Source: Pseudomonadota bacterium
GTDB lineage: Bacteria > Pseudomonadota > Alphaproteobacteria > CACIAM-22H2
NCBI GenBank assembly: GCA_016201015.1
Contig: JACQDQ010000194.1
Span: 11,149 to 75,148, forward strand
Length of the DNA stretch: 64,000 nt
Reading direction: 5' to 3'
How positions within the stretch are numbered: position 1 is the stretch's first letter; each line of letters opens with the position of its first letter. A program made the position numbers and the translations under genes. A model generated the notes under the pieces. The model had not been told where the DNA came from. It made no database searches and worked only from the letters and a program-made list of their open reading frames with translations. Positions 1 to 64,000 of the stretch are shown piece by piece.

Positions 1-1
1 C

Positions 2-724
2 CTGGCCCAGGCCGCCAACCGCACCAAGACCGACTTCCTGGCCGCCATGAGCCATGAATTGCGCACGCCGCTCAACGCCATCCTGGGCTTTTCGGAAATC
101 ATCGCCCGCGAGATGTTCGGACCGGTGGCAGAGCGTTACCGCGTCTATGGCCAGGACATCAATTCCGCCGGCCAGCATCTGCTGGCCATGATCAACGATA
201 TCCTGGACATCTCGCGGATCGAAATCGGCGCCTTTACCCTGTGCATCGAACCGGTGGAACCTCGGGAATTGGCGGATTCCTGCATCCGCCTGGTCTCTAC
301 CCGCGCCGAAGCCGGACAAATCCGCCTGATCGAGGATGTGGCTCCCCGCCTGCCCCGCCTGATGATCGACGGCCGCCGGACCAAGCAGATCTTCATCAAC
401 CTCTTGGGCAACGCGGTCAAATTCACCCCCGCGGGCGGCAGCGTCACCCTCAGGGCCGAACTGCCCGCCGACGGCGGCATGACCTTCCACGTCATCGATT
501 CCGGCATCGGCATGAGCGAGGCCGACATCGCCGTGGCGCTGTCACCCTTCGGGCAGGTGGAGACCGGGCTGGATCGGCGCTTCGAGGGCGCCGGCCTGGG
601 CCTGCCCCTGGCCAAGTCCCTGGCGGAACTGCATGGGGGCATTCTGGAAATCCGTTCCAGCCCCGGCCATGGCACCACCGTCAGCGTGCATTTCCCGGCT
701 TCCTGCCTCGAAAAGCCGGCCTAG
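2..724 (+). CDS. sensor histidine kinase, C-terminal part; 5' end lies outside the window
   Basis: HisKA H-box ([19 protein letters not shown]) and HATPase_c motifs ([22 protein letters not shown]). The reading frame is open to position 2. Confidence 0.8.
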
Positions 725-2639
725 GCGCCGGTCCGGCCGGCCGTCCGCCCCGCGGCACCAGTTGGTGCTTGCCCGGCCCGATGAGGTCGGCGCGGCCCAT
801 CTTGGCCAGAGCCTCGCGCAGGATCGGCCAGTTCTCGGGATCGTGAAAGCGCAGGAAGGCCTTGTGCAGGCGGCGCTGGCGCATTCCCTTGGCCGTGAAC
901 ACCTCGTTCGAATCACGGCGCACCGGCCGGATGGGATCGCGGCCGCTGTGATACATGGCGGTGGCCAGGGACATGGGCGTCGGCAGGAAGGTCTGGACCT
1001 GATCCAGCTTGAAGCCGTTGTTCTTCAGCCACAAAGCCAGATTGAGCATGTCCTCGTCGCTGGTGCCGGGATGGGCGGCGATGAAATAGGGGATCAGGTA
1101 GAGCTGCTTGCCGGCCTTCCTCGCCGCTGCCTCGAACATGTCGCGGAAGCGTTCGTAGGAACCGATGCCCGGTTTCATCATCTTGGCCAGCGGCCCGTCC
1201 TCGGTATGCTCGGGGGCGATCTTGAGATAGCCGCCCACATGGTGGCGGACCAGTTCCTCCACATAGGCCGGGCTTTTCACCGCCAGATCATAGCGCACCC
1301 CCGAGCCGATATTGACCCGCTTGACGCCCTTGACGGCGCGCGCCGCCCGGTACAACCCGATCAGCGGCTGGTGGTCGGTGCCCAGGGTCTTGCAGATATC
1401 GGGAAACACGCAAGACAGCCGCCGGCAGACCCTCTGGACCTCGGGCTCGCGGCAGCCCAGCCGCCACATATTGGCCGTCGGCCCGCCCAGATCCGAGATG
1501 GTGCCGGTGAAGCCCTTGGTATGATCGCGGATGGCCTCGATTTCACGGACCACCGAATCCTGGGAGCGGCTCTGGATGATGCGGCCCTCGTGCTCGGTGA
1601 TGGAGCAAAAGGAACAGCCGCCGAAACAGCCGCGCACGATGTTGATGGAAAAGCGGATCATCTCCCAGGCCGGGATCCTGGCATCGCCATAGGAGGGATG
1701 CGGCCCCCGCCCATAGGCCAGGTCGTAAACCCCGTCCAGTTCCGGCGTCGACAGCGGCCAGGGCGGCGCCGTGACCCATAATTCCTTGTCGCCGTGACGC
1801 TGGACCAGCGGCCGGGCGTTGAGGGGATTGCTCTCCTGGTGCAGCACCCGGGACGCCTGGGCATAGAGCACCGGATCGGCCTGCACCTGCTCGAAGGCCG
1901 GCAGGCGCACCACCACCTTGTCGCCTTTGATCGCGGCGGGGGCGGTGTCGATATCGCTGGCATCGATCACGCTCCAGCCCTCGGGCACGCCGTCGCGGAC
2001 GAAGGCGGTGCCGCGGATGTCATGCATGAGCTTGGGCGCCTCGCCCCCGGCGGCGCGCCGGGCGATCTCGACGATGGCGCGCTCGGCATTGCCGAACACC
2101 AGCAGATCGGCCTTGGCATCCATCAGCACCGAACGGCGCAGCTTTTCCGACCAGATGTCGAAATGGGCGATGCGCCGCAAACTGGCCTCGATGCCGCCGA
2201 GGATGACCGGAACGTCCTTGAAGGCTTCGCGGCAGCGCTGGGCATAGACGATGACGGCGCGATCTGGGCGCTTGCCGCCCTCGCCGCCCGGCGTATAGGA
2301 ATCATCGCTGCGGATGCGCCGATCCGAGGTATAGCGGTTGACCATGGAATCCATGTTGCCCGCCGTCACCCCGAAGAACAGCCGGGGTCGCCCCAGGGCG
2401 GTGAAGGCCTGGGGGCCGCTCCAATCGGGCTGGGCGATGATGCCGACCCTGAATCCCTGGGATTCCAGCAGGCGCCCGACGATGGCCATGCCGAAGCTGG
2501 GATGGTCCACATAGGCGTCGCCGGTGACCAGGACGATGTCGCATTGGTCCCAGCCCAACACATCCATCTCGGCCCGAGACATGGGAAGGAACGGCGCCGC
2601 CGCATGGGCGGGAAAGGTCAGAGGCAGGGGCTGGTCCAT
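681..2639 (-). CDS. ygiQ: YgiQ/UPF0313 family radical SAM protein
   Basis: 652 aa. N-terminus [48 protein letters not shown] and a CxxxCxxC-type radical SAM cysteine motif ([10 protein letters not shown]). Confidence 0.85.
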
Positions 2640-2651
2640 GAAACGATCCGT

Positions 2652-3782
2652 TCAAATGCCGTCGCCGTCGGCGAACCCCTTCTCTTCCTCCCCTTTGCCG
2701 TTGAGATGCAACACCCATTTCGCCAATTGCCGCCGCCCCGCCCAACTGGAGGCGGTCACGAACACCACGATGGTCAGCAGCAGGATGGCCAGTTCGCGCC
2801 ACCATTCCGCCAGGGCCAGATCCTCGGCCACCCCCACCGACACCAGTAGCGGATAGCGCTCGATCCCCCTCAAAGCGGCGATCTCGGGGGAATTGTCGGT
2901 GGGATCGGGCAAGCGGCCGACCAGTTCATGCCGCACCTCCTGCCAGGTCTTGAACAGCCGGGTCTGGGAAAAGGCCCTGCCGATGACGGTGAAGTCGCGA
3001 GGATGATTGACCAGCAGCCGGGCGGAGCCGTCGAAAATCCGCACCGCCGCACCGGTGACGATGTTCATTTCGCCGATGATGGCGAAGATGCTTTCCGTAT
3101 CCAGTTGCACCATCACCATGCCGATGAAGTCACCCTCGGCATTGCGCAACGCCTGGGTCATGTGCAGGCGCCAGCGCGAGCCCTTGGGATCGGCCAGGAC
3201 CAGCGCGGCATCACCGACGAAGACGGCCAGATCGTCGCCCGCGTCGCGATGCTGGGCGATGCCGGGAATATTGCGCGGATCGGGCTCCGGCCTGACGCCG
3301 GGAACCGAGGCGGCGGCCAGACGGCCGACATTGTCGAACACCATCACCGCCGCCACCTGGGGCAGGCGCTGACGGGTCAGCTTGAAGACCTCCTGCATCT
3401 GCTTGGGCGAGCCCCGCCCGGTCACCAGCCGCGACGCAGCCGGGACGAGATGGTCGGTCAGATGGATTTCCACCGGCTGCAAGGTGCTGGTCAGGGTACG
3501 GGAGACCTCGCGGGCCAGAGTCTGTACCTGGACCTGGGTTTCCTCATAGGCCCGGTCGTGGTCGATCCACAGGCTGACGAAATCCCAGGCGTTGAAGAGC
3601 ACCGCCACCAGCGCCGGCGGTGCAAGCAGTAGCGGCAGCCAACGTCGGCCCGCCCTCCTCACTGCACTGGTCACCGCCTTTACCACTTGCCGCGCTCCAT
3701 TGATGTTGCACTGCAGCAAAAACAGTAGCGCGATTTCCGCCTGAATCCAATGGTGCTTGCTATGCACCGGCGGTAGAGGCAC
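2652..3782 (-). CDS. membrane protein with a periplasmic Cache-like sensor domain between two TM helices and no output domain; start uncertain (probably internal)
   Basis: Hydrophobic helix WLPLLLAPPALVAVLF, a ~250 aa extracytoplasmic domain resembling dCache, a second TM (LAILLLTIVVFVTASSW) and a short tail. Only 30 nt separate the ORF start from the hpnN start, so the true start is likely downstream. Confidence 0.45.
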   Translation of the reverse strand: MPLPPVHSKHHWIQAEIALLFLLQCNINGARQVVKAVTSAVRRAGRRWLPLLLAPPALVAVLFNAWDFVSLWIDHDRAYEETQVQVQTLAREVSRTLTSTLQPVEIHLTDHLVPAASRLVTGRGSPKQMQEVFKLTRQRLPQVAAVMVFDNVGRLAAASVPGVRPEPDPRNIPGIAQHRDAGDDLAVFVGDAALVLADPKGSRWRLHMTQALRNAEGDFIGMVMVQLDTESIFAIIGEMNIVTGAAVRIFDGSARLLVNHPRDFTVIGRAFSQTRLFKTWQEVRHELVGRLPDPTDNSPEIAALRGIERYPLLVSVGVAEDLALAEWWRELAILLLTIVVFVTASSWAGRRQLAKWVLHLNGKGEEEKGFADGDGI

Positions 3783-3812
3783 ATTCCGGCCTTCGAATCA
3801 CTCACCCAACGG

Positions 3813-6413
3813 ATGCTGGCGACAATGTTGCGGAACCTGGCGGTAAGCGTAGTGGATTGGTGCTGGCACCGCGCCGCGACGGTGGTTGCCGTCGCCGCGC
3901 TGCTGACGGTTCTGTTGGGCCTGTATGCCGCCAAGACGCTGACCCTGGACACCGACGAGAGCAAGATGATCTCGTCCGATCTGCCCTTCCGTCAGGTCGA
4001 GCGCGCCATCGATGCCGCCTTCCCCCATTCCACCGACCGCCTGACCGTCATCCTGGACGGTCCCAGCGTGGAAATGGCCGAGGATGCCATCGAGCGGCTG
4101 GGCCAGGCCTTGCCGGCCCGGCACAAGGGCCTGGTCAATGCGGCGTCGCGCCCGGCCGAGGAAATGTTCTTCCGCCGCAATGGGCTGCTGTTCCTGTCGC
4201 TCTCCGAGGTCACCGCCCTCACCGAGCGCCTGGTGCAGTCCCAGCCTTTCCTGGGGGGGATCGCCCGCGACCCCTCGCTGCGCGGCCTGCTGGGCTCTGT
4301 CGATCTGATCTTGCAAGGCGTCGCCCATGGTCAGGCCCAGCCCGCCGACATCGAGCCGCTGCTGGCCCAATTGGAGGCCCCCGCCGCCGCCGCCGCCGCC
4401 GGAAAGAGCGTGGCGCCGGTGGATTGGCAGGGTCTGATGTCGGGAGGCGGCGCCAAGGATACGCCCCGGCGCTTCCTGATGGTCCAGGCGGCCCTGAATT
4501 ACGGCGAGCTGGAGCCTGGCTCCGACGCCATCGACGCCATCCGCGCCACCGCCCGCGATCTGGGCCTGACCGCCGCCAACGGCTATCATCTGCGCATCAC
4601 CGGACAGGTGGCCCTGTCCGACGCCAATTTCGCCACCGTGGCCGAAGGGGTGGAGATTTCGGCGCCGCTCTCCCTGCTGGCCGTACTGGGGCTGCTGTTC
4701 TGGGGCGTGCGCTCGGCCCGCGTGGTCGGCGCCATCATGATCTCCCTGGTGGTGGGGCTGGTGGCCACCGCCGCCTTCGCCGCCGCCACCGTCGGCAGCC
4801 TCAACCCCATCTCGGTGGCCTTCGCGGTGATGTTCGTGGGCATCGCCGTGGATTTCGCCATCCAGTTCGTCACCGCCTATCGCAACGAGCGCTACCTGAA
4901 GGGCGAGGCCGCCGCCGCCATCCTGGCCTCGGCCGGAACCATGGCGGCGCCCCTGTCCCTGGCGGCCATCGCCACCGCCGTGGGCTTCCTGTCCTTCCTG
5001 CCCACCGCCTATACCGGCGTGTCGCAATTGGGCCTGATCGCCGGCGGCGGCATGATCATCGCCCTGGTGGTGGACTTCACCGTCCTGCCCGCTTTGCTGG
5101 CCCTGCTCAAGCCCCATCCCGAGAAGGAACCGGTGGGCCTGCGTCTTCAGGCCGCCGATTCGTGGCTACGCCGCCGCTCCCGCCCCATCGTCTGGGTCGG
5201 CGGCGCCATCGCCCTGCTCGGCGCCGCCCTGCTGCCGATCATGAAGCTGGATTTCGATCCCCTGCACCTGCAAGACCCCAAGGCCGAGGCGGTCTCCACC
5301 TTCCTCGATCTGGCCCGCGACCCCGATAACGGCGTCTATGCCGTGGAGGCCCTGGCCCCCTCGGTGGCCGAGGCGGCCAGGCTGGCGGCGCGGTTCGAGG
5401 CGTTGCCCCAGGTCCATCGGGTCATGACCATCGAGACGTTCATCCCCGATGGCCAGGACGACAAGCTGCCGCTCATCACCGACGCCGCCATGGTCCTGGG
5501 GCCGACCCTGTCGCCGGCCAGGGTCATGGCCAAGCCCTCGCCCGAGGACTTGCTGGCCGCCATTTCCAAGGTCGCCGGGCAGCTCGAGACCATCGCGCCC
5601 GACCACAAGCCCTCCCAATCCCTGGCCCGCCATCTGCGCCGCATCGCCGAGCAGGGAGCCAAGGCCGCCATGGCCCTGGACCACAGCGTCGCCGACGGGC
5701 TGCCGGGATTGCTGTCGAGCCTGCGCCGCTCCCTCGATGTCGAGCCGGTCACCCTGGATTCCATTCCCGCCGAGCTAAAGCACGAATGGGTGGCCGCCGA
5801 TGGTCGCGCCCGCATCCAGGTTCTGCCCAAGGACAGCATGCAGGACCAGGAGGCCCGCAACCGCTTCAATGCCGCCGTCACCGCCATCACCCCCGCCATG
5901 TCCGGCGCTCCCATCTCCATGGAGCAATCGGGCCGGGTGGTCATCGGCGCCTTCGCCATCGCCGGCCTGGGGGCTCTGGCCGCCATCGGCCTGCTGCTGG
6001 GCCTGATGCTGCGCCGGGTGCTGGATTCGGTGCTGGTGCTGGCGCCGCTGCTGCTGGGCGCCATGGCCACGGTCATCGCGGCGCGGGCCACCGGGATCGC
6101 GCTCAACTTCGCCAATGTCATCGCCCTGCCCCTGCTGCTGGGCATCGGCGTCGCCTTCAACATCTATTTCGTGGTCAATTGGCGCAACGGCATCACCGAC
6201 CATCTGTCGTCGCCCACCACCCGCGCCGTGCTGTTCTCGGCCCTGACCACCGGATCGGCGTTCGGCAGCCTGGCCATGTCGCCGCATCTGGGCACGGCGT
6301 CCATGGGCCTGTTGCTGTTCTTGTCATTGGGACTGTCGGTGGCAGCCACCTTCGTGGTATTGCCGGCTATCTTCCATCTGATCGGCTCCCCTTCGAACGG
6401 AACGCCCAAGTGA
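3813..6413 (+). CDS. hpnN: hopanoid-associated RND/MMPL transporter HpnN
   Basis: 866 aa with two 6-TM MMPL blocks and large periplasmic loops; located within a cluster of hpn genes. Confidence 0.8.
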   Translation: MLATMLRNLAVSVVDWCWHRAATVVAVAALLTVLLGLYAAKTLTLDTDESKMISSDLPFRQVERAIDAAFPHSTDRLTVILDGPSVEMAEDAIERLGQALPARHKGLVNAASRPAEEMFFRRNGLLFLSLSEVTALTERLVQSQPFLGGIARDPSLRGLLGSVDLILQGVAHGQAQPADIEPLLAQLEAPAAAAAAGKSVAPVDWQGLMSGGGAKDTPRRFLMVQAALNYGELEPGSDAIDAIRATARDLGLTAANGYHLRITGQVALSDANFATVAEGVEISAPLSLLAVLGLLFWGVRSARVVGAIMISLVVGLVATAAFAAATVGSLNPISVAFAVMFVGIAVDFAIQFVTAYRNERYLKGEAAAAILASAGTMAAPLSLAAIATAVGFLSFLPTAYTGVSQLGLIAGGGMIIALVVDFTVLPALLALLKPHPEKEPVGLRLQAADSWLRRRSRPIVWVGGAIALLGAALLPIMKLDFDPLHLQDPKAEAVSTFLDLARDPDNGVYAVEALAPSVAEAARLAARFEALPQVHRVMTIETFIPDGQDDKLPLITDAAMVLGPTLSPARVMAKPSPEDLLAAISKVAGQLETIAPDHKPSQSLARHLRRIAEQGAKAAMALDHSVADGLPGLLSSLRRSLDVEPVTLDSIPAELKHEWVAADGRARIQVLPKDSMQDQEARNRFNAAVTAITPAMSGAPISMEQSGRVVIGAFAIAGLGALAAIGLLLGLMLRRVLDSVLVLAPLLLGAMATVIAARATGIALNFANVIALPLLLGIGVAFNIYFVVNWRNGITDHLSSPTTRAVLFSALTTGSAFGSLAMSPHLGTASMGLLLFLSLGLSVAATFVVLPAIFHLIGSPSNGTPK

Positions 6414-7273
6414 GCAAGCGCCTGATCGTCACCGCCGATGATTTCGGCCGCTCTCTCCAGGTCAACGACGCGGTGGAGGACGGGCATGTCAACGGCATCC
6501 TCACCGCCGCCAGCCTGATGGTCACCGAAGCCTGGGTCGAGGATGCGGTGGCCCGTGCCCGCCGCCTGCCCAATCTGGGGGTGGGGCTGCATGTGACCCT
6601 GGTGGACGGCATTCCCGCCCTGCCGCCGTCGCAAATTCCCGATCTGGTCGACGATAAGGGCCTCTTCACCCTGGATCTGGTCCGCCTCGGCACCCGCATC
6701 TTCCTGTCCAAGGCCGTCCAGGCCCAGGTCACCGCCGAGATGCGGGCCCAGTTCGAACTGTTCAGGCAGACCGGCCTGAAACTGGCCCATGTGGATTTCC
6801 ACCACCATTACCACCAGCACCCGACGGTCTTCGCCCTGGTGCTGAAGCTGGCGGTGGAATACGGGGCACCGGGCATCCGCATTCCCTATGAGCCGCCGCT
6901 GCCGTCCTACCGGGCCAGGGGCGACAAGCTGGGCCTGCGCCTGATGAACGGCATCTTCCACTGGCGCCGCAATCAGGCCATGCGCAAGGCCGCCTTGCGG
7001 GCCGGTCTGGTGGTCAATGACCGGGCCTTCGGGGTCAATGATTCTGGCGCCATGAATGCCGAACGGGTAGGCTCGTTCCTGGACGCCCTGCCCGACGGCC
7101 TCAACGAGATCTACAGCCATCCCGCCACCGGCCATTGGCAAGAGCGCCCCATGCCACCCAGCTATCAGGTGGCCGAGGAGTACAAGGCCCTGACCGCACC
7201 CGAGAACCGCCGCAAGATCGCCGAATTGGGCATCCGCCTCACCACCTTTGCCGCCGAGGCCGCCACGTCATGA
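6410..7273 (+). CDS. hpnK: hopanoid-associated YdjC-like deacetylase HpnK (GTG start overlapping the hpnN stop)
   Basis: VSKRLIVTADDFGRS...HVTLVDG YdjC signature. The ORF-track ORF at 5786 is an upstream extension of the same frame. Confidence 0.75.
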   Translation: MSKRLIVTADDFGRSLQVNDAVEDGHVNGILTAASLMVTEAWVEDAVARARRLPNLGVGLHVTLVDGIPALPPSQIPDLVDDKGLFTLDLVRLGTRIFLSKAVQAQVTAEMRAQFELFRQTGLKLAHVDFHHHYHQHPTVFALVLKLAVEYGAPGIRIPYEPPLPSYRARGDKLGLRLMNGIFHWRRNQAMRKAALRAGLVVNDRAFGVNDSGAMNAERVGSFLDALPDGLNEIYSHPATGHWQERPMPPSYQVAEEYKALTAPENRRKIAELGIRLTTFAAEAATS

Positions 7274-8250
7274 AAGCCGGCGCCATCCGTCTCGCCCTGA
7301 TCGCCGCCGTCCTGGCCGTGGCCTGGTGGCTGCGCGACGGTTTCGGCGATGTCCAGGGCGCGCTGGATACCGCCGGCTGGAGCGGCGTCGCCCTGATGGC
7401 CGTCACCCATATCCTGCCGCTGATCCTGTGCGGTCTGGCCTGGGGCTCGCTGCAGGACGAGATGCCGTCGCGGGTGTTCATGATGGGCCGCTGGATCAAG
7501 GACGGGGTCGGCGAGTTGGCCGGCTTCCTGCCGCTGTCGGGCGAGATGGCCGCCATCCGCATGATGACCCGCCACGGCTTCCGCTTCGCCGATGCCAGCG
7601 CCATCGTGGTGGTCGACGTCACCTCGGAAGCCATCGCCCAGTTCTTCTTCAGCCTGCTGGGTGTGGGCATGTGGCTGTGGCTCTATCCCCAGGCCGAGGT
7701 CACCCGCTGGGCCCTGATCGCCCTGGCCATCAGCGTGCCCGGCCTGGCCGCCTTCGTGGCGCTGCAGCGCTCGGCGGTGGTGCGGTTCCTCGAAACCCTG
7801 CCCTCCAAGATCATGCCCCATGCCTGGGACGCCCCCGACGCCGATGCCGGCGTGCATGCCGCCATCCATGCCCTGTACAGCGACCGCCGCCGCATCGCCA
7901 GGTCGGTGGGCTGGCACATCCTGGCCTGGGCCGCCGGCGCCATCGAGGCCTGGGTGGCGCTGCGCCTGCTGGGCCACCCAATGGGGATCGCCGAGGTTCT
8001 GGCGCTGGAAAGCATCATCTACGCCATCCGCTCGGTGGCTTTCGTCATTCCCGGAGCTATCGGCCTGCAGGAAGGCGGCTACATGCTGGTGGGCGCCGCC
8101 CTCGGCCTGCCCACCGAGCTGGCCCTGGCGGTCTCCCTGCTCAAGCGCGGCCGCGAGCTGATGATGGGCCTGCCCGCCCTGCTGGCCTGGCATTTCGTCG
8201 AAGGCGCCGCCAAGGCGAAAGCCCCGCCGGCGGAAACACCGAAGGTCTAG
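7270..8250 (+). CDS. hpnL: hopanoid-associated membrane protein HpnL (lysylphosphatidylglycerol-synthase-like TM family)
   Basis: MKAGAIRLALIAAVLAVAWW...; polytopic membrane protein of ~327 aa. Its ATG overlaps the hpnK stop. Confidence 0.7.
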   Translation: MKAGAIRLALIAAVLAVAWWLRDGFGDVQGALDTAGWSGVALMAVTHILPLILCGLAWGSLQDEMPSRVFMMGRWIKDGVGELAGFLPLSGEMAAIRMMTRHGFRFADASAIVVVDVTSEAIAQFFFSLLGVGMWLWLYPQAEVTRWALIALAISVPGLAAFVALQRSAVVRFLETLPSKIMPHAWDAPDADAGVHAAIHALYSDRRRIARSVGWHILAWAAGAIEAWVALRLLGHPMGIAEVLALESIIYAIRSVAFVIPGAIGLQEGGYMLVGAALGLPTELALAVSLLKRGRELMMGLPALLAWHFVEGAAKAKAPPAETPKV

Positions 8251-8280
8251 CACCGCTTGAGCCTATAGCCGATCAGCAAA

Positions 8281-8313
8281 AAGGCCACCTCTTGCGAGGT
8301 GGCCTTTTCCTTG
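8281..8313. terminator. bidirectional rho-independent terminator between convergent hpnL and hpnJ
   Basis: aaaaaGGCCACCTCttgcGAGGTGGCCttttcc: a perfect 9-bp stem flanked by an A-run and a T-run. Confidence 0.6.
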
Positions 8314-8326
8314 GCACCAGCCCGTA

Positions 8327-9757
8327 TCAGCAGGCGTTGGCGCGGTCACGGGTCCGCAGGAACTGGAAGAACTCGACGCCTTCGCGCAGGCGGCGCTTCA
8401 TCATGTCCCAATCCTGGATCATCTCCAGCAGGATCTCGCCGATCTTGCTGGGGCGGAAGTAGAAGGCCTTATAGAAATCGGCCACGCCCTTGAAGATTTC
8501 CTCGGACGAAAGGTCGGGGTAGTTCAGCGCCGCCACCTGCCAGCCATGGTCGATGACCAGTTCCTTCTCCTGCTTGAACCAGCCGTTGGCGATGGCCTGT
8601 TCGTACAGCTCGGTGCCCGGATAGGGCGCGGCCATGGACACCTGCAGGGTACGGGGATTGATTTCCTTGGCGAAGGCCAGGGTCTGCTTGATGGTCTCGC
8701 GGGTCTCGCCCGGCAGGCCCAGGATGAAGGTACCGTGGACGATGATGCCGAGCTCGTGGCAATCGGCGGCGAACTTTCTGACGATATCCAGGCGCAGGCC
8801 CTTGCGGATGTTGTTCAGGATCTCCTGCACGCCGGATTCGTAGCCCACCAGCAGCACGCGCAGGCCGTTGGCCTTCAGAACTTCCAGTGTCTTGCGCGGA
8901 ATATTGGCCTTGGCGTTGCACGACCACGGAATACCCAGACCGCCAATACCCTTGGCGATTTCCTCGACCCGCTCCAGATCGTCGGTGAAGGTGTCGTCGT
9001 CGAAGAAGAATTCCTTCACTTCCGGGAACAGGGCGCGGGCCTGCTTGACCTCCTCGATCACGGAAGCGGCGCTGCGGGCACGATAGACCCGACCGCCGAT
9101 GGTCTGCGGCCACAGGCAGAAGCTGCACTTGGATTTGCAGCCCCGGCCGGTATAGAACGACATATAGGGATGCTTGATGTAGCCGATGAAGTAATCATCC
9201 ACATTGAGATCGCGGCGATAGACCGGCGACACATAGGGCAGCGCATCCATGTCATGGATCAGCGCACGGTCCTTGGTATGGACCGGCTTGCCGTCCTCGC
9301 CCCGGAAGGTCAGGCCGTCGATCTCGGCGAAGGGCTTGCCCTCGGCCACCTCGACGATGGTGTAGTCGAATTCATTGCGGGCCACGAAGTCGATGGCGGT
9401 GGACGCCATCAGCGACGGCTCGGGCACGGTGGCCACATGGGCGCCGACCATGCCGATCACGATCTTGGGATTGGCGGCCTTGAACGCTTCGGCCACCTTG
9501 ATCTCGGACATATAGGTGGCGGCGCTGGCATAGATCACCAGCAGCTCGAAATCCTTGGCGAGGGGCAGCACGTCATCAAGCGTCTTGCCGCTGGCCGGAG
9601 CGTCCACCAGCTTGGAATCCGGCACCAAAGCGGCCAATTGGCCCAGCCAGGTGGGATACCAATTGGACTTGACCTCACGCTTGGCCTGGTAGCGGGCACC
9701 CGCACCACCGTCGAAACCTTCATAGGAGGGGGGATTGAGGAAAAGCGACTTCTTCAT
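8327..9757 (-). CDS. hpnJ: hopanoid-associated B12-binding radical SAM protein HpnJ
   Basis: 476 aa. B12-binding N-domain plus radical SAM CxxxCxxC (GRGCKSKCSFCLW); TIGR03471-like. Confidence 0.85.
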   Translation of the reverse strand: MKKSLFLNPPSYEGFDGGAGARYQAKREVKSNWYPTWLGQLAALVPDSKLVDAPASGKTLDDVLPLAKDFELLVIYASAATYMSEIKVAEAFKAANPKIVIGMVGAHVATVPEPSLMASTAIDFVARNEFDYTIVEVAEGKPFAEIDGLTFRGEDGKPVHTKDRALIHDMDALPYVSPVYRRDLNVDDYFIGYIKHPYMSFYTGRGCKSKCSFCLWPQTIGGRVYRARSAASVIEEVKQARALFPEVKEFFFDDDTFTDDLERVEEIAKGIGGLGIPWSCNAKANIPRKTLEVLKANGLRVLLVGYESGVQEILNNIRKGLRLDIVRKFAADCHELGIIVHGTFILGLPGETRETIKQTLAFAKEINPRTLQVSMAAPYPGTELYEQAIANGWFKQEKELVIDHGWQVAALNYPDLSSEEIFKGVADFYKAFYFRPSKIGEILLEMIQDWDMMKRRLREGVEFFQFLRTRDRANAC

Positions 9758-10923
9758 GGTTTAGTGCCTTCAGTGCCTTCAACAGGGGCGAGAGTGCCAT
9801 CCGGCTGGACGACAAAACGCCGGCCACGCCATACCACAGTTCGTCCGCAACATGCGACAACGTAGACGACGAACGACAGAATTTCCCTCAATGCCAGGAG
9901 CCCGACACCCGATGGGGGCAGACCCAGCGCTTTCTCCTCGGCCCGAACCGCCCACCACCGGCACAGCGCAGCAATCGCCAGTGCCGTCAGTCCCCAAGCC
10001 GATCCACCGCCGACCAGCACCGCCAGCAGCGCCAGGGCCACGGGTTGGGTGATCACCGACGCCATATAGGAAGGCCGGTCGACGGCGGCAATGGTCCGAC
10101 CCCAACGTATTTCGTGGGCCAGCAGGCTTTTCAGGTCGGGCTCGTGCACCATGATGTCCACGGGGCGCGCCGCCAGGGCGATTTCCAGCCCCTGATCGCG
10201 GACCATCTTGCCCAGCACCCAATCATCGGCCAGGACATCCGACAGGCGCTCCAGCCCGCCGCCGGCCTCCAGCACCGAACGCCGCACCGCCATGGTGGCG
10301 CCGAAGCAGCCGTCCTTGCGGCCGATGGCGCGGGCCAGCACCGCCCCAGGCAGAAAGCCGTGATTGATGCCCATGGCGCCCAAGGCGCTGCACGGACCCG
10401 GCACCGGGCGTCCCACATACAGGCTGGTCACCACGCCCACCTTGGTATCGGCGAAGGGGGCCGCCAGGTCGTCCAGGTAATGGGGATCGACCCGGATATC
10501 GCTGTCGGCGATGGCAATCAGGTCGTGGCGCACCAGCGGCCACATATTGAGCAGGTTGCCGACCTTGAGGTTGCGGCCGTGGCTGGCGGCATCGGCCACC
10601 ACCGATATCTCGGCGCCAGGCTGGTCGCCGGGCAGCGCCCTGACCACCGCCAGGGCCGGATCGGCGGGATCGGCCACCCCGAACACCAGCTGAAATTCGG
10701 GATAATCCTGGCGCAGGCACGAGGACAGATTCTCATCCATGCGCGGTTCGGCCCCGCACAGGGGCTTCATGACGCTGATGGGAGGACGCGGACCGGCACC
10801 GGGCTTGGGCGCCGCCTGGAAGCGGCGCACCAGCAAGGCCGAGGCCACCTGATAGAGGCATCCGGCGGCGGTCAGGGCGATCAGCAGCAGGGACAATCCC
10901 TGCCCGACGAGGCTCATCGCCAT
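9754..10923 (-). CDS. hpnI: hopanoid-associated family-2 glycosyltransferase HpnI
   Basis: GT2/ceramide-glucosyltransferase-like motifs (ISVMKPLCG, DYPEFQLVFGVADPADPA, DSD). The 3' end overlaps the hpnJ start. Confidence 0.8.
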   Translation of the reverse strand: MAMSLVGQGLSLLLIALTAAGCLYQVASALLVRRFQAAPKPGAGPRPPISVMKPLCGAEPRMDENLSSCLRQDYPEFQLVFGVADPADPALAVVRALPGDQPGAEISVVADAASHGRNLKVGNLLNMWPLVRHDLIAIADSDIRVDPHYLDDLAAPFADTKVGVVTSLYVGRPVPGPCSALGAMGINHGFLPGAVLARAIGRKDGCFGATMAVRRSVLEAGGGLERLSDVLADDWVLGKMVRDQGLEIALAARPVDIMVHEPDLKSLLAHEIRWGRTIAAVDRPSYMASVITQPVALALLAVLVGGGSAWGLTALAIAALCRWWAVRAEEKALGLPPSGVGLLALREILSFVVYVVACCGRTVVWRGRRFVVQPDGTLAPVEGTEGTKP

Positions 10924-11056
10924 CCCTCCCCCGTCATCCCCGGCGACGTCGAGGGATCTCCGCCAGAATTGCCGCTTCTTCCCAGGTACGGGCGGGCCGG
11001 AACGAGTTCCCTCTTCCCGATGGTGGCCGGGATGACGGACGGAACAGCTGGAAAGA

Positions 11057-11668
11057 TCACTTCTTTTCCAGGGCGACGGTCTGCTTCTCGATGGTCTCGA
11101 TCAGACCTGTAAAGCCCCTGGCCCGGAAAATGGAGACGAATTCCGAACGGCGCACCGCCACCTGGCTGACGGTGCCGTCGAACAGCACGTCGATCACCTT
11201 CCACTGGCCCTGGTCCTGGCGCATCACGTAGTCGATCTGGGTGGCGTCGCCGGCCTTGGGCACGATCCAGCTGGGTACGATGGTGCTGCCGGCGGCCGCG
11301 GCGCGGGGCTCGCCCACTTCAAAGCGCTCGCCATCCCATTCGTCGAATTGGGCGGCATAGGTCGCCACCGAGAACGCCGAATAGGTGTCGGCCAGTTTGG
11401 CGGCTTCCTCGGGCGTCAGCTTGGAGGCGGCGGTGCCCAGGGTGCTCTTGGTCATGGAGGCCATGTCGTAGGTGGCTCCCACGCTCGGACGCAGTTTATC
11501 GACACGGCCCTTGAAACCCAATTTGGGGCCATTCTTCATGACGTCGATCAGCGTCTCGTTGAATGAACGCACCACCGCTTCGGGAGCCAGGGACTGAGCC
11601 TGGGCGTCACCGGGAAGGGCAAGGAACAGGGCGAACAGCAACGACAGGCCGCCAAGGATCGAACGCAT
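11057..11668 (-). CDS. hpnM: hopanoid-associated MlaC/Ttg2D-like periplasmic protein HpnM
   Basis: Signal peptide MRSILGGLSLLFALFLALPGDAQA and a ~180 aa MlaC-family fold; first gene of the minus-strand hpnM-hpnI-hpnJ unit. Confidence 0.7.
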   Translation of the reverse strand: MRSILGGLSLLFALFLALPGDAQAQSLAPEAVVRSFNETLIDVMKNGPKLGFKGRVDKLRPSVGATYDMASMTKSTLGTAASKLTPEEAAKLADTYSAFSVATYAAQFDEWDGERFEVGEPRAAAAGSTIVPSWIVPKAGDATQIDYVMRQDQGQWKVIDVLFDGTVSQVAVRRSEFVSIFRARGFTGLIETIEKQTVALEKK

Positions 11669-11837
11669 GCATTATTCTCCTGCCTATAAATAAACGCCAC
11701 CCAGATGGTGCGCCCCCACGCCCTCTGCCATACCACATTATGGCGAGAGAACACCAGAGCCTGCCCAACCTTGAAGCGGGTGTCTGGACAGGCCATTTGA
11801 CTTATGGAAATGTACGTAGGGGGTTGGGGGGATTGGC

Positions 11838-13709
11838 ATGTTGGGTCTTTCGGGCCTATGGGCCAGACTGAAGGGGCGATTCCAAGACCGGGCCGTGCAG
11901 GATGCGCGGTTAGACGGCCGTGGGCAGAGCGCTCCTCACGAGGCCAGGCGTCCGCAAAGCGGTTTTCTTGACCCTGATACCTTCGCCCAGGTGATCCAGG
12001 GCGTCGCCGATGCCGATCAGGGTGAAGAGCGGCGCCTGCACGTCTTCTCCCTGGCCGATTTCCGTAATGCCGTCGGCTCCAAATGGGGGCGGCTGGGGGC
12101 CTTGCTGGAAGTGGCCGGAGACGCCATCATCCGCCGCCATATCGACCTGTCCAAGGATGTCGTCACCCGCCTGGATGCCGAGATCGCCTGTCTGGCCATG
12201 CCGGTGGCCAACCGCCAGGAGACCCGGACCCGTGTCGCGTCCATCGCCACCGATCTCTCCACCTATCTGTTCGGTGACGCCGTCATCAACGGCAGACGGC
12301 CACAGGTCGTCGCCGCCAACATGGCCTTCAAGGACGCCATCGCCGAGGACGGCAGTCTCGACCATGACGCCATCCGCAAGGCGGTGGCCACGGCGGGAGC
12401 GGCGCTGGAGGCCGGAGCGGCCCAGGTCTCCCCCCATCGCGCCACCCTGGCCGCCATGCTGCCCAGCGATCAGGCGGCGGCCCTCACGGGTGCATCGAGG
12501 ACCGGAGCCGCCTATTCCATCAGCGGCGGCGACAAACCCTATCGGATCGATCCCGACAGCGTGCCGCAATGGGTCACCGAGGAACCGGCCAAACGCCGAG
12601 CCAGCGATCAGCCCCTGCCCGCCTTCACGGTCGAGGGCCAACAACAATGGGACGGAATCGGCGAAAAGCCTGCCTGGGCAGTCGAGGGCGCGGCCTTGCG
12701 CGGCGCCGACGCCCCCATGACCACCTGGACGATGGCGGGCGGCAATCTCAACGGCGCCGACGCGGCTCGCCAATCCCTCTCCGTGGAAGGCAATGCCCTT
12801 ACCGGTGCCGACGCGGCCCGCCAGACCATGGTGGTCGAAGGCAAGGCCCTGAATGGCGCCGACGCCGCCCGCCAGACCCTGACCTTGGGAGCCAAGGACG
12901 GCAAGGGCGCCGATTGGCTGGAAGAACAGATGGAGCGCCAGGCCCAGGCCGGCCTGACATCGGGCAGCCATCTGAATGCCGATTCCAGCCTGACCCTGGT
13001 CTGGACCCCCACCTGGGTGGCCACCCGCCGGGCGGTGGGCGCCTTCCACGCCAAGGTCATCCGGGTCGATCGCGACGGCGCTCCGCCCCTGGAAGGGGTC
13101 AGGGCCTATACCGACGCCGCTCCCATCGAATCCCTGACCATGGACCGCTTCATCGCCACCCAGGCGGCCTATGAGCTGAAAGACCTGTTCTACGGCCGCC
13201 ACAAGGTGGGGCTGACCGTTCCCTTCCATTGGATGAGTCTGGCGCCGCGCTGGCGCGACTGCATCCGCATCCCGTTCGAGACCTGCCCGCCGCAAGCGCT
13301 GCGCAAATTGCTGAAGATCGAGATTTTCGGCCTGTCGCCGGCTATTCCGCCCCATGTCATCAACCGGCTGTTCGAGCCGCTGGAGAAATTGGACTGTCCG
13401 GTGATGGCCAGGCTGCCGCTGTCGGCGCCGGGAATGGTCAAGGCCTTGAAGGGCGTGCGCGCCATCGGCATCGATCTGGCCGAACTGCATGATGACGAAA
13501 AGGTCGGCGATTTGGAATTGTTGCAACGCATGGAGCGCTTCCGCGACGTCGCCCACAAATCGGGGATGGCCTGCTATGTCTGGGGCATTCGCCGCCGCCC
13601 GCTGATCGCCCAGGTGATCAAGGCCGGATTTTCCCTGGTCAACGGCCCGGGCGTCATGTGCGACCTCGCCCATCCCCGCCCGGCGACGGCCAATACCGCC
13701 GCCGAGTGA
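11838..13709 (+). CDS. hypothetical protein with GADAARQ-type tandem repeats and a degenerate EAL-like C-terminal domain
   Basis: C-terminal 250 aa align topologically to an EAL domain (KIEIFG~ELEITE, AIGIDLAEL~VLKIDRSFV, GFSLVNGPGV~GCDEAQGYLF) but lack the EAL and DDFGTG catalytic motifs. The centre has ~4 copies of (V/A)EGxAL(T/N)GADAARQ. Confidence 0.55.
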   Translation: MLGLSGLWARLKGRFQDRAVQDARLDGRGQSAPHEARRPQSGFLDPDTFAQVIQGVADADQGEERRLHVFSLADFRNAVGSKWGRLGALLEVAGDAIIRRHIDLSKDVVTRLDAEIACLAMPVANRQETRTRVASIATDLSTYLFGDAVINGRRPQVVAANMAFKDAIAEDGSLDHDAIRKAVATAGAALEAGAAQVSPHRATLAAMLPSDQAAALTGASRTGAAYSISGGDKPYRIDPDSVPQWVTEEPAKRRASDQPLPAFTVEGQQQWDGIGEKPAWAVEGAALRGADAPMTTWTMAGGNLNGADAARQSLSVEGNALTGADAARQTMVVEGKALNGADAARQTLTLGAKDGKGADWLEEQMERQAQAGLTSGSHLNADSSLTLVWTPTWVATRRAVGAFHAKVIRVDRDGAPPLEGVRAYTDAAPIESLTMDRFIATQAAYELKDLFYGRHKVGLTVPFHWMSLAPRWRDCIRIPFETCPPQALRKLLKIEIFGLSPAIPPHVINRLFEPLEKLDCPVMARLPLSAPGMVKALKGVRAIGIDLAELHDDEKVGDLELLQRMERFRDVAHKSGMACYVWGIRRRPLIAQVIKAGFSLVNGPGVMCDLAHPRPATANTAAE

Positions 13710-13725
13710 GAGTGGGCGAAATCCC

Positions 13726-14847
13726 CTATTCCATAACAATCCGCGGACCCTTGCGGCCACCGGCCTGGAGCGTCTGGACCTTGTCCCAGATCTTGGCGGC
13801 GATGGCCATGTAGGCCTTGGCGTGGGGCGAGTTGGGCTTGGAGACCACGATGGGCTCGCCCGCGTCGGAGGTCTGGCGGATGGCGATGTCCAGGGGCACT
13901 TCGCCCAGGAATTCGGTGGACAGTCGCGCCGCCTCCGCCTTGGCGCCGCCATGGCCGAAGATATGGGCCTCGTCGCCGCATTTCGGGCAGATGTAATAGC
14001 TCATGTTCTCGATGATGCCGAGGACCGGGACATCGACCTTGCGGAACATGTTGAGGCCCTTGGTGGCATCCAGCAGGGCGATATCCTGGGGCGTCGAGAC
14101 GATCACCGCGCCGGTCAGCGGCACGCGCTGGGTCATGGTCAGCTGGGTGTCGCCGGTGCCGGGCGGCATGTCGATGATCATCACGTCCAGCTCGCCCCAA
14201 TGGACGTCGCGCAACAGCTGTTCCAGAGCGCCCATGACCATGGGGCCGCGCCAGATGATGGGCGAATCCTCGGGCACCAGGAAGCCCATGGACATGCATT
14301 TGACGCCGTAATTCTCCATGGGCAGCATGGTCTGGCCGTCGGGGCTGACCGGCTCGCCCGATATGCCCAGCATGCGCGGCATGCTGGGTCCGAAGATATC
14401 GGCGTCGAACAGGCCGACCTTGAGCCCCATCTGCGACAGGGACATGGCGATGTTGGTGGCGGTGGTGGACTTGCCGACGCCGCCCTTGCCCGAGGCGATG
14501 GCGACGATGGCCTTGACGTGGGGCAGCAGCGGCTTTTCCGCCTGCCCCGCTCCACCATGCCCATGATCGTGGCCGCCCTTGGGCCCGCCCTGGGCATTGC
14601 GCTCGGCGGTCAGCACCGCCGAGACCGACAGCACGCCGGGCAGGTCGTGAACGGCCTTCTCGGCCGCCTTGCGCAGGGGCTCGAGATGAGGGCCGCGCTG
14701 GGCGTCGACCTCGATGGCGAAGGCGACATGGCCGTTCTTCACCACCAGACCTGACACCATGCCCAAGCTGACGATATCCGCCTTGCGGTCGGGGTCGTTG
14801 ATCCGCTTCAGCGCCTCGATGATCTGCTGCTCGGTGAGCTCGGCCAT
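13726..14847 (-). CDS. apbC: Fe-S cluster carrier ATPase Mrp/ApbC
   Basis: MAELTEQQIIEALKRINDP N-domain, Walker A (ASGKGGVGKST) and CPxC (YYICPKCG). Start placed at the conserved MAELT methionine. Confidence 0.9.
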   Translation of the reverse strand: MAELTEQQIIEALKRINDPDRKADIVSLGMVSGLVVKNGHVAFAIEVDAQRGPHLEPLRKAAEKAVHDLPGVLSVSAVLTAERNAQGGPKGGHDHGHGGAGQAEKPLLPHVKAIVAIASGKGGVGKSTTATNIAMSLSQMGLKVGLFDADIFGPSMPRMLGISGEPVSPDGQTMLPMENYGVKCMSMGFLVPEDSPIIWRGPMVMGALEQLLRDVHWGELDVMIIDMPPGTGDTQLTMTQRVPLTGAVIVSTPQDIALLDATKGLNMFRKVDVPVLGIIENMSYYICPKCGDEAHIFGHGGAKAEAARLSTEFLGEVPLDIAIRQTSDAGEPIVVSKPNSPHAKAYMAIAAKIWDKVQTLQAGGRKGPRIVME

Positions 14848-15099
14848 GCTGTCCTCTTCGTTGGAGAAGCTTAGTAATTTAGTTGGGTATGTGCCGCCAC
14901 GGCCGCACAAGCATCTCCTCATATAGGGCCGCCGCTTGCGTTTGCAAAGGCGATTTCCCTCCCCTCGGCCCCGGCCCGTTGTTTATTGAAAACAGGTAAT
15001 GTTCGCCCCTCGCGTTGCGCGAGCCGGAATCCTGCCCTATGTTCCGAGGGCGTGGGTCTTGGCCCGCGCACCCATCTGACTTCGACAAGGGGACAATAT

Positions 15100-16245
15100 A
15101 TGCCTTGGAATCCTCGCGGCGGCGGCGGCGGCCCCTGGGGTAACGGCGGCGGCGGCGGCGGCCCCTGGGGCGGCGGCGGCAACAACCGGCCCGGCGGCGG
15201 CAATGGCGGCGGCCTGGGCGGCGGTCCCGATATCGAAGACTTCATCCGCAAGGGTCAGGAAAAGCTGCGCCGCGCCATGCCGGGCGGCCCCGGCGCCGTC
15301 AATGGCGGCCAGGGACTGATGGTGCTGGCGGCGCTGGCGGTGGCGGCCTGGGTGTTCTCGGGCATCTACAAGGTCAGCCCCGACGAGCAGGGCGTGGTCC
15401 TGCGTTTCGGCCAATGGGTCGACACCACCGAGCCCGGCCTGCATTACCGCCTGCCCTATCCCATCGATACGGTGCTTCTGCCCAAGGTGACCAAGGTCAA
15501 CCAGTTGCAGCTGGGCTATCGCTCGGTGGGTGAGAGCCGGGGCGAGCGCGGCTCGACATCGCGCAACGTGCTCGAGGAAAGCCGCATGCTGACCGGCGAC
15601 GAAAATATCGTCGAGGCCGATGCCGCCGTGTTCTGGCGCATCAAGGATGCCGGCAAGTTCCTGTTCAACGTCCGCGACCCGGAAATCACCGTCAAGGTCG
15701 CCGCCGAGAGCTCCCTGCGCGAGGTCATCGGCCGCAATCCCATCCAGGCGGCCCTGTCCGACAAGCGCGAGCAGATCGCCCTTCAGGCCCAGGAAGAGCT
15801 GCAACGCCTGCTTGACGCCTATGGCGCCGGCATCCAGGTGCAGCAGGTGCAATTGCAGAAGGTGGACCCGCCGTCAGCGGTCATCGACGCCTTCAACGAT
15901 GTCCAGCGTGCCCGCGCCGACCAGGAACGCGCCCGCAACGAGGCCGAGGCCTACCGCAACGACATCATCCCCCGCGCCCGTGGCGAGGCCGAGCGTCTGA
16001 CCCAGGAGGCCCAGGCCTACCGCGAGCAGGTGGTCGATCTGGCCCAGGGCGACGCCAAGCGCTTCCTGTCCGTCTACGGCGCCTACAAGCAGGCCGAGGA
16101 CGTGACCGCAAGGCGCCTCTACATCGAGACCATGGAAGAAATCCTGAAAAGCGCCACCAAGGTGATCATCGATCCCTCCGCCAAGGGAGTGGTGCCCTAT
16201 CTGCCGCTTCCCGAACTAAAGAAGCAGGCCGGAGGCGCCCGATGA
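15100..16245 (+). CDS. hflK: HflK, FtsH protease modulator
   Basis: Gly-rich N-terminus, a TM helix and a SPFH/band-7 domain; immediately followed by hflC. Confidence 0.9.
   Translation: MPWNPRGGGGGPWGNGGGGGGPWGGGGNNRPGGGNGGGLGGGPDIEDFIRKGQEKLRRAMPGGPGAVNGGQGLMVLAALAVAAWVFSGIYKVSPDEQGVVLRFGQWVDTTEPGLHYRLPYPIDTVLLPKVTKVNQLQLGYRSVGESRGERGSTSRNVLEESRMLTGDENIVEADAAVFWRIKDAGKFLFNVRDPEITVKVAAESSLREVIGRNPIQAALSDKREQIALQAQEELQRLLDAYGAGIQVQQVQLQKVDPPSAVIDAFNDVQRARADQERARNEAEAYRNDIIPRARGEAERLTQEAQAYREQVVDLAQGDAKRFLSVYGAYKQAEDVTARRLYIETMEEILKSATKVIIDPSAKGVVPYLPLPELKKQAGGAR
15110..15200 (+). repeat. (GGC)n microsatellite with an imperfect 24-nt direct repeat inside the hflK 5' coding region
   Basis: cggcggcggcggcggcccctgggg occurs twice, separated by aac/ggc; encodes GGGGPWG repeats. 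Confidence 0.7.
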
Positions 16246-17117
16246 ACCGCTCCATCGCCATCGCCGCAATCGGGGCCGTGCTGGCCCTGGTGCTGGCCAC
16301 CTCGTCCCTGTTCATCGTCAATCAGGCGGAACAGGCCCTGGTGCTGCGCTTCGGCGCCCATCGCGCCACCATCAAGGAGCCGGGCCTGCACGCCAAGATC
16401 CCGTTCATCGAGGACGTGGTCCGCTATGATCTGCGCCTGCTGGCGCTGGACCCGCCCGACGAGCAGATCATCCTGGGCGACCAGAAGCGCATCGTCGTCG
16501 ATACCTTCACCCGCTACCGCATCGCCGACCCGCTGAAATTCTATCAGGCGGTCCGCACCGAGACCCTGGCCCGCGCCCAGTTGGCCCAGATCGTCTCCTC
16601 GGCCATGCGCCGGGTGATGGGCCAGGTCATGCTGCCCTCGATCCTGTCCGAGGAACGGGCCAAGATCATGCAGCAGATCCAGCAGGAAGTGGCGGAACGG
16701 GCCGAGCGCGAGCTGGGCATCCAGGTGGTGGACGTGCGGCTGCGCCGCGCCGACCTGCCCGAGGAAACCAGCCAGTCCATCTACGACCGCATGAAGTCCG
16801 AGCGCGAGCGTCAGGCCAAGGAAGCCCGCGCCCAGGGCTATGAATGGAGCCAGCAGATCCGCGCCCGCGCCGACCGCGAGCGCACCGTCCTGCTGGCCGA
16901 GGCCCAGCGCCAGGCCCAGATCGAACGCGGCCAGGGCGATGCCGAGGCCAACCGGGTCTTCGCCGAGGCCTTCGGCAAGGATCCGCAATTCTTCACCCTC
17001 TATCGCTCGCTCCAGGCCTACCGTGCCGCCCTGGGCGAGGGCAGCGGCACCACCTTGGTGCTGTCGCCCGACAACGAGTTCCTGAAATCGTTCGGCAACG
17101 GCCCCAGCAGACGTTGA
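16242..17117 (+). CDS. hflC: HflC, FtsH protease modulator
   Basis: MNRSIAIAAIGAVLALVL TM plus SPFH domain; ATGA overlap with hflK. Confidence 0.9.
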   Translation: MNRSIAIAAIGAVLALVLATSSLFIVNQAEQALVLRFGAHRATIKEPGLHAKIPFIEDVVRYDLRLLALDPPDEQIILGDQKRIVVDTFTRYRIADPLKFYQAVRTETLARAQLAQIVSSAMRRVMGQVMLPSILSEERAKIMQQIQQEVAERAERELGIQVVDVRLRRADLPEETSQSIYDRMKSERERQAKEARAQGYEWSQQIRARADRERTVLLAEAQRQAQIERGQGDAEANRVFAEAFGKDPQFFTLYRSLQAYRAALGEGSGTTLVLSPDNEFLKSFGNGPSRR

Positions 17118-17139
17118 TGGGACCGGCGTTGATCAGGAC

Positions 17140-17340
17140 GTGAGGGATCTGCTGACCGCCCTGGCGCTGACCCTGGTGATCGAGGGCCTCGCCTGGGCGG
17201 CGTTCCCCGAGCGGATGCAGCGCCTGGTAATCCAGATGCTGGCCGCTCCGCCCGACCTGTTGCGGATCATCGGGCTGGTGGCGGCCGCTTTCGGCCTGGG
17301 CGGAGTCTGGCTGGTCCGCTCCGCCTTGATGGCGCCATGA
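17140..17340 (+). CDS. DUF2065 small membrane protein
   Basis: 66 aa, two hydrophobic helices; conserved position downstream of hflKC. Confidence 0.6.
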   Translation: MRDLLTALALTLVIEGLAWAAFPERMQRLVIQMLAAPPDLLRIIGLVAAAFGLGGVWLVRSALMAP

Positions 17341-17406
17341 TTGAGTCCGAAACTGCCCGCCTGCCCGCCGCCGCTTGCCAGGGGCGTCCGGGCGGATTAA
17401 ATCCAT

Positions 17407-18978
17407 ATGACCCCGCAAGCCGTGGGGGTTGAAAGCCCGCCTGGAGGACTAGGTCCAGTGTTCATCGCAAGCCGTGACAATCGCATCCGCCCGCCCCGCC
17501 TGCTGCTGGCGGGCATGGCCCTCATCGCCGTGCTGCTCCATGCCGGCGCCGCCGATGCCGAGGCCGCCGCGCCGCCGGCCAGCTTCGCCGATCTGGCCGA
17601 AAGGCTGTTGCCCAGCGTGGTCAACATCTCCACCACCCAGACGGTCAAGGCCCCCCAGGGCGCACCGGAAATGCCCCAATTCCCGCCGGGCTCGCCCTTG
17701 GAGGAATTCTTCAAGGAATTCCTCGAGCGCCAGCAGGGCGGCGGCCGTCCCGATGCGCCGTCACGCAAGGCGACCTCGCTGGGCTCGGGCTTCATCATCG
17801 ATGCCGGCGGCTATATCGTGACCAACAATCACGTCATCGCCGACGCCGACGAGATCAGCGTGCGCCTGCATGACGACAGCGTCTTCCAGGCCACCCTGGT
17901 GGGCCGCGACCCCAAGGTCGATCTGGCCCTGCTGAAGATCGAGCCCGGCAAGAAGGCCCTGCAGGCCGTGCCCTTCGGCAATTCCGACGAAGCCCGCGTC
18001 GGCGATTGGGTGCTGGCCATCGGCAATCCCTTCGGCTTTGGCGGCACCGTCACCGCCGGCATCGTTTCGGCCCGGGCCCGCGACATCAACGCCGGTCCCT
18101 ATGACGATTTCATCCAGACCGACGCCGCCATCAACCGCGGCAATTCCGGCGGCCCCATGTTCAACATGAAGGGCGAGGTCATCGGCATCAACTCGGCCAT
18201 CATCTCGCCGTCGGGCGGCTCCATCGGCATCGGCTTCGCCGTGCCGTCTTCCCTGGCCATGCCGGTTCTCGAGGATCTCAGGAAGTTCGGCAAGGTGCGG
18301 CGCGGCTGGCTGGGCATCCGCATCCAGTCCCTGGACACCGACATGGCCGAGAATATCGGCCTGCCCGACCAGAAGGGTGCCCTGGTGGCCAAGGTCGATC
18401 CCGCCGGCCCCGGCGTCAAGGCAGGCCTCAAGGACGGCGACGTGGTCCTCAAGTTCGACGGTAAGGACATCACCGAGATGCGCCGCCTGCCCCGCTACGT
18501 GGCCAGCACGCCCATCGGCAAGAAGGTGGAAATGGTGGTGTGGCGCGACGGCAAGCGCCAGACCATCACCGCCACCGTGGGCGAAATGCCGGAAGACCCC
18601 TCCGAACAGCAGGTCAAGGGCAAGCCCGAAACCCCCAAGCCCCAGGCGGGCAAGGACGGCGTGCTCTCCATCCCCGGCGCCGGCCTTACCGTGTCGTCAC
18701 TGACCCCGGCCTTGCGTGAGCGCTTCGCCATCGAAGACGAGTCCAAAGGCATCGTCGTCACCGAGGTCAAGCAGGACAGCCCGGCCGCCGAAAAGGGCCT
18801 GCGCCCCGGCGATCTGATCATCGAGGCCGATCACAAGCCGGTCCGCACCCCCGCCGATCTGGGCAAGCTGATCGACGAAGGCCGCAAGGCGGGCGCCAAA
18901 TCGCTGCTGCTCCGGGTCGAGAACCCCCAGCAACTGCGCTACATCGCCCTGCCCCTGGCCGAGGGCAAGAAGAAGTAG
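17407..18978 (+). CDS. degP: periplasmic serine endoprotease DegP/HtrA (Do family, two PDZ domains)
   Basis: Catalytic H (TNNHVI), D and S (GNSGGP) plus two PDZ segments; signal peptide LLLAGMALIAVLLHAGAADA. The true start may be GTG ~17458. Confidence 0.9.
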   Translation: MTPQAVGVESPPGGLGPVFIASRDNRIRPPRLLLAGMALIAVLLHAGAADAEAAAPPASFADLAERLLPSVVNISTTQTVKAPQGAPEMPQFPPGSPLEEFFKEFLERQQGGGRPDAPSRKATSLGSGFIIDAGGYIVTNNHVIADADEISVRLHDDSVFQATLVGRDPKVDLALLKIEPGKKALQAVPFGNSDEARVGDWVLAIGNPFGFGGTVTAGIVSARARDINAGPYDDFIQTDAAINRGNSGGPMFNMKGEVIGINSAIISPSGGSIGIGFAVPSSLAMPVLEDLRKFGKVRRGWLGIRIQSLDTDMAENIGLPDQKGALVAKVDPAGPGVKAGLKDGDVVLKFDGKDITEMRRLPRYVASTPIGKKVEMVVWRDGKRQTITATVGEMPEDPSEQQVKGKPETPKPQAGKDGVLSIPGAGLTVSSLTPALRERFAIEDESKGIVVTEVKQDSPAAEKGLRPGDLIIEADHKPVRTPADLGKLIDEGRKAGAKSLLLRVENPQQLRYIALPLAEGKKK

Positions 18979-18987
18979 GCGGTATTT

Positions 18988-19040
18988 ACCCCCTCCCCAA
19001 GGCTTAGCCGGGGGGAGGGGGTGACGGTTTCTCGTTTGTT
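18988..19040 (+). terminator. putative rho-independent terminator after degP
   Basis: ACCCCCTCCCCaaggcttagccGGGGGGAGGGGGT stem-loop followed by a T-rich tract. Confidence 0.45.
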
Positions 19041-19075
19041 CCATAAATTGATAGAGATCGTAGGGTGCCCCCTCA

Positions 19076-19615
19076 ATGAGCAGGCCCATGGACGCGCGCA
19101 AGATCGCCGATTACATCCTTTCAAAAATCAACACTGAAGCCGGTGATTCCATCACCAATTTAAAGCTTCAGAAAGTGCTGTACTACACCCAGGGCTGGGC
19201 ACTTGCCGTCTTGGGGAAGCCGCTTTTTGACGAGGAAATCGAGGCCTGGAAATATGGCCCCGTCGTCCCCTCCATCTACCACGCCTTCAAGATGTTTGGA
19301 GACGGCGCGATTCTGCCTACCCGCGACTTGGCCCCACTCACCAGCGATATTTCAATCGAAATCATCTCTTTGATTGATCAGGTTTGGGACCGCTATGGCG
19401 AAATGTCAGGCGTTGCATTGATGAAGAAGACGCATCGCGAGACGCCTTGGCTTGATGCGTACGATTGCGATGTCAGCTCCAAGCCAATTTCGAAGGCTGA
19501 TATGCGGGCCTATTTCCTATGCGAGCAGGAATCGCTAATCCGAGAAAGCGGGCTTGGCCCGCCTGATATGGAAACGGCCCAATCCATCGAAAAGACGCTC
19601 GCAGCCCATGCCTGA
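19076..19615 (+). CDS. Panacea-domain (DUF4065, SocA/GepA-like) antitoxin-type protein
   Basis: N-terminal hallmark KLQKVLYYTQGWALAVLGKPLF...WKYGPVVPSIY typical of DUF4065. Sits in a lower-GC ~0.9 kb segment between degP and serB. Confidence 0.7.
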   Translation: MSRPMDARKIADYILSKINTEAGDSITNLKLQKVLYYTQGWALAVLGKPLFDEEIEAWKYGPVVPSIYHAFKMFGDGAILPTRDLAPLTSDISIEIISLIDQVWDRYGEMSGVALMKKTHRETPWLDAYDCDVSSKPISKADMRAYFLCEQESLIRESGLGPPDMETAQSIEKTLAAHA

Positions 19616-19907
19616 CTTTATCGTTTCGGTAAATCCCTCGGTCGAGGACTGGGTGGCGGAAAATGAGCGGCATCTTCCTGCTTTGGGAAAGACCTTTGGA
19701 ATTGTCCGCAAGTTTCTTGAATGAGACGCTCGTCTCGGAATAAATCTCAAGGATGGGCGCCTGGGTGCCGAGTATCCACGTGGCAGAGATATTCCAGGTT
19801 TGCGCCGCATCGTGGTGGTTTACGCGATTGTCGGTGAAATAGTTACAGTCTCCGGTATCTGGGATAAAGCGGCAGAAACTGGGCTGATTGAACATCCTGG
19901 CCGATAG

Positions 19908-20807
19908 CTACTCCACCATCTCCTCATCCGCATAGCCCTGGGCATAGAGCAGGGTGACCAGATCGCCGTGATCGACCCGCACCCTGGCCTCGGCGGCCAC
20001 CACCGGCTTGGCGTGGAAGGCGACGCCCAGGCCGGCGGCACGTAGCATGTCCAGGTCGTTGGCGCCATCGCCCACCGCCACCGCCAGTTCCGGGGTGATG
20101 CCCAGTTCGGCAGCAAAGGCGTTCAGGGTGGCCAGCTTGGCCTCGCGGCCGATGATGGTGTCTCCAACCTGACCGGTCAGTAGACCATCCTCGACGATCA
20201 GCTCGTTGGCGATATCGCGGTGAAAGCCGCAGGCCTCGCGCACCTTGGAGGTGAAGAACTTGAAGCCGCCCGAGACCAGCACGGCGGTGGCCCCGTGCTT
20301 GACCATGGTCCGCACCAGCTTGTGGGCGCCGGGGGTGAATTCGATACGCTCCCAGGTCTGCCGCAGGCAATCGGCCGACAGGCCCTTGAGCAGGCCGACC
20401 CGCTCGCGCAATGCCGCCTCGAAGCCGATCTCGCCATTCATGGCCCGCGCCGTGATGGCGGCGATATGATTCTTGAGGCCGGCGAAGTCGGCCAACTCGT
20501 CCAGGGTCTCCCCGGTGACCATGGTGGAATCCATGTCGGCGACCAGCAGGCGCTTGCGCCGCCCCTCGGTCTTCTGGGCCACCACGTCCACGTCCCAGCC
20601 TTCGAGGATACGGGCGGCAACCTGATCGGCCTGGCGGGGGTCGAGCCCCTGGAATTCCAGGTCGCAGGCGTGTCCCTCCGACAGCCACGAGGCGGCGCCG
20701 GCCTCGGCCCCCAGGGCGCGCAGCGCGCCGCGAACCTCGAACACCAGCGAGGAATCGAGCCCTTCGCCGCCATGGCCGGCGATCAGGGTCAGAACGTTTT
20801 CCATCAC
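19908..20807 (-). CDS. serB: phosphoserine phosphatase SerB
   Basis: HAD motifs DMDSTM and GDGANDL; 299 aa. Confidence 0.9.
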   Translation of the reverse strand: MMENVLTLIAGHGGEGLDSSLVFEVRGALRALGAEAGAASWLSEGHACDLEFQGLDPRQADQVAARILEGWDVDVVAQKTEGRRKRLLVADMDSTMVTGETLDELADFAGLKNHIAAITARAMNGEIGFEAALRERVGLLKGLSADCLRQTWERIEFTPGAHKLVRTMVKHGATAVLVSGGFKFFTSKVREACGFHRDIANELIVEDGLLTGQVGDTIIGREAKLATLNAFAAELGITPELAVAVGDGANDLDMLRAAGLGVAFHAKPVVAAEARVRVDHGDLVTLLYAQGYADEEMVE

Positions 20808-20919
20808 ACATCCTTGGGGCTAAGACGAAGGCGGTTCCGTTTACTGCACCGCAACGCGGATTGGCAAGCAGGAAGCCCTTGGCGTGACGGCGGGAGAGGA
20901 CTAAACCGAAGGTGACGAC

Positions 20920-22176
20920 ATGTTCTGGGAGGCTCCATTGTCCGTGCCGCTGCTCCGTCCCTTTCCCGGTCTGCGCCCCACCCCCGCCCATTCCGCCCAG
21001 GTGGCCGCCCCGCCCTACGACGTGCTGTCCTCGGCGGAGGCCCGGGTGATGGCGGCGGACAAGCCGCTGAGCTTCCTGCACGTCTCCAAGCCCGAGATCG
21101 ATCTGCCCGCGGGCACCGACGTCTATTCCCCCGAAGTCTACGCCAAGGCCGCCGAAAATCTGCGGACCATGATCCATGCCGGTGTGCTGGTCAGGGATGC
21201 CAGACCCTGCTTCTACGTCTACCGCCTGCAGATGGGCCTCCATGTGCAGACCGGCATCGTCGGCGGCGGCTCGGTGGCGGCCTATGATGCCAACCGCATC
21301 CGCAAGCACGAATTCACCCGGCCCGACAAGGAAGATGACCGCGTCCGCCAGATCGACGCGTGCAACGCCCAGACCGGGCCGGTGCTGCTGGCCCATCGCT
21401 CCACGGCGGAGCTGGACGCAATCCTCGCCCAGGTCACCGCCCGCCCCCCGGTCTATGGCGTCACCGCCGCCGACGCCATCACTCACACCTTGTGGGTGAT
21501 GGACGACGAAGCCCAGATCAAGACGATCATCCAATCCTTCGAGGCCATGCCGGCACTCTACATCGCCGATGGCCACCACCGCTCCGCCGCCGCCTCGCGG
21601 GTGGCCGCCGCCCGGCGGCGCGGTGCCGACAGCGATTCCGCCCATGAATCCTTCCTGGTGGTAACCTTCCCCATCACCGAGATGAAGATTTTCGACTACA
21701 ACCGCGTGGTCACCGATCTCAACGGCCTCGACTCCGCCGCCTTCCTGAAAGCGCTGGAGGCCGACTTCGCCGTCGAGCCGGTGGCGGAGCCGGCGCGTCC
21801 GGCCCGGCCCGGTGAGTTCGGACTCTACCTCAAGGACCAATGGTACCGCCTCGGTCTCAAGAATCCGCCTCCCGCCGATCCGGTGGCGCGCCTCGACGTC
21901 AGCCTGCTGTCCGACCGGCTGCTGGGACCGATCCTCGGAATCAGGGATCTGAGAAAGGACAAGCGCATCGATTTCGTCGGCGGCAAGCGCGGCCTGGGCG
22001 AGTTGGAGCGTCGCGTCGATTCCGGTGAGATGGCCGCCGCCTTCGCCCTGTTCCCCACCGGCATGGAAGATCTGGTGGCGGTGGCCGAGTCCAATCAGGT
22101 GATGCCGCCCAAATCCACCTGGTTCGAGCCCAAGCTGGCCGACGGGCTGGTCAGCTATCCCCTGGACTGGCGGTAG
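20920..22176 (+). CDS. DUF1015 domain protein
   Basis: 418 aa; APPYDVLS...CFYVYRLQMG...ADGHHR motifs characteristic of DUF1015. Confidence 0.8.
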   Translation: MFWEAPLSVPLLRPFPGLRPTPAHSAQVAAPPYDVLSSAEARVMAADKPLSFLHVSKPEIDLPAGTDVYSPEVYAKAAENLRTMIHAGVLVRDARPCFYVYRLQMGLHVQTGIVGGGSVAAYDANRIRKHEFTRPDKEDDRVRQIDACNAQTGPVLLAHRSTAELDAILAQVTARPPVYGVTAADAITHTLWVMDDEAQIKTIIQSFEAMPALYIADGHHRSAAASRVAAARRRGADSDSAHESFLVVTFPITEMKIFDYNRVVTDLNGLDSAAFLKALEADFAVEPVAEPARPARPGEFGLYLKDQWYRLGLKNPPPADPVARLDVSLLSDRLLGPILGIRDLRKDKRIDFVGGKRGLGELERRVDSGEMAAAFALFPTGMEDLVAVAESNQVMPPKSTWFEPKLADGLVSYPLDWR

Positions 22177-22177
22177 C

Positions 22178-23302
22178 GTGCCCCCCTTACCCCTCTCCCG
22201 CTCCGGCCGCTTTCCCAAGGCCCATCGGCCGTTCTTCCTGGCGGCCTGCCTGTATGCGGCGCTGTCCGTGCCCCTGTGGGTGGCGGAATGGGCCGGCTTG
22301 CTGCCCGGCTGCTCCGGCTGCGACCCGGTGGCACGCCACGCCCACGAAATGCTGCTGGGCTTCGCCGGAGCGGTGCTGGGCGGCTATCTCTTCACCAAGA
22401 TCAGCCACGCCCGGCTGGCCTTCGCCCTGGCGGCATGGCTGGCGGCGCGCATCGGCGCCTGGACGGGGATCGGAGGTTGGGCCGGACTGGTCCTGGCGCT
22501 GGCCTATCCCATCACCCTGTTCGTCCTCGGCGGCTGGCCGTTCCTGAAGGCCGCCAAATGGGGCCACAACATGGTGTTCGCGCCAACCATCGCCGCCTTC
22601 GCCCTGGCCGAGGGATTGTATCAGGCCGGGCGCCTGGGCCTGCTGGAAGCGGGCGAGCGCCGCGGCGTGCTCACCGCCTTCGACCTGGTGGCGCTGATGA
22701 TCCTGGTCATGGGCGGAAGGGTCATTCCCGCCGGCATGGCCGGACTGGTACGCCAGGAGGATGCCCGGGAATTGTTCGACCGCAACCGCCCTTGGCTGGA
22801 GGCGGTGGTGGTGGCAGGCATGGCGGCGCAGATCCTGAGCGATGCCCTGGCCCTGCCCCCGTTCGGCGCCCTGGTGGTGGCAGGCGTGGCCGGGCTGATG
22901 CGCCAAGCCCGCTGGCGGCCCAAGCTGGCGCTCGGCGACGCTTCGCTCGGCCCCCTTCAGGTGGGATATTCCCTGCTGGCGGTGGGCCTGATCGCCGCCA
23001 CGGCCAGCGACCTGCTGGGGATCGGCCCCGGCACCGACGCCCTGCATCTGGCCACCATCGGCGGCATGGGCGTGGTGACCGCCACCATGATGCTGCGCAT
23101 CGACACCATCCGCGAGCGCCGCCAGGATGCCGGCTGGCCGCGCACCGCCATCCTCGCCGCCGTGCTGCTGGTGGGCGCCGCCGATCTGCGCATCGCCGCC
23201 CCCCTGGCCCCGGAAGTGCTGATCCCCGCCGCCATGACCCTGTGGTCGATGGCGTTCGCCCTGGTGGGGTGGAGGTTGGCGCGGGGGTGGAAGTCGCCAT
23301 GA
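22178..23302 (+). CDS. nnrS: NnrS family membrane protein
   Basis: Polytopic membrane protein with conserved His-containing helices (HAHEMLLGF). Confidence 0.8.
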   Translation: MPPLPLSRSGRFPKAHRPFFLAACLYAALSVPLWVAEWAGLLPGCSGCDPVARHAHEMLLGFAGAVLGGYLFTKISHARLAFALAAWLAARIGAWTGIGGWAGLVLALAYPITLFVLGGWPFLKAAKWGHNMVFAPTIAAFALAEGLYQAGRLGLLEAGERRGVLTAFDLVALMILVMGGRVIPAGMAGLVRQEDARELFDRNRPWLEAVVVAGMAAQILSDALALPPFGALVVAGVAGLMRQARWRPKLALGDASLGPLQVGYSLLAVGLIAATASDLLGIGPGTDALHLATIGGMGVVTATMMLRIDTIRERRQDAGWPRTAILAAVLLVGAADLRIAAPLAPEVLIPAAMTLWSMAFALVGWRLARGWKSP

Positions 23303-24231
23303 AGCCCGCCCTGGTCATCGCCGGTCCCACCGCGTCGGGCAAATCCGGGCTTGCGCTGAAGATAGCCCGCGAATTCGGCGGGGTGGTGATCAATGCGGAT
23401 TCCATGCAGGTCTATGATTGCCTGCCGATCCTGACCGCCCAACCGTCGCCCGCCGACGAGGCCGCCGTGCCCCATCGTCTCTATGCCGTCCTGGCGCCCG
23501 GCGAACTGTGCTCTGCGGCGCGGTGGAGCGAGATGGCGGCGGCCGCGATGCGGGCGGCCTGGGCCGAGGGCAAGCTGCCCATTCTCACCGGCGGCACCGG
23601 GCTTTACCTGCGCTCGGTGATGGAGGGGCTGTCGCCCATTCCCGAGATTCCCGATTCCGTCCGTGCCGAGGCCCGCGCCAAGCTGGCCGAGATGGGCAAC
23701 GAGGCCTTTCATGCCCGGCTGGCCCAGCGCGATTCCGAGATGGCAAGACGCCTGCAAGTGGGCGATTCCCAGCGCATGGCCCGCGCCTGGGAAGTGATCG
23801 AAGCCACCGGACGCTCCCTGGCCCTTTGGCAGGAGGACGCGCGCCAGGGCGCCGTCGCCGCCAACTGGTTCTCCATCACCCTGCTGCCCGAGCGGGCCCG
23901 GCTTTACGCCGCCTGTGACGGACGCTTCGGCGCCATGATGGCGGCCGGCGCCCTCGATGAAGTCCGCGCCTTCGAGGCCCAGAGCCACGCGCCCGACCTG
24001 CCGATCTCCAAGGCCCTGGGATTGCGGGAACTGGCCGCCCTTCTGCGCGGCGAGATGGGAGAGCAGGAGGCGATCGCCGCGGCCCGCCAATCCACCCGCA
24101 ACTACGCCAAGCGCCAGCTCACCTGGTTCCGCCATCAATTGAATGCGTCGATGGTAGCTTCCGAGCAACTTTCGGAAAGTTTAATAGCCACAATCTTTCT
24201 GAAAATTCGCCAACACCTCTTGACCCCATGA
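23299..24231 (+). CDS. miaA: tRNA dimethylallyltransferase MiaA
   Basis: P-loop GPTASGKS, ADSMQVY and ILTGGTGLY motifs. The ORF-track ORF at 22276 is an upstream extension of this frame. Confidence 0.9.
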   Translation: MKPALVIAGPTASGKSGLALKIAREFGGVVINADSMQVYDCLPILTAQPSPADEAAVPHRLYAVLAPGELCSAARWSEMAAAAMRAAWAEGKLPILTGGTGLYLRSVMEGLSPIPEIPDSVRAEARAKLAEMGNEAFHARLAQRDSEMARRLQVGDSQRMARAWEVIEATGRSLALWQEDARQGAVAANWFSITLLPERARLYAACDGRFGAMMAAGALDEVRAFEAQSHAPDLPISKALGLRELAALLRGEMGEQEAIAAARQSTRNYAKRQLTWFRHQLNASMVASEQLSESLIATIFLKIRQHLLTP

Positions 24232-24336
24232 GGACATGGGGATAGGTTGTGCCCCCGCGCCGCAGTGCAGCAGCGCGATTCCTTGCGTGCCCGCCGCTTT
24301 TCGCGGGCGACAACGACATAAGCTTAAGGTGCTGAG

Positions 24337-26103
24337 ATGGTGCATCACGATACGTTGACCGGAGCGGAAATCCTCCTCAAGGCCCTGGTCGATCAGGGCG
24401 TAGAGGTCATTTTCGGATATCCCGGCGGCGCCGTACTGCCCATCTATGACGAGCTGTTCAAGCAGAACCGGCTGCGCCACGTGCTGGTGCGTCACGAGCA
24501 GGCCGCCGTCCATGCCGCCGAAGGCTATGCGCGGTCCACCGGCAAGGTCGGCTGCGTCCTGGTGACCTCGGGCCCCGGCGCCACCAATGCGGTGACCGGC
24601 CTGGCCGACGCCCAATGCGATTCGGTGCCGCTGGTCTGCCTGACCGGGCAGGTGCCCACCCATCTGATCGGCAACGACGCCTTCCAGGAAGCCGACATCA
24701 CCGGCATCACCCGGCCGTGCACCAAGCACAATTATCTGGTCAAGGACGTCAACGACCTGGCCCGCATCGTCCACGAGGCCTTCCATGTGGCCCGCTCGGG
24801 CCGCCCCGGCCCGGTCCTGGTGGACCTGCCCAAGGACGTGGTCCAGGCCAAGGGCGAGTACCAGACGCCCTCCAAGGTCAAGTCCAAGTACAAGCCCCAG
24901 GTCAAGGGCGACCTGAAGGCCATCGAGAAGGCGGTCGAGATGATCGCCCACGCCAAGCGGCCGATCTTCTACGTGGGCGGCGGCGTGGTCAATTCCGGCC
25001 CGGCGGCCTGTCAGCTCATGACCCAGTTCGTGCGCATGACCGGCTATCCCTGCACGCTCACCCTGATGGGCCTGGGCGCCATTCCCGGTTCGGACCCGCT
25101 GTTCCTGGGCATGTTGGGCATGCACGGCACGGTCGAAGCCAATATGGCCATGCATGGCTGCGACCTGATGATCAATATCGGCGCCCGCTTCGACGACCGC
25201 GTCACCGGCAAGCTGGACGGCTTCTCGCCGGATTCCAAGAAGATCCATGTGGACATCGATCCCAGCTCCATCAACAAGAACGTGGCCGTGGATCTGGCCA
25301 TCGTCGGCGATTGCGCCCATGTCCTCGAGGACATGATCAAGGTGTGGAAGGCCAAGCAATGCCGCGTCGATGATAAGGCGCTGAAGGCGTGGTGGGCTCA
25401 GATCGACCAGTGGCGCGCCACCGATTGCCTGGCCTTCGAGAATTCCAACAAGATCATCAAGCCGCAATACGCCGTGCAGCGCCTCTACGAACTGACCCGG
25501 CACCGCAACCCCTATTTCTGCACCGAAGTGGGCCAGCATCAGATGTGGGCGGCCCAGTATCTGAAGTTCGACCTGCCCCATCACTGGCTGACCTCGGGCG
25601 GGTTGGGCACCATGGGTTACGGCCTGCCCTCGGCCATGGGCGTGCAGATGGCCCATCCCGACGCCCTGGTGGTCAATATCGCCGGCGAGGCCTCGATCCA
25701 GATGAACATCCAGGAGATGGCCACCCTGGTGCAGCATCGCCTGCCGGTGAAGATCGTCATTCTCAACAACCAGTATCTGGGCATGGTCCGCCAGTGGCAG
25801 GAGCTGATCCATGGCGGCCGCTACTCGGAAAGCCACATGATCCACCATCCCGATTTCGTCAAGCTGGCCGAGGCCTTCGGCGCCGTCGGCCTGCGCGCCG
25901 AAAAGCCCGAGGAGGTCGATGGCGTCATCAAGGAGATGATGGCGGTGGACCGCCCGGTCATCGTCGAGATGCGCACCGATGCCTCGGAGAACGTCTTCCC
26001 CATGATCATGCCCGGCATGGCCCATAACGAGATGGTGCTGGGCCCGGAGGACAAGGGGCGCGACAAGCCGGGCTCGGAGCAAGACGGCATGGTTCTGGTG
26101 TAA
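24337..26103 (+). CDS. ilvI: acetolactate synthase large subunit
   Basis: 588 aa. TPP-enzyme N-domain, central domain and TPP-binding GLGAMGYGLPSA-type motif. Confidence 0.95.
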   Translation: MVHHDTLTGAEILLKALVDQGVEVIFGYPGGAVLPIYDELFKQNRLRHVLVRHEQAAVHAAEGYARSTGKVGCVLVTSGPGATNAVTGLADAQCDSVPLVCLTGQVPTHLIGNDAFQEADITGITRPCTKHNYLVKDVNDLARIVHEAFHVARSGRPGPVLVDLPKDVVQAKGEYQTPSKVKSKYKPQVKGDLKAIEKAVEMIAHAKRPIFYVGGGVVNSGPAACQLMTQFVRMTGYPCTLTLMGLGAIPGSDPLFLGMLGMHGTVEANMAMHGCDLMINIGARFDDRVTGKLDGFSPDSKKIHVDIDPSSINKNVAVDLAIVGDCAHVLEDMIKVWKAKQCRVDDKALKAWWAQIDQWRATDCLAFENSNKIIKPQYAVQRLYELTRHRNPYFCTEVGQHQMWAAQYLKFDLPHHWLTSGGLGTMGYGLPSAMGVQMAHPDALVVNIAGEASIQMNIQEMATLVQHRLPVKIVILNNQYLGMVRQWQELIHGGRYSESHMIHHPDFVKLAEAFGAVGLRAEKPEEVDGVIKEMMAVDRPVIVEMRTDASENVFPMIMPGMAHNEMVLGPEDKGRDKPGSEQDGMVLV

Positions 26104-26115
26104 GGGGGAACGGAC

Positions 26116-26631
26116 GTGAGCAAGCCCATGGAAGAAGTCAACCGCCACACCGTCGCCGTCCTGGTGGACAACGAATCCGGCGTGCTGGCCCGGGTCATCG
26201 GCCTGTTTTCGGGCCGGGGCTATAACATCGAAAGCCTGACCGTGGCCGAGGTCGATGCCGGCGAGAAGCTGTCGCGCATTACCATCGTGACCAGCGGCAC
26301 CGCCATGATCATCGAGCAGATCAAGAATCAGCTGCGTCGCCTGGTGCCGGTGCACAAGGTCCATGACCTGACCATCGAAGGCCCCCATGTGGCCCGCGAA
26401 CTGGCCCTGGTCAAGGTGACCGCCACCGGCGACAAGCGGGTGGAATCCTTGCGTATCGCCGACATCTTCCGGGCCCGCGCCATCGACTCCACCAACGAAT
26501 CGTTCGTGTTCGAAGTGGTCGGCGCCACCGAGAAGGTGGACGCCTTCATCAAGCTGATGGAGCCGCTGGGCCTCGCCGATGTTTCGCGGACCGGCGTCGT
26601 CGCCATTGCGCGCGGACCGAATCCGATTTAG
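26116..26631 (+). CDS. ilvH: acetolactate synthase small (regulatory) subunit
   Basis: ACT domain start (HTVAVLVDNESGVLARVIGLFSGRGYNIESL); 171 aa. Confidence 0.9.
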   Translation: MSKPMEEVNRHTVAVLVDNESGVLARVIGLFSGRGYNIESLTVAEVDAGEKLSRITIVTSGTAMIIEQIKNQLRRLVPVHKVHDLTIEGPHVARELALVKVTATGDKRVESLRIADIFRARAIDSTNESFVFEVVGATEKVDAFIKLMEPLGLADVSRTGVVAIARGPNPI

Positions 26632-27705
<1,074 letters not shown>

Positions 27706-27733
27706 GCTTCGGCACGGTTCTGACGATCGGGAA

Positions 27734-27767
27734 GGCCCCGGCGGGAAACCGCCGGGGCCTTTTTCGT
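27734..27767. terminator. bidirectional rho-independent terminator between ilvC and the convergent repeat-protein gene
   Basis: GGCCCCGGCGGgaaaCCGCCGGGGCCttttt. Confidence 0.6.
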
Positions 27768-29068
27768 CAGCGCACGAAGCGCCCGAACAGATCTTCCGCG
27801 AAAGCCGCGAATGCGAGGGGCGAACTGTCGGGGCCAAGGCCGGCCCGCCTGGCCTTCTCGATCAGGGCCAGCATCACCACCAATTCGCTCTTGCGGCCGA
27901 ACAGGCGCTCGAAGACGGGAGCGGGCAGCAACAAGGCCGACTTGGTCAACATCGCCGCCATCTGTTCCGACGACAGGCCGAAATCCACCGTCAGGCGCCG
28001 CACGGTTCCGGCGCCGGTCGTGGCCAGGGCCCGGCTGGCGCGGCGCAACTCCTCGAGGCTGGGGCGGCCGAGGGCATCCTTGATCTCGGGGCGGACCAGG
28101 ATCGACACCATGGTCTCCATGCGGATCAGGCGGCCGTCCAAGGACAGCAGCTTGTCCACACGGGGGCGTTCATCGAACAGGGGGGCATCGAACAGGGGGG
28201 CATCGAACAGGGGAGCGCTGGGCAGCGAGGCGCTGCCGACCACCGCTTCCGGGGGCACGGCGGGCATGGGCTCGGGCGCAGGCAGGGGCTCGGGCGCAGG
28301 CAGGGGCTCGGCCCGTAGCGGTGCGGCCTCGGCCTCGTCGCCGGGCAACAGCCGGTAATCCTGGCCCCCATCCAGCCAAGCCGCCAATTGCGCCGGATCA
28401 CGGAAGTCGAGAATGCGCGCCCCCAGGGCCAGGACTTCCGGCGGGCTCATGCGGGCGTATTGCGGAATGATGGGCACTTGCCAATCGTGCAGCAGGTAGC
28501 GGTGAATGGACGAGTAAAGCAGGTCGGCGGGCGAGGACCGGGAGGCAAGACGCGCGCGGCGATGCGCCTGGGTCCGCCCCGCCAGCCATTGGGTCATGCC
28601 GCCCCATCCCAATCCCTCGGGCCGGTCGAAGCGCGAGCCCGAGCGCCCGGTCCAGGGAGCGGGCGGATTGAGACGCTGGCGGAAATGCCGCTTGGCCGCC
28701 GAGCGTACGATCATGGCCACCACCTGATTGATGGTCCGGCCACATTCCAGCGGCGTATTGTCGCTGTCCACCGGCACCAGGTTGCGATCCAGCAGAATGG
28801 GCCGGAACAGGTCACGATGGGCGCGAAAGGCCTGGAAGCAGGAATGCAGGCTTTGCCAGTCGGCCAGGATCATCTCGAACTCCCGTCCCCTGGGCAGCAC
28901 CGCCAGATCCGGCACCAACCCGGTCATGATCCGAATCATCGGCCCGGCCAGACTTTCGTTGATACGCCGGCGGCGACGCTGGTTGGCGACGGCCGCGGCG
29001 GTGGCGAGGGTAGAGGATGAGGACATGACCTTAACTCCGACTCCTAACAGGGACAATTCCGAGCTCAC
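27767..29068 (-). CDS. hypothetical protein with a Pro/Ala-rich repeat linker (PLPAPE x2, PLFDA x3)
   Basis: 433 aa with high GC3; no recognisable catalytic motif. Both the N-terminal ~230 aa domain and the C-terminal helical domain are unassigned. Confidence 0.5.
   Translation of the reverse strand: MSSELSLLGVGVKVMSSSSTLATAAAVANQRRRRRINESLAGPMIRIMTGLVPDLAVLPRGREFEMILADWQSLHSCFQAFRAHRDLFRPILLDRNLVPVDSDNTPLECGRTINQVVAMIVRSAAKRHFRQRLNPPAPWTGRSGSRFDRPEGLGWGGMTQWLAGRTQAHRRARLASRSSPADLLYSSIHRYLLHDWQVPIIPQYARMSPPEVLALGARILDFRDPAQLAAWLDGGQDYRLLPGDEAEAAPLRAEPLPAPEPLPAPEPMPAVPPEAVVGSASLPSAPLFDAPLFDAPLFDERPRVDKLLSLDGRLIRMETMVSILVRPEIKDALGRPSLEELRRASRALATTGAGTVRRLTVDFGLSSEQMAAMLTKSALLLPAPVFERLFGRKSELVVMLALIEKARRAGLGPDSSPLAFAAFAEDLFGRFVR
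28171..28312. repeat. two in-frame DNA tandem repeats (15-nt unit x3, 18-nt unit x2) inside the 27767..29068 gene
   Basis: catcgaacagggggg x3 and ggctcgggcgcaggcagg x2. Confidence 0.75.
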
Positions 29069-29216
29069 CTGTCGACATTAGCTGGTTGTCCACGGATAAA
29101 ATGTGAGGTGACTCACATAATTATGCCTTTTTTATCAGTATGATGGCTGGCAGTTGGGAATGAGTCCGGTTCATGAAACCAGACGAGATTCCCCATGTCT
29201 GATAAAGGAGAAGATC

Positions 29217-29456
29217 ATGTCTTCCCGTCTCGCTTGCATCGGCCTCATCGCCACCGCCCTGACCGTTTCAGGGTGTTCCAACATGAAGGAATGGGAACAG
29301 CGCGCCCTGTCCGGCGGCGCCATCGGGGCGGCCGCCGGCAGTGGAATCGCCTATATCGCCGGCGGCCCGGTACTGGGAGCGGCCCTGGTCGGCGGTGCCG
29401 CCGGCGCCGCAATCGGCGGCCTGACCTCCCCGGATCAGGTCAGCGTCCACAAGTAG
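29217..29456 (+). CDS. small glycine-zipper lipoprotein (YMGG/17-kDa-antigen-like)
   Basis: RBS aaaggag, lipobox LTVSGC and a GxxxG-rich tail (GGAIGAAAGSGIAYIAGGPVLGAALVGGAAGAAIGG). Confidence 0.6.
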   Translation: MSSRLACIGLIATALTVSGCSNMKEWEQRALSGGAIGAAAGSGIAYIAGGPVLGAALVGGAAGAAIGGLTSPDQVSVHK

Positions 29457-29638
29457 TCGCAAAATCGAGGCCTTTCGACACAGGATATACACATGATCCT
29501 GTTGACATTGCGCCGCAAAATGGCCTTCCTATAGCGGCGGTAAACGGGTTTCACAGCCTGTTTCACCGCCGCCTTTCCACCCCGCTTGCCCCTTTGCCGG
29601 CGCCTGTCGCCAGGGTGCCCGCAGTCAAGAGCGTTTCC

Positions 29639-31183
29639 ATGGATCAAAACCGGGTCATCATCTTCGACACCACCCTTCGCGACGGCGAGCAATCGCCCGG
29701 CGCCTCCATGAATCTGGAAGAGAAGGTGCGTATCGCCCTGGTGCTGGAAGAGATGGGCGTCGACGTGATCGAAGCCGGCTTCCCCATCGCCTCGAACGGC
29801 GATTTCGAAGCGGTCGAGGCGGTGGCCAAGGCCGTCAAATCATCGGTGATCTGTGGCCTGGCCCGCGCCACCAAGGGCGATATCGAACGCTGTGCCGAGG
29901 CCATCCGGCCGGCGGCGCGCGGCCGCATCCATACCTTCTTGTCCACCAGCCCGCTGCACATGAAGTACAAGCTGCAGATGGAGCCGGACAAGGTGCTGGA
30001 AAAGGTCATCGACTCGGTGAGCTATGCCCGTACCCTGACCGATGACGTGGAATGGTCGGCCGAAGACGGTTCGCGCACCGAACATGACTTCCTGTGCCGC
30101 TGCGTCGAGGGCGCCATCAAGGCCGGCGCGCGCACCATCAACATTCCCGACACCGTCGGCTACGCCATCCCCGAGGAATACGCCGCCCTGATCGGCATGC
30201 TGTTCAACCGGGTGCCCAATATCGACAAGGCCATCATCTCGGTTCACTGCCACAACGACCTGGGGCTGGCCGTGGCCAATTCCCTGGCCGCCCTGGGCAA
30301 GGGTGCCCGGCAGGTGGAATGCACCATCAACGGCCTGGGCGAACGCGCCGGCAACGCCGCCATGGAAGAAGTCGTCATGGCGCTGCGCACGCGCCCCGAC
30401 CTCATGCCCTTCAAGACCGGCATCAAGACCGAGAGCATCACCCGGGCCTCGCGGCTGGTCTCGACCATCACCGGCTTCGTGGTCCAGCCCAACAAGGCCA
30501 TCGTCGGCAAGAACGCCTTCGCCCATGAATCGGGCATCCACCAGGACGGCGTCCTCAAGCATGCCCAGACCTACGAGATCATGACCCCGGAATCCGTGGG
30601 CCTGAACCGCTCGAACCTGGTGATGGGCAAGCATTCCGGCCGTGCCGCCTTCAAGGCCAAGCTCAAGGATCTGGGCTACGAGCTGGGCGACAACGCCGTC
30701 GAGGACGCCTTCAACCGCTTCAAGGATCTGGCCGACCGCAAGAAGGACGTGTTCGACGAGGACATCGTCGCCCTGGTCGACGATGCCGTGGTGCGCGGCA
30801 ACGACCGGGTCAAGCTGGTCTCGCTGGAAGTGCTGTGCGGCACCAAGCACCAGCCGCCGTCGGCGACCCTGGAACTCTCCGTGGACGGCCAGATCAAGGC
30901 TGTGCAGGCCACCGGCGACGGCCCGGTGGATGCGACCTTCAACGCCATCAAGGCACTGTTCCCCCACGAGGCGCGGCTGCAGCTTTATCAGGTCAGCGCC
31001 GTGACCCAGGGAACCGATGCCCAAGCCGAAGTCACCGTGCGCCTGGAAGAAGACGGCAAAACCGTCAACGGCCAGGGCGCCGAGACCGATACCCTGGTGG
31101 CCTCGGCGCGGGCCTATGTCAATGCGCTGAATAAACTTTTGGTCAAAAGAGAAAAAACAGCCCCCGACGCGACCGGGGCGTGA
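29639..31183 (+). CDS. leuA: 2-isopropylmalate synthase
   Basis: MDQNRVIIFDTTLRDGEQSPGASM... HCHNDLGLAVANS motifs; 514 aa. Confidence 0.95.
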   Translation: MDQNRVIIFDTTLRDGEQSPGASMNLEEKVRIALVLEEMGVDVIEAGFPIASNGDFEAVEAVAKAVKSSVICGLARATKGDIERCAEAIRPAARGRIHTFLSTSPLHMKYKLQMEPDKVLEKVIDSVSYARTLTDDVEWSAEDGSRTEHDFLCRCVEGAIKAGARTINIPDTVGYAIPEEYAALIGMLFNRVPNIDKAIISVHCHNDLGLAVANSLAALGKGARQVECTINGLGERAGNAAMEEVVMALRTRPDLMPFKTGIKTESITRASRLVSTITGFVVQPNKAIVGKNAFAHESGIHQDGVLKHAQTYEIMTPESVGLNRSNLVMGKHSGRAAFKAKLKDLGYELGDNAVEDAFNRFKDLADRKKDVFDEDIVALVDDAVVRGNDRVKLVSLEVLCGTKHQPPSATLELSVDGQIKAVQATGDGPVDATFNAIKALFPHEARLQLYQVSAVTQGTDAQAEVTVRLEEDGKTVNGQGAETDTLVASARAYVNALNKLLVKREKTAPDATGA

Positions 31184-31268
31184 TATAGCACGCCCACTCG
31201 GGAATTTTTATGACGACTTGGATTCGCCGGCAGCCCCTGGCGGATCGGTTTGACTGACGACATCGTAG

Positions 31269-32324
<1,056 letters not shown>

Positions 32325-32389
32325 AGTAACCATGCGAGGAAAGCCCGCCGGGCTAACGGTCGCGATCGAGGATCGGGGCGGGTAACGCG

Positions 32390-33274
32390 ATGCGGATCGG
32401 ACGCCCTGGTTCAATGATGCGGCTCGCCGCGCCAATTAGGGCGCTGGCGCAGCGTTTCACGTTTCTCGGCCTCGTCGCGGTGTCGGCGGGGCTGATGGTG
32501 CTTGGCAAGGCCGAAGTGCCGCTGATCGAGCGGCTCCGCATGGCGGTCACGGACGCCTTCGTGCCGGTAATGGATGCGCTGTCGCGTCCGGCGGCGACGG
32601 TTGCGGATATCGGCGAGCGCATATCGCGACTGATCGATGTCAACGCGGAAAATGCGCGCCTCCGCGAGGAAAATGCACGGCTCTTGTACTGGCAGGCGGT
32701 GGCGCGCAAGCTTGACGCCGACAACCAGTCATTGCGAAACTTGTTGCGCTTCGCTCCGGACCCGGAGAAAAGCTTCATATCGGCGCGGATTGTCGCCGAT
32801 GCAGGTGGATCGTTCCTACGGTCCGTACTGATCAACGCCGGCTCGGCGAACGGCGTCGCCAAGGGCCAGACCGCGGTTTCCGGTGACGGGCTGGTCGGCC
32901 GCGTCGGCGAGGTTGGCATTCGCGCGGCGCGGATCCTGCTGCTCACGGACTTGAACAGCCAAGTGCCCGTGTTGCTCGAGGACAGTCGCGAACGCGCGGT
33001 GCTGGTGGGCGACAACTCGGACCGCCCGCGCCTCATGTTCCTGCCCGTTACGGTGAAACCCCAAGTCGGCGAGCGTGTCGTCACGTCGGGGCACGGCGGC
33101 GTGTTTCCACCCGGACTGCCTGTCGGCATTGTGGCGGCGGTTGGCGAAGGGCCGCCGCGCGTCAAGCCTTATGTCGAGTTCCACCGCCTCGACCATGTCC
33201 AGATCATCGATTATGGGCTGAACGGCATGCTGCCGGTCGGCGCGCCGCCACCCGCCCGACGCTCGGGGCGATGA
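32390..33274 (+). CDS. mreC: rod shape-determining protein MreC
   Basis: Position directly after mreB; coiled-coil N-terminus plus beta-rich C-domain. Confidence 0.85.
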   Translation: MRIGRPGSMMRLAAPIRALAQRFTFLGLVAVSAGLMVLGKAEVPLIERLRMAVTDAFVPVMDALSRPAATVADIGERISRLIDVNAENARLREENARLLYWQAVARKLDADNQSLRNLLRFAPDPEKSFISARIVADAGGSFLRSVLINAGSANGVAKGQTAVSGDGLVGRVGEVGIRAARILLLTDLNSQVPVLLEDSRERAVLVGDNSDRPRLMFLPVTVKPQVGERVVTSGHGGVFPPGLPVGIVAAVGEGPPRVKPYVEFHRLDHVQIIDYGLNGMLPVGAPPPARRSGR

Positions 33275-33786
33275 AGACCCTCGCGCTTCAGCGCTTCGAC
33301 GTCGCAATCCGGCGGGCGACGCCGTTCATGCTCACGCTGTTCGTCGTGCTGCTGAAATTCGTTCCTCTGCCCGTGCCGGACTACGGACTGATTGCGCCCG
33401 ATTTCGTGCTGATGGCGGTGTTCTATTGGACGGTTCACCGCGCCGACCTCATGCGCCCGGCCGTCGTCTTCGTCGTCGGGCTGTTGGATGATATTCTGTC
33501 CGGCGTGCCGCTGGGACTAAGCGCATTGACACTCTTGCTCGTCCATTGGACGATCGTGTCCCAGCATCGGGCCTTTCGCAGCCGGAGCTTCGCCATCATC
33601 TGGTGCGGCTTCGCCTTGATCGCCGTCGGTGTCCAGGTGCTTGTTACTGTGCTCGCGCTTGTGATTGGCGGTGCGCCGGTTCAGCCGATCGTATTCGCGG
33701 CCAAGTTGGCTATTACGGTCGGGCTCTATCCGGCTCTTGCCTGGGTCATGGGTTGCGCGCAGCGAGCCTTCCTGGTGGAGGCATAG
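33271..33786 (+). CDS. mreD: rod shape-determining protein MreD
   Basis: 171 aa polytopic membrane protein between mreC and mrdA. Confidence 0.75.
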   Translation: MKTLALQRFDVAIRRATPFMLTLFVVLLKFVPLPVPDYGLIAPDFVLMAVFYWTVHRADLMRPAVVFVVGLLDDILSGVPLGLSALTLLLVHWTIVSQHRAFRSRSFAIIWCGFALIAVGVQVLVTVLALVIGGAPVQPIVFAAKLAITVGLYPALAWVMGCAQRAFLVEA

Positions 33787-33793
33787 TGCGGAC

Positions 33794-35659
33794 ATGCAGC
33801 GTGAAAACCAGCGCGCGAAACTTTTCAGCCGCCGGGTCGCCCTGCTCACGGGTGGCCAGCTCGGGCTGCTCGGCGCACTGGTGGCCCGCATGTATTATCT
33901 GCAGGTTATCGAAAGCGAGCGTTACAAGGTGCTCGCCGAGGAGAATCGGATCAGCTTGCGCCTGCTGCCGCCGCCGCGCGGGCGCATCCTCGACCGCTTC
34001 GGGGAGCTCCTGGCAGTAAACCAACTCAACTATCGAGTGGTCGTCATCCCCGAGCAGACCGGCAGTGTGAGCGAGACATTGGACGTCTTGTCCAACATCT
34101 TACAGATCGGCGACGGCGACCGGCGGAGGATCACGCGCGACATTGTGCGCAAGCGCCGCTTTTTGCCGGTAACCGTACGTGAAAATCTGACTTGGGACGA
34201 GGTTTCGAGCATCTCCGTGAACGCGCCCGATCTGCCGGGCGTGATGATCGACGTCGGCTCAAGCCGCTTCTATCCGCAGGGTCCGGAGGTTTCCCACATC
34301 GTTGGCTACGTCGCGCCGCCGGCGGAAAGCGATTTGACCGGCGATCCGCTGCTCGAGCTCCCCGATTTCCGCATTGGCCGCAACGGCGTAGAGCGGGCCT
34401 ACGACCTTGCGCTGCGCGGCCGCGCGGGTAACAGCCAGGTCGAGGTCAACGCACTCGGCCGACCGATCCGCGAGCTCGCGCGCAACGAGGGCGAGCCGGG
34501 CAACGAGATGGTGCTTACGCTCGATCTTCACCTGCAGCGCTTCGCGATGAGCCGCTTAGCCGACCAGGAGAGCGGTGCGGCGGTGTTGATCGACATCCGC
34601 AATGGCGAGATTCTGGCGCTTGCCTCGACGCCGAGCTACGACGCGAACGATTTCAGCAAGGGAATCTCGGGACCCCAGTGGCGGGAGCTCACCACGAATC
34701 CATTGACCCCGCTGGCCAACAAGGCGATTGCCGGGCAATTTGCGCCCGGCTCGACGTTCAAGATTGCTGTCACGTTGGCGGCGCTTGAATCCGGGCTGGT
34801 CGGTCCCGACCTGCGGGTGCGCTGTCCCGGCGTTTACGCCCTTGGCGACGCGCGGTTCCATTGCTGGGAGAAGCACGGACACGGCAGCCTCGACATGATC
34901 GAGGGTATTTCGCGGTCTTGCGATGTGTATTTCTACGAGGTGGCGCGCCGCGTCGGCATCGACCGCATCGCGCAGATGGCCAAGCGCCTTGGCCTCGGGC
35001 AGACGCTTGGCATCGATCTGCCGGGCGAGCGCGCTGGCCTGATTCCGACGCGCGAATGGAAGCTCGCCACGACCGGCGTGTCGTGGCAGCAGGGCGAAAC
35101 GTTGGTCGCCGGCATTGGTCAGGGCTTTATAACGGCGACGCCGTTGCAGCTCGCAGTGATGACGGCGCGGGTGGCCAGTGGCGGGCTGGCTGTCGTGCCC
35201 CATCTCGCTCGCGATAAAGCGTCGGGCCAACGGCTCGGGCCGCGCCAGGAGCCGGATTTTCCGTCGATCGGGCTGTCGGCAAGCAGTCTCGCCATTCTCA
35301 CACGCGGCATGCGCGGCGTGGTCAACGATCCACGCGGCACGGCGTTCAAAGCGCGTATCCGCGATCCCTCGATGGCAATGGCCGGCAAGTCGGGCACCTC
35401 GCAGGTGCGGCGCATCTCCGCCGAGGAGCGCCGTACCGGCGTGCGCAAGGGAAATCAGGTGCCTTGGCGCGATCGGGATCACGCGCTGTTCGTTGCTTTC
35501 GCGCCGCTTGAGTCGCCGCGCTATGCCTGCGCCGTGGTCATCGAGCACGGCATCGGTGGTTCGGCCGTGGCGGCGCCGATCGTGCGCGACATTTTGCTTG
35601 AGGCGCAGCGCCGCGAACAGGAGCACCCCGAGCCGCTGCAGCGCGTCGCCAGCACCTAG
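33794..35659 (+). CDS. mrdA: penicillin-binding protein 2 (MrdA)
   Basis: Transpeptidase motifs SxxK (STFK), SxN and KSGT; the ORF-track ORF at 33665 is an upstream extension. Confidence 0.9.
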   Translation: MQRENQRAKLFSRRVALLTGGQLGLLGALVARMYYLQVIESERYKVLAEENRISLRLLPPPRGRILDRFGELLAVNQLNYRVVVIPEQTGSVSETLDVLSNILQIGDGDRRRITRDIVRKRRFLPVTVRENLTWDEVSSISVNAPDLPGVMIDVGSSRFYPQGPEVSHIVGYVAPPAESDLTGDPLLELPDFRIGRNGVERAYDLALRGRAGNSQVEVNALGRPIRELARNEGEPGNEMVLTLDLHLQRFAMSRLADQESGAAVLIDIRNGEILALASTPSYDANDFSKGISGPQWRELTTNPLTPLANKAIAGQFAPGSTFKIAVTLAALESGLVGPDLRVRCPGVYALGDARFHCWEKHGHGSLDMIEGISRSCDVYFYEVARRVGIDRIAQMAKRLGLGQTLGIDLPGERAGLIPTREWKLATTGVSWQQGETLVAGIGQGFITATPLQLAVMTARVASGGLAVVPHLARDKASGQRLGPRQEPDFPSIGLSASSLAILTRGMRGVVNDPRGTAFKARIRDPSMAMAGKSGTSQVRRISAEERRTGVRKGNQVPWRDRDHALFVAFAPLESPRYACAVVIEHGIGGSAVAAPIVRDILLEAQRREQEHPEPLQRVAST

Positions 35660-35668
35660 GGGCCGACG

Positions 35669-36820
35669 ATGCCGCTGTTATTTGCGACCCCGCGCGGCGA
35701 TTTGACGATCCTCGGCAAACTGCGCCAGGTCAATTGGGGCCTCATCCTCCTTATCGCCGTCGTCTCGTCGATCGGCTTCGCCATGCTCTACTCGGCCGCC
35801 GGTGGCCGCTGGGACCCTTGGGCCTCGCGGCAGATGTATCGCTTCGGGGTCGGCTTCGTTCTGCTGCTCGTTGTGGCGGTCGTCGACCTGCGCGTGTGGT
35901 ATCGCTTCGCCTACGCCCTCTATTTCGTCGCGCTAGTGCTGCTGGTGGCGGTCGAGGTAGCGGGACGCATCGGCATGGGCGCGCAGCGTTGGCTCGACGT
36001 CGGCTTCCTTCAGCTGCAACCTTCGGAGCTGATGAAGATCTCGTTGGTGCTCGTGCTGGCGCGCTGGTTCCATGGCCTGACGCTCGAAGACGTCGGGCGG
36101 CCCCTCAGTCTCGTGTGGCCGACGGTTCTGGTGCTGGCACCTGCCGTCCTGGTGGCGAAGCAGCCGGATCTAGGGTCGGCACTCCTTCTCTTGTTGATGT
36201 CGGCCATCGTCTATTTCGTCGCCGGAGTGCGGCTGTGGAAATTTGCCGCGATCGCGGCGACCGCCGGCGCGGTCATACCTCTCGCCTGGAATCACTTGCG
36301 CGACTATCAAAAGCAGCGGGTCTTGACCTTTCTCAATCCCGAAAATGACCCCTTGGGCTCCGGCTATCACATCATCCAGTCGAAAATCGCGCTCGGGTCG
36401 GGCGGCATGTGGGGCAAGGGATTTATGCAGGGGACGCAGAGCCATCTGCAATTCCTGCCGGAAAAGCAAACTGACTTTATCTTCACCATGCTTTCGGAGG
36501 AGTGGGGCTTCGTCGGCGGGCTGACGCTGATAGGATTGTACGTCCTCATTTTGCTCTACGGGGCCGCCATCTCGCTCAGGGCGCGCAGCCAGTTCGGGCG
36601 GCTGGTCGCGGTTGGTATCGTCTCCAGCTTCTACATCTACGCCTTCATCAACATAGCGATGGTGATGGGCATGCTGCCGGTGGTCGGCGAGCCGTTGCCA
36701 CTTGTTTCCTATGGCGGCACGGCGATGATGACGCTGCTCATCGGCTTCGGCATGCTGATCAACGTCTATGTGCACCGCGACCTGCAAATCGGTCGCCACG
36801 GGCAAACGCCCGAGGCTTGA
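35669..36820 (+). CDS. rodA: SEDS-family peptidoglycan polymerase RodA
   Basis: 383 aa, 10-TM SEDS protein following mrdA. Confidence 0.9.
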   Translation: MPLLFATPRGDLTILGKLRQVNWGLILLIAVVSSIGFAMLYSAAGGRWDPWASRQMYRFGVGFVLLLVVAVVDLRVWYRFAYALYFVALVLLVAVEVAGRIGMGAQRWLDVGFLQLQPSELMKISLVLVLARWFHGLTLEDVGRPLSLVWPTVLVLAPAVLVAKQPDLGSALLLLLMSAIVYFVAGVRLWKFAAIAATAGAVIPLAWNHLRDYQKQRVLTFLNPENDPLGSGYHIIQSKIALGSGGMWGKGFMQGTQSHLQFLPEKQTDFIFTMLSEEWGFVGGLTLIGLYVLILLYGAAISLRARSQFGRLVAVGIVSSFYIYAFINIAMVMGMLPVVGEPLPLVSYGGTAMMTLLIGFGMLINVYVHRDLQIGRHGQTPEA

Positions 36821-36898
36821 AGGCCGCCAGCCTCTATCGACAAACCGTCGGCGCTTTGCTATATCGCCGGCGCCGCCCGCCGGGTGCGGTCGGAATCC

Positions 36899-36974
36899 GG
36901 GCCATTAGCTCAATTGGTAGAGCAGCGGACTCTTAATCCGTTGGTTGGGGGTTCAAGTCCCTCATGGCCCACCA
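36899..36974 (+). tRNA. tRNA-Lys (anticodon CTT), CCA encoded
   Basis: Cloverleaf folded by hand: 7-bp acceptor stem GGGCCAT/ATGGCCC, D-arm GCTC..GAGC, anticodon loop CTCTTAA, T-arm GGGGGTTCAAGTCCCTC, 3' ACCA. Confidence 0.85.
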
Positions 36975-37410
36975 TTTGCGCGACACTCCACCAGCATCAC
37001 CGCCGTCGCTATTGGCGCCGTTTGCGCTGGCGGCGCATATGAATTGAGCTGAAACCCACGCTGGGCGAAGCGTCGACGGCTGGCGCGGCGTGCGGACGCT
37101 GGCGAATGAAATTGTCGCCTGCGGTGCCAAGTTACCGCAGGGCGTGTCGGTATGTGTTACAATGACTGTCAAAACTTCTTACACCGGCGCGACAGTAAGT
37201 GTTGATGATCTGAAATCTCAGCACCCAAATCATTGGACATGCACATATATGCCAATCGACATAGGAGTGGCACGGCCCTTGCTTTCCTTACAATCGGCCG
37301 GTGCGGCGATGGCCAACACGTCTCTCCCATTCGCTCGCCGCACTCGGACGTGCGCTGCGTCGGCGCAACGGTTCGTAGCCCCCCGCGCCTCTGGGGTTAC
37401 GGTAAACTCG

Positions 37411-37441
37411 GCGGTCCCAGCTCGGGACCGCCATCTTTTTT
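37411..37441 (+). terminator. orphan rho-independent terminator with no intact upstream CDS
   Basis: GCGGTCCCagctcGGGACCGCcatcttttttg. Confidence 0.5.
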
Positions 37442-37479
37442 GCGCGCGGCGGCATTGCGGCCGCCTATAACCGATCTCC

Positions 37480-37902
37480 ATGGCCGCCACGCAGCAGGCC
37501 GGGACCGCGCCGATTGCCGTCATCGGCGCCGGCGTCGTCGGAACCGCCATCGCGCTGATGCGGCGTGCCGGAGGATTGCGGGTATCCGGGACGATGGAGC
37601 TCGCCGGGCTCGCCGCTCCGCCCGATCCATGGCGGCATGCCATGCTGCTCACGTTGGCGCAGCGCCTTCTGCCCGCGCTTGGTAATGGGGCGGCAAAGCC
37701 ACGGATGAGCCATCGGCCGTCGAACCCGGACTCGCTGCCGGTGATTGCGCGATCGCCGCTTTTTGCGAACGCGTATCTTGCTTTCGGGCACGGACATCTC
37801 GGGCTGACGCTCGGCGCGATCACCGCACGGCTCATCGCGGAGCTGATCGAGGGTGCCGCGCCGGCGCTCGATCTCGCGCCATTTCGGCCAGAGCGGTTCT
37901 GA
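37480..37902 (+). pseudogene. internally deleted FAD-dependent oxidoreductase (D-amino-acid dehydrogenase-like) remnant
   Basis: FAD-binding N-terminus IAVIGAGVVGTAIAL joined after ~40 aa to a DadA-like C-terminus (PVIARSPLFANAYLAFGHGHLGLTLGAITARLIAELIEG). About 280 central codons are missing. Confidence 0.55.
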
Positions 37903-37934
37903 TCTTCGCTCTTGCACTTCGGCAGATTACGTCG

Positions 37935-38522
37935 TCAGGCGATCGCGTACTCGGCTGCGGCATCGACGAGCCAGGCCCACAAATACCTGGCGAAGCTCGG
38001 CGCGACATAGAGATCGTAGGTCGGCGTCTCGTCGATCTGATGCAGGATGATTTGCGCGCGGGCTAGCTGGCTCTGTGCGCAACGGCCGGGGACAAATTCG
38101 CGCGGGTGCAGGTCGAGCGGGCAACCCTTCATCAGGATGTCGCGCGCGCTGGGTCCGGCCAATCGAATCACCGTGCGCCCGTCGCTAACATCCGTGACGG
38201 CGGCGTGCTGTCCGACGAGTGCACGGCACAGCCGCTCGGCGATGTCGGCCTCGCGCTCGGGCGTTGTCGTCACCATCCACTCGCGCGGCCCCAGCCACAG
38301 GGCGGCGAGATCGCCGTCCACGGCGACAGTATTGGCGGTCGTCGGCAATGCGAAACCGAGAACGGCACGGGAGACATCGAGGAATTCGCGCGTGTCGGCC
38401 GAACCGCGGAGGATCAGTTTGCCGACAAAGGGCCGTTCCTCGAATCGCACGGTCGCGAAGATACCGCGCGGTGGCCACGAGGCGGCGTCGAGCGGGCTCC
38501 CCCATTGCGTCCGATCAGCCAT
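37935..38522 (-). CDS. soxG: sarcosine oxidase gamma subunit
   Basis: 195 aa, positioned after soxA; GcvT-like small-subunit features. Confidence 0.85.
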   Translation of the reverse strand: MADRTQWGSPLDAASWPPRGIFATVRFEERPFVGKLILRGSADTREFLDVSRAVLGFALPTTANTVAVDGDLAALWLGPREWMVTTTPEREADIAERLCRALVGQHAAVTDVSDGRTVIRLAGPSARDILMKGCPLDLHPREFVPGRCAQSQLARAQIILHQIDETPTYDLYVAPSFARYLWAWLVDAAAEYAIA

Positions 38523-41520
38523 TGGCCCGCGCTCCGTCCCGATCGTAAAAGCAGGACTCCGCCACCTCGACCTTCACCGTCTTGCCGAGCAGCGGCACGC
38601 ACAGCGTCTCGCCGTGCCGCGCGCGGCCGCCGACGATGAGAGCAAGTGCGATCGACCGCCCCAGCGTCGGGCTGAAATAGCTCGACGTGACATGGCCGAT
38701 CATCGGCATCGGCGGTTCTGGACGCCGCTCGACGACGATCTGCGCACCTTCCGGCAACACCTCGTTCGGATCTTCTGTGAGCAGGCCGACGAGCTGCTTG
38801 CGGTCGGACCGTTGCGTGTCTGGACGCAACAACGCGCGCTTGCCGATGAAGTCCTTGGTCTTGGAGACAAGGCGGTCGAGACCGAGATCGAGCGGCGTCA
38901 CCGTCCCGTCGGTCTCCTGGCCGACGATGATGAAGCCCTTCTCGGCACGCAGCACATGCATGGCTTCCGTGCCATAAGGCGTGATGCCGAACGGCGCCCC
39001 AGCCGCAATTAGCGCTTCCCACAACGCCCCGCCGCAGCGGGCAGGCACGTTCACCTCATAGGATAGCTCGCCGGTGAAGCTCACGCGAAAGACACGTGCC
39101 GGCATGCCGGCCACCGCGCCCTGGCGCATGCTCTGGGACGGAAACGCAGTCGGTGCAAGATCGAGGTCGGTGCCGGCGGCCGCCAGCACGTCGCGGGCGC
39201 GCGGGCCGGAGAGCGTCGCGACGGCCCATTGTTCCGTCACCGACGCCATGTAGACGCGCAGGTCGGGCCATTCCGTCTGTACCCATTCTTCCAGCCAGCC
39301 AAGCACCCGCGCTGCGTTGCCGGTGGTCGTCGTCATGTGGAAATGGTCGGGCGCCAGCCGCGTGGTGACGCCGTCATCGATCACCATGCCGTCATCTTTG
39401 AGCATGAGGCCGTAGCGGCAGCGCGCGGCCTCGAGCGTGGTCCAGCCATTGGTGTAGATGCGATTGAGCAATGTGACGGCGTCCGGTCCCTGGATGTCGA
39501 TCTTGCCCAGCGTCGAGGCATCGAGTATGCCGACCGCCGTGCGTGCGGCCGTCACCTCGCGATCAACGGCTGCGCGCATCGTCTCGCCGGCGCGCGGATA
39601 AAAGTGGGGGCGCTTCCACTGCCCAACGTCCTCGAAGATGGCGCCGTTCGCCACGTGCCAGTCGTGCATCGGGGTAACGCGAATGGGATCCGCGAGGGCG
39701 TCGATGTCGCGACCGGTTAGCGCGCCGAAGCTGACCGGCGTATAGGGCGGCCGGAAGGTCGTCGTGCCGAGCGACGGCAGATCGGCGGCGAGAACATCCG
39801 AAAGAACGCCGAGCGCAGGGATGTTGCCGAGTTTGCCCTGGTCGGTGCCCATACCGGACGTCGTATAGCGCTTGACGTGCTCGACTGAACGATAGCCTTC
39901 GCGCGCGGCTAGCTGGATGTCGGCGACGGTGACGTCGTTCTGGAAGTCGACGAAGTGCTTGCTCGTCGTTCCCGCACGATCTGAGGGGACGGCCCACAGA
40001 ATGCGCGGTGGCGTCGCAGTCGGTTCCGGCGCCGGCGGTGCCGCGGCGGCTGCCACTTCGACAAAGCCAGCGGCGCGGGCGGCGGCGGTGCCGGCGGTGA
40101 AACCCTGGCGCAGGCACTCGGCGAGCGTCCAAGCGCCGTTGCAGATGCCGGCGACATGCGTCGCTTGTGCCGCGCGGCTTGGCACAAAGCAGCCATGCGT
40201 GCTGTCATAGGCGAGCGTGCCGCGCGACTGCGAGAAGAGATGCACGGCCGGGGTCCAACCGCCGGACATGCAGACAACGTCGCAGTCGCGGTACTTGACG
40301 GGGCCAGCCACGCCGGTTCCATCTGGTGTCAGCCGCATGACTTCGACGCCCTTGACGCGATGCCGGCCGCTGGTCGCGACGATCGCCGAGCCGCCGATCA
40401 CCTCGACGCCATGCGCGCGTACCGCGTCGGCAAGCTCGCCCTGCGGCTCGGCACGGATATCGATGAGCGTCGTCACCGGCCCGCCGGCCTCGATGAGATC
40501 GAGCGCCGCGGCATAGGCGCTGTCGTTGTTGGTGAAAACGACGGTGCGGCGGCCCGGCACGGCGGCGTAGCGGTGGGCGTAGGCGCGCGCGGCACCGGCA
40601 AGCATGATGCCCGGCCGATCGTTATCGCGGAAGATGAGCGGCCGCTCGATCGCCCCGGTCGCCAGCACCACCTGCCGCGCCCGCACCTTCCACAGCCGCT
40701 GCCGCGGCTCACGCTCCCCCGGATTGGCCAGATGGTCGGCCACGCGCTCGACGATCGCCAGATAATTGTGGTCGTAGTAGCCGAACACGGTCGCGCGGCG
40801 CAGCAGCTTCGCCTCAGCCATCCAGTCGAGCTCGGCAGTCGCGCGCGCGACCCAGTCGAGCGCCGGGCGCCCGTCGATTTCGGCACTGCCGCTAAGCAAA
40901 GAGCCACCGAATTCGACCTGCTCATCCGCCAGAATTACGCGCGCGCCAGTGCGGCCGGCGGCGAGCGCCGCCGCCAATCCTGCCGGCCCGGCGCCAACCA
41001 CCAGTACATCGCAATGTACGAGGCGCTTGTCGTAACGGTCGGAATCGCGTTCTTCGGGGGCAGTGCCGAGGCCAGCCATGCGGCGGATGGCGTGCTCGTA
41101 CTGCATCCATGCGGACGGCGGCCACATGAAGGTCTTGTAGTAGAAGCCGGCGGGCAGGAAACGGGCTAGCCGGTCGTTGATCGCGCCAAGATCGAACCGC
41201 AGGCTCGGCCAGCAGTTCTGACTGGTGGCGATGAGGCCGTCGTATAGCTCGCACTGCGTGGCGCGTAGATTGGGTTCGCTGCGCGCACCGACGCCGAGTT
41301 GGACGAGCGCGTTCGGTTCCTCGACGCCGGCGGTGACGATGCCGCGCGGCCGGTGATACTTGAAACTGCGGCCGACAAGATGAATGCCGTTGGCAAGGAG
41401 CGCAGCGGCGAGGGTATCGCCGGCATAACCGCTGTAGGCGCGCCCATTGAAGATGAAGCGATGGGGGCGGGCGCGGTCGATGCGTCCGCCGCGCGGCAGA
41501 CGGAACGGCTGGGTGCTCAC
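38515..41520 (-). CDS. soxA: sarcosine oxidase alpha subunit
   Basis: 1001 aa. N-terminal FAD/NAD regions followed by a C-terminal GcvT-like folate-binding domain. Confidence 0.9.
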   Translation of the reverse strand: MSTQPFRLPRGGRIDRARPHRFIFNGRAYSGYAGDTLAAALLANGIHLVGRSFKYHRPRGIVTAGVEEPNALVQLGVGARSEPNLRATQCELYDGLIATSQNCWPSLRFDLGAINDRLARFLPAGFYYKTFMWPPSAWMQYEHAIRRMAGLGTAPEERDSDRYDKRLVHCDVLVVGAGPAGLAAALAAGRTGARVILADEQVEFGGSLLSGSAEIDGRPALDWVARATAELDWMAEAKLLRRATVFGYYDHNYLAIVERVADHLANPGEREPRQRLWKVRARQVVLATGAIERPLIFRDNDRPGIMLAGAARAYAHRYAAVPGRRTVVFTNNDSAYAAALDLIEAGGPVTTLIDIRAEPQGELADAVRAHGVEVIGGSAIVATSGRHRVKGVEVMRLTPDGTGVAGPVKYRDCDVVCMSGGWTPAVHLFSQSRGTLAYDSTHGCFVPSRAAQATHVAGICNGAWTLAECLRQGFTAGTAAARAAGFVEVAAAAAPPAPEPTATPPRILWAVPSDRAGTTSKHFVDFQNDVTVADIQLAAREGYRSVEHVKRYTTSGMGTDQGKLGNIPALGVLSDVLAADLPSLGTTTFRPPYTPVSFGALTGRDIDALADPIRVTPMHDWHVANGAIFEDVGQWKRPHFYPRAGETMRAAVDREVTAARTAVGILDASTLGKIDIQGPDAVTLLNRIYTNGWTTLEAARCRYGLMLKDDGMVIDDGVTTRLAPDHFHMTTTTGNAARVLGWLEEWVQTEWPDLRVYMASVTEQWAVATLSGPRARDVLAAAGTDLDLAPTAFPSQSMRQGAVAGMPARVFRVSFTGELSYEVNVPARCGGALWEALIAAGAPFGITPYGTEAMHVLRAEKGFIIVGQETDGTVTPLDLGLDRLVSKTKDFIGKRALLRPDTQRSDRKQLVGLLTEDPNEVLPEGAQIVVERRPEPPMPMIGHVTSSYFSPTLGRSIALALIVGGRARHGETLCVPLLGKTVKVEVAESCFYDRDGARANG

Positions 41521-41798
41521 CGGGGCGTCTCCGGTGGAGGCTCACCCATACGATAGACGGTAACAATCTGATGAGTGACGGTGTCGCGTTCGACGTTGAA
41601 CCACTGGCGACAGCCGCGGGCGTGCATCCAGCGTTCGCGGTGGCGGCCCTTCGGATTCTTGCGCATGAAGAGAAAATCTGCCCAGTCGGCATCGGTCGTC
41701 GTTGCTGGGTTTTGCGGTCGCGCAATATGTGCCTCGCCGCCGTAAGCGAATTCCGTCTCGTCGCGCGGGCCGCAATAGGGGCAGGGGATGCGCAGCAT
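41517..41798 (-). CDS. soxD: sarcosine oxidase delta subunit
   Basis: MLRIPCPYCGPRDETEFAYGGEAHIARP, a typical SoxD start; 93 aa. Confidence 0.9.
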   Translation of the reverse strand: MLRIPCPYCGPRDETEFAYGGEAHIARPQNPATTTDADWADFLFMRKNPKGRHRERWMHARGCRQWFNVERDTVTHQIVTVYRMGEPPPETPR

Positions 41799-41799
41799 G

Positions 41800-43050
41800 T
41801 CAGTGGGCCACGGCGGCAGCGCCGTGCTCGTCGATCAGGCTGCCATTGGCGAAGCGATCGAGCGCGTAGGGCGCGTTCAGCGGATGTGGCTCGTCGCGTG
41901 CGATCGTGTGGGCGAAGACGTGACCGGAGCCCGGCGTCGCTTTGAAGCCTCCGGTACCCCACCCGCAGTTGAAGTAGAGGCCTCGGATCGGTGTCTTGCC
42001 GATGATCGGGGAAGCATCGGGGCAGACATCGACGATACCGCCCCAGCTGCGCATCATCTTGAGGCGGCTGAAGATCGGGAACAGCGTCACCGTCGACGCC
42101 ATGATCTCCTCGATCACCGACAGGCTGCCGCGCTGGGCATAGGACGTATAAGCGTCGATGCCGGCGCCCAGGACCAGCTCGCCCTTGTCGGACTGACTGA
42201 CATAGACATGCACGGCGGCCGACATCACGACCGTATGTAGGATTGGCTTGATCGGCTCGGAAACGAGCGCCTGCAGTGGATGGCTTTCGATGGGCAGGCG
42301 CAGGCCCGCCATTGCCGCCAGCACGCTCGAATGGCCGGCGGTGACGCACGCGACCTTCGGCGCAGCCATGAATCCACGCGTCGTTTCGACGCCGAGCACG
42401 CGGTCGCCGTCGCGCCGGATGCCGGTGACTTCGCAGTTCTGGATGATGTCGATGCCACGCGCATCTGCGGCACGGGCGAAGCCCCAGGCGACCGCGTCAT
42501 GGCGCGCCACGCCGCCGCGCCGCTGCAGGCTGGCGCCCAGCACCGGATAGCGGCTGTCCGGCGAGCAGTTGAGGATCGGCACCATCTCCTTGACCTGCTC
42601 GACGTTAAGGATTTCGGAGTCGATGCCGTTCAGGCGAATCGCGCTGACGCGCCGCTGCAGCTCGCGCAGGTCGTGCAGATTGTGCGCGAGGTTGAGCACG
42701 CCGCGCTGACTGAACATGACATTGAAATTGAGATCTTGGCTCAAACCTTCCCACAGTTTGAGCGAATGCTCGTAGAGACGGGCACTCTCGTCCCAAAGGT
42801 AGTTGGAGCGGACGATCGTGGTGTTGCGGCCGGTATTGCCGCCGCCGAGCCAGCCCTTTTCGAGCACGGCCACGTTGGTGATGCCGTGCTCCTTGGCAAG
42901 ATAATAGGCTGTCGCGAGCCCGTGCCCGCCGCCGCCGACGATGATCACATCGTAGGCCGGCTTCGGTTCCGGGCTACGCCACGCCGCCTGCCAGTTCTGG
43001 TGATAGCTCAGTGCATTGCGCAGCAAGCTGAAGATCGAATAGCTCTTCAT
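41800..43050 (-). CDS. soxB: sarcosine oxidase beta subunit
   Basis: [14 protein letters not shown]...[19 protein letters not shown]. Start placed at the conserved MKSYS methionine; the ORF track extends to 43080. Confidence 0.9.
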
Positions 43051-43126
43051 GCGCGCGGATATTTGCAGGCCGCTTGCCACAATTCAAGTTGCAACAACGT
43101 CAGGTGTATGAATAGTCGGTACGCAT

Positions 43127-43633
43127 ATGAAGGGTCAATCTGCCATCGATCCGATCGGCGAGATTTTCGCCGTGGCGGCGGCGTTGCGCGCGCCGGGGCA
43201 ACCGCATGGCATCTTCCCGGTGCTCGATGGCGCCCTGGCGCGGGCGATAGGCCACAAGCTCTTTACGGTGCTGCTCTATCACCCGGCGACGCGGGACCGC
43301 GAGCGACTCTATACCAGCAATGCGCAGGCCTATCCGCTCGGCGGGCGCAAGCCGCGTCGACCCGGGCCGTGGGGCGACAAACTGTTCGACCGTGGCGAGG
43401 CGTTCATTGGCCGCGGCGCCGACGATATCCGCACACATTTTCCTGATCATGCGCTGCTCGCCGCGCTCGGCTGCGATTCGATGCTCAACGTGCCGGTGCG
43501 CTATGATGGCCGTACGCTGGGCACACTCAATCTGTCGCATGAGGCCGGCTGGTACGACGAAACCGATGCCAGAATCGGACTCGTCTTTGCCGCGCTGATG
43601 GTACCGGCGCTGCTGGCGCGCTCCGAACCGTAG
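43127..43633 (+). CDS. GAF domain-containing protein
   Basis: 168 aa, single GAF-like fold; divergent from soxB. Confidence 0.55.
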   Translation: MKGQSAIDPIGEIFAVAAALRAPGQPHGIFPVLDGALARAIGHKLFTVLLYHPATRDRERLYTSNAQAYPLGGRKPRRPGPWGDKLFDRGEAFIGRGADDIRTHFPDHALLAALGCDSMLNVPVRYDGRTLGTLNLSHEAGWYDETDARIGLVFAALMVPALLARSEP

Positions 43634-43634
43634 A

Positions 43635-45419
43635 TCACCACCCGACGGCGTAGGAGTTGCGGCGCGGATCGGCGCCGGCGGTCAGCACGCCCGTCGTCTT
43701 GTCGGCGCGAATCATGCACATGGCGCCGGCCTTCCAGATCCAATCCGGCCACCACGCAATGTCATGGCCGAGCGCCGACAGTGCCGCGCCGGTTTCGCGC
43801 GGCAACCGGCCTTCGAGATTGAGGCGGCTAGGGAGGTAGCCGTGCGGCTCGAATGAGTCCGGGAAGCTGTACGTGGCGAAGCGGGGCGCCTCGATCGCGG
43901 CCTGCGGGTCCATGCCGAATACGATCAAATTCAGAAAGGCTTGCAGCATCGCTTGCGACTGCACGTCGCCACCCGGCGTGCCGAACGGCATGACCGTCTT
44001 TCCCTTGGCGATGGCGAGGGCCGGGTTGGGCGTCAGGCGTGGACGCTTGCCGGGCGCAACCGACGAGGCGTGCTTGGGATCGGCCCAGGATTGCGAGCCG
44101 CGCGAGGATGGACACAGTCCCGTGCCGGGAACCACCGGCATATCGTACGAGCTGTCGCTTGGCGTCGCCGAGAAGGCGTTGCCGTGGCGATCGACGACGC
44201 AAACATAAGAGGTGTCGAGCGGCGAGTGCGGCGTGCCGACGGCGGCTGTTGGACGATACGGCGCGGCGCCCGCCACGGTTGTCGCAACCTCGCCGGCCGG
44301 CGGCATTTCGGACCAGGCGCGGTCGCGTCGGACCATCACCCGCCGCGCGGCGGCATACTCGGCCGAGAGGAGCCGGTCTATCGGTACGTCGACGAAGCGC
44401 GGGTCGCCGTAGTAGCGCTCGCGATCCGCAAAGGCAAGTTTCAGCGCCTCGGTGAGGGTGTGGATATATGCGGGCGCGTTGTGGCCGAGGCCTTTGAGAT
44501 CGATGCCATCGAGTATGGACAGTGTCTGCGGCAGCACCGGCCCTTGGCACCACGGTCCGCAGGCGTAAACGTCGACGCCGGCGAAGCGATAACGCACCGG
44601 CGGCTCAATGCCGGAACGGTACTCGGCGAGATCGGCGGCGCTCAGTAAGCCGCCATTTTCTCTGTGGTACTTGATGATCGCCGCCGCGATGTCGCCGCGA
44701 TAGAAGGCCGCGCGAGCGGCTTCAAGGCCCTCCAGGCGACCCTTCGTCGCGGCGGCGCGCTCTTGGTCGGCCATGTAGCGCAACGAGCGCGCGAGATCGC
44801 TTTGTACGAAAATCTCGCCAGGATCGGGCGGGCGGCCGCCGGGAAGATAAACGGCGGCGCTCGACGGCCAGCGGCGATAATCGGCGACATGCGTCTTGAT
44901 GATATCGGACATCAAACGGTGCATCGGGAAGCCGTCGCCGGCGAAGCGGATGGCCGCAGCGGCGACCTCGCCGAAGCTCATCGTGCCATAGCGCGCGAGC
45001 GCTGTGATCCATGCATCCGGCGCCGCCGGCACCACCGTACGCAGAACGCCGGCCGGAATGTGTCCACCGTGCATGCGTTGAAACAGGTCGGGCGTTACGG
45101 CGCGTGGCCAAGTGCCGAGGCCACTGATCGTCACGACCTCATCGCGCGCGGCGAGATAGACGACGATCGGGGCGACGCCGGCGATATTGACCAGGTCGCT
45201 TTGCAGCACGCCCAGCGCAATGCCCGCGGCGACGCCGGCATCGACCGCATTGCCACCCGCCTCGAGGATCGTGAACCCGGCATGGGCCGCGAGGTAGTGG
45301 CCGGCTACGACCATGTGACGGGTGCCCTGCAAGGCCGGTCGGTGTGTTCCGGTCGCGCCTTCGGCCGGCCGGGAATATATGTCGGTGGTCATGCCGCGTT
45401 TCTCCGTGGAATGTGACAT
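43635..45419 (-). CDS. ggt: gamma-glutamyltransferase
   Basis: 594 aa. Autoprocessing/catalytic region TSYVCVVD and the GGDVQ motif. Confidence 0.9.
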   Translation of the reverse strand: MSHSTEKRGMTTDIYSRPAEGATGTHRPALQGTRHMVVAGHYLAAHAGFTILEAGGNAVDAGVAAGIALGVLQSDLVNIAGVAPIVVYLAARDEVVTISGLGTWPRAVTPDLFQRMHGGHIPAGVLRTVVPAAPDAWITALARYGTMSFGEVAAAAIRFAGDGFPMHRLMSDIIKTHVADYRRWPSSAAVYLPGGRPPDPGEIFVQSDLARSLRYMADQERAAATKGRLEGLEAARAAFYRGDIAAAIIKYHRENGGLLSAADLAEYRSGIEPPVRYRFAGVDVYACGPWCQGPVLPQTLSILDGIDLKGLGHNAPAYIHTLTEALKLAFADRERYYGDPRFVDVPIDRLLSAEYAAARRVMVRRDRAWSEMPPAGEVATTVAGAAPYRPTAAVGTPHSPLDTSYVCVVDRHGNAFSATPSDSSYDMPVVPGTGLCPSSRGSQSWADPKHASSVAPGKRPRLTPNPALAIAKGKTVMPFGTPGGDVQSQAMLQAFLNLIVFGMDPQAAIEAPRFATYSFPDSFEPHGYLPSRLNLEGRLPRETGAALSALGHDIAWWPDWIWKAGAMCMIRADKTTGVLTAGADPRRNSYAVGW

Positions 45420-45653
45420 CCGCGTCCGTCAATGCAGGCCGCGCATCAAATCACTTGAAAATTACAATCAAACTGAGCGTAGCACCAGCGGTGCGCTGAC
45501 GGTATCCGCGTCGCGTGAAGCGCAGCCGCCGCTTTTCACGGAAGCTGCGGCCTCGCCCCCGGCGAGAAGAGCAGAACGCGGCGTCGAGGCTGGCAGAGTC
45601 CGGCGCGCCGATCTAGGCTAACGGAAGCCTTACTTAGGATATGGGGAGCAAGA

Positions 45654-46499
45654 GTGATGGCGCGCCATATTGTCTGCCTGACATTCGATTTCGACGCGAT
45701 GTCAGTCTGGATCGCCCGCGGCATGACCTCGCCGACGCCGATCTCCCGCGGCGAGTTCGGCGTCATCGGTGCCGAGCGACTGGTCGCTCTGTTCAAGAAA
45801 TACGGCATTCCGACGACGTGGTTCATTCCCGGACATACGCTCGAGACCTATCCCGATGCCTGCCAGAACGTGGTCGATGCGGGTCACGAGATCGCGCATC
45901 ACGGCTGGACGCACGAGCCGCCCAACACGATGTCCCGCGAAAAGGAGGAAGAGGGACTGGTTCGCGGCAACGAGGCGATCCGCAGGCTCACCGGCCGCGT
46001 CGCGCGTGGCTATCGCTCGCCCTCCTGGGATCTGAGCCCGCATACGATCGAGCTCCTGCTCAAGCACGGCTTCCAATACGACAGCAGCATGATGGGGCAC
46101 GATTATCTGCCCTATCGTGCGCGCCAGGGCGACGTCATCGAGCTGGAGAAGCCGGCCGTGCTCGGCCGCACCACGCGCCTCGTCGAGATGCCGATCAGCT
46201 GGTCGCTCGACGATTATCCCCATTTCGAATTCGTGCGTACGCCGAATTTCGTGTTGCCGGGCCTGACGAACGCCAACGACGTGCTGGAGAACTGGTTCGA
46301 CGACTTCCTCTACATGCAGCAGCACTACGAGTGGGGCGTGATCACTTATACTTGCCACCCATTCGTCATCGGCCGTGGGCACCGCATGATGATGCTCGAG
46401 CGGCTGATCCAAAAGCTGAGCGAGCACGGCGCTGAATTCCAGTGCATGGAGACAGTGGTTCAGGAGTGGGAGCGGCGGATGCCGCAGGCCGCGGAATAG
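45654..46499 (+). CDS. polysaccharide deacetylase (CE4) family protein
   Basis: FDFD...HGWTHE motifs (NodB homology). Confidence 0.8.
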   Translation: MMARHIVCLTFDFDAMSVWIARGMTSPTPISRGEFGVIGAERLVALFKKYGIPTTWFIPGHTLETYPDACQNVVDAGHEIAHHGWTHEPPNTMSREKEEEGLVRGNEAIRRLTGRVARGYRSPSWDLSPHTIELLLKHGFQYDSSMMGHDYLPYRARQGDVIELEKPAVLGRTTRLVEMPISWSLDDYPHFEFVRTPNFVLPGLTNANDVLENWFDDFLYMQQHYEWGVITYTCHPFVIGRGHRMMMLERLIQKLSEHGAEFQCMETVVQEWERRMPQAAE

Positions 46500-46514
46500 C
46501 GACTCGGTCCTGCG

Positions 46515-47351
46515 TCAGTCCGCAGCGGCATTCGCCGCGGGGCGATGCGTGTCGAAATGGCGGCCGAGAAAGCTGCGTAGATCGGCGACGCAGCGGTCGG
46601 CAAGAAAGTCGCAGACGTTGTGCGGAGCATCCTCATAGGACAGGACATCGATCCGAGGTATGCGCTCGCGCATCAGCTCGAAGCTGCGCATTGAGCCGAT
46701 CTTGCCGAGGCCGGGCACGACCAGCAGGGTCGGGCAGCGGATCTGGTGCAGCCGATCGCTCCAGTCCTGCGACGCCATCAACGTGATGAAGCGGACGACA
46801 TACGCTGTGTCGTTCTTCGCCGTCTCGTCCAGGAACCATTCGATCAGCCCAGGATCGACCCCGCCGACGGGGAAGCGGTCGTCGATCGTGTCCGCGAGGA
46901 AGCCGCGCAGCCCCTTGCTTTCGACCTGCGGCAGCCAGGACGCCGCCTGACTATCCTTGAGACCCGGCTGCGAGCCATAAAGCGCGATGCTGCGGGCCCG
47001 CTGCGGCGTGTCCATGGCAATCTGCTGCGCCAGGTAGCCGCCGGCCGAGTTGCCGACTAGATGCGCGCTGGCAAGGCCCATCGTGTCGAGAAACTCGATG
47101 ACATCCTTGACCACGCGCCCGATGGTGAGCGGCAGATTGGGGGGCGGGATCTGCGACTCGCCGTGCCCGCGCAGATCGAGGCGGAACACGCGATAGTGCC
47201 GCGCCAAGCCGGGTACCCAGGAATAGAAGCGTCTGGCGCTGCCCATGGCCGAATGGAGCAGGACGAGTGCATCGGAATTGCGCCACGAATCGGTGAAATC
47301 GTCGGCCAGGTAGTGCAGTTCGACTCCATCGCTGGCCGTGAAGAAAGGCAT
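46515..47351 (-). CDS. alpha/beta-fold hydrolase
   Basis: HGESQ and nucleophile elbow GNSAGG motifs; 278 aa. Confidence 0.8.
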   Translation of the reverse strand: MPFFTASDGVELHYLADDFTDSWRNSDALVLLHSAMGSARRFYSWVPGLARHYRVFRLDLRGHGESQIPPPNLPLTIGRVVKDVIEFLDTMGLASAHLVGNSAGGYLAQQIAMDTPQRARSIALYGSQPGLKDSQAASWLPQVESKGLRGFLADTIDDRFPVGGVDPGLIEWFLDETAKNDTAYVVRFITLMASQDWSDRLHQIRCPTLLVVPGLGKIGSMRSFELMRERIPRIDVLSYEDAPHNVCDFLADRCVADLRSFLGRHFDTHRPAANAAAD

Positions 47352-47699
47352 AGGCCGTCTCGGTATATGTCAATCGGCCGATATTTATAGCCAGGATCGC
47401 GAACGGAGTCCCGCTTGCGGCGGCCGGGCGCACGCCGAACAGCCGATGGGCGGAAGATGGCGACACGGCATGACCACCAATCGCCACGCTTTCGGCAGCG
47501 TGCCGCTCGGTCGCTCGCTCGACACGGCAGGCCAAGTGACAAAATGGTGACGTCGCCCGCAATACTTGAACCCGCAAATTGGACACAAACTGTTGACGGC
47601 GACGATTTAGACTATAGGCTGATGCGAACACCACGGCGAACGACGGTGGGCAGGGGTGTCGGCCCTGCCACAGTTGAGCCACAATGCAACGGGGGATCG
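47352..47699. promoter_or_regulatory. ~350-nt divergent intergenic region, presumed promoter region of the multihaem-cytochrome operon
   Basis: Largest non-coding gap in this area; precedes seven co-directional tightly spaced genes. No specific motif assigned. Confidence 0.3.
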
Positions 47700-48653
47700 A
47701 TGATTTACCGGACATGCGCTGCATATGCGGCGGGCGTCCTGGGACTCGTCCTGGGGCTGAGTCTGAGAATCGACATGGCGGCGGCCGAACCCTTCTACGT
47801 CGGCGCCAAGAAGTGCGAGGAATGCCATCGCCCAGAAAGCGACGTATGGGAGGGCATGAAGCACGCAAAGTCGTTCGGCGAGATCCACCGTAAGCCGGAA
47901 GTTCGCGCGATCATTCAGGCCGCCGGCGGCAACACCAACATGCGGCGCAACGAGGTCTGCATCCAGTGCCACTACACGAATGCCAAGGCCGACGCGGGCG
48001 CCCAACCGCAGGCAGTATCCGGACCATCGTGCGAATCCTGCCACGGACCAGCTTCCGATTGGATCTCGGTCCACAACAATTTCGGCGGGCCGAACGCCAA
48101 GAAGGCCGACGAAACGCCGGCTAACAGGGCCAAGCGCCAGGCGGACGCCTCGAAGGCCGGCATGATCTGGCCGCAGGAGATATACGAGGTCGCGCAAAAC
48201 TGCATGTCCTGTCACGGACTGTCGCGCCCAGGCGTCGATGGCGCAGCGATTGGCAAGATGATCGAGGCGGGGCACCCGGTTAAGGGCGAATTCGAATTCG
48301 TGCTCTATTCGCAGGGCACAGTTCGCCACCGCTTCTATAACTCGACAACGAATTCGGAGATGGCGCCTGCCGAAGCGGCACGCGCCTTCATCGCCGGCCA
48401 TGCGGCGGCGCTGGTCAACGTAACGGCGGCCAAGGGCAAGAGCAGCGATGCCAAATTCACAGCTGCGCAGCAAAAGCTCGAGCAGGCAGCGCGCAAGGCG
48501 CTGGACGCGGTCAAGGGCGCGGCGCCGGAAGCGGCGACCCTGCTCTCCGCGCCCACTGACGACAACGCCCAGAAACTGGTTGCGGCGATCGCCAGCAAGG
48601 ATCTCTCGGCGCAAGTCGGTGGTATGCTGCCGGCGAAGAACACCTATAAGTAG
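47700..48653 (+). CDS. periplasmic tetrahaem c-type cytochrome with an Ala/Lys-rich helical C-terminal tail
   Basis: Four CxxCH motifs (CEECH, CIQCH, CESCH, CMSCH) after a hydrophobic N-terminal leader. Confidence 0.75.
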   Translation: MIYRTCAAYAAGVLGLVLGLSLRIDMAAAEPFYVGAKKCEECHRPESDVWEGMKHAKSFGEIHRKPEVRAIIQAAGGNTNMRRNEVCIQCHYTNAKADAGAQPQAVSGPSCESCHGPASDWISVHNNFGGPNAKKADETPANRAKRQADASKAGMIWPQEIYEVAQNCMSCHGLSRPGVDGAAIGKMIEAGHPVKGEFEFVLYSQGTVRHRFYNSTTNSEMAPAEAARAFIAGHAAALVNVTAAKGKSSDAKFTAAQQKLEQAARKALDAVKGAAPEAATLLSAPTDDNAQKLVAAIASKDLSAQVGGMLPAKNTYK

Positions 48654-48750
48654 GGTGACCGAATCGCCGAAGAGTTTGGATTGAGCGGCGTGTGATCAAT
48701 TTGTTCGGAGGTAGGCCCGCGAGAACAGATGGCGGTGCCGCGGGCAACGG

Positions 48751-50463
48751 GTGCGGCATGGGGAAGGGACGAGGGAACAGGCGATGACCGATGTCGCGAT
48801 GATGGCACGGCCCCAGCGCTGGGACGTGCCGTTCGACCCCGCGATGACCGATGCCGACGTGCGACTCCTGTTGCAGCGGCGAGAGTTCCGCGACATCAAG
48901 CCGGACAACTTTCCGCCGCACATGCCGCTCGAGGGCATCCTCAAGAACGACGCGCGTCTCGTCCACTTTCGGCCGGGCGACATCGTGGTGCGCGAAGGCG
49001 ACTATGGCAACTCCGCCTTCCTCGTCCTCGAGGGCCGTCTGCGCGTGGTGCTGGCGCCGGGGCTGCCGCCCGATCTTCACGGCCGGCAGCACGGCCGCCA
49101 GAAGGGCTTCTTCGAGGCGCTGGCGCAGCTATGGACCAATCGCCGTATCCCGGAGGTGCGGGACATCCGTCGTTACCGCTTCGCCCGCGAGGGACTGCGG
49201 CACGATTACTCGAGCGGCAATGTCCGCGTGTTCATTCAGGACATCCCTGCCGTACTCGACAAGCACCGCACCGCCGGTCTTGAGGATGGCGCGATCTTCG
49301 GCGAGATCGCCGCGCTTGGGCGCGTGCCGCGTACCGCCTCGATCTTCGCCGAGACTGATGCCAGGCTGCTCGAAATTCGCTGGCAGGGCCTTCGGGAACT
49401 TCGCCGCTACGACGAGAATTGGCGACGGCAGATCGACGAACGGTACCGAGCAAACGCACTGCGCACGCATCTTCGGGACACCAAGATCTTCGAGGGCTTG
49501 GACGAGAATGTGCTTGAGGCCATTGCCGAGCGGACCCTGTTCGAAACCTATGGCAGCTTCGACTGGCACCTTTCCTATAAGCAGCTCATGCAGCGCGGCG
49601 AAAATGCGGAAGCGAAGGAGCCGGTTATCGCGCAGCAGGGCGACTATCCCGACGGTGTATTGCTGATTCGCGCAGGCTTCGCGCGGGTCAGCATGAAGCT
49701 GGGTACCGGGAAGCGGACGCTCACCTATCTAGGTGCCGGAGATCACTATGGATTCGACGAACTCTATGCCAATTGGAAATCCGGGGAAACAAAGCCGTTG
49801 CAGACGACGCTGACGGCGGTCGGCTATATCGACATCTTGCGTGTTCCGGCCGAAGTGCTCGAGAAGCATGTCTTTCCCCGCCAGGCGCAACCGCCCAAGG
49901 CGCTCATTTCGCTCGCCGACCGCCCGCTGTCCGACGATGCCTTGATCGACTGGGCCGTCGACAAGCGGTTCATCAACGCCACCAAGGCGATGCTCATCGA
50001 TCTCGATCGCTGCGTGCGCTGCGACGATTGTGTCCGCGCCTGCGCCAGCACCCATGGCGGCAATCCGCGCTTTGTCCGCGCCGGCTCGACGTTCGACCAC
50101 TGGATGGTCACGAACGCCTGCATGCATTGTGCCGACCCGGTCTGCATGATCGGCTGCCCGACCGGCGCCATCCATCGCAGCCTCGAAGGCGGTACGGTCG
50201 TCATCAACGACGACACTTGCATCGGCTGCGGCACCTGTGCCGCGTCGTGCCCCTACGACAACATCCGCATGGTCGAAATCACCGACGTGAGCGGCAAGGA
50301 GCTGGTCGACCCGAAGACGCGGCAGCCCATTCTCAAGGCGACCAAGTGCGATCTGTGCGAGAGCAATCCGGGCGGCCCGGCTTGCGTTCGCGCCTGCCCG
50401 CACGACGCATTGCGGCGTGTCGACTTCCGCGATACCAATCCCTTCCGGTCGCCGAACGCATGA
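48751..50463 (+). CDS. fusion protein: two cNMP-binding (CAP-like) domains plus a four-cluster [4Fe-4S] NrfC/DmsB-type ferredoxin module
   Basis: Beta-roll/FGEIAALG signature appears twice. C-terminus carries CVRCDDCVRAC, CMHCADPVCMIGCP, CIGCGTCAASCP and CDLCESNPGGPACVRACP. No HTH and no Tat signal. Confidence 0.75.
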   Translation: MRHGEGTREQAMTDVAMMARPQRWDVPFDPAMTDADVRLLLQRREFRDIKPDNFPPHMPLEGILKNDARLVHFRPGDIVVREGDYGNSAFLVLEGRLRVVLAPGLPPDLHGRQHGRQKGFFEALAQLWTNRRIPEVRDIRRYRFAREGLRHDYSSGNVRVFIQDIPAVLDKHRTAGLEDGAIFGEIAALGRVPRTASIFAETDARLLEIRWQGLRELRRYDENWRRQIDERYRANALRTHLRDTKIFEGLDENVLEAIAERTLFETYGSFDWHLSYKQLMQRGENAEAKEPVIAQQGDYPDGVLLIRAGFARVSMKLGTGKRTLTYLGAGDHYGFDELYANWKSGETKPLQTTLTAVGYIDILRVPAEVLEKHVFPRQAQPPKALISLADRPLSDDALIDWAVDKRFINATKAMLIDLDRCVRCDDCVRACASTHGGNPRFVRAGSTFDHWMVTNACMHCADPVCMIGCPTGAIHRSLEGGTVVINDDTCIGCGTCAASCPYDNIRMVEITDVSGKELVDPKTRQPILKATKCDLCESNPGGPACVRACPHDALRRVDFRDTNPFRSPNA

Positions 50464-51275
50464 AGGCCCTGGCGCGTGCCCTTGCCGTTCCGGCCGGGAT
50501 CAGCCTCCTCTTCGTTGCGGGGCTGGCCCTGTGGCTGCATCAGCGCTGGCTTCAACTCGGCGACACCGGCCGCATCACCGGCTACATATTGTTCGCCGTG
50601 ATGTTGGGGCTCGGCGTGCTCAATCTGCGCAAGCGCCTGTCAATGGTGCCGTTGGCCCGCGCAGCCGACTGGGTGTCATGGCATGCCGTTGGCGGCGTGC
50701 TGGCCCTCGCGCTATTCTGGCTGCACACCAACACGCTGTGGCCAGCGGGACCGTACGAGCAGTTTCTCGCCTTGCTATTTTATCTGGTGACAATTACCGG
50801 CATCGCCGGATATGCGTTGCAGAAGGTGACTCCGAAGTGGCTGACGCAGACCGGAATCGAGCTCATTTTCGAACGGATTCCGATCGAGATCGTGCGGTTG
50901 CGATTGACCGCTGAGCGTGTCGTCTACGATTGCTGCGAGGCGACGGGGAGCGAGACCCTGGGCCGCTTCTATCTCGAAACGCTCGACTGGTATTTCCGCA
51001 AGCCACGCTTCCTGACCAGCACCCTGGGTGGCGGGCGGCGCGGCCAGCGCTGGGTCCGGCAGCAATGCGACGGTGTCGCGCGCGCACTCCAGGCCAATGA
51101 AATTTCCTATCTCGAGACGCTGCGCCAGCTCGCGGACGCAAAGGCGCTGGCCGACATTCACTATTCCCTGCAAGGGGCAACCAAGCTTTGGCTGCTCGTC
51201 CACGTGCCGCTCGCGGCAGCGGTTCTGGTGGTCGCTCTGTGGCACTTGCTCGTCGTCAGCGTCTACGCCCTATGA
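50460..51275 (+). CDS. polytopic membrane protein (5 predicted TM) with intramembrane His residues, possibly b-type haem binding
   Basis: TM helices with H27, H76, H90, H250, H262; ATGA start-stop overlap with the upstream Fe-S gene. Confidence 0.55.
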   Translation: MKALARALAVPAGISLLFVAGLALWLHQRWLQLGDTGRITGYILFAVMLGLGVLNLRKRLSMVPLARAADWVSWHAVGGVLALALFWLHTNTLWPAGPYEQFLALLFYLVTITGIAGYALQKVTPKWLTQTGIELIFERIPIEIVRLRLTAERVVYDCCEATGSETLGRFYLETLDWYFRKPRFLTSTLGGGRRGQRWVRQQCDGVARALQANEISYLETLRQLADAKALADIHYSLQGATKLWLLVHVPLAAAVLVVALWHLLVVSVYAL

Positions 51276-53191
51276 CCCAGCCCTTCAAGTTCATCCCTGT
51301 CGATACTGGCTACGAGCGGCCGAATTTTCCGTGGCGCTGCGGCGCCGGCGCGCACTGGACGCGTCCGTGCACGCTGGGCCCCTCGATCCACGGCCAATGC
51401 CGCGGTACATCGGAATGCGCTCCGACGCGCAAGGGGGATCGCTGGGAGTGCCGCCGCCCGGCCTCGCTCGGGGGATCATGTCCGGTCGGGCCCGGCACCG
51501 ATGGCAGCTGCTCGCAGATTCATCCCCCCTGCGCGCCGGTGCGCACGATCCGCGGCTGGCGCGGGCACCTCACGGTGCTTGCCATCGTCCTCATGCTCAG
51601 TCTGATTGCAGCACTGCACAGCGAATCCTTTACCCGGGCGAGTGGGGTGAGCTCGATCAATCCTGGTCCGCTCACCAGCCGCCACGCGCAGTTCGTCGGT
51701 GAACAGGGTTGTGCCACCTGCCATGCCGCACATGGCCAGGGGCCAGGCGGCTGGTTGGCAGCGGCATTCGCCCCGCGCGATGCGAGCGGCCGCTGCGTCG
51801 ACTGCCATGCCTTCGGCGGATCGGCTGAAGCGGCCCACAACACGACGTTTGAGAAGCGACAAGACGTGGCGCAGACGTCGTGCATCATGTGCCATACAGA
51901 GCACAAGGGCCAAACGGCCAATCTCGTGCAGATTGCCGATGCCCAGTGTCAGACCTGTCACACCGAGAAATTCGACCACTTCGCCAAGAATCATCCGCAG
52001 TTTGGCCCGCACTATCCGTATCCCGAGCGTGGGGCCATCCAATTCAACCACGTCGCCCATTTCGATAAGCACTTCGCCGACCCGCGGTACAAGCCGAACG
52101 CGCCGACGGGCTGCGTCGGCTGCCATCGCCTCGACGCCGGGGTGAACGTCATGCGCACGACGAAATTCGCCGACATGTGCGCGACATGCCATACCGATCA
52201 GATCACGCGGCGCGAATTCGTCCTGTTCCGCTTGCCTGAATTCAACGAGAGCAAGATTGCCGCCGCAAAGGTCACGGAGGCGTGCGGTCCGTCTCCTGCC
52301 GAGTTGGAGTCGCTCAAGGCGCGGCTGAATGCGCTGACGCGCGGCACGCCGTCGCCGCCGGCGAAGAATGAGCCGTATTCGAGCATCTCTGCCGATCCGC
52401 CCAACGCGGTGCTGGCCTATTTGCTGGGGGTGCCGGCCGACGATCCGGACGCCTACGGCGAGTCGGTCCAATCTCTTGTGCTGGACATGGCCCGTGACGG
52501 TGTTATGCCGTTGGCCGACAAGCTGCCGGCCTCCGCTGCGAGGCCGGCGCTGCTCGCCGGCCTCAACGGCGAATTGGTCCGCCGCGTCGCCTGCGCCTGG
52601 GCGGCCAATCGCGAATACGAGCCGCCGCCGGAAGGCAAGGGAACGACCGGATGGAAGGCGGACGGCCTAACGCTGCGCTTGGTTCCGGCCGGCCATGCCG
52701 ATCCGGTCGTGCGCAGTTGGTTGGATTTTGTTGTCTCCGGACCGCCGGCAAAGAGCAAGGAAGATGCTGCCCGACTCGACGCGATGCGCAAGGAGATGCT
52801 GTCGACCGCGGAAGGGCCCGGAGCGTGCGTCAAATGCCATGCCCTGACGGCGGCTTCGGCCGACAAGTTGCAAATAGATTGGTCGAAGCACTACGCGCGC
52901 AGCGGGCCGCAGACGCGCTTCCTGCATGCCCCGCACGTCAACTTGCTGGGGCCGGATGCGACGTGCACCGTCTGCCATAAATTCGATTCGACCGCCGACT
53001 ACGCGGCCGCCTTCAAGACCCTGGACCCACACCAATACGTCAGCAACTTCAAGGCAATGGTGACAACGACCTGCAGCGGGTGCCACGCCGCGGGCAAAGT
53101 CCGGGCTGATTGCCAAGCCTGCCATATCTATCATCGCGACCACACGTTCAAAAAGCGCATGGTGAACATCGACTCGGCAGCGGCCAACTGA
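51272..53191 (+). CDS. decahaem c-type cytochrome with an N-terminal Cys-rich segment and one TM helix
   Basis: Ten CxxCH motifs. The first ~100 aa hold 8 Cys but no CxxCH, followed by LTVLAIVLMLSLIAAL. ATGA overlap with the upstream gene. Confidence 0.8.
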   Translation: MTQPFKFIPVDTGYERPNFPWRCGAGAHWTRPCTLGPSIHGQCRGTSECAPTRKGDRWECRRPASLGGSCPVGPGTDGSCSQIHPPCAPVRTIRGWRGHLTVLAIVLMLSLIAALHSESFTRASGVSSINPGPLTSRHAQFVGEQGCATCHAAHGQGPGGWLAAAFAPRDASGRCVDCHAFGGSAEAAHNTTFEKRQDVAQTSCIMCHTEHKGQTANLVQIADAQCQTCHTEKFDHFAKNHPQFGPHYPYPERGAIQFNHVAHFDKHFADPRYKPNAPTGCVGCHRLDAGVNVMRTTKFADMCATCHTDQITRREFVLFRLPEFNESKIAAAKVTEACGPSPAELESLKARLNALTRGTPSPPAKNEPYSSISADPPNAVLAYLLGVPADDPDAYGESVQSLVLDMARDGVMPLADKLPASAARPALLAGLNGELVRRVACAWAANREYEPPPEGKGTTGWKADGLTLRLVPAGHADPVVRSWLDFVVSGPPAKSKEDAARLDAMRKEMLSTAEGPGACVKCHALTAASADKLQIDWSKHYARSGPQTRFLHAPHVNLLGPDATCTVCHKFDSTADYAAAFKTLDPHQYVSNFKAMVTTTCSGCHAAGKVRADCQACHIYHRDHTFKKRMVNIDSAAAN

Positions 53192-53546
53192 CCGGCGGCG
53201 CGGCCGGCCGGCACGCCTCGGTTTGCGCTGCATCAAAGGCTGAGAGGAGTTCGCAGTATGGGCCGGCAACCGGTTCAAAACATTTATGAATTGCTGCGCG
53301 TGTAGTATGGTGTATAAAGGTTAATCAGTGTCCGGGTGGCGCCGCGGGGTTTCGCCATGTTAAGGTTTTGGTAACGGGTACTGGTGTCCGATGAAGCAGC
53401 GAGCACAAGCAGTGGTAAGGCTCCGCTCGAACCAGGAACGAGACCGGGACGGACGGCCAAAATCCCGGCGCTATCGCAGGCGGTCTGCCAGGGAGGTTGA
53501 CGCTTCCGCGCCATTGCGGCGCGGCTGGATTGGGGAGACGCCCTCC

Positions 53547-55331
53547 ATGTCTCGTCGCATTCGGCTCGCGACCACCGCGATCGCGGCCTCGTTCCGCGTC
53601 GCTTCATCAATGCTTTTGGGACTGTCGATCAGCGCCGCGGCCACCGCGGGGAGCGCATGGGCACAGACCGCGGCAGCAGGGGTAGACCCGCATGCTGCGT
53701 TGCTCGCTGAGACTTCGTATCCTAGCGCGTCGCAATGCGCGGTGTGTCACCGCCAGATCTACAACGAATGGTCTTCGTCGAATCACGCCTATGCGTCGAT
53801 CTCGCCGATGTTCCACAAGTTCGAGCAGGCGATCAACGAGCTCGCCTCGGGGACGGTCGGTACGTTCTGCGTACGTTGTCACCAGGGCGCCGGCACGCAA
53901 CGCGGCGAGCCGCGCGAGAAGCCGCTGTGGGAGCGCTCGGCTGCCGCGCGCGAAGGCGTCACCTGTATCTCCTGTCATCGCGTGCAGGAGGAATACGGGC
54001 GTGCCAACGGTGAGCGGCTGATCGAGCCCGGCGATGTCTCTGCGCCTGTCTTTAACGCGCACGAATCGACCGGGCTCGGCAAGGTGATCGCCGAGAATGA
54101 TTTCTACAAGGTGGCGACGACGCCGGCCGAGCGCGGCAGCCGCATCCATCTCAGAGCGCTCAAGAATGAGCAGATCGGCAAGTCGGAATTCTGTCTGTCC
54201 TGCCATCAGGTTGCGGTCCATCCAGGCATCAAGCTCGAGGTCGTGTGGGAGCAGTACCGCGCGGCGCCGGCGGCGCAGCAGGGCGTGGTCTGCCAGGAAT
54301 GCCACATGGGCAAGGTTCCCGGTAAGCCGATGGGCTATGCCGTCGGCCCGACTGCGGTGGTCAACGGGCAGGCCGTCGAACCGAACCGCAAGCACTCCAA
54401 CCACTCATTCTACGGGCCGGGTTATCCAATCGCCCATCCGGGCATCTTTCCGCACAATCCCAAGGCCGAGAACCATTCGATCCAAGAATGGCTACGCTAT
54501 GACTATCGCGCCGGCTGGGGCAATCCCGAGTTTGAGGACAAGGTCGAGAAAAATCAGATCAAGGCGGAATTCCCACAGGAATGGGCCGACCGCGTCGACC
54601 GCGAGGAAGCCTTCGAAGTCATCCAGGAGAATCTGCAGCGGCTCGAGGAGAAGCGGAAGCTGCGTGTCGCCGTCATGGAGAATGGCTCCAAGATCGACGG
54701 ACCGTTTTTCGGCTCCACGCCCCGGCTTGGTCAATCGCTGAGTTTCACCTATCGCGTAGCGAACACGAGCACCGGCCACAACTTTCCGTCCGGCTCGCTC
54801 GGCGCTCAACCGGAAATCTGGCTGAACGTCGCGCTGACCGATCCGGCCGGCAAGACGGTGTGGGAATCCGGCTATACCGACAGCAACGGCGACATGGCCG
54901 ACCTGCACTCGCACGATGTCGCCGCCAGCCGCATCAAGCACGACGATCAGCTGTTCAACCTGCAGACCAAGTTCCTGACCACCAACGTCAAGGGCACGGA
55001 TCGCGAGATGTATCTGCCGATCAATTTCGACGTCGATCAACTGCCCTTCATACGGCCTGCAACTATACCGACGACCGTGCTCAACCATCCGCCTTTCATC
55101 CGCATGGAAGGGCGAAGCCTGCCGCCGCTGAGTTCGCGCAACGCCAATTACAGCGTGACCGGCTCGGCGCTCTCGGCGCCTGGCAAGTACCGGCTGTCGG
55201 TGCGTCTGCGGAGCCGTGCCGAGCCGATCTACTTCATGCGCTTCGTCGGGGCCACTGTCGAAATGGAGCAGGCGATGAATGAGTGGCTCATCGACATTCA
55301 TCCCTACGCCGTCGAGTTCGAGGTGAAATGA
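53547..55331 (+). CDS. pentahaem c-type cytochrome with a ~330 aa haem-free C-terminal domain
   Basis: Signal peptide plus CAVCH, CVRCH, CISCH, CLSCH, CQECH. The ORF track starts at 53391, but MSRRIRLATTAIAAS followed by a signal sequence is the likely start. Confidence 0.7.
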   Translation: MSRRIRLATTAIAASFRVASSMLLGLSISAAATAGSAWAQTAAAGVDPHAALLAETSYPSASQCAVCHRQIYNEWSSSNHAYASISPMFHKFEQAINELASGTVGTFCVRCHQGAGTQRGEPREKPLWERSAAAREGVTCISCHRVQEEYGRANGERLIEPGDVSAPVFNAHESTGLGKVIAENDFYKVATTPAERGSRIHLRALKNEQIGKSEFCLSCHQVAVHPGIKLEVVWEQYRAAPAAQQGVVCQECHMGKVPGKPMGYAVGPTAVVNGQAVEPNRKHSNHSFYGPGYPIAHPGIFPHNPKAENHSIQEWLRYDYRAGWGNPEFEDKVEKNQIKAEFPQEWADRVDREEAFEVIQENLQRLEEKRKLRVAVMENGSKIDGPFFGSTPRLGQSLSFTYRVANTSTGHNFPSGSLGAQPEIWLNVALTDPAGKTVWESGYTDSNGDMADLHSHDVAASRIKHDDQLFNLQTKFLTTNVKGTDREMYLPINFDVDQLPFIRPATIPTTVLNHPPFIRMEGRSLPPLSSRNANYSVTGSALSAPGKYRLSVRLRSRAEPIYFMRFVGATVEMEQAMNEWLIDIHPYAVEFEVK

Positions 55332-56890
55332 TTCGCAGGGGAGAAGCGGGGGGGAGCGAGAGTCGCCCCGACGCAACAGGGCGCGGAGGGCGCCATCGCG
55401 CAGGCCGATGGTTGCTGGCATGCGTCGGCGCGATCGCGCTGGCAGCCGCTGCACATGCGGCCGATCCGCCGGAGATGTCGCCCGACGTCAAGTCGATTCC
55501 TTACGATCCGAAGGTATTCAAGCAGGACCCGACCTACGACGACAAGCCGTACGATGCGCAGCGGCAGCAGGATATCTATGGTGGGAAGAAGGCGGTCGAT
55601 ACGCCGCGGCCGGTGATCGAAATCGGTCGCCCGCTCTACACCGAAGGTCCGTTTCGTCCGAGCTCGGTACTGCTTGGCGAAAAGAATCTGATCGCGCCCA
55701 GCCTGTGGCTTTACGGCGACTGGCGGACGGCGGTGGCCTACAACGACAACGGCAAGAAGGAGGATGCGCAGATCGCCACCCGCCTGAATCTTGATGTCGA
55801 TCTGAAGCTTACCGCGACCGAACGCGTCCACGCCTTCTTCCGTCCGCTTGATCAGGGCGGCCAGTTCACGCATTACTCATTTGCCGGCGACGATCGCAGT
55901 CAGGGCAAGTTCATCAAGGACGGCAATCTCGAGAACTTATTCTTCGAAGGCGATCTCGGCGCGATGGCGCAGGGACTGACCGGGGAATACAACGGCGTCG
56001 ATCTGCCCGTCGCCGCCGGCCTCATGCCGATGCTGTTCCAGAACGGCGTGTGGGTCGACGACGCGTTTACCGGATTTGCCTTCGCGATTCCGGCGCGAAA
56101 CAGCAAATTCCTCGACATCTCCAACATGGACATCACCTACTTCATGGGCCTCGACAAGGTGTCCACCGCGGCGATCAGGGATGACAAGAAACAGATCGCC
56201 GACCACAACGTGCAGCTCTATGGCGTCGCCGCGTTTGTCGAAACGCTCGAAGGTTACTTCGAAGTCGGCTACGGCTATACGCGTGGTGAGGGGATATTCG
56301 ACGAACTCAGCTATCACAACGCGACGCTCGCGTTTACCCGGCGTTACGGCGGCTTCTTGTCGAACAGCGTGCGGGGCATCTGGAATTTCGGCCAGAACCG
56401 CCGCAACAACCAGCAGCAAACCGCTGACGGCTTCATCTTGTTGGTCGAAAACTCGCTGATCACCTCGAAGCCGCTGACGCTGGTGCCATATTTCAATTTC
56501 TTTGCCGGATTCGATCGGCCGCAGTCGTTGGCGCGCGATCCGGGTGCCGGCGGCGTGCTCAAGAATACCGGCATCAACTTCGAGACCGATGGCCTGACCG
56601 GCTTTCCGAAGCTCGACGATACCGGGCAGAACACCTATGGCGGCGCGGTCGGTCTGCAGTATTTGTTCAATCTCGACCAGCAGATCGTGGTCGAGGCGGC
56701 GGGGCTCAAGGTGCGTGAAGGCAACTTCGAGGCCGGACGTCCGGCGCGCGGCGATGAATTCGCGATTGGCGTGCGCTACCAGATTCCGGTGACAAATCGT
56801 TGGATCTTCCGCGCCGACGCGATCAAGGCGTGGCGCGAGAATGACGCGGATTTCGCCGGGATCCGCGCGGAGGTTCGGCGCAAGTTCTGA
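55328..56890 (+). CDS. putative outer-membrane beta-barrel (porin-like) protein
   Basis: Signal peptide WLLACVGAIALAAAAHA, alternating amphipathic beta-strand pattern, Tyr/Gly-rich, C-terminal ...VRRKF; ATGA overlap with the pentahaem gene. Confidence 0.55.
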   Translation: MIRRGEAGGSESRPDATGRGGRHRAGRWLLACVGAIALAAAAHAADPPEMSPDVKSIPYDPKVFKQDPTYDDKPYDAQRQQDIYGGKKAVDTPRPVIEIGRPLYTEGPFRPSSVLLGEKNLIAPSLWLYGDWRTAVAYNDNGKKEDAQIATRLNLDVDLKLTATERVHAFFRPLDQGGQFTHYSFAGDDRSQGKFIKDGNLENLFFEGDLGAMAQGLTGEYNGVDLPVAAGLMPMLFQNGVWVDDAFTGFAFAIPARNSKFLDISNMDITYFMGLDKVSTAAIRDDKKQIADHNVQLYGVAAFVETLEGYFEVGYGYTRGEGIFDELSYHNATLAFTRRYGGFLSNSVRGIWNFGQNRRNNQQQTADGFILLVENSLITSKPLTLVPYFNFFAGFDRPQSLARDPGAGGVLKNTGINFETDGLTGFPKLDDTGQNTYGGAVGLQYLFNLDQQIVVEAAGLKVREGNFEAGRPARGDEFAIGVRYQIPVTNRWIFRADAIKAWRENDADFAGIRAEVRRKF

Positions 56891-56946
56891 TCGGCGCCGG
56901 CTGGTCCGATCGGGCGTATCAGATCGAAGAGGAACGGGGCGGAGCG

Positions 56947-58218
56947 GTGGATATCCTTCTGACGGTTGCTGGGGCCGCGGTCATGGTGGCGATGGCGGCC
57001 TATGTCGTGAATCTTAGCCTCATGCAGTGGCGGGTCGCCGCGTTGGCGCGCGGCCGCGTCGAGGATGAGCGGACTCTGCTCAAGGAGCGGATCGCGCAGC
57101 TCGCCTTGAAGCGGCAGTTCGAAGAGCAGCGCAACGAATTGTCGTGGAGCGGGTTCCGCAAGTTCGAAGTCGTGCGTAAGGTGCTCGAGGGCGGCGGCGT
57201 CGCCTCGATCTATATGCGCCCGCACGATGGCAAAAAGCTGCCGCCGTTCCGTCCGGGCCAGTACTTGACGTTCCGGCTTAATGTTCCCGGTCAGCGTCAA
57301 CCGGTCATCCGCTGCTATTCGCTGTCCGACAACCCGAATCCCGAGCATTTCCGCATCTCGGTGAAGAAAGTGCTGCCGCCACGCGATAAGCCGGATGTGC
57401 CGTCCGGCCTGTCGTCGACCTACTTCAACGACGTGGTGAAGGAAGGCGATATCATCGATGTGAAGGCACCGGGTGGCGGCTTCTACCTCGACACCACCAA
57501 GCCACGCCCGATCGTTCTGATCGGCGGCGGCATTGGGCTGACGCCGGTCTTTAGCATGCTCAAGGCGGTCTGCGAATCGTCGAGCAAGCAGGAGGCTTGG
57601 TTCTTCTATGGCGTGCGCAATCGCGTCGAGCATATTTGGCGCGATGAATTCTCGCGGATTGCGCGTGAAAACGAGAATGTCCGTTTGCATGTCTGCTATA
57701 GCGACCCGACGCCCGAGTGCCACGAGGGCACCGACTACCAGCATGCGGCGCGAGTGGGTGTCGATCTCCTGAAGCGGCTGCTGCCGTCGAACAACTACGA
57801 GTTCTATATCTGCGGCCCGCCGCCGATGATGGATTCGATCACCTCAGGACTCGCCGAATGGGGCGTGCCCGAGGACCGCGTCCATTTCGAGGCATTCGGA
57901 CCGGCCACGGTCAAGAAGGTCGCGAAAGCGGCGGAGGCGCCCGTGGCGGCACCCGGCGCGCCGACATTGCAGGTCCTATTCGCCAAGTCGGGGCGGACGG
58001 TTCGCTGGGACGGCCGCGCGGCATCGCTGCTCGAGCTTGCGGAGGCGAACGGCATCACGATCGATTTCGGCTGCCGTGCCGGCAATTGCGGCACATGCCT
58101 GACCGCGATCAAGAACGGCGACGTGAGCTACGTCAACCCGCCGGGTTCGATGCCGGAAAAGGGCTCGTGCCTGACCTGCGTGTCCGTACCCAAATCCGAT
58201 CTGACATTGGACGCCTGA
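56947..58218 (+). CDS. membrane-anchored ferredoxin-NAD(P) reductase family oxidoreductase with a C-terminal [2Fe-2S] ferredoxin domain
   Basis: N-terminal TM helix, FAD motif RCYSLS, NAD motif GGGIGLTP, and a C-terminal CRAGNCGTC...C plant-type ferredoxin motif; GTG start 57 nt after the beta-barrel gene. Confidence 0.8.
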   Translation: MDILLTVAGAAVMVAMAAYVVNLSLMQWRVAALARGRVEDERTLLKERIAQLALKRQFEEQRNELSWSGFRKFEVVRKVLEGGGVASIYMRPHDGKKLPPFRPGQYLTFRLNVPGQRQPVIRCYSLSDNPNPEHFRISVKKVLPPRDKPDVPSGLSSTYFNDVVKEGDIIDVKAPGGGFYLDTTKPRPIVLIGGGIGLTPVFSMLKAVCESSSKQEAWFFYGVRNRVEHIWRDEFSRIARENENVRLHVCYSDPTPECHEGTDYQHAARVGVDLLKRLLPSNNYEFYICGPPPMMDSITSGLAEWGVPEDRVHFEAFGPATVKKVAKAAEAPVAAPGAPTLQVLFAKSGRTVRWDGRAASLLELAEANGITIDFGCRAGNCGTCLTAIKNGDVSYVNPPGSMPEKGSCLTCVSVPKSDLTLDA

Positions 58219-58227
58219 CGTCCGGCC

Positions 58228-59175
58228 TTAACGAGCCGGGACAAGTTCGGCGGCGGCGGCGACAAGGGCGAGGCCGCGCGCAGCGGCATGCGCCTCGCCA
58301 TATTGCGTGGCGAGCCCGCGGGTGGCCAGTGCCGTCACGTAGAGCTTGCCGAGGGACTGCGTGCCGACCAGGGTGATCGTAGCCGGCTTCGTGCTGCCGG
58401 CCCTTGCCGCCAGGCAGGCAAGCGCCTCGTCGATTTCCGTCCCGATGACGAGACCGCTCAGATAGGAGCGTAGCGCTGTCGCCGGTACCTGCTCGAACAG
58501 ACCAAGCGTGCGTGTACTGAACAGCTTCTTCAGCAATCCGCCATGACCCGCTGAGGCTGCGTAGTCGATGCCGCGGCGAAATGCCGCCACGTCCTCCGAT
58601 TCCCCCGCCATCAGGCGACCCAGGATACTGTGTGCCGCGAGCACCGCGAAAACCTCGCCGGTCATGAACGTTGCGAACCATACGATTCGGCCATTCTCGA
58701 CGAGCACCCACTTGCTATGGGTTCCCGGGAGAACGAAGGTGGCCTGCGCGGTCGCGCTTGAGCCGCCGAGGGCGCCGACGATCTGCGTTTCTTCACCTCG
58801 CATCACGTCGGGCACGTCGTCATCGTTGCGCATGACACCCGGAACAAACCAGAGGCGGCAGCCGTTCCGGGCCGTATGCGGCACCAGGGCGTGAGCGAGG
58901 TCCTCGAGTCCGGCGGGGCAGGATACGTAAGGCGCCTCCACCCATCCCTGCCGGCTGCCGATCATGCCTGCAGCGACGGCCGGCAATGCGCCGTGCTGTG
59001 CGATCCAGGGGCCTGCAGCCTCGTTGAAGACCCGATCGAAGTCGCAGTCGGGGACGTTCAGGATACCGGATGGCCGCTCGATCCGATCGGCGATACGGCC
59101 CGACCGCGCGATGAGGTAGGCGCGAAACGAAGTCGTCCCCCAGTCTAGGGCAATCAAGACCGGTGGGTCAGACAC
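58228..59175 (-). CDS. dgoK: 2-dehydro-3-deoxygalactonokinase
   Basis: 315 aa; LIALDWGTTSFRAY N-terminus typical of DgoK. Confidence 0.8.
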   Translation of the reverse strand: MSDPPVLIALDWGTTSFRAYLIARSGRIADRIERPSGILNVPDCDFDRVFNEAAGPWIAQHGALPAVAAGMIGSRQGWVEAPYVSCPAGLEDLAHALVPHTARNGCRLWFVPGVMRNDDDVPDVMRGEETQIVGALGGSSATAQATFVLPGTHSKWVLVENGRIVWFATFMTGEVFAVLAAHSILGRLMAGESEDVAAFRRGIDYAASAGHGGLLKKLFSTRTLGLFEQVPATALRSYLSGLVIGTEIDEALACLAARAGSTKPATITLVGTQSLGKLYVTALATRGLATQYGEAHAAARGLALVAAAAELVPAR

Positions 59176-59329
59176 GCGGTGGATGGGTCACTCCAGGCAT
59201 GCTGGGGGCCGATCTAGGCGCCGTCAAAATATTTACTCGACAACAAACACCACCGCTAGCGCCCACTCAGGCGCCAACGGCGGCGTCGACACGAACCTAG
59301 CCCGAACTTTCCACCGGAAGGGGTGGCGG

Positions 59330-59599
59330 CTAGAGGCTGGCGCGAATTCCCTTGGAGGCCTTGAAGCGAACAGACTTGCTGGCGCCAATCTTGATCACTT
59401 CGCCGGTCTTCGGATTGCGTCCCTTGCGCGCGCCGCGCCTGGACACTTTGAACGTCCCAAAGCCGACGATGCCGAGACTGCCGTCCTTTTTCAGAGTCTT
59501 GACGATGCCGCCGAACAGAGCGTCAACCGTCTTCTTGGCTTTGACCGATGTGCAGCCCGCGTTCTTCTTGATGATGTCAACGAGTTCTGCCTTGCTCAT
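59330..59599 (-). CDS. hup: HU family DNA-binding protein
   Basis: MSKAELVDIIKK...GFGTFKVSRRGARKGRNPKTGE (HU arm); 89 aa. The ORF-track ORF extends upstream to 59701. Confidence 0.9.
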   Translation of the reverse strand: MSKAELVDIIKKNAGCTSVKAKKTVDALFGGIVKTLKKDGSLGIVGFGTFKVSRRGARKGRNPKTGEVIKIGASKSVRFKASKGIRASL

Positions 59600-59740
59600 A
59601 TTCTGGTTCCTCCGCGTATCGGTTCGTGCGCGCCCCGATGGGTAGGCGTCCGGCGCCGACGCATCACTGTCACTTCTGCGTCGATTCGGGCGGAATAGCA
59701 ATCAGGACGTAAGAGTTTGGGCGCTGCCGCCGGCAATCGG

Positions 59741-59947
59741 TCAGCCGTCGCTTACACGCTCATAGTCGGCGCGCCGCTCCAGCGCGGCGCAGCTGATGCT
59801 CTTGGTGCGGGTACGGTCGCGGATGCTGCGCAGCTCCGCATAGTCGACGCCGTCGCGGCCCATGAATACGCGGGCGACCTCCCAAACGACGGAGCGCGCG
59901 TCGCGAGCGATGTATCGATGACCGACCTGTATTTGCGTCGCTGCCAT
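59741..59947 (-). CDS. small hypothetical protein (68 aa)
   Basis: Very high GC3 and no overlap with other genes; no motif recognised. Confidence 0.3.
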   Translation of the reverse strand: MAATQIQVGHRYIARDARSVVWEVARVFMGRDGVDYAELRSIRDRTRTKSISCAALERRADYERVSDG

Positions 59948-60015
59948 GGCCGCCAGAAGCTAGAATGGCAGCCTTTATAGGACAGTACGGCCCAGGATAC
60001 AATTCAGCATAAATA

Positions 60016-60903
60016 CTATTTTTGCCGTGGATCCAGGGCGTCGCGCAGACCATCGCCGAGCAGGTTGAACGACAGCACGCAGGTAAAGATGGCGAGCCCC
60101 GGCCACATCGCCATCCACGGCGCTTGGTGGAGATAGTTCTTGGCGACGTTGAGCATGCTGCCCCAGCTCGGGGCCGGCGGCTGCTGTCCGAGTCCGAGGA
60201 AAGACAGGCTCGCCTCGGCGATGATCGCCGCCGCGATGGTCAGGGTCGCCTGAACCATGATCGGGGTCACGACATTTGGCAGCACGTGGCGCAGGGCGAT
60301 GCGCAGATGCGGGTTGCCTGCGGCCCGCGCCGCTTCGATGTAGTCTTCGACTTTGACCGAGAGGACCTGGGCCCGCGTCAGGCGGATGAAGATCGGCATC
60401 GCGGAGATACCGATTGCGATCATGGCGTTGGTGAGGCTGGGGCCGAGGAACGCCGCCAACGCGATTGCCAGGATCAGGAACGGGCAGGCAAGCATCGCGT
60501 CGGTCATGCGCATGAGCAGACCGTCCACCCAGCCGCCCTTATAGCCTGCGACCAGGCCGATCGGCAGGCCGAGCGCGAGCGCGATCGCGACCGAGGTGAC
60601 GCCGGCGAGCAGCGAGGCTCGAGCGCCCCAGATCACGCGCGATAACACGTCGCGGCCGATCTCGTCGGTGCCCAGCAGATACAAATCCGACGGCGGCTTG
60701 CGCACCGCCAGCCAGTTCGTCGCCGTCGGATCGTAGGGGGCAATCAGCGGCGCGAAGATTGCCGTCAGGATAAAAATCAGGAGGACGGCGCCGCCGAACA
60801 CCGCGCCCTTGCGTCGCAGCAGGCGATCGATGACCCGTTCGGTGGGCCGCAGCTCGGAGACCTGATCGAGCGCCTTTTCGGCTGCCAGGGTGGCTACGGT
60901 CAT
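60016..60903 (-). CDS. ABC transporter permease (DppC/OppC-like)
   Basis: BPD-transporter EAA-type loop and 6 TM; 295 aa. Confidence 0.9.
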   Translation of the reverse strand: MTVATLAAEKALDQVSELRPTERVIDRLLRRKGAVFGGAVLLIFILTAIFAPLIAPYDPTATNWLAVRKPPSDLYLLGTDEIGRDVLSRVIWGARASLLAGVTSVAIALALGLPIGLVAGYKGGWVDGLLMRMTDAMLACPFLILAIALAAFLGPSLTNAMIAIGISAMPIFIRLTRAQVLSVKVEDYIEAARAAGNPHLRIALRHVLPNVVTPIMVQATLTIAAAIIAEASLSFLGLGQQPPAPSWGSMLNVAKNYLHQAPWMAMWPGLAIFTCVLSFNLLGDGLRDALDPRQK

Positions 60904-61841
60904 GCGCGCATCCGTGGGTTGACGAGAAAATAGGCGATATCGGCAAGGAGATTGAGCAGGATGTAAGTGGTGGCCGTGATCAGCACGACGCCCTGGACGA
61001 CCGCGTAGTCGCGGTTGAACACCGCATCGACGATCAGTTTGCCGAAGCCGGGAATGGTGAACACCTGCTCGGTGAGCACGGCGCCCGATAGAAGCTGCCC
61101 GAACTCGAGCGCGCCGAGGGTGATCACGGGGATCAGCGCGTTGCGCAAGCCGTGGCGCAGCACGACGCGGCGCTCGCTCAGCCCCTTCGAGCGCGCCGTA
61201 CGGACGTAATCCGCGCTCAGTACGAGCAGCATGGCGCTACGCGTGTGGCGCATCATCACTGCGGCTATCGCATTGCCCAGCACGAAGGCCGGCATGATCA
61301 TCGTGCGGAAGCTTTCGCCGAAATTCTCGAACGGGCTGACGTAGCCCGAGGCAGGCAGCCAGCCGAGCTCGACGGAGAACAGCAGGATCAGCATGATGCC
61401 GAGCCAGAAATTCGGCGTCGATAGGCCCCACAACGCGATCACATTGGCCGCATAGTCCCACGGCGAATCCTTGGTCACGGCGGAGATGATGCCCATCGTG
61501 ATTCCGATCGACAGCGCGATGATGATCGCCATGCAGGCGAGCTGCATCGTCACCGGCAGTTTCTCTAGGACGAGCTCGAAGACCGGCTTCTGGATGCGGA
61601 TGGATTCGCCGAGATCGCCATGCAGCACGCCGCCGATCCACAGGAAATACTGGATGGGCAGAGGTTGATCCAAATGGTATTTCTGACGCAGGAACTCGAT
61701 GAGCTTGGGGTCGCGGTCCTCGCCCGCCATCGCCAGAGCGGGGTCGCCGGGCAGCAGTTGCTGCAGCCCGAAAATCAGAATCGAGACGAAGAAGACGGTC
61801 GGGATGATGACCGCGATTCGCCGGACCAGGAAGGCCAACAT
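60900..61841 (-). CDS. ABC transporter permease (DppB/OppB-like)
   Basis: 313 aa; MLAFLVRRIAVIIPTVFFVSILIF N-terminus typical of DppB. Confidence 0.9.
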   Translation of the reverse strand: MLAFLVRRIAVIIPTVFFVSILIFGLQQLLPGDPALAMAGEDRDPKLIEFLRQKYHLDQPLPIQYFLWIGGVLHGDLGESIRIQKPVFELVLEKLPVTMQLACMAIIIALSIGITMGIISAVTKDSPWDYAANVIALWGLSTPNFWLGIMLILLFSVELGWLPASGYVSPFENFGESFRTMIMPAFVLGNAIAAVMMRHTRSAMLLVLSADYVRTARSKGLSERRVVLRHGLRNALIPVITLGALEFGQLLSGAVLTEQVFTIPGFGKLIVDAVFNRDYAVVQGVVLITATTYILLNLLADIAYFLVNPRMRA

Positions 61842-61863
61842 CCCGCCCGCACTCCGTAGCGGC

Positions 61864-63381
61864 TCAGTTGTACTTCAGGCCATGCACCCGGATCATGCCG
61901 TCCGGATACTCCCTGAGGCCGCCGAGCTTATTCGTATATGCCCAGAACCACTGCCGGTGATACAGGTAGATGATCGGTAGGTCCTTGAGGGTGAGGTCGG
62001 CGACCTGGTCGTAGAATTTCTTGCGCTCCGACGGCTCGCTGACGGTACGGGTCAGATCGACCAGGCGGTCGACGTCCGGATTGCAGTACTTGCCGTCGTT
62101 CAGCGGGCCCTTGCAGGTGACGAAGGATTGGAGGTTGCCGTCCGGATCGGGGCGGCCGCTCCAGCCGATCAGGAATGCCTCGAAGTCGCCTTTCTGCGCG
62201 GCCTGCAGCGAGGAGGCGAACTCGGTCGCTTGTAGCCGCACATCGAAGCCCGCCTCCTTGGCCATCGCCTGGATGACCTGTCCAACCTGCATTACGTCGG
62301 GACTGTTGGTGACCATCAGGTTGACGACGACTGGGGTCGCCACGCCAGCCTCCTTGAGCAGCGAATTGGCTTTTGCCAGATCGCGGCCCGGAACCGGCAG
62401 CTTCTTGTCGTAGTAGAAATTGGTGGGCGAGACCCACTGGTTGCCGGGAGCGAATTCGCCGTTGTACACGACCTGGACGATCGCTTGCCGGTCGAGGGCC
62501 GCCTCGAAGGCCTGTCGGACGCGGCGATCCTGACTGAGCGGATTCTTGGCGCGGTCGGTGTTGGCGATGTTGATCGTGATGCCCTGGTAGCCGATCTCCA
62601 CGACCGATGAGAGCTTGAGGCGATTGTCCTTGCGCACGGCGCCCAAATCGGTCGCCGCGACGCGCTCGATGAAGTCGAGTTGTCCGGATTGCAGATTGGC
62701 CAGCCGCACCGAGTTGTCGGGGATCGGGACATAGGTGATCCGGTCAAAGTGGATCTGACCCTTGTCCCAGTAGTCCGGGAAGCGTTCGACGACGATGCGG
62801 TCCTGCGCCACGCGCTCGACGAACTTGAACGGGCCGGCGCATACAGGCTTGGTGCCGAATTTGTCGCCGAGCGCCTCGGCGGCCTTCGGCGAGACCATCA
62901 TACCCGAGCGGTCGGTGAGCAGCGCCACGAGGGGAGAGAAGGGCGCCGCGAGCTGAAGAGCCACCGTATTGTCGTCGACTACGTCGACGCTGCGGACGGG
63001 CGACAACTCGCCGCGGCGGCTCGAGCCCTGCATCGTGCGATGGCGATCGAGGCTGTATTTTGCGGCAGCGGCGTTGAACGGCTCGCCGTCATGGAACTTG
63101 ACACCCTGGCGCAGCTTGATGGTCAGCGTCTTGTTGTCATTCGACCACTCATAACTGGTGCCGAGCTGCGGGACGATCTTCAGGTCCTTGTCGATGTCGA
63201 ACAGCTTGTCGCACAGTGCCGCGAAGACGAGGCGGCCAACGAAGGTGCGCGCCGGTGTCGGGTCGAGGATGTCAGGATCCTCGGCGAGGCCGATGCGCAG
63301 AGATTGTGCCGAAGCGCTGCCGCCGACAAAGATTGCCAGAGCGGCAGCGGCCAAGAACGTCGATGTCGTTTGCTTTATCAT
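61864..63381 (-). CDS. ABC transporter substrate-binding protein, family 5 (peptide/nickel type)
   Basis: 505 aa with signal peptide; SBP_bac_5 architecture. Confidence 0.9.
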   Translation of the reverse strand: MIKQTTSTFLAAAALAIFVGGSASAQSLRIGLAEDPDILDPTPARTFVGRLVFAALCDKLFDIDKDLKIVPQLGTSYEWSNDNKTLTIKLRQGVKFHDGEPFNAAAAKYSLDRHRTMQGSSRRGELSPVRSVDVVDDNTVALQLAAPFSPLVALLTDRSGMMVSPKAAEALGDKFGTKPVCAGPFKFVERVAQDRIVVERFPDYWDKGQIHFDRITYVPIPDNSVRLANLQSGQLDFIERVAATDLGAVRKDNRLKLSSVVEIGYQGITINIANTDRAKNPLSQDRRVRQAFEAALDRQAIVQVVYNGEFAPGNQWVSPTNFYYDKKLPVPGRDLAKANSLLKEAGVATPVVVNLMVTNSPDVMQVGQVIQAMAKEAGFDVRLQATEFASSLQAAQKGDFEAFLIGWSGRPDPDGNLQSFVTCKGPLNDGKYCNPDVDRLVDLTRTVSEPSERKKFYDQVADLTLKDLPIIYLYHRQWFWAYTNKLGGLREYPDGMIRVHGLKYN

Positions 63382-63616
63382 CCCTGTCCTCCTTGCGGCG
63401 CGAAACGGCCCCCCAGGCTCATTGTCTGGGGCGGACCATTTTCAACGCGAGGTTATGCCACGCAGCTTACTGGGTCGCATGCGGGCTGACAAGAAAGAGT
63501 CGGGAAAAAGTGGCGGAAATCCTTGGAAACGTTGCACAAGGACCGCAGGCAAAGGGACGGCCTGTCGGCCTGTCTGCCATCGCGGCGATCACGGTCGGTG
63601 CCGCGCCGATATCGCG

Positions 63617-64000
63617 CTAGTTGGACGTTGCCGTGGCGGATGCGGCCGCTTTTTCCTCGCGGCGGATGAAGAACGACTGCAGGCGCGATAAGCGCTCGTC
63701 CTCTGGCCGTTCGGTCGAGCCGGATGCCAGCTTCGGCGGCGGCGCGATCTCGCGCCAGAAATGACAGGCGATCTTGTGGCCGGCGCCGTCGCTCTCGGCC
63801 AGCGGCTCCTCGGTGCGGCAGCGCTCGCGCGCATGCGGGCAACGGGTTTGGAAGCGGCAGCCGGACGGCGGGTTGAGCGGGCTCGGCACATCACCTTGCA
63901 GGATCATGCGTTGGCGCTTGATCGTCGGGTCGGGGATCGGAATCGCCGAGAGCAGCGCCTGCGTGTAAGGATGGCGCGGCTCCGCGAACAGCTTTCGCTT
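63617..64000 (-). CDS. ABC transporter ATP-binding protein (DppD/OppD-like), C-terminal part; 5' end outside the window
   Basis: The frame stays open to the window edge. C-terminal oligopeptide-ABC signature [22 protein letters not shown]...[13 protein letters not shown]. Confidence 0.8.

Follow-up and report, generated by a model that had tools for sequence, protein, structure and literature searches.

The gene studied here lies in a window of 64 kb (the whole stretch of DNA that was analysed), where it encodes a 623-aa protein and is transcribed divergently from the hopanoid gene hpnM; the features of the locus are collected in Table 1. The open reading frame was taken as coding because its GC3 (0.81) resembles that of the neighbouring genes (0.79 to 0.88), because the protein has 60 close homologues, including a 100% match to HY055_14620 of a Magnetospirillum sp. 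metagenome-assembled genome (MAG), and because its AF2 models are confident. Its limits and strand are exactly those given in an earlier note on this DNA. An antisense ORF of 680 aa (11910-13952) was considered as a real gene and ruled out by its GC3 of 0.68 and by homology. A Shine-Dalgarno-like GGGGA motif is found about 8 nt upstream of the ATG, while promoter, terminator and Rfam scans of positions 11500-14000 yielded no credible element and no sigma-70 consensus in the divergent intergenic region, the two Rfam rows being eukaryotic families far below threshold.

Table 1. Features of the gene, its product and the flanking divergent region, in window coordinates.
Feature	Coordinates	Strand	Remarks
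hpnM	11057-11668	-	divergent from the gene across 169 nt
Divergent intergenic region, hpnM(-)/gene(+)	11669..11837	.	169 nt; presumed to hold both promoters
Whole gene	11838..13709	+	623 aa; degenerate GGDEF-like domain, long low-complexity linker and degenerate EAL-like domain (predicted); soluble
N-terminal peptide MLGLSGLWARLKGRF	11838..11882	+	pattern M-x-L-x-x-L-W-...-R-F; conserved (close-family alignment)
Predicted GGDEF-fold domain	12024..12422	+	residues about 63-195; predicted to be catalytically degenerate
GG(D/E)EF signature position	12174..12188	+	D113-A-E-I-A117; SadC alignment and site table
Inter-domain linker	12423..12989	+	189 aa, low-complexity, 68% A/G/P/S/T/Q/E/D
Tandem 17-aa repeats, four copies	12702..12905	+	GADA[AP][RM]xxhxhxGxxLx, residues 289-356
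Predicted EAL-fold domain	12990..13682	+	residues about 385-615; predicted to be catalytically dead; AF2, Foldseek, family profile, hhalign

Conventional annotation says little about this protein. Pfam and NCBIfam scans at E<=10 returned no family, so that neither PF00990 nor PF00563, the EAL profile that the earlier note had suggested as a check on the C-terminal domain, gave a match. The same scans detected no sensor domain, HAMP, REC or PAS, no transmembrane segment was predicted (maximum KD(19) 1.21), and a phmmer search of the full protein against PDB sequences produced only spurious weak matches to FruR/Cra in the linker (E 0.19-1.1). None of the 60 close homologues carries a precomputed Pfam domain, and the named family members are all hypothetical proteins from an alphaproteobacterium or from Rhodospirillales. 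At its extreme N-terminus, the protein bears a motif that homologues retain as far out as about 45% identity and that is possibly a docking or amphipathic helix.

The C-terminal domain is predicted by both modelling and profile comparison to have an EAL-type (beta/alpha) barrel fold. AF2 modelled residues 375-623 with a pLDDT of 93 and a pTM of 0.90, and a Foldseek search of the PDB with the domain model gave 119 matches at E<=1e-3, of which the best 50 were all EAL domains (TM 0.62-0.72), headed by the degenerate receptor FimX (E 1.6e-10, TM 0.70). When a broadened family profile was compared with the PDB, the matches on the EAL side were FimX EAL domains only (E 3e-9 to 7e-7); the close-family profile had reached nothing relevant. 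Likewise, hhalign aligned the 61-sequence family alignment with canonical EALs over 215 columns at 95.8% probability (E 7e-9), while a shallow close-family alignment (Neff 2.2) gave a probability below 1%. E. coli PdeH and PdeK served as canonical references, and no canonical EAL or GGDEF protein that could act as an internal reference was found in the 64-kb window. A PdeH search of the PDB at E<=1e-10 returned STM1697 only. Among the distant relatives, 9 of 61 match PF00563 (best 1.2e-8) and 6 of 61 match PF00990, and one relative, P0176, has PF00563 on record. EAL homology is supported transitively, although the window protein itself stays below the PF00563 threshold. The earlier note had placed a domain of EAL topology, devoid of the EAL and DDFGTG residues, at residues ~380-620, in good agreement with the boundaries in Table 1. 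It had named the lack of any EAL-fold match as grounds for refutation; with EAL domains alone among the best structural matches and the hhalign probability given above, its reading of the fold withstands that check.

To define the catalytic state of this domain, we considered ten canonical EAL residues, namely the E and R of EALxR, the N of NxS, both E of ExxE, the DD of DDFGTG, the K of KxD, the E of EGVE and the Q of QG. Only one of them is left, E495, the first E of ExxE. The others are replaced by H404 and I408 (E and R of EALxR), P462 (N of NxS), G498 (second E of ExxE), A524 and R525 (DD of DDFGTG), G544 (K of KxD), W582 (E of EGVE) and N602 (Q of QG). Since nine of ten canonical catalytic residues are replaced, c-di-GMP hydrolysis by the known two-metal mechanism would be excluded, and the domain can be regarded from its residues as catalytically dead, just as the earlier note had proposed. 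Besides the first E of ExxE, the EAL-motif residues retained are the P of QP, the D of IDxW, the D of KxD, the G of EGVE and the G of QG.

The same note had described such a domain as typical of c-di-GMP-binding receptors, a view that a comparison with the FimX ligand contacts (L477, R479, D507, K616, F652, E654 and Y673; PMC3527489) does not bear out. In the aligned register, only D507 is kept (D436 here), one contact of seven, while L477, R479, K616, F652, E654 and Y673 are replaced by K, I, G, G, R and P, respectively, and E475 and Q671 of FimX correspond to H and N. Conserved R409 and W582 each lie one position off the FimX contacts R479 and F652 in the alignment, whose register may be shifted by one residue at these two sites. 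As only the D507 equivalent remains, c-di-GMP binding by the EAL-like domain is possible on the aligned residues and is not an expectation.

Even so, the columns best conserved across the roughly 900 clusters (at 50% identity) that make up the family are those of the former active site, with a new set of residues. This remodelled, strongly conserved pocket comprises P391, W393, D436, P462, E495, R525, G544, D546, W582, G583, R585, N602 and G603. The 20 best-conserved columns out of 231 include nine of the 17 site-equivalent positions (1.5 expected, P = 6e-7, a value inflated by G603, P391, G583, D436 and D546, which ordinary EALs also conserve on structural grounds), and mean conservation at site-equivalent positions is 0.70 versus 0.39. 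Acidic metal ligands have given way to Arg and Trp in the new set (R525 for D, W582 and R585 for E), G544 stands in place of K and P462 in place of N, and D436, E495 and D546 are kept.

The N-terminal third is predicted, from a confident AF2 model and from an N-domain profile that matches GGDEF structures, to have a GGDEF/palm-type fold closest to diguanylate cyclases, and LapD structures (3pjx, 6pwj and 6pwk) are among its structural matches. At the signature, alignment with SadC sets RYGGEEF against the family consensus 'rldedvf'; the motif consensus of the broad family, G-(D/E)-D-x-(F/Y), resembles GDSIF, the degenerate motif of FimX. The metal-binding Asp position is occupied by S71 and the GTP-binding Asn position by V79. 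The RxxD I-site, which in receptors of the PopA/PelD type is five residues upstream of the GGDEF signature, reads L104-S-K-D107, D107 being conserved, whereas members of the close family have P, L, S or A in place of the Arg. Because the signature is DAEIA and the metal, GTP and I-site residues are lost, the sequence shows every sign of a domain unable to make c-di-GMP. The earlier note overlooked this domain, which is equally degenerate.

Between the two domains lies a linker that differs greatly in length from one homologue to another (90-244 aa) and that, from its composition and this variability, is likely disordered or flexible. Its repeats had been described as about four copies of a 20-aa unit encoded by 60 nt; the number of copies stands, and the unit is 17 aa, or 51 nt. 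The GADA motif is present at residues 289, 306, 323 and 340 and, in the partial form GAD, a fifth time at 357, and TRF scored 2.9 copies of the 51-nt unit at 12750-12897 (74% matches, score 163). Variation in copy number among strains, which had been suggested for checking, is indeed seen, with 0 to 5 copies in the 60 homologues and none in most of them. A folded repeat domain was ruled out by this absence from most homologues and by the position of the repeats in a linker of hypervariable length; they are probably an expandable, dispensable portion of the linker.

HpnM, HpnI, HpnJ, HpnL, HpnK and HpnN were all confirmed above NCBIfam cut-offs in the window, and the divergence from hpnM is real. 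The earlier note had seen in it a possible c-di-GMP-linked control of hopanoid or envelope lipid remodelling. However, tblastn with HpnM, HpnI and HpnJ located hpn genes within 6 kb at no more than 2 of 25 homologous loci. Both belong to relatives of about 70% identity, and there the entire region is collinear, mrp and hflK included. The divergent arrangement is kept in Magnetospirillum sp. XM-1 and MAG GS7. The surroundings of more distant homologues are unrelated, with MCP/M23, cox genes, PAS kinases, NUDIX or FBPase genes as neighbours, and all-versus-all clustering of neighbours across the homologous loci revealed no family-wide neighbour. The cox cluster, considered as a conserved functional neighbour, adjoins two distant members and is not family-wide by this clustering. 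A pilus or PilZ context was not found either. As hpn genes flank only 2 of 25 related loci, the proposed hopanoid link is without support, and we read the location beside hpnM as a lineage-specific accident of gene order and not as functional coupling.

Several known systems offer points of comparison. In both FimX and LapD, it is a degenerate EAL domain that binds c-di-GMP (PMC3527489, PMC3032553). FimX, the type IV pilus c-di-GMP receptor of Pseudomonas aeruginosa (PA4959) and Xanthomonas, is like the window protein a degenerate GGDEF+EAL tandem, provides its top structural matches and the sole solved structures reached by the family profile on the EAL side, and is also non-canonical at the N (NxS), DD and EGVE positions. 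It differs in having REC-PAS and a short linker, where the window protein has neither REC-PAS nor a short linker (189 aa), and its identity to the window protein is only 15-18%. LapD, the inside-out c-di-GMP receptor of Pseudomonas fluorescens and Vibrio cholerae, likewise has two degenerate, non-catalytic domains and is matched structurally on the EAL side (3pju, 3pjt, 3pjw) as well as on the GGDEF side. Unlike the soluble window protein, which has no TM or HAMP, LapD sits in the membrane and has a periplasmic domain, HAMP, S-helix and short linker, and it keeps R450 at the centre of its binding site (PMC3032553).

Canonical EAL phosphodiesterases (PdeH, PdeK, RocR, MorA, BifA) share the fold (TM 0.62-0.72) and are set apart by the replacement here of all the ten catalytic residues except the first E of ExxE. 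YdiV/RflP and STM1697 resemble the window protein in being EAL folds that have lost catalytic and many ligand-binding residues, but they are stand-alone EALs with no GGDEF-like domain, long linker or strongly conserved remodelled pocket, and both are absent from the best 50 structural matches of the EAL-like domain. CsrD and BluF are also c-di-GMP-blind degenerate EAL proteins, and the members of this group work by protein-protein contact. YdiV/RflP binds FlhD in this way (PMC3510510). The window protein is best described as a divergent form of the known degenerate GGDEF-EAL kind.

The gene product is probably a signalling adaptor or receptor. With confidence a little short of even, we favour a soluble, free-standing and non-catalytic GGDEF-EAL tandem resembling the FimX module, in which a conserved pocket holds a guanine-nucleotide messenger and relays the signal to a partner, uncoupled from hopanoids. 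The former active-site face would remain a functional binding pocket, most likely a metal-free one in which Arg contacts the phosphates of the messenger and Trp stacks on a base, and c-di-GMP would be the first candidate ligand. A partner could be informed of pocket occupancy via the GGDEF-like domain, the N-terminal peptide or conserved short motifs of the linker. Against a receptor stand the linker, whose 90-244 aa contrast with the short segment that enables GGDEF-EAL communication in LapD and FimX, and the replacement of most FimX contacts in the aligned register. This replacement fits a protein in which both domains serve protein-protein interaction alone and have ceased to bind any nucleotide, in the manner of YdiV/RflP (PMC3510510), the conserved 'pocket' being a partner-binding or structural surface. 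Such a ligand-blind adaptor, which we consider possible but rather doubtful, would agree with the loss of Q from QP and QG, of K from KxD and of R from the I-site, and with the conserved motifs at the N-terminus and in the linker, which look like docking elements. Drift would then be expected at the former active site, yet those columns are the most conserved; moreover, the Arg and Trp substitutions are typical of nucleotide pockets, and FimX, the only sequence-detectable solved relative, binds c-di-GMP.

A receptor that controls the divergent hpnM-hpnI-hpnJ unit and so ties c-di-GMP to hopanoid or envelope remodelling could draw on the common intergenic region and its retention in two relatives. 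Given the collinearity of those two loci and the unrelated contexts elsewhere, it seems very improbable, and no DNA-binding domain was detected in the protein by Pfam and NCBIfam scans or structure searches. HpnM, HpnI and HpnJ are, in addition, widespread in bacteria that lack the GGDEF-EAL-like family of the window protein. Slightly less credible still is a surviving enzyme, a phosphodiesterase or other hydrolase with a non-canonical site made of E495, D546, D436, H464 and arginines. Near the barrel mouth there are indeed three acidic residues and H464, a conserved His (75%), and weak PDE activity has been reported for degenerate FimX (PMC3527489), but among the essential residues lost are the two aspartates of DDFGTG, the catalytic Lys and the general base of EGVE, and no metal-binding constellation remains. 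Finally, the remodelled pocket (R409, D436, P462, E495, R525, G544, D546, W582, R585 and N602) might represent a new class of EAL-derived receptor that binds c-di-GMP in a new metal-free mode or another ligand such as a cyclic or linear nucleotide, a bolder proposal that we regard as unlikely. If it were true, a largely unannotated family of about 900 clusters would be a signalling node invisible to Pfam-based c-di-GMP censuses.

These results remove as unsupported a tempting story of c-di-GMP control of hopanoid remodelling. Censuses of c-di-GMP signalling rely on Pfam GGDEF/EAL matches, and the alphaproteobacterial census singles out Magnetospirillum for its wealth of these genes (PMC9756655). 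Most members of the present family escape these profiles, which points to a part of the network in magnetotactic and related Rhodospirillales that stays hidden from such censuses. With former active-site positions that are conserved and carry a different residue set, the family also offers a concrete hypothesis on how EAL domains may be repurposed as sensors.

The window protein is 100% identical to the hypothetical protein HY055_14620 of a Magnetospirillum sp. MAG, and its ORF on the plus strand is the true reading frame. The gene has a GC3 of 0.81, compared with 0.79-0.88 in the neighboring genes and 0.68 in an overlapping antisense ORF of 680 aa, and 60 homologs of 43-76% identity align along the protein. 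The antisense ORF (11910-13952, minus strand), which spans the entire gene and extends into the mrp gene, was rejected as a high-GC shadow ORF (GC1 0.78); comparable antisense shadow ORFs are present in all homologous loci. The gene position and the divergence from hpnM described in the earlier note held up, with 169 nt between the two genes. At the other end (13707-13728), the gene and the convergent mrp/apbC-like gene stop 16 nt apart; neither strand is predicted to carry an intrinsic terminator there, and searches within and around the gene revealed no promoter consensus, terminator, or Rfam element.

Features of the locus and of two homologous loci, and counterparts of EAL motif residues in the window protein
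Feature	Position	Strand	Remark
Window gene	11838-13709	+	623-aa ORF
mrp/apbC-like gene	13726-14922	-	Mrp/ApbC-type ATPase; downstream of window gene
hpnN	3813-6413	+	NCBIfam
hpnK	about 6416-7273	+	NCBIfam
hpnL	7135-8250	+	NCBIfam
hpnJ	8327-9757	-	NCBIfam
hpnI	9754-10923	-	NCBIfam
hpnM	11057-11668	-	NCBIfam
Oxidase-adjacent family members P0044, P0071	L002 162-5821, L029 1-5847		COX1/2/3, CtaG, UbiA, COX15
Conserved N-terminal domain	about residues 63-195		homolog alignment
Conserved C-terminal domain	about residues 385-615		homolog alignment
Q of QP	T390		
P of QP	P391		kept
E of EAL	H404		
R of EALxR	I408		invariant R409 adjacent, register uncertain by one
D of IDxW	D436		kept
N of NxS	P462		
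ExxE	E495, G498		E495 kept
DD of DDFGTG	A524, R525		
K of KxD	G544		
D of KxD	D546		kept
EGVE	W582, G583, I584, R585		
QG	N602, G603		

Scans of the window protein against Pfam and NCBIfam, including the EAL family that the earlier note had invoked, gave zero matches even at E ≤ 10, and neither phmmer nor the close-family profile found a solved relative. The homolog alignment resolved two conserved domains joined by a hypervariable linker. An AlphaFold2 model of the C-terminal domain was confident (pLDDT 93, pTM 0.90), and its top 50 Foldseek matches in the PDB were EAL domains only, with those of the degenerate receptor FimX at the head of the list (E 1.6e-10, TM 0.70), followed by MorA, BifA, LapD, and others. 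In searches of PDB sequences, the FimX domains were the only EALs matched by a 61-sequence profile of divergent members (E 3.3e-9 to 7e-7), which also matched, more weakly, the GGDEF domains of SadC and DgcB; GGDEF structures again ranked first for the N-domain profile alone (SadC, 2.2e-3). In addition, hhalign of the family EAL-like domain with a small canonical alignment (E. coli PdeK and PdeH and two FimX sequences) gave 95.8% probability (E 7e-9, 215 columns). Pfam EAL was matched by 9 of the 61 divergent members (best 1.2e-8) and Pfam GGDEF by 6 (best 8.8e-8); PF00563 is already on record for one distant member, and two UniRef clusters of homologs have been named "EAL domain-containing protein" automatically. 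The window protein thus combines GGDEF and EAL domains in tandem, both diverged past the reach of curated profiles, the N-terminal one having been overlooked earlier.

Residues were mapped by HMMER and HH-suite alignments, which agreed, and conservation was tabulated per site. Because only 1 of 10 residues deemed essential for EAL catalysis survives, the prediction that the EAL-like domain is catalytically dead is well supported, and with the Foldseek result it bears out the dead EAL fold first proposed. In the SadC alignment, RYGGEEF faces R111-L-D-A-E-I-A117, the metal-binding Asp of DxDxFK faces S71, and the I-site RxxD faces L104-S-K-D107; the GGDEF-like domain lacks an intact I-site and is predicted to have no cyclase activity.

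The linker (residues 196-384, 12423-12989) comprises 189 aa, 68% of them A/G/P/S/T/Q/E/D, and its length in homologs varies between 90 and 244 aa; so long a GGDEF-EAL tether is unusual in comparison with FimX and LapD. The tandem repeat reported previously was confirmed, though with a period of 51 nt, or 17 aa, rather than 60 nt and 20 aa: TRF found 2.9 copies at 12750-12897 (74% matches), and the protein has four units (GADA at residues 289, 306, 323, and 340) and then a partial fifth. Copy number varies (0-5 GADAxR repeats among homologs). Only the clade of Magnetospirillum and Phaeospirillum has the repeats, which most of the family lacks; they constitute a dispensable, expandable segment of a presumably flexible tether. 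Several linker islands are kept across the close family, namely, APHRATLAA(L/M)L (about 198-208), A(I/Y)SISGG (about 224-230), P(Q/D)W (about 243-246), and, directly preceding the EAL-like domain, DWL(D/E)xQ(L/M) (about 359-365); these may be short linear interaction motifs. The protein has no transmembrane segment (maximum KD(19) 1.21) and no sensor domain detectable by Pfam or NCBIfam. Its N-terminal peptide MLGLSGLWARLKGRF (residues 1-15, 11838-11882; M-x-L-x-x-L-W...R-F), followed by a poorly conserved basic tail, is kept in homologs down to ~45% identity and may form a docking or amphipathic helix.

All Hpn proteins (HpnM, HpnI, HpnJ, HpnL, HpnK, and HpnN) scored above curated NCBIfam cutoffs, and their genes form a compact hopanoid side-chain and transport cluster (3813-11668). 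Upstream of it lies a YgiQ-type radical SAM protein (681-2639, minus strand; Radical_SAM_N, Radical_SAM, and DUF3362); an HflK homolog (14986-16245, plus strand), if read from its listed TTG start, begins with a long low-complexity stretch rich in Gly and Pro, GGGGGPWGNGGGGGGPWGGGGNNRPGGGNGGGLGGG. The order hpnJ-hpnI-hpnM, gene, mrp, hflK is also seen in Magnetospirillum sp. XM-1 and MAG GS7 (both ~70% identical), which is uninformative because the whole region is collinear there. By tblastn, hpn genes occur at only these 2 of 25 homologous loci, and all-versus-all clustering of flanking ORFs revealed no family-wide neighbor. Other homologs adjoin MCP and M23 peptidase genes, a cox cluster with a GGDEF protein, NUDIX and DUF1178 genes, PAS sensor kinases, a PAS kinase with a response regulator, a cox cluster, or FBPase and ffh. 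The proposed coupling to hopanoids is thus reduced to adjacency in one shallow clade. P0044 and P0071, family members 29-48% identical to the window protein, each directly adjoin an aa3-type cytochrome c oxidase cluster, and an ETR1_N-GGDEF protein comes after P0044; this adjacency, which the same clustering showed not to be family-wide, may reflect lineage synteny or give a weak functional hint.

The close family occurs only in Rhodospirillales (Magnetospirillum, Paramagnetospirillum, Phaeospirillum, Telmatospirillum, and Rhodospirillaceae MAGs), and named distant members are "hypothetical proteins" of Alphaproteobacteria or Rhodospirillales MAGs. One 54-aa fragment, labeled "unnamed protein product [Brassica oleracea]," shares a 90%-identity cluster with a bacterial member (the P0071 cluster) and is probably bacterial contamination of the plant assembly. 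At E ≤ 1e-3, an exhaustive profile search retrieved 912 cluster representatives (50% identity), against 410 at E ≤ 1e-10; most are 420-660 aa long with matches spanning both domains. Since a census of alphaproteobacterial c-di-GMP genes picked proteins by PF00563 and PF00990 (PMC9756655), most of this family was presumably left uncounted.

In the FimX-c-di-GMP complex, L477, R479, D507, E654, and Y673 touch the ligand, F652 stacks on guanine, and K616 also contacts it (PMC3527489); LapD retains R450 at the center of its binding site (PMC3032553). The FimX residues map, in that order, to K406, I408, D436, R585, P604, G583, and G544. Because D436 alone is conserved in register, the pattern once called typical of c-di-GMP-binding receptors is not borne out at the residue level, and the replacement of the other contact positions favors the main rival, a ligand-blind adaptor, which we consider possible, if on the doubtful side. 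Among the 61 divergent members, 9 of 17 site-equivalent positions fall within the 20 most conserved of 231 domain columns (1.5 expected; hypergeometric P = 6e-7), an enrichment due in part to residues kept in all EAL domains for structural reasons, and mean conservation is 0.70 at site positions versus 0.39 over the whole domain. The family-specific replacements P462 (92%), G544 (90%), and R525 (87%) prevail in the same alignment, where W582 and R585 are majority residues; both are invariant in the close family. Judged by this conservation, the pocket is not decayed, and arginine and tryptophan in place of acidic metal ligands, together with three kept acidic residues, might create a metal-free nucleotide pocket.

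Overall, the earlier reading stands as to the dead EAL fold; hopanoid coupling is not supported, and a c-di-GMP receptor role is possible, though its expected residue signature is absent from the sequence. Degenerate GGDEF-EAL proteins are already a well-known kind; distinctive here are the extent of divergence, a soluble, stand-alone layout with a very long tether, the family size, and a pocket remodeled yet conserved. We tentatively favor a FimX-like adaptor or receptor without catalytic activity, in which the conserved pocket would sense a guanine nucleotide messenger, with c-di-GMP as the first candidate ligand.

Follow-up and report, generated by a model that had tools for sequence, protein, structure and literature searches.

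A Panacea antitoxin gene and the pseudogene of its predicted RelE/ParE-fold partner toxin between degP and serB in an alphaproteobacterial genome

Results

A low-GC segment interrupts the degP/serB junction

The window, by which we mean the whole 64,000-nt stretch of DNA analysed here, carries the gene order hflC (Band_7), DUF2065, degP, serB, DUF1015, nnrS and miaA, the last of these named by sequence match to the called miaA genes of relatives and not by a domain scan, and a segment of deviating base composition lies between degP and serB. On its left the segment is bounded by a degP/htrA-type serine protease gene (17407-18978, forward strand; Trypsin_2 at 126.8 bits and two PDZ domains), which is not part of the cassette described below and is followed by a terminator hairpin (18988-19022, forward strand) with 17-nt arms of 88% complementarity and a subsequent T-rich tract; an equivalent hairpin is found at the same position in the related loci L001 and L003. 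On the right it is bounded by the phosphoserine phosphatase gene serB on the reverse strand (19908-20807; HAD at 78.6 bits), whose stop codon abuts that of the last reading frame of the segment with no nucleotide in between (TAGCTA).

The GC content of positions 18980-19907 is 0.531 as compared to a mean of 0.649 for the window (sliding standard deviation 0.027, z = -4.29). Equally low values are reached in just 0.12% of stretches of the same size, and the segment is the deepest dip of its size within the 64 kb. The GC3 values of its two reading frames, 0.656 for panA and 0.480 for the frame downstream of it, likewise lie below those of degP (0.878) and serB (0.867). A low-GC insert between degP and serB, as proposed by a previous sequence-only reading of this DNA, is hence confirmed, as are its flanks by their domain content. 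The same reading had noted the absence of an integrase and of direct repeats, and in this too it was right, as the segment encodes no integrase and a search of its flanks for direct repeats or att-like sites returned short chance matches only. The sole tRNA gene of the window, considered as an integration site, lies 17 kb off, and a search of the segment for Rfam families, made as a test for an RNA partner, found none. Further GC dips at about 36.3 kb and 55.6 kb of the window bear no relation to the genes described here.

An intact Panacea antitoxin gene and its putative promoter

The first gene of the segment, panA (19076-19615, forward strand), is intact and encodes a protein of 179 amino acids when read from its first ATG; NCBI places the start at the ATG at 19088 (175 amino acids), and both ATGs are kept in relatives. 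That the 179-residue protein belongs to the Panacea (DUF4065) family, as had been suspected, is borne out by a match to PF13274 (SocA_Panacea/DUF4065) over profile positions 1-112 of 113, with 79 bits against a cutoff of 25.7 and an E-value of 6.6e-22. The motifs KLQKVLYYTQGW and GPV fall in family-invariant columns. The latter lies within the sequence YGPVVPS, of which G61, P62 and V64 are invariant in a 10-sequence alignment, and every Panacea-invariant residue is retained in the protein. The GPV motif has been reported to be critical for neutralisation by Panacea antitoxins (PMC8832971). The AlphaFold2 model of PanA has a pLDDT of 88.8, and neither an HTH nor an RHH DNA-binding domain was detected in the protein. 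PanA is 100% identical to P0001, an NCBI entry derived from a MAG and annotated as 'SocA family protein [Magnetospirillum sp.]'. This label does not amount to orthology with SocA, however, because the NCBIfam SocA model (NF047745, a type VI antitoxin equivalog) matches PanA with an E-value of 1.4e-23 but at 83.5 bits fails to reach its cutoff of 190.

Downstream of the degP terminator hairpin lies a promoter-like element composed of GTGACG, a 17-nt spacer and TAAATT (19021-19049, forward strand). The TGAC of the -35 hexamer is invariant in the four aligned carrier loci (TTGACA or TTGACC in the relatives), and it is followed at a distance of approximately 17 nt by a TA-rich hexamer (CATATT, CATAGT and TATAGT in the relatives). 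With 8 of 12 positions in agreement with the consensus the element stays below the threshold of 9 of 12 of a generic promoter/terminator scan, which reported no promoter in the segment. Its conservation across loci suggests that the cassette formed by panA and the downstream frame has a promoter of its own.

The partner gene of panA is a pseudogene in the window

A second reading frame, which we term T99, begins with an ATG at 19608 that overlaps the panA stop codon by 8 nt (ATGCCTGA). It comprises 99 codons (19608-19907, forward strand), closes with a TAG at 19905-19907 and is interrupted solely by an in-frame TGA at codon 39 (19722-19724, forward strand), where the DNA alignment shows CGG (Arg) in all three relatives aligned. 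At the protein level the frame is 54-61% identical to intact 99-residue genes that lie behind panA in relatives, and a tblastn search with one of their products, P0121, against the contig L087, which is identical to the window, gave 61% identity over 96 amino acids, through the stop, with an E-value of 4e-34. The earlier statement that no toxin-sized gene is present in the segment thus does not hold, as a 99-codon frame homologous to intact genes is present in the form of a pseudogene.

L087 and L088, which are Logan assemblies of different sequencing runs, contain the same TGA, although the three assemblies probably go back to one sampling project and are not fully independent. TGA is also the normal stop codon of hflC, DUF2065, panA and nnrS in the window. 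Both observations make a recoding event or a one-off assembly error unlikely. In addition, the window copy of T99 carries a G25A substitution, by which the PGL motif shared without exception by the five intact members becomes PAL, and its GC3 (0.48) is lower than that of any other copy; together these two features fit a relaxed constraint after inactivation. T99 is dead in this genome and PanA is left functionally orphan. The sequence-only reading had offered an orphan antitoxin or one with a very small or unrecognised partner. 'Orphan' is correct here in the functional sense, but the partner does exist and is of normal size; it spans 99 codons, has been inactivated by a nonsense mutation and is recognisable only by way of its relatives.

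Intact and independently broken copies of T99 in relatives

The closest relatives of PanA (70%, 66% and 58% identity) were traced to their own contigs. Two pairs of loci, L003/L004 and L005/L006, carry an intact 99-residue gene behind panA with the same 8-nt overlap, and the flanking genes recur as far as the contigs reach: both degP and serB are present in L005, the short L003/L004 include degP only, and L006 contains a fragment of serB. The intact products align with the window frame over their full length, with a mean column identity of 75%.

A further pair, L001/L002 (hflK-hflC-degP-panA-...-serB), contains a T99 that is broken by an 11-nt frameshifting deletion at about codons 56-59. L003, in which T99 is intact, is very close to L001 (95% identity in DegP, 87% in PanA), so that the lesion of L001 must be recent and independent of the nonsense mutation in the window. 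The window and L001/L002, in which T99 is broken, both have an intact panA. T99 has accordingly been lost first, and panA retained, twice independently, which is the order of decay to be expected if T99 is toxic and provides indirect evidence that it is harmful when unopposed.

T99 is very rare and every member found adjoins a Panacea gene

When 1.84 billion representative proteins were scanned exhaustively with HMMER, four T99 matches were obtained, namely P0122, P0123 (E = 6.6e-18), P0124 (3.9e-5) and P0125 (6e-4), and a search of 5.8 billion protein clusters with the family alignment recovered the two intact orthologues P0121 and P0122 only. A word-indexed homology search with the read-through product of the window (X at the stop) found nothing, and there were no confirmed T99 matches in JGI metagenome contigs or IMG/VR viral contigs. 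Scanning metagenomes for PanA gave 70 loci of at most 52% identity, in none of which a T99-like neighbour was present. No usable match to T99 and its homologues was obtained from Pfam (window frame and P0121-P0125, E-values up to 10), NCBIfam, PADLOC or PHROG. A hit of PD-Lambda-5_A to T99 (E = 0.049, 10.5 bits) was taken as noise, and PDB profile matches to a NifA fragment, to designed helical-repeat proteins and to a transthyretin-like protein were non-significant and considered spurious.

All five genes for P0121-P0125, with identities down to about 35%, lie directly downstream of a Panacea gene that they overlap or abut. They do so in at least four unrelated contexts, which are the degP/serB junction, the neighbourhood of an HTH regulator and an MFS transporter (L089), GTA-like lysis genes with DUF952 (L162/L163) and DUF6948 (L165/L166). 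The PanA of L089, P0005, is 45% identical to that of the window. As the pair of panA and T99 remains constant while its surroundings change, we regard it as a functional module.

Predicted fold of T99

In its order of strand, helix, helix, strand, strand, strand the AlphaFold2 model of P0121 (pLDDT 76.4, pTM 0.69), which was built from four sequences only and is of moderate confidence, shows the RelE/ParE pattern of an N-terminal strand, a helical hairpin and a three-stranded antiparallel sheet. All 19 of the top structural neighbours of the model are bona fide toxins of toxin-antitoxin (TA) systems, and the best Foldseek matches are YafQ, YoeB and RelE, with weak E-values (0.07). By sequence profile T99 cannot be placed in the RelE/ParE superfamily, as it is not matched by the ParE, RelE, YoeB, YafQ or HigB models of Pfam and NCBIfam; a profile search of the PDB with the T99 family listed ParE2 at a sub-threshold E-value of 0.65.

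Over six T99 sequences M1, P24, G44, G50, P57, P63, G64 and G83 are the only invariant positions. The C-terminal tail is variable, and P0125 ends straight after the last strand. Since the invariant residues beyond M1 are all proline or glycine, the biochemical activity of T99 is not readable from its sequence. On the strength of its modelled structure T99 is predicted to be a toxin of RelE/ParE fold, with a presumed toxicity, neutralisation and target. As the family shares no conserved candidate for a catalytic residue, we lean towards a ParE-like, gyrase-directed toxin over a RelE-like one.

A C-terminal extension of PanA accompanies T99

PanA has a C-terminal extension (about residues 155-179; 19538-19612, forward strand), which extends over some 30 residues of the pattern ExExL...GLxxP...helix. 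In the structural model it comprises the end of helix 140-157, a GLGPPD linker (158-164, pLDDT of about 66) and a terminal helix (165-178, pLDDT of about 77). The extension is present in all PanA proteins that adjoin T99, which are those of the window, P0002-P0005, L162 and L165, and in an alignment it was not found in the Panacea proteins P0006, P0009, P0010, P0020 and P0037. This co-occurrence, together with the analogy to linear neutralisation by Phd-C, makes the terminal helix a plausible T99-binding element.

A metagenomic variant known from a single contig, L164, bears on this point. An in-frame deletion of 113 codons has taken out most of the Panacea core, so that the first 52 and the last 20 residues of PanA remain and adjoin an intact T99. 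Apparently an intact T99 is tolerated here beside a heavily cut PanA, which would fit neutralisation by the tail only and a non-toxic T99 equally well. Some PanA proteins are known to neutralise through appended elements, as in the case of Phd-C against Doc, with the Panacea core as an accessory, and a sensory role has been proposed for the Panacea domain (Ernits et al. 2023, PMC10440598).

History of the insertion

With SerB as a probe we retrieved 80 species-representative genomes, none of which contains panA or T99. In 15 of the 80 degP and serB are arranged tail-to-tail at a distance of 12-250 nt, which we consider the presumptive empty site. Approximately 22 others have a gap of 540-700 nt with different cargo, such as a GNAT acetyltransferase in Mesorhizobium (L035), and the gap of about 590 nt between degP and serB in L008 contains no remnant of the cassette. 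On the other hand, three or more further lineages carry the cassette at this very junction of degP and serB, with a DegP C-terminal identity to the window of 63-82%. Among carriers the PanA identities of 87%, about 70% and 55-60% run parallel to DegP C-terminal identities of 95%, 82% and 62-63%. Divergence of PanA thus tracks that of DegP, which indicates that the cassette was acquired once, long ago, and has been inherited vertically since. In every carrier the GC and GC3 of the cassette are below those of its flanks. That the segment is an insertion therefore stands, given its absence from the 80 genomes and its low GC in all carriers. The idea that a gene shared at this site with uniform GC by all relatives would speak against an insertion is only half realised, in that the gene does occupy this site in the further lineages just named, and the insertion is hence not recent.

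Discussion

Taken together, the segment between degP and serB is very probably a bicistronic PanAT type II TA cassette that has been inherited vertically and whose toxin of predicted RelE/ParE fold, T99, has become a pseudogene in this genome, leaving an orphan PanA. Its arrival between the convergent genes degP and serB would date back to an ancestor of a clade related to Magnetospirillum, with vertical transmission ever since. In it, panA would specify an antitoxin made of the Panacea core and a lineage-specific, tethered C-terminal helix, to which T99 would be translationally coupled through the ATGCCTGA overlap. As long as the cassette was intact, PanA may have bound and neutralised T99, most likely by means of the C-terminal helix in the manner of the tails of ParD, PaaA2, RelB and Phd-C. 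Free T99 would be expected to halt growth, either by poisoning DNA gyrase, as ParE does, or by ribosome-dependent cleavage of mRNA, as in the case of RelE. In the genome studied here the nonsense codon 39 would cut T99 before the beta-sheet and orphan PanA. The generic features of a type II TA module are all found, that is a small overlapping bicistron, a conserved promoter-like element and a patchy distribution in unrelated contexts. Direct binding has been described as the way in which PanA neutralises, and ParE is among the known PanT domains (PMC8832971). Then again, eight of the PanTs tested by Kurata et al. were non-toxic in E. coli (PMC8832971), and pairing with PanA is consequently no guarantee of toxicity.

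But could panA have been without a partner from the start? A Panacea gene might have been acquired alone, or its partner might be a tiny peptide or an RNA, with the 290-nt downstream stretch being non-coding. No ORF of 60 or more residues is annotated behind panA here and the downstream frame lacks a protein-family match, both as such a history would have it. It is refuted, however, by the 54-61% identity of the frame to intact 99-residue genes straight through the stop, and the segment does not contain an Rfam family either. Conversely, T99 might still be expressed and the cassette be a functional TA pair, by read-through or recoding of the TGA or because the TGA is an error of sequencing or assembly. 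The 60 codons past the TGA do remain in frame without further stops and keep most of the conserved residues. Nevertheless, we consider this very unlikely, since the TGA is shared by the MAG and two Logan assemblies built from different runs and differs from CGG by two bases, which is improbable for an error, and since TGA is used as a stop by neighbouring genes, panA among them. A GC3 below that of every other copy (0.48) and the G25A substitution fit relaxed constraint, and the independent lesion of L001 points to recurrent loss of T99.

More weight is due to an alternative in which the pair is real and T99 is not toxic, being instead an accessory or regulatory protein of RelE/ParE fold with another role alongside PanA, for instance as part of a module that senses phage and acts through an effector located elsewhere. 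T99 has no conserved catalytic residues, several of the partners associated with PanA did not prove toxic in E. coli (PMC8832971), an intact T99 is tolerated in L164 beside a PanA that lacks most of its core, and the sensory role put forward for Panacea by Ernits et al. (PMC10440598) would suit such a module. We still judge it unlikely in view of the top structural neighbours of T99, 19 out of 19 of which are TA toxins, and of the combination of overlap, small sizes, patchy contexts, low GC and repeated loss of the second gene with the first one kept, which is the classic signature of a type II TA system. An extremely improbable variant concerns the mechanism rather than the pair. As in the type VI system SocAB, PanA would be a ClpXP adaptor that hands the toxin over to degradation and does not inhibit it by binding, for which one may adduce the NCBI name 'SocA family' and the E-value of 1.4e-23 with the NCBIfam SocA model. 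The equivalog score of 83.5 against 190 speaks against it, as do the predicted RelE/ParE fold of T99, SocB having been described as a replication-inhibiting toxin, and the finding that the PanA proteins tested need neither ClpXP nor Lon to neutralise and enter into direct complexes (PMC8832971).

If we return to a decayed PanAT pair as the preferred reading, its nearest counterparts are the PanAT systems with a ParE-domain PanT (Kurata et al. 2022, PMC8832971), with which it shares a Panacea domain above the Pfam threshold and with the GPV motif, an overlapping two-gene operon, a partner of RelE/ParE fold (predicted in the case of T99) and patchy contexts. The ParE-type PanTs of that study were found with CDD, whereas T99 is invisible to the profiles of Pfam and NCBIfam; it is moreover very rare, with four matches among 1.84 billion representatives, and a pseudogene in the window. 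The PanA-Doc pair of Corynebacterium doosanense with its Phd-C (PMC10440598) similarly combines a Panacea core with short partner-specific C-terminal helices, for which a division of labour has been proposed between a neutralising tail and an accessory or sensory core. Different from this pair, the toxin here is of predicted RelE/ParE fold and not of the Fic/Doc type, and the extension of the window PanA, to which we assign a presumed role from co-occurrence and a single deletion variant (L164) only, is unrelated in sequence and shorter, consisting of a linker and one helix of about 14 residues. In comparison with ParDE, PaaA2-ParE2, RelBE, YefM-YoeB and DinJ-YafQ, the antitoxin is a Panacea protein and not of the ParD, RelB, Phd or DinJ type, and T99 has 6-19% sequence identity with the toxins of these modules, with no significant profile match. 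SocAB of Caulobacter has the Panacea/DUF4065 antitoxin domain in common with the cassette, but T99 is not SocB-like and the mechanism to be expected is direct binding.

That Panacea antitoxins are paired with many toxin folds, ParE among them, is already established (PMC8832971), and to these T99 adds a new member that is very rare and an orphan by sequence. For the Panacea network it represents a predicted toxin family that is recognised by no profile library and was found solely through synteny and structure prediction. In terms of annotation, 'PanA antitoxin plus pseudogenised RelE/ParE-fold PanT' should take the place of a 'SocA family protein' with nothing but intergenic DNA behind it. 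Decaying cassettes are common in bacterial chromosomes, and the current understanding of TA systems is not overturned by the one described here.

A bolder proposal, which we regard as possible but doubtful, is that T99 constitutes an unrecognised and very rare PanT family of RelE/ParE fold that would be neutralised by a short, portable PanA helix, with L164 as a natural 'mini-antitoxin', and that the Panacea core may have a function independent of the toxin, be it in phage or stress sensing or as an anti-addiction device against incoming elements that bear T99. The natural series of intact, nonsense, frameshift and antitoxin-deletion copies could serve in tests of 'linear neutralisation' and of the persistence of antitoxins after toxin decay. 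As a last observation, the Panacea core has outlived T99 in two lineages and is intact in both.

The degP/serB junction across Alphaproteobacteria

The junction at which degP and serB converge is a variable spot across Alphaproteobacteria. In the gap table of the 80 species-representative genomes retrieved with SerB (L007-L086), which lack both panA and T99, 15 genomes have the two genes 12-250 nt apart, about 22 have a gap of about 540-700 nt, and in others the gap exceeds 1 kb. Such a gap may carry unrelated cargo, as in Mesorhizobium, where a gene for a GNAT acetyltransferase of 190 amino acids is found (L035:5885-6457); the gap of about 590 nt at L008:5895-6484 contains neither a recognisable gene nor a remnant of the cassette. 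Magnetospirillum sp. GFS_5764 (L007), the closest species-representative genome by SerB (84%), has a serB without adjoining degP and instead carries a gene for a 143-amino acid protein together with a glycogen-synthase-like gene (L007:3095-5257), and thus local synteny is broken even between close relatives.

The other side of serB is variable too. In L005, the contig of a Rhodospirillaceae MAG with an intact panA-T99 cassette, a gene of the PDDEXK_3 nuclease family lies between serB and miaA (L005:4149-4535) and constitutes a second low-GC gene (GC 0.543 as compared to about 0.66 in the flanks), whereas in the window this interval is occupied by DUF1015 and nnrS. This comparison indicates that foreign cargo is accepted on both sides of serB.

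The only tRNA gene of the window, tRNA-Lys (CTT) at 36899-36974, is immediately preceded by a RodA/FtsW-type gene and lies within the second-lowest GC stretch (0.584, about 36330-37260).

Boundaries and variants of the panA-T99 cassette

The start of panA in the window is ambiguous. The first ATG, at 19076, gives a PanA of 179 amino acids, whereas the ATG annotated by NCBI, at 19088, gives one of 175 ('MDARKIADY...'); both are kept in the four carrier loci. At the other end, the stop codon of the T99 pseudogene (TAG) directly abuts that of serB (CTA on the plus strand) in the hexamer TAGCTA at 19905-19910, so that this convergent pair is separated by 0 intergenic bases and no terminator lies between them. 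The corresponding boundary holds a GC-rich hairpin in L001 (about 4838-4873) and a spacer of 25 nt in L005.

As compared to L162:1969-2526, panA of a metagenomic PanA-T99 variant (L164:423-641) carries a clean in-frame deletion of 113 codons that leaves residues 1-52 and the C-terminal 20, with a short 'EDV' repeat at the point of fusion, and T99 is intact downstream. This PanA could be a natural mini-antitoxin; alternatively, T99 could be tolerated without full PanA.

The most divergent T99 homologue, P0124 (117 amino acids), and its PanA directly follow a Hydrolase_2 cell-wall hydrolase gene and a GTA_holin_3TM gene, in the regions L162:1025-2854 and L163:163-1992. Given these neighbours, the pair closes a lysis block of the gene-transfer-agent-like or prophage type, which is a hint of phage-associated spread.

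Follow-up and report, generated by a model that had tools for sequence, protein, structure and literature searches.

A cyclic-nucleotide sensor fused to a cytoplasmic four-cluster Fe-S protein of the Ptd porin-cytochrome system: a possible controlled wire for electron export

What might a bacterium do with a protein in which a tandem of cyclic-nucleotide sensor domains is joined to an Fe-S electron-transfer module? A gene of this kind lies in the window analysed here, a stretch of 64,000 nucleotides from an alphaproteobacterial metagenome-assembled genome (contig JACQDQ010000194.1). Its open reading frame spans positions 48751 to 50463 on the + strand and encodes 570 aa if counted from the GTG at 48751. 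Because a Shine-Dalgarno-like run (GAGGGA) is located 7 nt upstream of an ATG at 48784, this ATG and not the mechanical GTG start is probably used, giving a product of 559 aa (48784-50463). The 559 aa protein matched a deposited MAG protein (P0001) at 100% identity, and apart from this deposited copy all other sequences showed at most 70% identity to it. The original prediction of a fusion between cNMP-binding domains and a four-cluster Fe-S module was confirmed: Pfam models for both halves scored above their cut-offs and 16 cysteines are arranged in four motifs.

Gene set and published description identify the gene as ptdE of ptdABCDEFG, a porin-cytochrome cluster named in 2023 in Alphaproteobacteria of marine oxygen-deficient zones (bioRxiv 10.1101/2023.11.21.568154). 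The preprint describes a pentahaem PtdA, a porin PtdB, an FAD/NAD(P) oxidoreductase PtdC, a tetrahaem PtdD, a cNMP-binding Fe-S protein PtdE, a membrane protein PtdF, which is called ferric-reductase-like, and a decahaem PtdG, and states that the function of Ptd is "completely unknown" (bioRxiv 10.1101/2023.11.21.568154). No later publication on Ptd function was found in a literature search. Proteins of the PtdE kind were therefore already known from this cluster, and the window protein is a further member and not an orphan oddity. A respiratory-type setting had been proposed for the gene and agrees with its position inside an electron-transfer gene set; its membership in a seven-gene cluster had been overlooked. 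Freshwater Verrucomicrobia possess a different, octahaem-based cluster, described as a "novel porin-multihaem cytochrome" one (PMC5615132), for which no Fe-S or cNMP protein is mentioned.

All seven ptd genes were present between positions 47700 and 58218 of the window, each on the + strand, in the order D-E-F-G-A-B-C, which is a circular permutation of the A-G order of the same gene set. Along the cluster the haem counts are 4 for PtdD, 10 for PtdG and 5 for PtdA. The first gene, ptdD (47700-48653), encodes a c554-like periplasmic tetrahaem cytochrome c with four CxxCH motifs (Pfam Cytochrome_C554, 5.7e-14) and a hydrophobic N-terminal signal or anchor segment at aa 6-24. Downstream of ptdE and ptdF, and overlapping ptdF by an ATGA, ptdG (51272-53191) encodes a decahaem cytochrome c (ten CxxCH motifs) whose Cys-rich N-terminal part (aa ~14-95) lies in the cytoplasm and is linked by one transmembrane helix (aa 98-116) to the haem domain in the periplasm. 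Its N-terminus matched no Pfam or NCBIfam family, even at E-values up to 5, and carries an 8-Cys repeat motif that was conserved in related loci. The pentahaem cytochrome c encoded by ptdA (53547-55331; five CxxCH motifs) carries a signal peptide and, at its C-terminus, a long stretch free of haem sites, and its sole solved relative is cytochrome c552 (5ze8_A, 4.3e-7). Again with an ATGA overlap follows ptdB (55328-56890), which encodes a putative outer-membrane beta-barrel (porin) with a signal-like N-terminus and a C-terminus ending in RRKF, i.e. with a terminal Phe; no Pfam or NCBIfam match was obtained for it, even at E-values up to 5. The last gene, ptdC (56947-58218), encodes a flavoprotein of the FNR type that ends in a plant-type 2Fe-2S domain (Pfam FAD_binding_6, NAD_binding_1 and Fer2) and is anchored by an N-terminal transmembrane segment (aa 3-21). 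The closest solved relatives of PtdC are the reductase domain of flavohaemoglobin (3ozu, 2.9e-49), NqrF and phthalate dioxygenase reductase, and we presume that PtdC is the entry point for NAD(P)H.

This gene set was conserved over large phylogenetic distances. Among 80 related loci, one per genome and from about eight phyla, D-E-F-G were contiguous wherever the contig reached, with ptdD immediately upstream of ptdE in 77 loci and ptdF downstream of it in 77. The ptdA-ptdB pair was conserved in 60/80 loci, ptdC was present in 62, and the full gene set was found in at least 60. The A-B-C block was separable from D-E-F-G in these loci.

The C-terminal part of PtdE is a four-cluster ferredoxin module (49981-50427, + strand, aa ~400-548), to which Fer4_11 (36.4 bits, cut-off 26.2), Fer4_7 and related Pfam models matched above cut-off. 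Within the last 150 aa we found the motifs CxxCxxCxxxC (aa 410-420), CxxCx4CxxxCP (aa 446-458), CxxCxxCxxxCP (aa 479-489) and CxxCx8CxxxCP (aa 522-538), with the 16 cysteines at aa 410, 413, 416, 420, 446, 449, 454, 458, 479, 482, 485, 489, 522, 525, 534 and 538. Each of these cysteines was kept in 96 to 98 of 99 distant representatives, and the motifs follow the nested order expected for four [4Fe-4S] clusters. Whereas the preprint assigns two 4Fe-4S clusters to PtdE, the 16 conserved cysteines therefore argue for four.

Judged by sequence, the module is nearest to cytoplasmic proteins of the HycB/HydN type and not to DmsB or NrfC, to which it had been likened at first. Its closest solved relatives were HycB3 of the hydrogen-dependent CO2 reductase (7qv7_A, 5.9e-23), in an alignment that takes in all four motifs, and HycB of formate hydrogenlyase (7z0s_B, 2.1e-17). 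HycB, HydN and HycB3 are likewise cytoplasmic electron wires whose four [4Fe-4S] motifs follow one another as in PtdE, but they are stand-alone subunits of about 180-200 aa that bridge soluble catalytic subunits, whereas PtdE has an additional sensor module of 390 aa and a haem-type membrane partner. With DmsB, NrfC, HybA and PsrB the module has the four-cluster fold superfamily in common (Fer4_11; TIGR02951 DmsB, 3.9e-18). Orthology to DmsB, NrfC, HybA, HydN, DsrO, HmcB, ArrB or TtrB was rejected, as PtdE stayed below the NCBIfam equivalog cut-off in every case (score/cut-off: DmsB 66/214, HydN 60.3/260, HybA 55.6/263, NrfC 50.2/378, DsrO 56.3/200, HmcB 38.9/420). In contrast to DmsB, NrfC, HybA and PsrB, PtdE lacks a Tat signal as well as a partner of the molybdoenzyme or NrfA type, and it sits on the cytoplasmic face and thus on the opposite side of the membrane. 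Its N-terminus, MTDVAMMARPQRWDVPFDP, shows no twin-arginine motif with a hydrophobic stretch behind it, nor was a hydrophobic segment, transmembrane segment or signal peptide found anywhere in the protein, in agreement with the cytoplasmic location that had been predicted. In some relatives PtdE is fused to the N-terminus of PtdF, which is on the cytoplasmic side, and this lends the location further support.

The membrane partner PtdF (50460-51275, + strand) is an inner-membrane protein of 271 aa with five helices and a helical cytoplasmic insert of about 115 aa. The genes ptdE and ptdF overlap by an ATGA (TGA stop of ptdE at 50461-50463, ATG of ptdF at 50460-50462), which bears out the proposed translational coupling to a His-bearing membrane protein, and at several levels of divergence E and F were naturally fused into one polypeptide (P0045, P0189, P0194 and P0212). 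These fusions place the N-terminus of PtdF on the cytoplasmic side. Two pairs of histidines, H75/H89 and H248/H262, are located in two helices; all four are invariant and each pair shows the 14-residue spacing known from transmembrane dihaem cytochromes b. PtdF matched no Pfam or NCBIfam family, with Pfam searched even at E-values up to 5, and its confidently predicted model resembles dihaem bundles. We therefore presume that PtdF is a transmembrane wire with two b haems. The gene pair had also been compared to NrfCD and HybAB; it does have the coupling of an Fe-S subunit to a membrane subunit in common with the pairs formed by DmsB, NrfC, HybA or PsrB and NrfD, DmsC or HybB, but with its five helices and two His pairs PtdF is not a quinol-binding anchor of the NrfD/DmsC/HybB type.

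Similar arrangements, in which an Fe-S subunit on the cytoplasmic side rests on a membrane-spanning dihaem cytochrome b, are found in NarH-NarI, TmcB-TmcC, HmcF-HmcE and DsrK-DsrM. The Tmc, Hmc and Dsr modules additionally connect to multihaem cytochromes c in the periplasm, and by analogy such modules appear to be the closest functional counterpart of PtdD-E-F-G. Differences are that PtdF shows no detectable homology to NarI-type proteins, that PtdE is not of the HdrD/CCG type, and that Nar, Tmc, Hmc and Dsr complexes exchange electrons with quinol or carry electrons inward. To our knowledge none of them contains a nucleotide-sensing domain.

Taken together we propose, with a probability of roughly 0.55, that PtdE is the cytoplasmic Fe-S subunit of Ptd and serves as an electron wire under cyclic-nucleotide control in an outward chain fed by NAD(P)H. 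The HycB-like C-terminal module would hold four [4Fe-4S] clusters in a row and would dock on PtdF, whose His pairs would together bind two b haems, one towards either side of the inner membrane; we infer that these Fe-S and haem sites are occupied. Electrons would most likely enter from NAD(P)H via the FAD and 2Fe-2S of the membrane-anchored PtdC, pass the four clusters of PtdE and cross the membrane through the two haems of PtdF. From there they would reach the periplasmic PtdD and PtdG and finally, at the outer membrane, the pentahaem PtdA together with the beta-barrel PtdB. The co-occurrence of both genes is at most a hint of direct contact between PtdC and PtdE, and the separability of A-B-C from D-E-F-G counts against such contact; thermodynamic reasoning points to the outward direction. 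Ptd would in this way be a quinone-independent form of electron export resembling NOX. In NOX5, STEAP and MsrQ-Fre, electrons pass from NAD(P)H via flavin and a stack of two b haems, whose His ligands sit pairwise on the third and fifth helices, to an acceptor outside, and the proposed Ptd chain would work alike in taking electrons from cytoplasmic NAD(P)H to the outside via b haems. In NOX5 a Ca2+-sensor domain, fused to the protein, gates the flow. Outward electron flow dissipates the membrane potential, so that tight control of such a chain would make physiological sense.

For this control the N-terminal half of PtdE is the candidate. The Pfam model cNMP_binding (PF00027) matched with 82.7 bits (E=1.9e-23; gathering cut-off 27.5 bits) in three stretches that cover two domains, so that the cNMP-binding assignment passes the HMM threshold. 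The first domain, CNB-A (48901-49428, + strand, aa ~40-215), was supported by Pfam stretches and by PDB profile matches to PKG and the PKA regulatory subunit (PKA-R) at aa 50-93 and 155-206, and is split by an insertion of about 65 aa (nt 49057-49263, + strand, aa ~92-160). The second, CNB-B (49501-49878, + strand, aa ~240-365), was supported by the tandem match in a Foldseek search, in which the N-terminal half matched the tandem CNB-A/B of PKA-R and PKG with an E-value of about 5e-16 and a probability of 1.0. The two domains had been foreseen correctly, but not their type, as they had been called CAP-like and the fold fits the PKA-R/PKG tandem. The likeness extends over the fold of both domains and the CNB-A cassette, which fits the PKA/PKG consensus (FGE-AAL-x3-PR-TA), while sequence identity is just 11-16%. 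PtdE further differs from PKA-R and PKG by the 65 aa insertion in CNB-A and the missing Arg in CNB-B, and its output is an Fe-S domain, whereas in PKA it is kinase inhibition. The AF2 model of PtdE is of moderate quality (pLDDT 76, pTM 0.69), with the insertion poorly predicted (pLDDT <50 at aa 131-150).

Of the two domains only CNB-A has a canonical phosphate-binding cassette in the window protein (FGEIAALGRVPRTAS, aa 172-186, nt 49297-49341, + strand). Its sequence carries the Gly-Glu...Arg-(Thr/Ser/Ala)-Ala pattern of functional cNMP binders. Among 119 close homologues, which show 63-70% overall identity to PtdE, the cassette reads FGE(I/L)AALGRVPRTA with invariant or nearly invariant residues: F172, G173, A176, L178, G179, R180 and R183 are invariant, and E174, A177, P182, T184 and A185 are conserved in at least 90%. 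The cassette of CNB-B is degenerate in the window protein, with a loop exceeding the canonical length and without the phosphate-binding Arg of functional binders; at position 344 the window protein and its close clade have T, and 60 of 99 distant representatives have R. Relatives of PtdE also carry FHA (phospho-signalling) domains appended to the same sensor/Fe-S module. The invariant GE...PRTA cassette of CNB-A and these added FHA domains make ligand-gated electron transfer, one of two functions considered at the outset, plausible for PtdE. The tandem CNB module would then act as an allosteric regulator similar to the PKA regulatory subunit, answering a cyclic nucleotide by switching either the electron throughput or the docking of PtdE to PtdC or PtdF, and PtdE may thus be a second-messenger-controlled valve for electron export. 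More specifically, but only tentatively, we suggest that cAMP or cGMP bound at CNB-A repositions the sensor and thereby opens or closes the four-cluster wire of quinone-independent, NAD(P)H-driven export. Nucleotide control may not be universal among the relatives, because about one fifth of the distant ones lack the Glu or Arg of CNB-A (95 of 99 representatives retain G173, 79 retain E174 and 82 retain R183).

These losses, together with the loss of the cassette Arg from CNB-B in the window clade and the large, poorly predicted insertion in CNB-A, could also be read differently, with PtdE as a constitutive Fe-S wire and the CNB domains as a mere structural or docking scaffold that does not respond to nucleotides. 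Candidate docking partners would be PtdC, PtdF or the N-terminus of PtdG, or the domains might serve oligomerisation. Many bacterial domains with the CNB fold (CAP/FNR superfamily) bind other ligands or none, which is in line with such a role. However, the Gly, Glu, Arg and Thr/Ser-Ala residues that contact the ribose phosphate were invariant or nearly so in CNB-A of the 119 close homologues, and at 63-70% overall identity this is hard to explain other than by ligand binding. We thus regard a purely structural role as rather unlikely, while it is the strongest of the alternatives.

A second alternative keeps the wire and reverses its direction: electrons from an external or periplasmic donor would pass via PtdF and PtdE to PtdC and reduce NAD(P)+ or another cytoplasmic acceptor. 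The Tmc and Hmc complexes of sulfate reducers, which bring periplasmic electrons inward, likewise combine multihaem cytochromes in the periplasm with a cytochrome b in the membrane and an Fe-S protein in the cytoplasm. Among the related loci found here are some from lithotroph lineages such as Nitrospinaceae, and the preprint notes the cluster in nitrite oxidisers (bioRxiv 10.1101/2023.11.21.568154). Inward movement of electrons would however oppose the membrane potential, and the reduction of NAD(P)+ requires a donor of very low potential, for which Pfam scans of the ptd cluster revealed no hydrogenase or other low-potential donor gene. The nearest relatives of PtdC, moreover, oxidise NAD(P)H. 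Inward flow is therefore doubtful, and less probable than a structural role of the CNB domains.

It was also considered that PtdE is no conduit at all and acts as a sensor of redox state or nucleotides, controlling the activity or assembly of the cytochrome complex or buffering cyclic nucleotide, while the main flux runs from the quinone pool into PtdF. Redox sensing was the other function put forward in the original prediction, and the regulatory type of the N-terminal module with its appended FHA domains in relatives would suit it. The quinone-reactive dihaem protein CybB is a structural neighbour of PtdF at fold level, and PtdF might bind quinone as CybB does. Against this stand the four clusters, which are arranged as in the HycB and DmsB wires and are typical of through-conduction, and the conservation of all 16 cysteines. 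PtdE has no output domain detectable by Pfam, and PtdC, an obvious source of electrons, would be left without an acceptor. A redox-sensing function therefore found little support, and we consider a pure sensor very unlikely. That PtdE is an ordinary Crp/Fnr-type transcription factor, in which cNMP_binding domains of bacteria are most often found, and was misread owing to a frameshift or fusion artefact can be dismissed, since the predicted lack of a DNA-binding domain held (no HTH in a Pfam scan of the whole protein, nor in the N-terminal 399 aa at E-values up to 5) and since thousands of independent assemblies contain the complete architecture. Relatives were present in at least 573 of the 185,579 species-representative genomes, and an identical 559 aa protein has been deposited.

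If the proposed outward, gated chain is correct, cytoplasmic reducing power would be sent straight to the cell surface, bypassing the quinone pool and under the control of a second messenger. This would represent a new mode of regulating respiration or extracellular electron transfer and, in bacteria, the first transmembrane electron conduit gated by a second messenger, i.e. a functional counterpart of the Ca2+-gated NOX5 made of Fe-S and multihaem parts. Hundreds of mostly uncultured species would then possess such a gated conduit, and as a compact electron wire switchable by a ligand it might be of interest for bioelectronics. Experimental handles are provided by the four clusters instead of two, the four His residues of PtdF as presumed haem ligands, the natural E-F fusions and the canonical cassette that is restricted to CNB-A.

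Concerning a possible source of the ligand, no adenylate or guanylate cyclase gene was found among the neighbouring genes that were scanned. No FNR/Crp box was found upstream of ptdD, and scans for promoters and terminators within the cluster gave counts no higher than chance. One FNR/Crp-type site with two mismatches is located between ptdG and ptdA; we do not rely on it.

Carriers of PtdE relatives occur in marine, freshwater, groundwater and soil habitats and include nitrogen-cycling lineages (Nitrospinaceae and Alphaproteobacteria of oxygen-deficient zones). While the preprint reported the cluster from saline habitats only, the relatives found here add MAGs from groundwater, freshwater lakes and soil. 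The cluster was also present in MAGs of marine Rhodospirillaceae, and cultured carriers include Kordiimonadales IMCC3096 and Minwuia thermotolerans.

The gene under study lies within a block of seven genes on the + strand (47700-58218), which encode a tetrahaem c554-like cytochrome (ptdD, 47700-48653), the cNMP-binding Fe-S protein itself (ptdE, 48784-50463), a 271-aa membrane protein (ptdF, 50460-51275), a decahaem cytochrome (ptdG, 51272-53191), a pentahaem cytochrome (ptdA, 53547-55331), a 520-aa protein with a signal peptide, a C-terminal Phe and no family match (ptdB, 55328-56890), and a membrane-anchored FNR-type flavoprotein with a C-terminal 2Fe-2S domain (ptdC, 56947-58218). The gene pairs E/F, F/G and A/B are each joined by an ATGA overlap. 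On the opposite strand the cluster is flanked by unrelated housekeeping genes (alpha/beta hydrolase, 2-keto-3-deoxy-galactonokinase), with sarcosine oxidase, gamma-glutamyltranspeptidase, PBP2/RodA and LeuA farther away. A full-text literature search returned one paper with exactly this gene set, a preprint naming the ptdABCDEFG operon (penta/tetra/deca-haem) in Alphaproteobacteria of a marine oxygen-deficient zone (bioRxiv 10.1101/2023.11.21.568154). It describes PtdA as a pentahaem protein with a beta-sandwich, PtdB as a porin, PtdC as an FAD/NAD(P) oxidoreductase and PtdD as a tetrahaem protein, and states that the function "remains completely unknown". Since the window holds the same gene set, in the order D-E-F-G-A-B-C, we identified the protein as a PtdE, a new member of a family that was named earlier and is uncharacterised. 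Literature searches found no functional follow-up on ptd. A freshwater Verrucomicrobia porin-cytochrome cluster (PMC5615132) was rejected as the same system, being octahaem-based and different.

The ptdE ORF (48751-50463, + strand) counts 570 aa from a GTG. A purine-rich GAGGGA lies 7 nt 5' of an ATG at 48784, and a deposited MAG protein (P0001, named "cyclic nucleotide-binding domain-containing protein") is exactly 559 aa long with 100% identity to PtdE; the start was therefore taken as 48784, and a gene artefact was excluded. Pfam searches found cNMP_binding in three stretches (E=1.9e-23, 82.7 bits vs a gathering cut-off of 27.5) and several 4Fe-4S models, including Fer4_11, above their cut-offs, and 16 Cys are arranged in four motifs within the last 150 residues. 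Pfam detected no HTH and no further domain, and neither a hydrophobic segment nor a twin-arginine motif is present in PtdE. The original prediction of cNMP domains fused to a four-cluster Fe-S module, without DNA-binding domain or Tat signal, was thus borne out; Tat export and an identity as a Crp/Fnr factor were rejected.

An AlphaFold2 model of PtdE, built from an alignment of 119 homologues, was of moderate quality (pLDDT 76, pTM 0.69). Foldseek aligned the first ~390 residues with the tandem CNB-A/CNB-B of PKA regulatory subunits and PKG (E ~5e-16, probability 1.0), so that the sensor module is closer to the PKA-R tandem than to CAP and the "CAP-type" label first given to these domains was replaced. 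CNB-A (aa ~40-215) is split by a poorly modelled insertion of ~65 residues (aa ~92-160, window 49057-49263; pLDDT <50 at aa 131-150), in which E124, R126, D153 and P155 are invariant in the close clade and W117 is at least 90% conserved. This insertion and a near-invariant RPQRWD-x-PF motif at the extreme N-terminus (aa 9-17, window 48808-48834) are candidate partner-docking surfaces.

The phosphate-binding cassette of CNB-A, FGEIAALGRVPRTAS, fits the G-E...P-R-T-A pattern that is canonical for cAMP/cGMP binders. Among the 119 homologues (63-70% overall identity) F172, G173, A176, L178, G179, R180 and R183 are invariant and E174, A177, P182, T184 and A185 at least 90% conserved, and distant representatives (50%-identity clusters) retain the Gly in 95, the Glu in 79 and the Arg in 82 of 99 cases. 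Because the ribose-phosphate contacts are near-invariant, we argue that CNB-A would still bind a cyclic nucleotide. The loop of CNB-B (aa ~240-365) is longer, and Thr in PtdE and its close clade replaces an Arg that 60 of 99 distant relatives have; this domain is unlikely to form a canonical nucleotide site in PtdE. In four relatives (P0191, P0193, P0223, P0290) FHA domains, which bind phospho-threonine, are added before or inside the CNB module, which suggests that selection repeatedly attached signalling inputs to it. This tandem with one canonical site in the present clade and the FHA-bearing variants are new beyond the preprint. Four long PtdE variants (P0232, P0239, P0265, P0268) carry N-terminal extensions of 300-700 aa with no Pfam match.

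Conservation in PtdE is highest in the Fe-S module (aa ~400-548), where each of the 16 Cys is found in 96-98 of 99 representatives. The preprint credited PtdE with two 4Fe-4S clusters (bioRxiv 10.1101/2023.11.21.568154); by its 16 conserved Cys (window 49981-50427; related loci L001-L080) the protein has four predicted clusters, not two, which is likewise new. Its nearest solved relative is HycB3 of hydrogen-dependent CO2 reductase (7qv7_A, 5.9e-23, all four motifs aligned), accompanied by HycB of formate hydrogenlyase (7z0s_B) and then ArrB, NrfC-like, NarH and FdnH subunits. HycB3 and HycB, the closest solved kin, are cytoplasmic electron-wire subunits, and HycB/HydN are nearest in sequence. 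PtdE scored below every NCBIfam equivalog cut-off (e.g. DmsB 66 vs 214, HydN 60 vs 260), and orthology to DmsB, NrfC or HybA was rejected. Of the proposed "DmsB/NrfC-like" module the four-cluster superfamily therefore stands and the closeness to DmsB does not; by sequence comparison, PtdE is placed in this superfamily as an orthologue of no named subunit.

For PtdF no Pfam domain was found among its homologues, and Foldseek and sequence searches against the PDB gave nothing significant. Only 16 columns are invariant among 46 homologues, four of them His: H75/H89 on one helix and H248/H262 on another, 14 residues apart in each pair. In NOX and in cytochrome b of the bc1 complex, the bis-His ligands of the two stacked b haems have this same spacing; the His-on-helix-3-and-5 pattern is also shared with ferric-reductase domains, a likeness of pattern and not a family assignment. 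In a confident AlphaFold2 model (pLDDT 91.9), PtdF has five long helices, of which the fourth and the fifth are separated by a helical insert of ~115 residues. Both this insert and the N-terminus are assigned to the cytoplasm on the basis of positive-inside reasoning and the E-F fusions. We concluded that PtdF is a putative transmembrane dihaem-b-type wire.

The genes ptdE and ptdF overlap (ATGA at 50460-50463, the ptdE TGA sharing bases with the ptdF ATG) and are always adjacent, and five relatives (P0045, 828 aa; P0189; P0194; P0212; P0317), spanning 66% to ~44% identity to the window PtdE, carry complete PtdE and PtdF in single polypeptides. P0045 is one called gene on its own contig (locus L081, 9001-15137), with a c554-like tetrahaem gene before it and an overlapping 1,217-aa multihaem gene after it. 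These observations argue that PtdE and PtdF form one unit. A pair of the NrfCD/HybAB kind had been predicted, and the coupling, adjacency and fusion agree with it, although the partner is not an NrfD-type anchor. In length, the multihaem gene of L081 comes close to PtdG plus PtdA, and it may be a second fusion.

PtdG begins with a ~95-aa region that lies before the single TM helix, is followed by RTIRGWRGH and should be cytoplasmic. It contains 8 Cys (aa ~14-95, window 51311-51556) in two repeats of RCGR-x6-PC-x2-GP-x3-G-x-C-x5-C-x-P and has no Pfam match. Among 74 related loci with a match, 69 have the two-repeat form and four a single repeat (L026, L027, L043, L036); in L031 the contig ends before the region is complete. 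The region may form a metal or Fe-S site that, on the cytoplasmic side, would link PtdG to PtdE or PtdF. It is absent from the preprint text (bioRxiv 10.1101/2023.11.21.568154); this conserved region, the four invariant predicted haem-ligand His of PtdF and the E-F fusions are the new features of the partners.

A word-indexed protein search with PtdE returned 4,837 proteins, of which the best 120 were all full-length with 63-70% identity, and an exhaustive comparison with 1.84 billion cluster representatives gave 661 relatives at E <=1e-30. Relatives occur in at least 573 species (one genome per species scanned), and carriers among the matches listed include Alpha-, Beta- and Gammaproteobacteria, Nitrospinaceae, Verrucomicrobiota, Planctomycetota, Elusimicrobia, Acidobacteriota and Poribacteria, with Kordiimonadales IMCC3096 and Minwuia as cultured carriers. 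Their sources include sea water, groundwater, Lake Baikal and other lake MAGs, and soil MAGs. The habitat range is thus wider than the "saline environments" reported (bioRxiv 10.1101/2023.11.21.568154), and both habitat and phylum range are far broader than described.

In 80 fetched loci, tblastn with the window's proteins matched PtdD in 77, PtdF in 77, PtdG in 74, PtdA in 63, PtdB in 60 and PtdC in 62, absences being mostly due to contig ends. Wherever contigs extended far enough, D-E-F-G formed an unbroken run in one orientation, whereas the A-B-C block (variable in L017, L019, L026, L040, L044, L046, L059, L061, L064, L071 and L076-L079) differs in placement: most Proteobacteria have it after D-E-F-G, Planctomycetota and Acidobacteriota have it upstream, and in Verrucomicrobia and Elusimicrobia it lies downstream in inverted orientation. 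We therefore regard D-E-F-G as the core unit around PtdE and A-B-C as a separate module. At some of the loci, identity falls to 23-40% for PtdA and PtdB, far below that of PtdE (50-57%).

In PtdC, an FAD/NAD(P) FNR module and a plant-type 2Fe-2S domain follow an N-terminal TM helix. Its best solved relatives all oxidise NAD(P)H (flavohaemoglobin reductase domain, 2.9e-49; NqrF; phthalate dioxygenase reductase), and PtdC is likely the entry point of electrons; inward electron flow, as in Tmc and Hmc, would be a rival to this direction. Electrons would pass from NAD(P)H via FAD and 2Fe-2S to the four [4Fe-4S] clusters, two haems b and the haems c, a chain that is chemically natural and downhill. 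The step from PtdC to PtdE is proposed on the basis of co-occurrence only, and a rival model would let PtdE sense and PtdF draw on quinol. In function the PtdE-PtdF pair resembles NarH-NarI and TmcB-TmcC, and the whole path a split NOX. As in NADPH oxidases, electron exit from the cytoplasm dissipates membrane potential; a Ptd path left unregulated would be costly, and the CNB module would be the "obvious" candidate for a control element. The CNB domains might be a mere scaffold, yet the near-invariant CNB-A contacts and the FHA inputs favour the ligand-gated electron transfer of the original prediction as the best, though still putative, reading. PtdE has an unusual architecture, and if the model holds, a regulated electron valve would be new biology.

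The 355-bp gap between ptdG and ptdA contains TTGCGCTGCATCAA (53223-53236), with two mismatches to the FNR/Crp consensus TTGAT-N4-ATCAA; it may be due to chance because the whole window holds 22 such 2-mismatch sites vs 11.7 expected. Upstream of ptdD there is no FNR/Crp-type site. Elsewhere in the window, a 1,218-aa ORF on the - strand (24181-27837) with no Pfam match overlaps long + strand ORFs (24337-26103 and 26647-27705), and may be either spurious, in DNA of 65% G+C, or an unannotated large protein.

Follow-up and report, generated by a model that had tools for sequence, protein, structure and literature searches.

The gene at 51272-53191 in the stretch of Pseudomonadota DNA analysed here (the window, 64,000 nucleotides) encodes a multihaem c-type cytochrome that begins with a cysteine-rich segment, which raises the question of what these cysteines do ahead of the membrane anchor of a cytochrome. 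The initial annotation proposed that the segment, if cytoplasmic, could hold a metal or Fe-S centre that receives electrons from the adjacent cytoplasmic Fe-S protein, and that the cytochrome would then be a single-polypeptide transmembrane wire.

Layout of the Decahaem Cytochrome

Translation of 51272-53191 confirmed the order of parts that had been described, namely eight cysteines, a single transmembrane (TM) helix and ten CxxCH motifs. The gene, identified below as ptdG, and the parts of its product are as follows.

51272..53191, + strand: ptdG, bitopic decahaem c-type cytochrome (639 aa plus stop codon)
51272..51322, + strand: residues 1-17, N-terminal linear motif F-x-H-D-x-S-x-Y-E-R-P
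51323..51427, + strand: residues 18-52, Cys4 module 1 (C23, C33, C43, C49)
51431..51544, + strand: residues 54-91, Cys4 module 2 (C60, C70, C80, C87)
51560..51622, + strand: residues 97-117, single TM helix, signal anchor, N-in/C-out
51623..53188, + strand: residues 118-639, periplasmic domain

Exactly eight cysteines (residues 23, 33, 43, 49, 60, 70, 80, and 87) precede the TM helix, in the contexts WRCGAG, RPC, GQC, SEC, WEC, GSC, GSC, and PPC, and none of the eight lies within a CxxCH motif. The sole hydrophobic stretch of the protein spans residues ~95-121, with the top 19-mer at 98-116 (Kyte-Doolittle 2.06). The ten CxxCH motifs (residues 147, 175, 204, 226, 281, 303, 519, 565, 601, and 614), all of them invariant among 48 homologues, are arranged in the periplasmic domain as a group of six, a haem-free insert of ~200 aa (~310-515) and a group of four. 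The periplasmic part also carries two extra non-haem cysteines, at 338 and 441. Its Pfam matches are Paired_CXXCH_1, Cytochrome_C7, and MtrC/MtrF domain II/IV; the score of the protein against the MtrA/DmsE decahaem family TIGR03508 (29.4 bits) is below the curated cut-off of 192.2 bits, weak NCBIfam matches to HmcA and DsrJ are far below their cut-offs (41 vs 400 bits), and no Pfam match to NapC/NirT (PF03264) was found.

The ATG of ptdG at 51272 shares 4 nt with the stop codon of the preceding gene, ptdF (ATGA). Because this overlap is kept across loci, being present in 61 of 71 related ones, the start codon of ptdG, and hence the Cys segment, is real.

The ptd Gene Cluster

As judged by its sequence, the gene is ptdG of the cluster ptdABCDEFG. 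All six partners of PtdG are present at 47415-58218, in the gene order D-E-F-G-A-B-C.

47415..48653, + strand: ptdD, periplasmic tetrahaem c554-like cytochrome with four CxxCH
48751..50463, + strand: ptdE, cytoplasmic protein with cNMP-binding domains followed by four ferredoxin-type Cys motifs
50460..51275, + strand: ptdF, five-TM protein with two H-x13-H pairs and a helical cytoplasmic insertion of ~110 aa
53391..55331, + strand: ptdA, pentahaem cytochrome with five CxxCH (Pfam Cytochrome_C554)
55283..56890, + strand: ptdB, outer-membrane porin-like protein of ~500 aa
56947..58218, + strand: ptdC, FNR/NqrF-like FAD and NAD(P)H oxidoreductase

For three of these genes the true start is probably internal to the coordinates above: at 47700 for ptdD, before the signal-peptide-like stretch MIYRTCAAYAAGVLGLVLGL, at 53547 for ptdA, where an alternative start reads MSRRIRLATTAIAAS..., and at 55328 for ptdB, overlapping the ptdA stop. 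PtdD matches Pfam Cytochrome_C554 (5.7e-14) and its gene is syntenic in most loci. PtdB has the signal-peptide-like stretch WLLACVGAIALAAAAHA and gave no Pfam or NCBIfam match; its gene is syntenic with ptdA, and both are missing together in some loci. PtdC combines an N-terminal TM helix or hydrophobic stretch with a C-terminal plant-type [2Fe-2S] domain, matching NAD_binding_1 (1.7e-19), Fer2 (2e-11), and FAD_binding_6 in Pfam, and NqrF and the reductase part of flavohaemoproteins in NCBIfam. A scan for ptd clusters with a 10-sequence PtdG alignment found that the synteny recurs in ~75 loci.

All seven gene types agree with the published Ptd cluster (Elbon, Stewart & Glass, bioRxiv 10.1101/2023.11.21.568154), in which PtdF figures as a ferric-reductase-like membrane protein, as do the haem counts of PtdA (5), PtdD (4), and PtdG (10). 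One homologue, P0116 (35% identity and 98% coverage to PtdG; assembly GCA_013002025.1, contig prefix JABDKW), comes from the MAG "Gammaproteobacteria SS bin 59" of Table S7 in that paper, with a contig number that differs from the table, and locus L002 derives from one Table S7 MAG. The ptd genes occur in many marine and freshwater bacterial phyla, including Nitrospinaceae, and Elbon et al. list cultured hosts such as Roseibium aggregatum and Tistlia consotensis. According to that paper, the function of the cluster is "completely unknown"; PtdB is named as the porin and PtdG is assigned as "periplasmic" by PSORTb, with no mention of its cysteines or N-terminal domain. PtdE is given two clusters there, whereas four motifs are present in the sequence analysed here. 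No follow-up work on ptd beyond that paper, and no experiment on any Ptd protein, was found in the literature.

Conservation and Internal Duplication of the Eight-Cys Domain

In 103 homologues that share 31-49% identity with PtdG, and in a further one that shares 97%, C23, C33, C43, and C87 are 100% conserved, and C49, C60, C70, and C80 are 92% conserved, the remaining 8% being clean gaps that represent one-module variants. In two-module homologues all eight cysteines are invariant over more than six phyla, the carriers belonging to Alpha-, Beta-, and Gammaproteobacteria, Nitrospinota, Verrucomicrobiota, Omnitrophota, and Methylomirabilota. This conservation is far beyond chance. The possibility left by the initial annotation, that the segment is a leader or that its cysteines are not conserved, is not borne out: a Cys segment conserved across phyla is not a leader.

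The N-terminal domain (N-domain) is a tandem duplication of a 4-Cys module of ~37 aa, C-x9-C-x2-GP-x3-G-x-C-x5/6-C-x-P, whose two copies are homologous by hhalign (probability 96.5%, E 7.8e-10). The invariant residues are C23, C33, G36, P37, G41, C43, C49, and P51 in module 1 and C60, R62, G68, C70, G73, P74, G78, C80, C87, and P89 in module 2. Both modules are small and basic and have few hydrophobic residues, and the last cysteine of module 2 is only ~10 residues from the membrane. In the N-terminal peptide that precedes them Y14, R16, and P17 are invariant, and S12 and E15 are at least 92% conserved. An AF2 model of the N-domain is moderately confident (pLDDT 68.8), with values below 50 at residues 4-16. 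The conserved YERP sequence may be a docking peptide.

One module is missing in six loci of unrelated lineages. The one-module variants retain exactly four cysteines (L003/L046, L048, L051, P0028, P0031, P0084, and P0087) or four and one non-aligned extra cysteine (L057 and L065), which argues for one autonomous centre per module. In a co-variation test, PtdE and PtdF of one-module loci were no different in length or Cys count.

Similarity Searches and Distribution

With two N-domain sequences as queries no Pfam match was found, not even at E<=10. Sequence comparison with the PDB gave ephrin alone (E~0.8), profile comparison gave the Zn2Cys6 domain of LEU3 alone (E 0.058, not significant), and no fold match in the PDB, zinc-ribbon included, was found. 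The N-domain has neither the CxxC or CxC knuckles nor a recognisable fold of rubredoxin or zinc-ribbon Cys4 sites; with spacings of 9/9/5-6, it has neither the CxxCxxCxxxC(P) motif of Fer4 domains nor a match to the Fer4 HMM; and the CCG motif of HdrD/DsrK (CXnCCGXmCXXC) is absent, again with no Pfam match. A twin-Cx9C (CHCH) disulfide fold was rejected because the domain is Gly/Pro-rich, is cytoplasmic and has no helices in the AF2 model, and haem-regulatory CP motifs were rejected because no Cys-Pro dipeptide is conserved. Judged from these searches, the domain is a novel, previously undescribed pair of 4-Cys modules.

Among 1.84 billion representatives, 618 match the domain, 83 of them at 1e-10<E<=1e-3. 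In the best 150 of the 618 matches it is N-terminal every time and always belongs to a PtdG-type cytochrome, and in the full-length sequences among these 150 it is followed by one TM helix, with ten CxxCH motifs in 92 of 104.

Topology of PtdG

The positive-inside rule is satisfied, with the N-domain in the cytoplasm, in 99% of 190 homologues, the 15 residues flanking the helix containing 4.5 Lys and Arg before it vs 0.9 after it. The N-domain has a net charge of about +7.7, and no signal-peptide-like or hydrophobic leader stretch was found in it. Because the positive-inside rule holds and the haem domain is necessarily periplasmic, the N-domain is assigned to the cytoplasm, the location on which the initial annotation had made its proposal conditional. 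The annotation of PtdG as "periplasmic" should therefore be dropped, whichever metal the Cys modules hold. Export of the N-domain by the Tat pathway was rejected, because the sequence "PRR-x-LR" ahead of the helix is not a conserved twin-arginine motif (R90 68%, R91 53%) and because c-haem attachment requires Sec export. In the helix R97 is invariant, and no His, Cys, or Met is conserved; H99 and H116 of the query are not conserved in homologues.

The Neighbors PtdE and PtdF

The "adjacent cytoplasmic Fe-S protein" of the initial annotation is PtdE, which is indeed encoded in the same operon but two genes upstream, with ptdF in between. PtdE matches cNMP_binding (1.9e-23), Fer4_7, and Fer4_11 in Pfam and DmsB, HydN, DsrO, HybA, and NrfC in NCBIfam. 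It has exactly 16 cysteines (at 421-431, 457-469, 490-500, and 533-549), a count that is mostly 16 in related loci (range 14-18), and neither a signal peptide nor a TM helix was found in it. These features imply that PtdE holds 4x[4Fe-4S] of the DmsB/NrfC/HybA type.

The ptdE stop shares 4 nt with the ptdF start (ATGA). PtdF has four invariant histidines, arranged as H75-x13-H89 on TM3 (helix 68-90) and H248-x13-H262 on TM5 (helix 212-270), and both helices run from inside to outside according to the positive-inside rule. Two such pairs, a layout that is classic for transmembrane proteins with two b-haems, imply two b-haems, which PtdF is predicted to stack across the membrane. No match of PtdF to the Pfam model PF01794 (Ferric_reduct) was found, and a fold search gave non-specific helical-bundle matches only, some dihaem b proteins among them. 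Since PtdF has no conserved cysteine, and no conserved histidine besides the four predicted haem ligands, the Cys4 sites of PtdG must be self-contained. Of 82 loci, 75 have ptdE, ptdF, and ptdG side by side; six of the other seven are cut off where the contig stops, and the seventh is a divergent paralogue. In the only relative that has 10 kb of upstream sequence without ptdE or ptdF (L080), the modules are lost and a vestigial "SYRCGK" is left.

Possible Role of the Eight-Cys Domain

Sets of four conserved cysteines in a reducing compartment such as the cytoplasm, where the N-domain lies, point to bound metal and not to disulfides; that the eight cysteines of the N-domain hold a metal or Fe-S centre is therefore plausible. 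Within the Ptd porin-cytochrome cluster, PtdG is the decahaem subunit anchored in the inner membrane, and its first ~95 residues form a cytoplasmic domain in which the YERP peptide is followed by the two tandem modules, each of which would bind one metal centre at the junction of PtdE (4x[4Fe-4S]) and PtdF. An Fe-S cluster is slightly favored over Zn as the putative metal, because neighboring cysteines are never less than 5 residues apart and C-x-P forms the end of each module. Electrons would pass from NAD(P)H through the FAD and [2Fe-2S] of PtdC to the four [4Fe-4S] clusters of PtdE, and then to the centre(s) of the PtdG N-domain, which would act both as the last cytoplasmic relay and as the anchor of PtdE. 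They would continue through the inner (H75/H248) and outer (H89/H262) b-haems of PtdF and the ten c-haems of PtdG to PtdD/PtdA and the porin PtdB, so that the membrane would be crossed by PtdF and not by the single helix of PtdG. What we infer from these comparisons is that metal is bound, which metal it is, that PtdG touches PtdE and PtdF, and which way the electrons flow.

The most probable reading considered here is that each module contributes one metal centre where PtdF opens to the cytoplasm, as the last cytoplasmic relay in the Ptd chain, and it is put forward tentatively, at somewhat below an even chance. Against a metal relay stands the lack of likeness, in sequence or fold, to any known domain of the Fe-S, rubredoxin, or zinc kind. 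A four-cluster protein of the DmsB/NarH/FdnH type normally hands its electrons straight to the membrane subunit, which makes an additional relay in PtdG unnecessary, and since one module is dispensable in several lineages, a structural role fits at least as well. The basic modules with few hydrophobic residues would also leave an Fe-S cluster exposed in the aerobic hosts listed for ptd. The more specific claim that the modules are redox-active Fe-S centres forming an obligatory hand-over from PtdE to the dihaem b protein, in a chain linking NAD(P)H with the cell surface independently of quinones, is rather unlikely.

The modules may instead serve structure or assembly only, a possibility to be taken seriously although it is doubtful. 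Zn, or Fe-S needed only for folding, would shape the modules, which together with YERP would clamp PtdE and/or the ferredoxin domain of PtdC onto PtdF-PtdG, and the last PtdE cluster would reduce the inner b-haem directly. Most Cys4 modules of cytoplasmic proteins are zinc sites, and structural Zn subunits of this kind occur in respiratory complexes. PtdE is, by prediction, already a four-cluster wire whose homologues dock directly on membrane partners, and it would need an anchor, having no TM helix of its own; the disordered but invariant YERP peptide resembles a docking motif, one module is dispensable in six loci, and the top, very weak, PDB profile match is a Zn2Cys6 domain (E 0.058). However, that E value is not significant, the fold searches gave no match to a zinc ribbon or anything else, and a module without a CxxC/CxC knuckle and with spacings of 9, 9, and 5-6 is atypical for structural zinc.

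It is improbable that the domain is a regulator or sensor, in which the Cys4 sites would gate electron flow as a switch based on thiols, a cluster, or a metal, or in which a membrane-tethered ToxR/ZAS-like signalling or DNA-binding module would inform the cytoplasm about the redox state of the haems in the periplasm. The layout of a cytoplasmic N-domain, one TM helix and a periplasmic sensor is that of zinc anti-sigma factors and ToxR-like regulators, the strongly basic charge (about +7.7) would suit such a module, and the cNMP-binding domains of PtdE are another regulatory element in the complex. Nevertheless, the ptd cluster has no conserved gene for a sigma factor or regulator, the N-domain has neither the H-x3-C-x2-C motif of ZAS proteins nor an HTH, and bulk electron transfer is what the ten haems and the strict coupling to PtdE and PtdF suggest.

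The single-polypeptide wire of the initial annotation, from a cytoplasmic centre along the helix of PtdG to its first c-haem, does not hold up and is very improbable. Cofactor-type motifs do flank one TM helix within one polypeptide, but a bilayer of about 30 A is far above the physiological tunnelling limit of ~14 A and cannot be bridged by electrons without a cofactor, no residue that could ligate a haem or metal is conserved in the helix, and the dihaem-b-type PtdF is always encoded directly upstream, translationally coupled. Because the His pairs of PtdF supply the step that the PtdG helix lacks, the wire would be a multi-subunit complex. It is scarcely credible that the segment is a leader, whether cleaved or non-functional, or that it results from a start codon called too far upstream. 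PSORTb called PtdG simply "periplasmic" and some database gene calls, such as P0101, begin downstream, but the contig encoding P0101 has the full domain (L016). The segment also has 22 positions that do not vary between phyla, the ATGA overlap of ptdG with ptdF is kept in related loci, and no signal-peptidase motif is conserved after the helix.

With one metal centre per module as the preferred reading, the two Cys4 sites of the cytoplasmic PtdG domain, the H-x13-H pairs of PtdF and the four predicted clusters of PtdE give a concrete and testable wiring diagram that starts with NAD(P)H in the cytoplasm, ends at the outer membrane and would bypass the quinone pool. The system is widespread, as the Cys domain occurs in 618 cluster representatives. 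If the modules hold zinc, they would be a new assembly domain for respiratory complexes. If they hold Fe-S, they would represent a new cluster-binding fold and a new coupling between the redox chains of cytoplasm and periplasm. In that case, PtdG would be the first known c-type cytochrome with cytoplasmic Fe-S and periplasmic c-haems in one polypeptide, its donor PtdE would be a cyclic-nucleotide-gated 4x[4Fe-4S] protein, and widespread marine bacteria would have a quinone-independent route that starts at NAD(P)H and ends at the cell surface.

Comparison with Known Systems

PtdG resembles NapC/NirT/CymA/NrfH in being bitopic, with an N-terminal, N-in TM anchor and periplasmic c-haems that would feed periplasmic or outer-membrane partners. 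Those proteins, however, have 4-5 haems, few cytoplasmic residues and a quinol donor, whereas PtdG has ten haems and a Cys-rich cytoplasmic domain of 95 aa. The Hmc, Tmc, and DsrMKJOP complexes of sulfate reducers follow the same logic as is proposed for Ptd, combining a periplasmic multihaem c-type cytochrome, a membrane b-type cytochrome and a cytoplasmic Cys-rich Fe-S protein; in these complexes a separate HdrD-like subunit carries the CCG motif, whereas in PtdG an unrelated Cys module is fused to the c-type cytochrome.

In NOX/FRE/STEAP/MsrQ and dihaem b561 proteins, NAD(P)H and flavin reduce two bis-His b-haems on TM3 and TM5, to which the H-x13-H pairs on TM3 and TM5 of PtdF and the FNR-type reductase PtdC correspond. 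Ptd differs from these systems in that its components are separate subunits, in that the [2Fe-2S] of PtdC, the predicted 4x[4Fe-4S] of PtdE and the Cys domain of PtdG are interposed, and in that the chain would go on through 19 c-haems to a porin. The N-domain also recalls clostridial-type 2x[4Fe-4S] ferredoxins, which are likewise small, have few hydrophobic residues and have acquired eight cysteines by internal duplication, with a Pro near each last Cys. The spacing CxxCxxCxxxCP of these ferredoxins is nevertheless different from C-x9-C-x9-C-x5/6-C-x-P in PtdG, and the one-module variants argue that the PtdG modules are independent rather than cross-ligating.

Finally, PtdE is the same kind of four-cluster subunit as FdnH, NarH, DmsB, and PsrB. 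FdnH is anchored beside its dihaem b subunit by a single TM helix, which PtdE does not have; unlike in FdnH, the helix and a Cys-rich juxtamembrane domain would be supplied in Ptd by the c-type cytochrome PtdG.

The cysteine domain of PtdG

PtdG, a protein of 639 aa, is encoded on the forward strand at window 51272-53191 and has the following features.

Residues 23, 33, 43, 49, 60, 70, 80 and 87: eight cysteines ahead of the helix
Residues ~97-117: one hydrophobic helix
Residues 147, 175, 204, 226, 281, 303, 519, 565, 601 and 614: ten CxxCH motifs

The initial annotation of eight cysteines before a single helix and ten CxxCH motifs therefore stands, with the cysteine contexts exactly as quoted there. 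Because the ATG of ptdG shares 4 nt (ATGA) with the stop of the gene before it, an overlap that recurs in 61 of 71 related loci, the start codon is genuine and the cysteine segment is translated.

A word-indexed search yielded 144 PtdG homologues, whose protein names are absent or generic; one is 97% identical and the others at most 49%. Among the 103 with a complete N-terminus, C23, C33, C43 and C87 are conserved in 100%, and C49, C60, C70 and C80 in 92%, the other 8% being gaps with no substitutions. The 36-sequence alignment of the N-domain (the ~95 residues ahead of the helix) contains 22 invariant positions: Y14, R16, P17, the eight cysteines, G36, P37, G41, P51, R62, G68, G73, P74, G78, P89 and R97. 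Across Alpha-, Beta- and Gammaproteobacteria, Nitrospinaceae, Verrucomicrobiota, Omnitrophota and Methylomirabilota, 79 genomic loci retain the pattern, and a still more divergent subfamily among database fragments keeps it too. Such cross-phylum conservation rules out a cleaved or non-conserved leader, and, with the start overlap also retained, it is scarcely conceivable that the segment is a leader or an annotation artefact.

The eight cysteines are arranged as two copies of one module, C-x9-C-x2-G-P-x3-G-x-C-x5/6-C-x-P (residues 17-53 and 54-91; hhalign probability 96.5%, E 7.8e-10). Six loci of unrelated lineages and several database proteins contain a single module with four aligned cysteines, so the Cys4 module behaves as an autonomous unit. 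Module 1 is preceded by an invariant linear motif, S-x-Y-E-R-P, which is disordered in the AF2 model (pLDDT <50), and module 2 is linked to the helix by ~10 basic residues. The modelled fold of the N-domain consists mainly of loops with one hairpin (mean pLDDT 68.8; 75-87 over residues 41-80).

The N-domain had zero Pfam matches at E<=10 and nothing significant in a single-sequence search of the PDB; the best PDB match of its profile, a Zn2Cys6 domain (E 0.058), was not significant. It fits none of the Fer4, rubredoxin/zinc-ribbon and CCG families. When 1.84 billion representatives were searched exhaustively with the profile (HMMER), 618 proteins passed E<=1e-3, and 535 passed E<=1e-10. The domain lies at the extreme N-terminus in all of the best 150 of the 618 matches; among the listed matches that are 550 aa or longer, all except one have a single TM helix next, at ~95-114, and ten CxxCH motifs are present in 92 of 104. 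As far as can be seen from the best 150 of 618, the domain is probably exclusive to the PtdG cytochrome family.

Between haems 6 and 7, PtdG carries a haem-free insert of ~200 aa (residues ~310-515, window ~52200-52815) with conserved motifs ACAWAAN-EYE, GGW and GHADPV and two conserved non-haem cysteines, C338 and C441, which could form a periplasmic disulfide. The insert is much longer in some homologues (proteins of 750-1130 aa), in which ten haems are retained.

The ptd cluster

Seven same-strand genes at window 47.4-58.2 kb form the cluster, in the following order.

ptdD: tetrahaem c554-like cytochrome
ptdE (48751-50463): cNMP-binding and 4Fe-4S protein
ptdF (50460-51275): membrane protein without a Pfam family
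ptdG (51272-53191): decahaem cytochrome with the eight-Cys N-domain
ptdA: pentahaem cytochrome
ptdB: porin-like protein of ~500 aa without a Pfam family
ptdC: FNR-like FAD/NAD(P)H reductase, with a TM helix at its N-terminus and a [2Fe-2S] domain at its C-terminus

Unrelated housekeeping genes lie on either side of the cluster.

38515-47351: sarcosine oxidase alpha-like protein, DAO oxidoreductase, gamma-glutamyltranspeptidase, polysaccharide deacetylase, alpha/beta hydrolase
58228-63381: 2-keto-3-deoxygalactonokinase, peptide ABC transporter

Other genomes have different flanks, which is consistent with movement of the cluster as a unit. ptdE, ptdF and ptdG are adjacent to one another in 75 of 82 loci; six of the other seven end at a contig edge, and one is a distant paralogue. 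The ptdA/ptdB pair is absent or relocated in some genomes (e.g. loci L003, L011, L028 and L075). ATGA overlaps at 50460-50463 (ptdE/ptdF) and 51272-51275 (ptdF/ptdG), and a probable one at 55328-55331 (ptdA/ptdB), suggest two translationally coupled sub-modules, E-F-G at the inner membrane and A-B at the outer membrane.

This is the ptdABCDEFG cluster of Elbon, Stewart and Glass (bioRxiv 10.1101/2023.11.21.568154), one of whose MAGs is the source of locus L002, and PtdG, in which all the features tested for the published family were found, is a member. That preprint describes a pentahaem PtdA, a porin PtdB, an FAD/NAD(P) oxidoreductase PtdC, a tetrahaem PtdD, a cNMP/4Fe-4S PtdE, a ferric-reductase-like membrane PtdF and a decahaem PtdG termed "periplasmic", for which PSORTb gave "Periplasmic" (and 'Cytoplasmic' for PtdC); its authors state that ptd function "remains completely unknown", and it makes no mention of cysteine. 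No further work on Ptd was found in the later literature.

The window PtdF is 100% identical to HY246_10265, from a MAG labelled 'Proteobacteria bacterium'. The N-terminal hydrophobic helix of PtdC (window 56947-57030) probably tethers it to the membrane, as in NqrF. The likely signal peptide of PtdA (window 53547-53600, the probable true N-terminus) starts MSRRIRLATTAIAAS and resembles a twin-arginine (Tat) motif. c-type cytochromes normally use Sec, so this start is odd and may be coincidence.

Topology and membrane crossing

The 15 residues flanking the PtdG helix contain on average 4.5 K+R before it and 0.9 after it in 190 homologues, 99% of which obey the positive-inside rule. The net charge of the N-domain is ~+7.7, and no hydrophobic signal-peptide-like stretch was seen in it. 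Because c-type haem is attached in the periplasm, the C-terminal part must lie outside, and with a single helix the N-domain must, on this prediction, be cytoplasmic. Tat export of the N-domain was rejected, as there is no conserved twin-arginine motif.

The proposal that PtdG alone is a transmembrane wire is very improbable. R97 is the sole invariant residue around its helix, a plainly hydrophobic stretch whose residues 104 and 110 are small, and H99 and H116 of the window protein are not conserved; judging from the alignments, the transmembrane electron carrier is not this helix. The histidine pairs are found in PtdF, where H75, H89, H248 and H262 are invariant in 39 sequences. An AF2 model (pLDDT 91.7) places one pair on helix 68-90 (TM3) and the other within helix 212-270 (TM5). 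By the positive-inside rule TM3 and TM5 both run from cytoplasm to periplasm, with an RKR loop ahead of TM3; in this orientation an inner haem would be ligated by H75/H248 and an outer one by H89/H262. bc1 cytochrome b and NOX/FRD proteins use this arrangement, in which two parallel helices carry two H-x13-H pairs. PtdF has no conserved cysteine in the 39-sequence alignment, and no conserved cofactor ligands were found in its all-helical cytoplasmic insertion of ~110 aa between TM4 and TM5 (invariant E138, P141 and P182).

PtdE, which has no signal peptide, contains exactly 16 cysteines in four ferredoxin-type motifs (421-431, 457-469, 490-500 and 533-549), mostly 16 also in related loci (range 14-18), and matches the four-cluster proteins DmsB, NrfC, HybA and DsrO. 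These motifs imply a predicted 4x[4Fe-4S] protein of the DmsB/NrfC/HybA type; one of its cNMP-binding domains keeps FGEIAALGRVPRTAS, which we take to be a canonical-looking cNMP phosphate-binding cassette and which suggests that the complex may be gated by cAMP or cGMP. The published description gives PtdE two clusters (bioRxiv 10.1101/2023.11.21.568154).

Possible role of the cysteine modules

The best-supported picture for Ptd is a multi-subunit electron chain. Electrons would pass from NAD(P)H through FAD to [2Fe-2S] within PtdC, then to the four [4Fe-4S] clusters of PtdE, the two b-haems of PtdF and the ten c-haems of PtdG, and from there through PtdD/PtdA to PtdB. The N-domain, whose gene is strictly coupled in translation to ptdE and ptdF, would lie exactly where the cytoplasmic input module meets the membrane, with the last of its cysteines ~10 residues from the bilayer. 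A distant paralogue of 696 aa in a Rhodomicrobiaceae MAG (locus L080, 9875-11965; 29% identity) keeps the TM helix and haem domain and has a vestigial 'SYRCGK' where the modules would be. In this one relative with 10 kb of upstream sequence and without ptdE/ptdF, neither gene occurs within those 10 kb, a two-component system being found instead, and the Cys domain has apparently decayed.

Cys4 sets that are conserved on the cytoplasmic side imply that the modules are metal-binding, as predicted from sequence. Tentatively, a redox-active Fe-S centre in each module, which would be the last relay before the inner b-haem, is slightly favoured over a zinc site, because the modules have no CxxC or CxC knuckle, an absence unusual for zinc sites, end in C-x-P, and, like clostridial ferredoxins, originated when a short Cys4 unit was duplicated. 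A structural zinc clamp anchoring PtdE is also possible and the two readings are close: four-cluster proteins normally dock straight onto their membrane partner, one module is dispensable, and the disordered YERP peptide is docking-like, whereas the missing knuckle argues against zinc. That the modules act as a regulatory switch is improbable.

Comparison with known systems

What is new is a Cys domain that is real, conserved and undescribed, in a system that has a name but is uncharacterised; that the modules of this domain are Fe-S centres is in itself less likely than not. PtdG is distinct from NapC/NirT, for which it gave no match, and from MtrA/DmsE, for which it scored 29 bits against the 192 needed. 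Judged from its genes, Ptd would work most like the Hmc, Tmc and Dsr transmembrane redox complexes and the NOX/FRD systems, from which it differs in its c-cytochrome, which itself bears, as a fusion, a novel cytoplasmic module rich in Cys.
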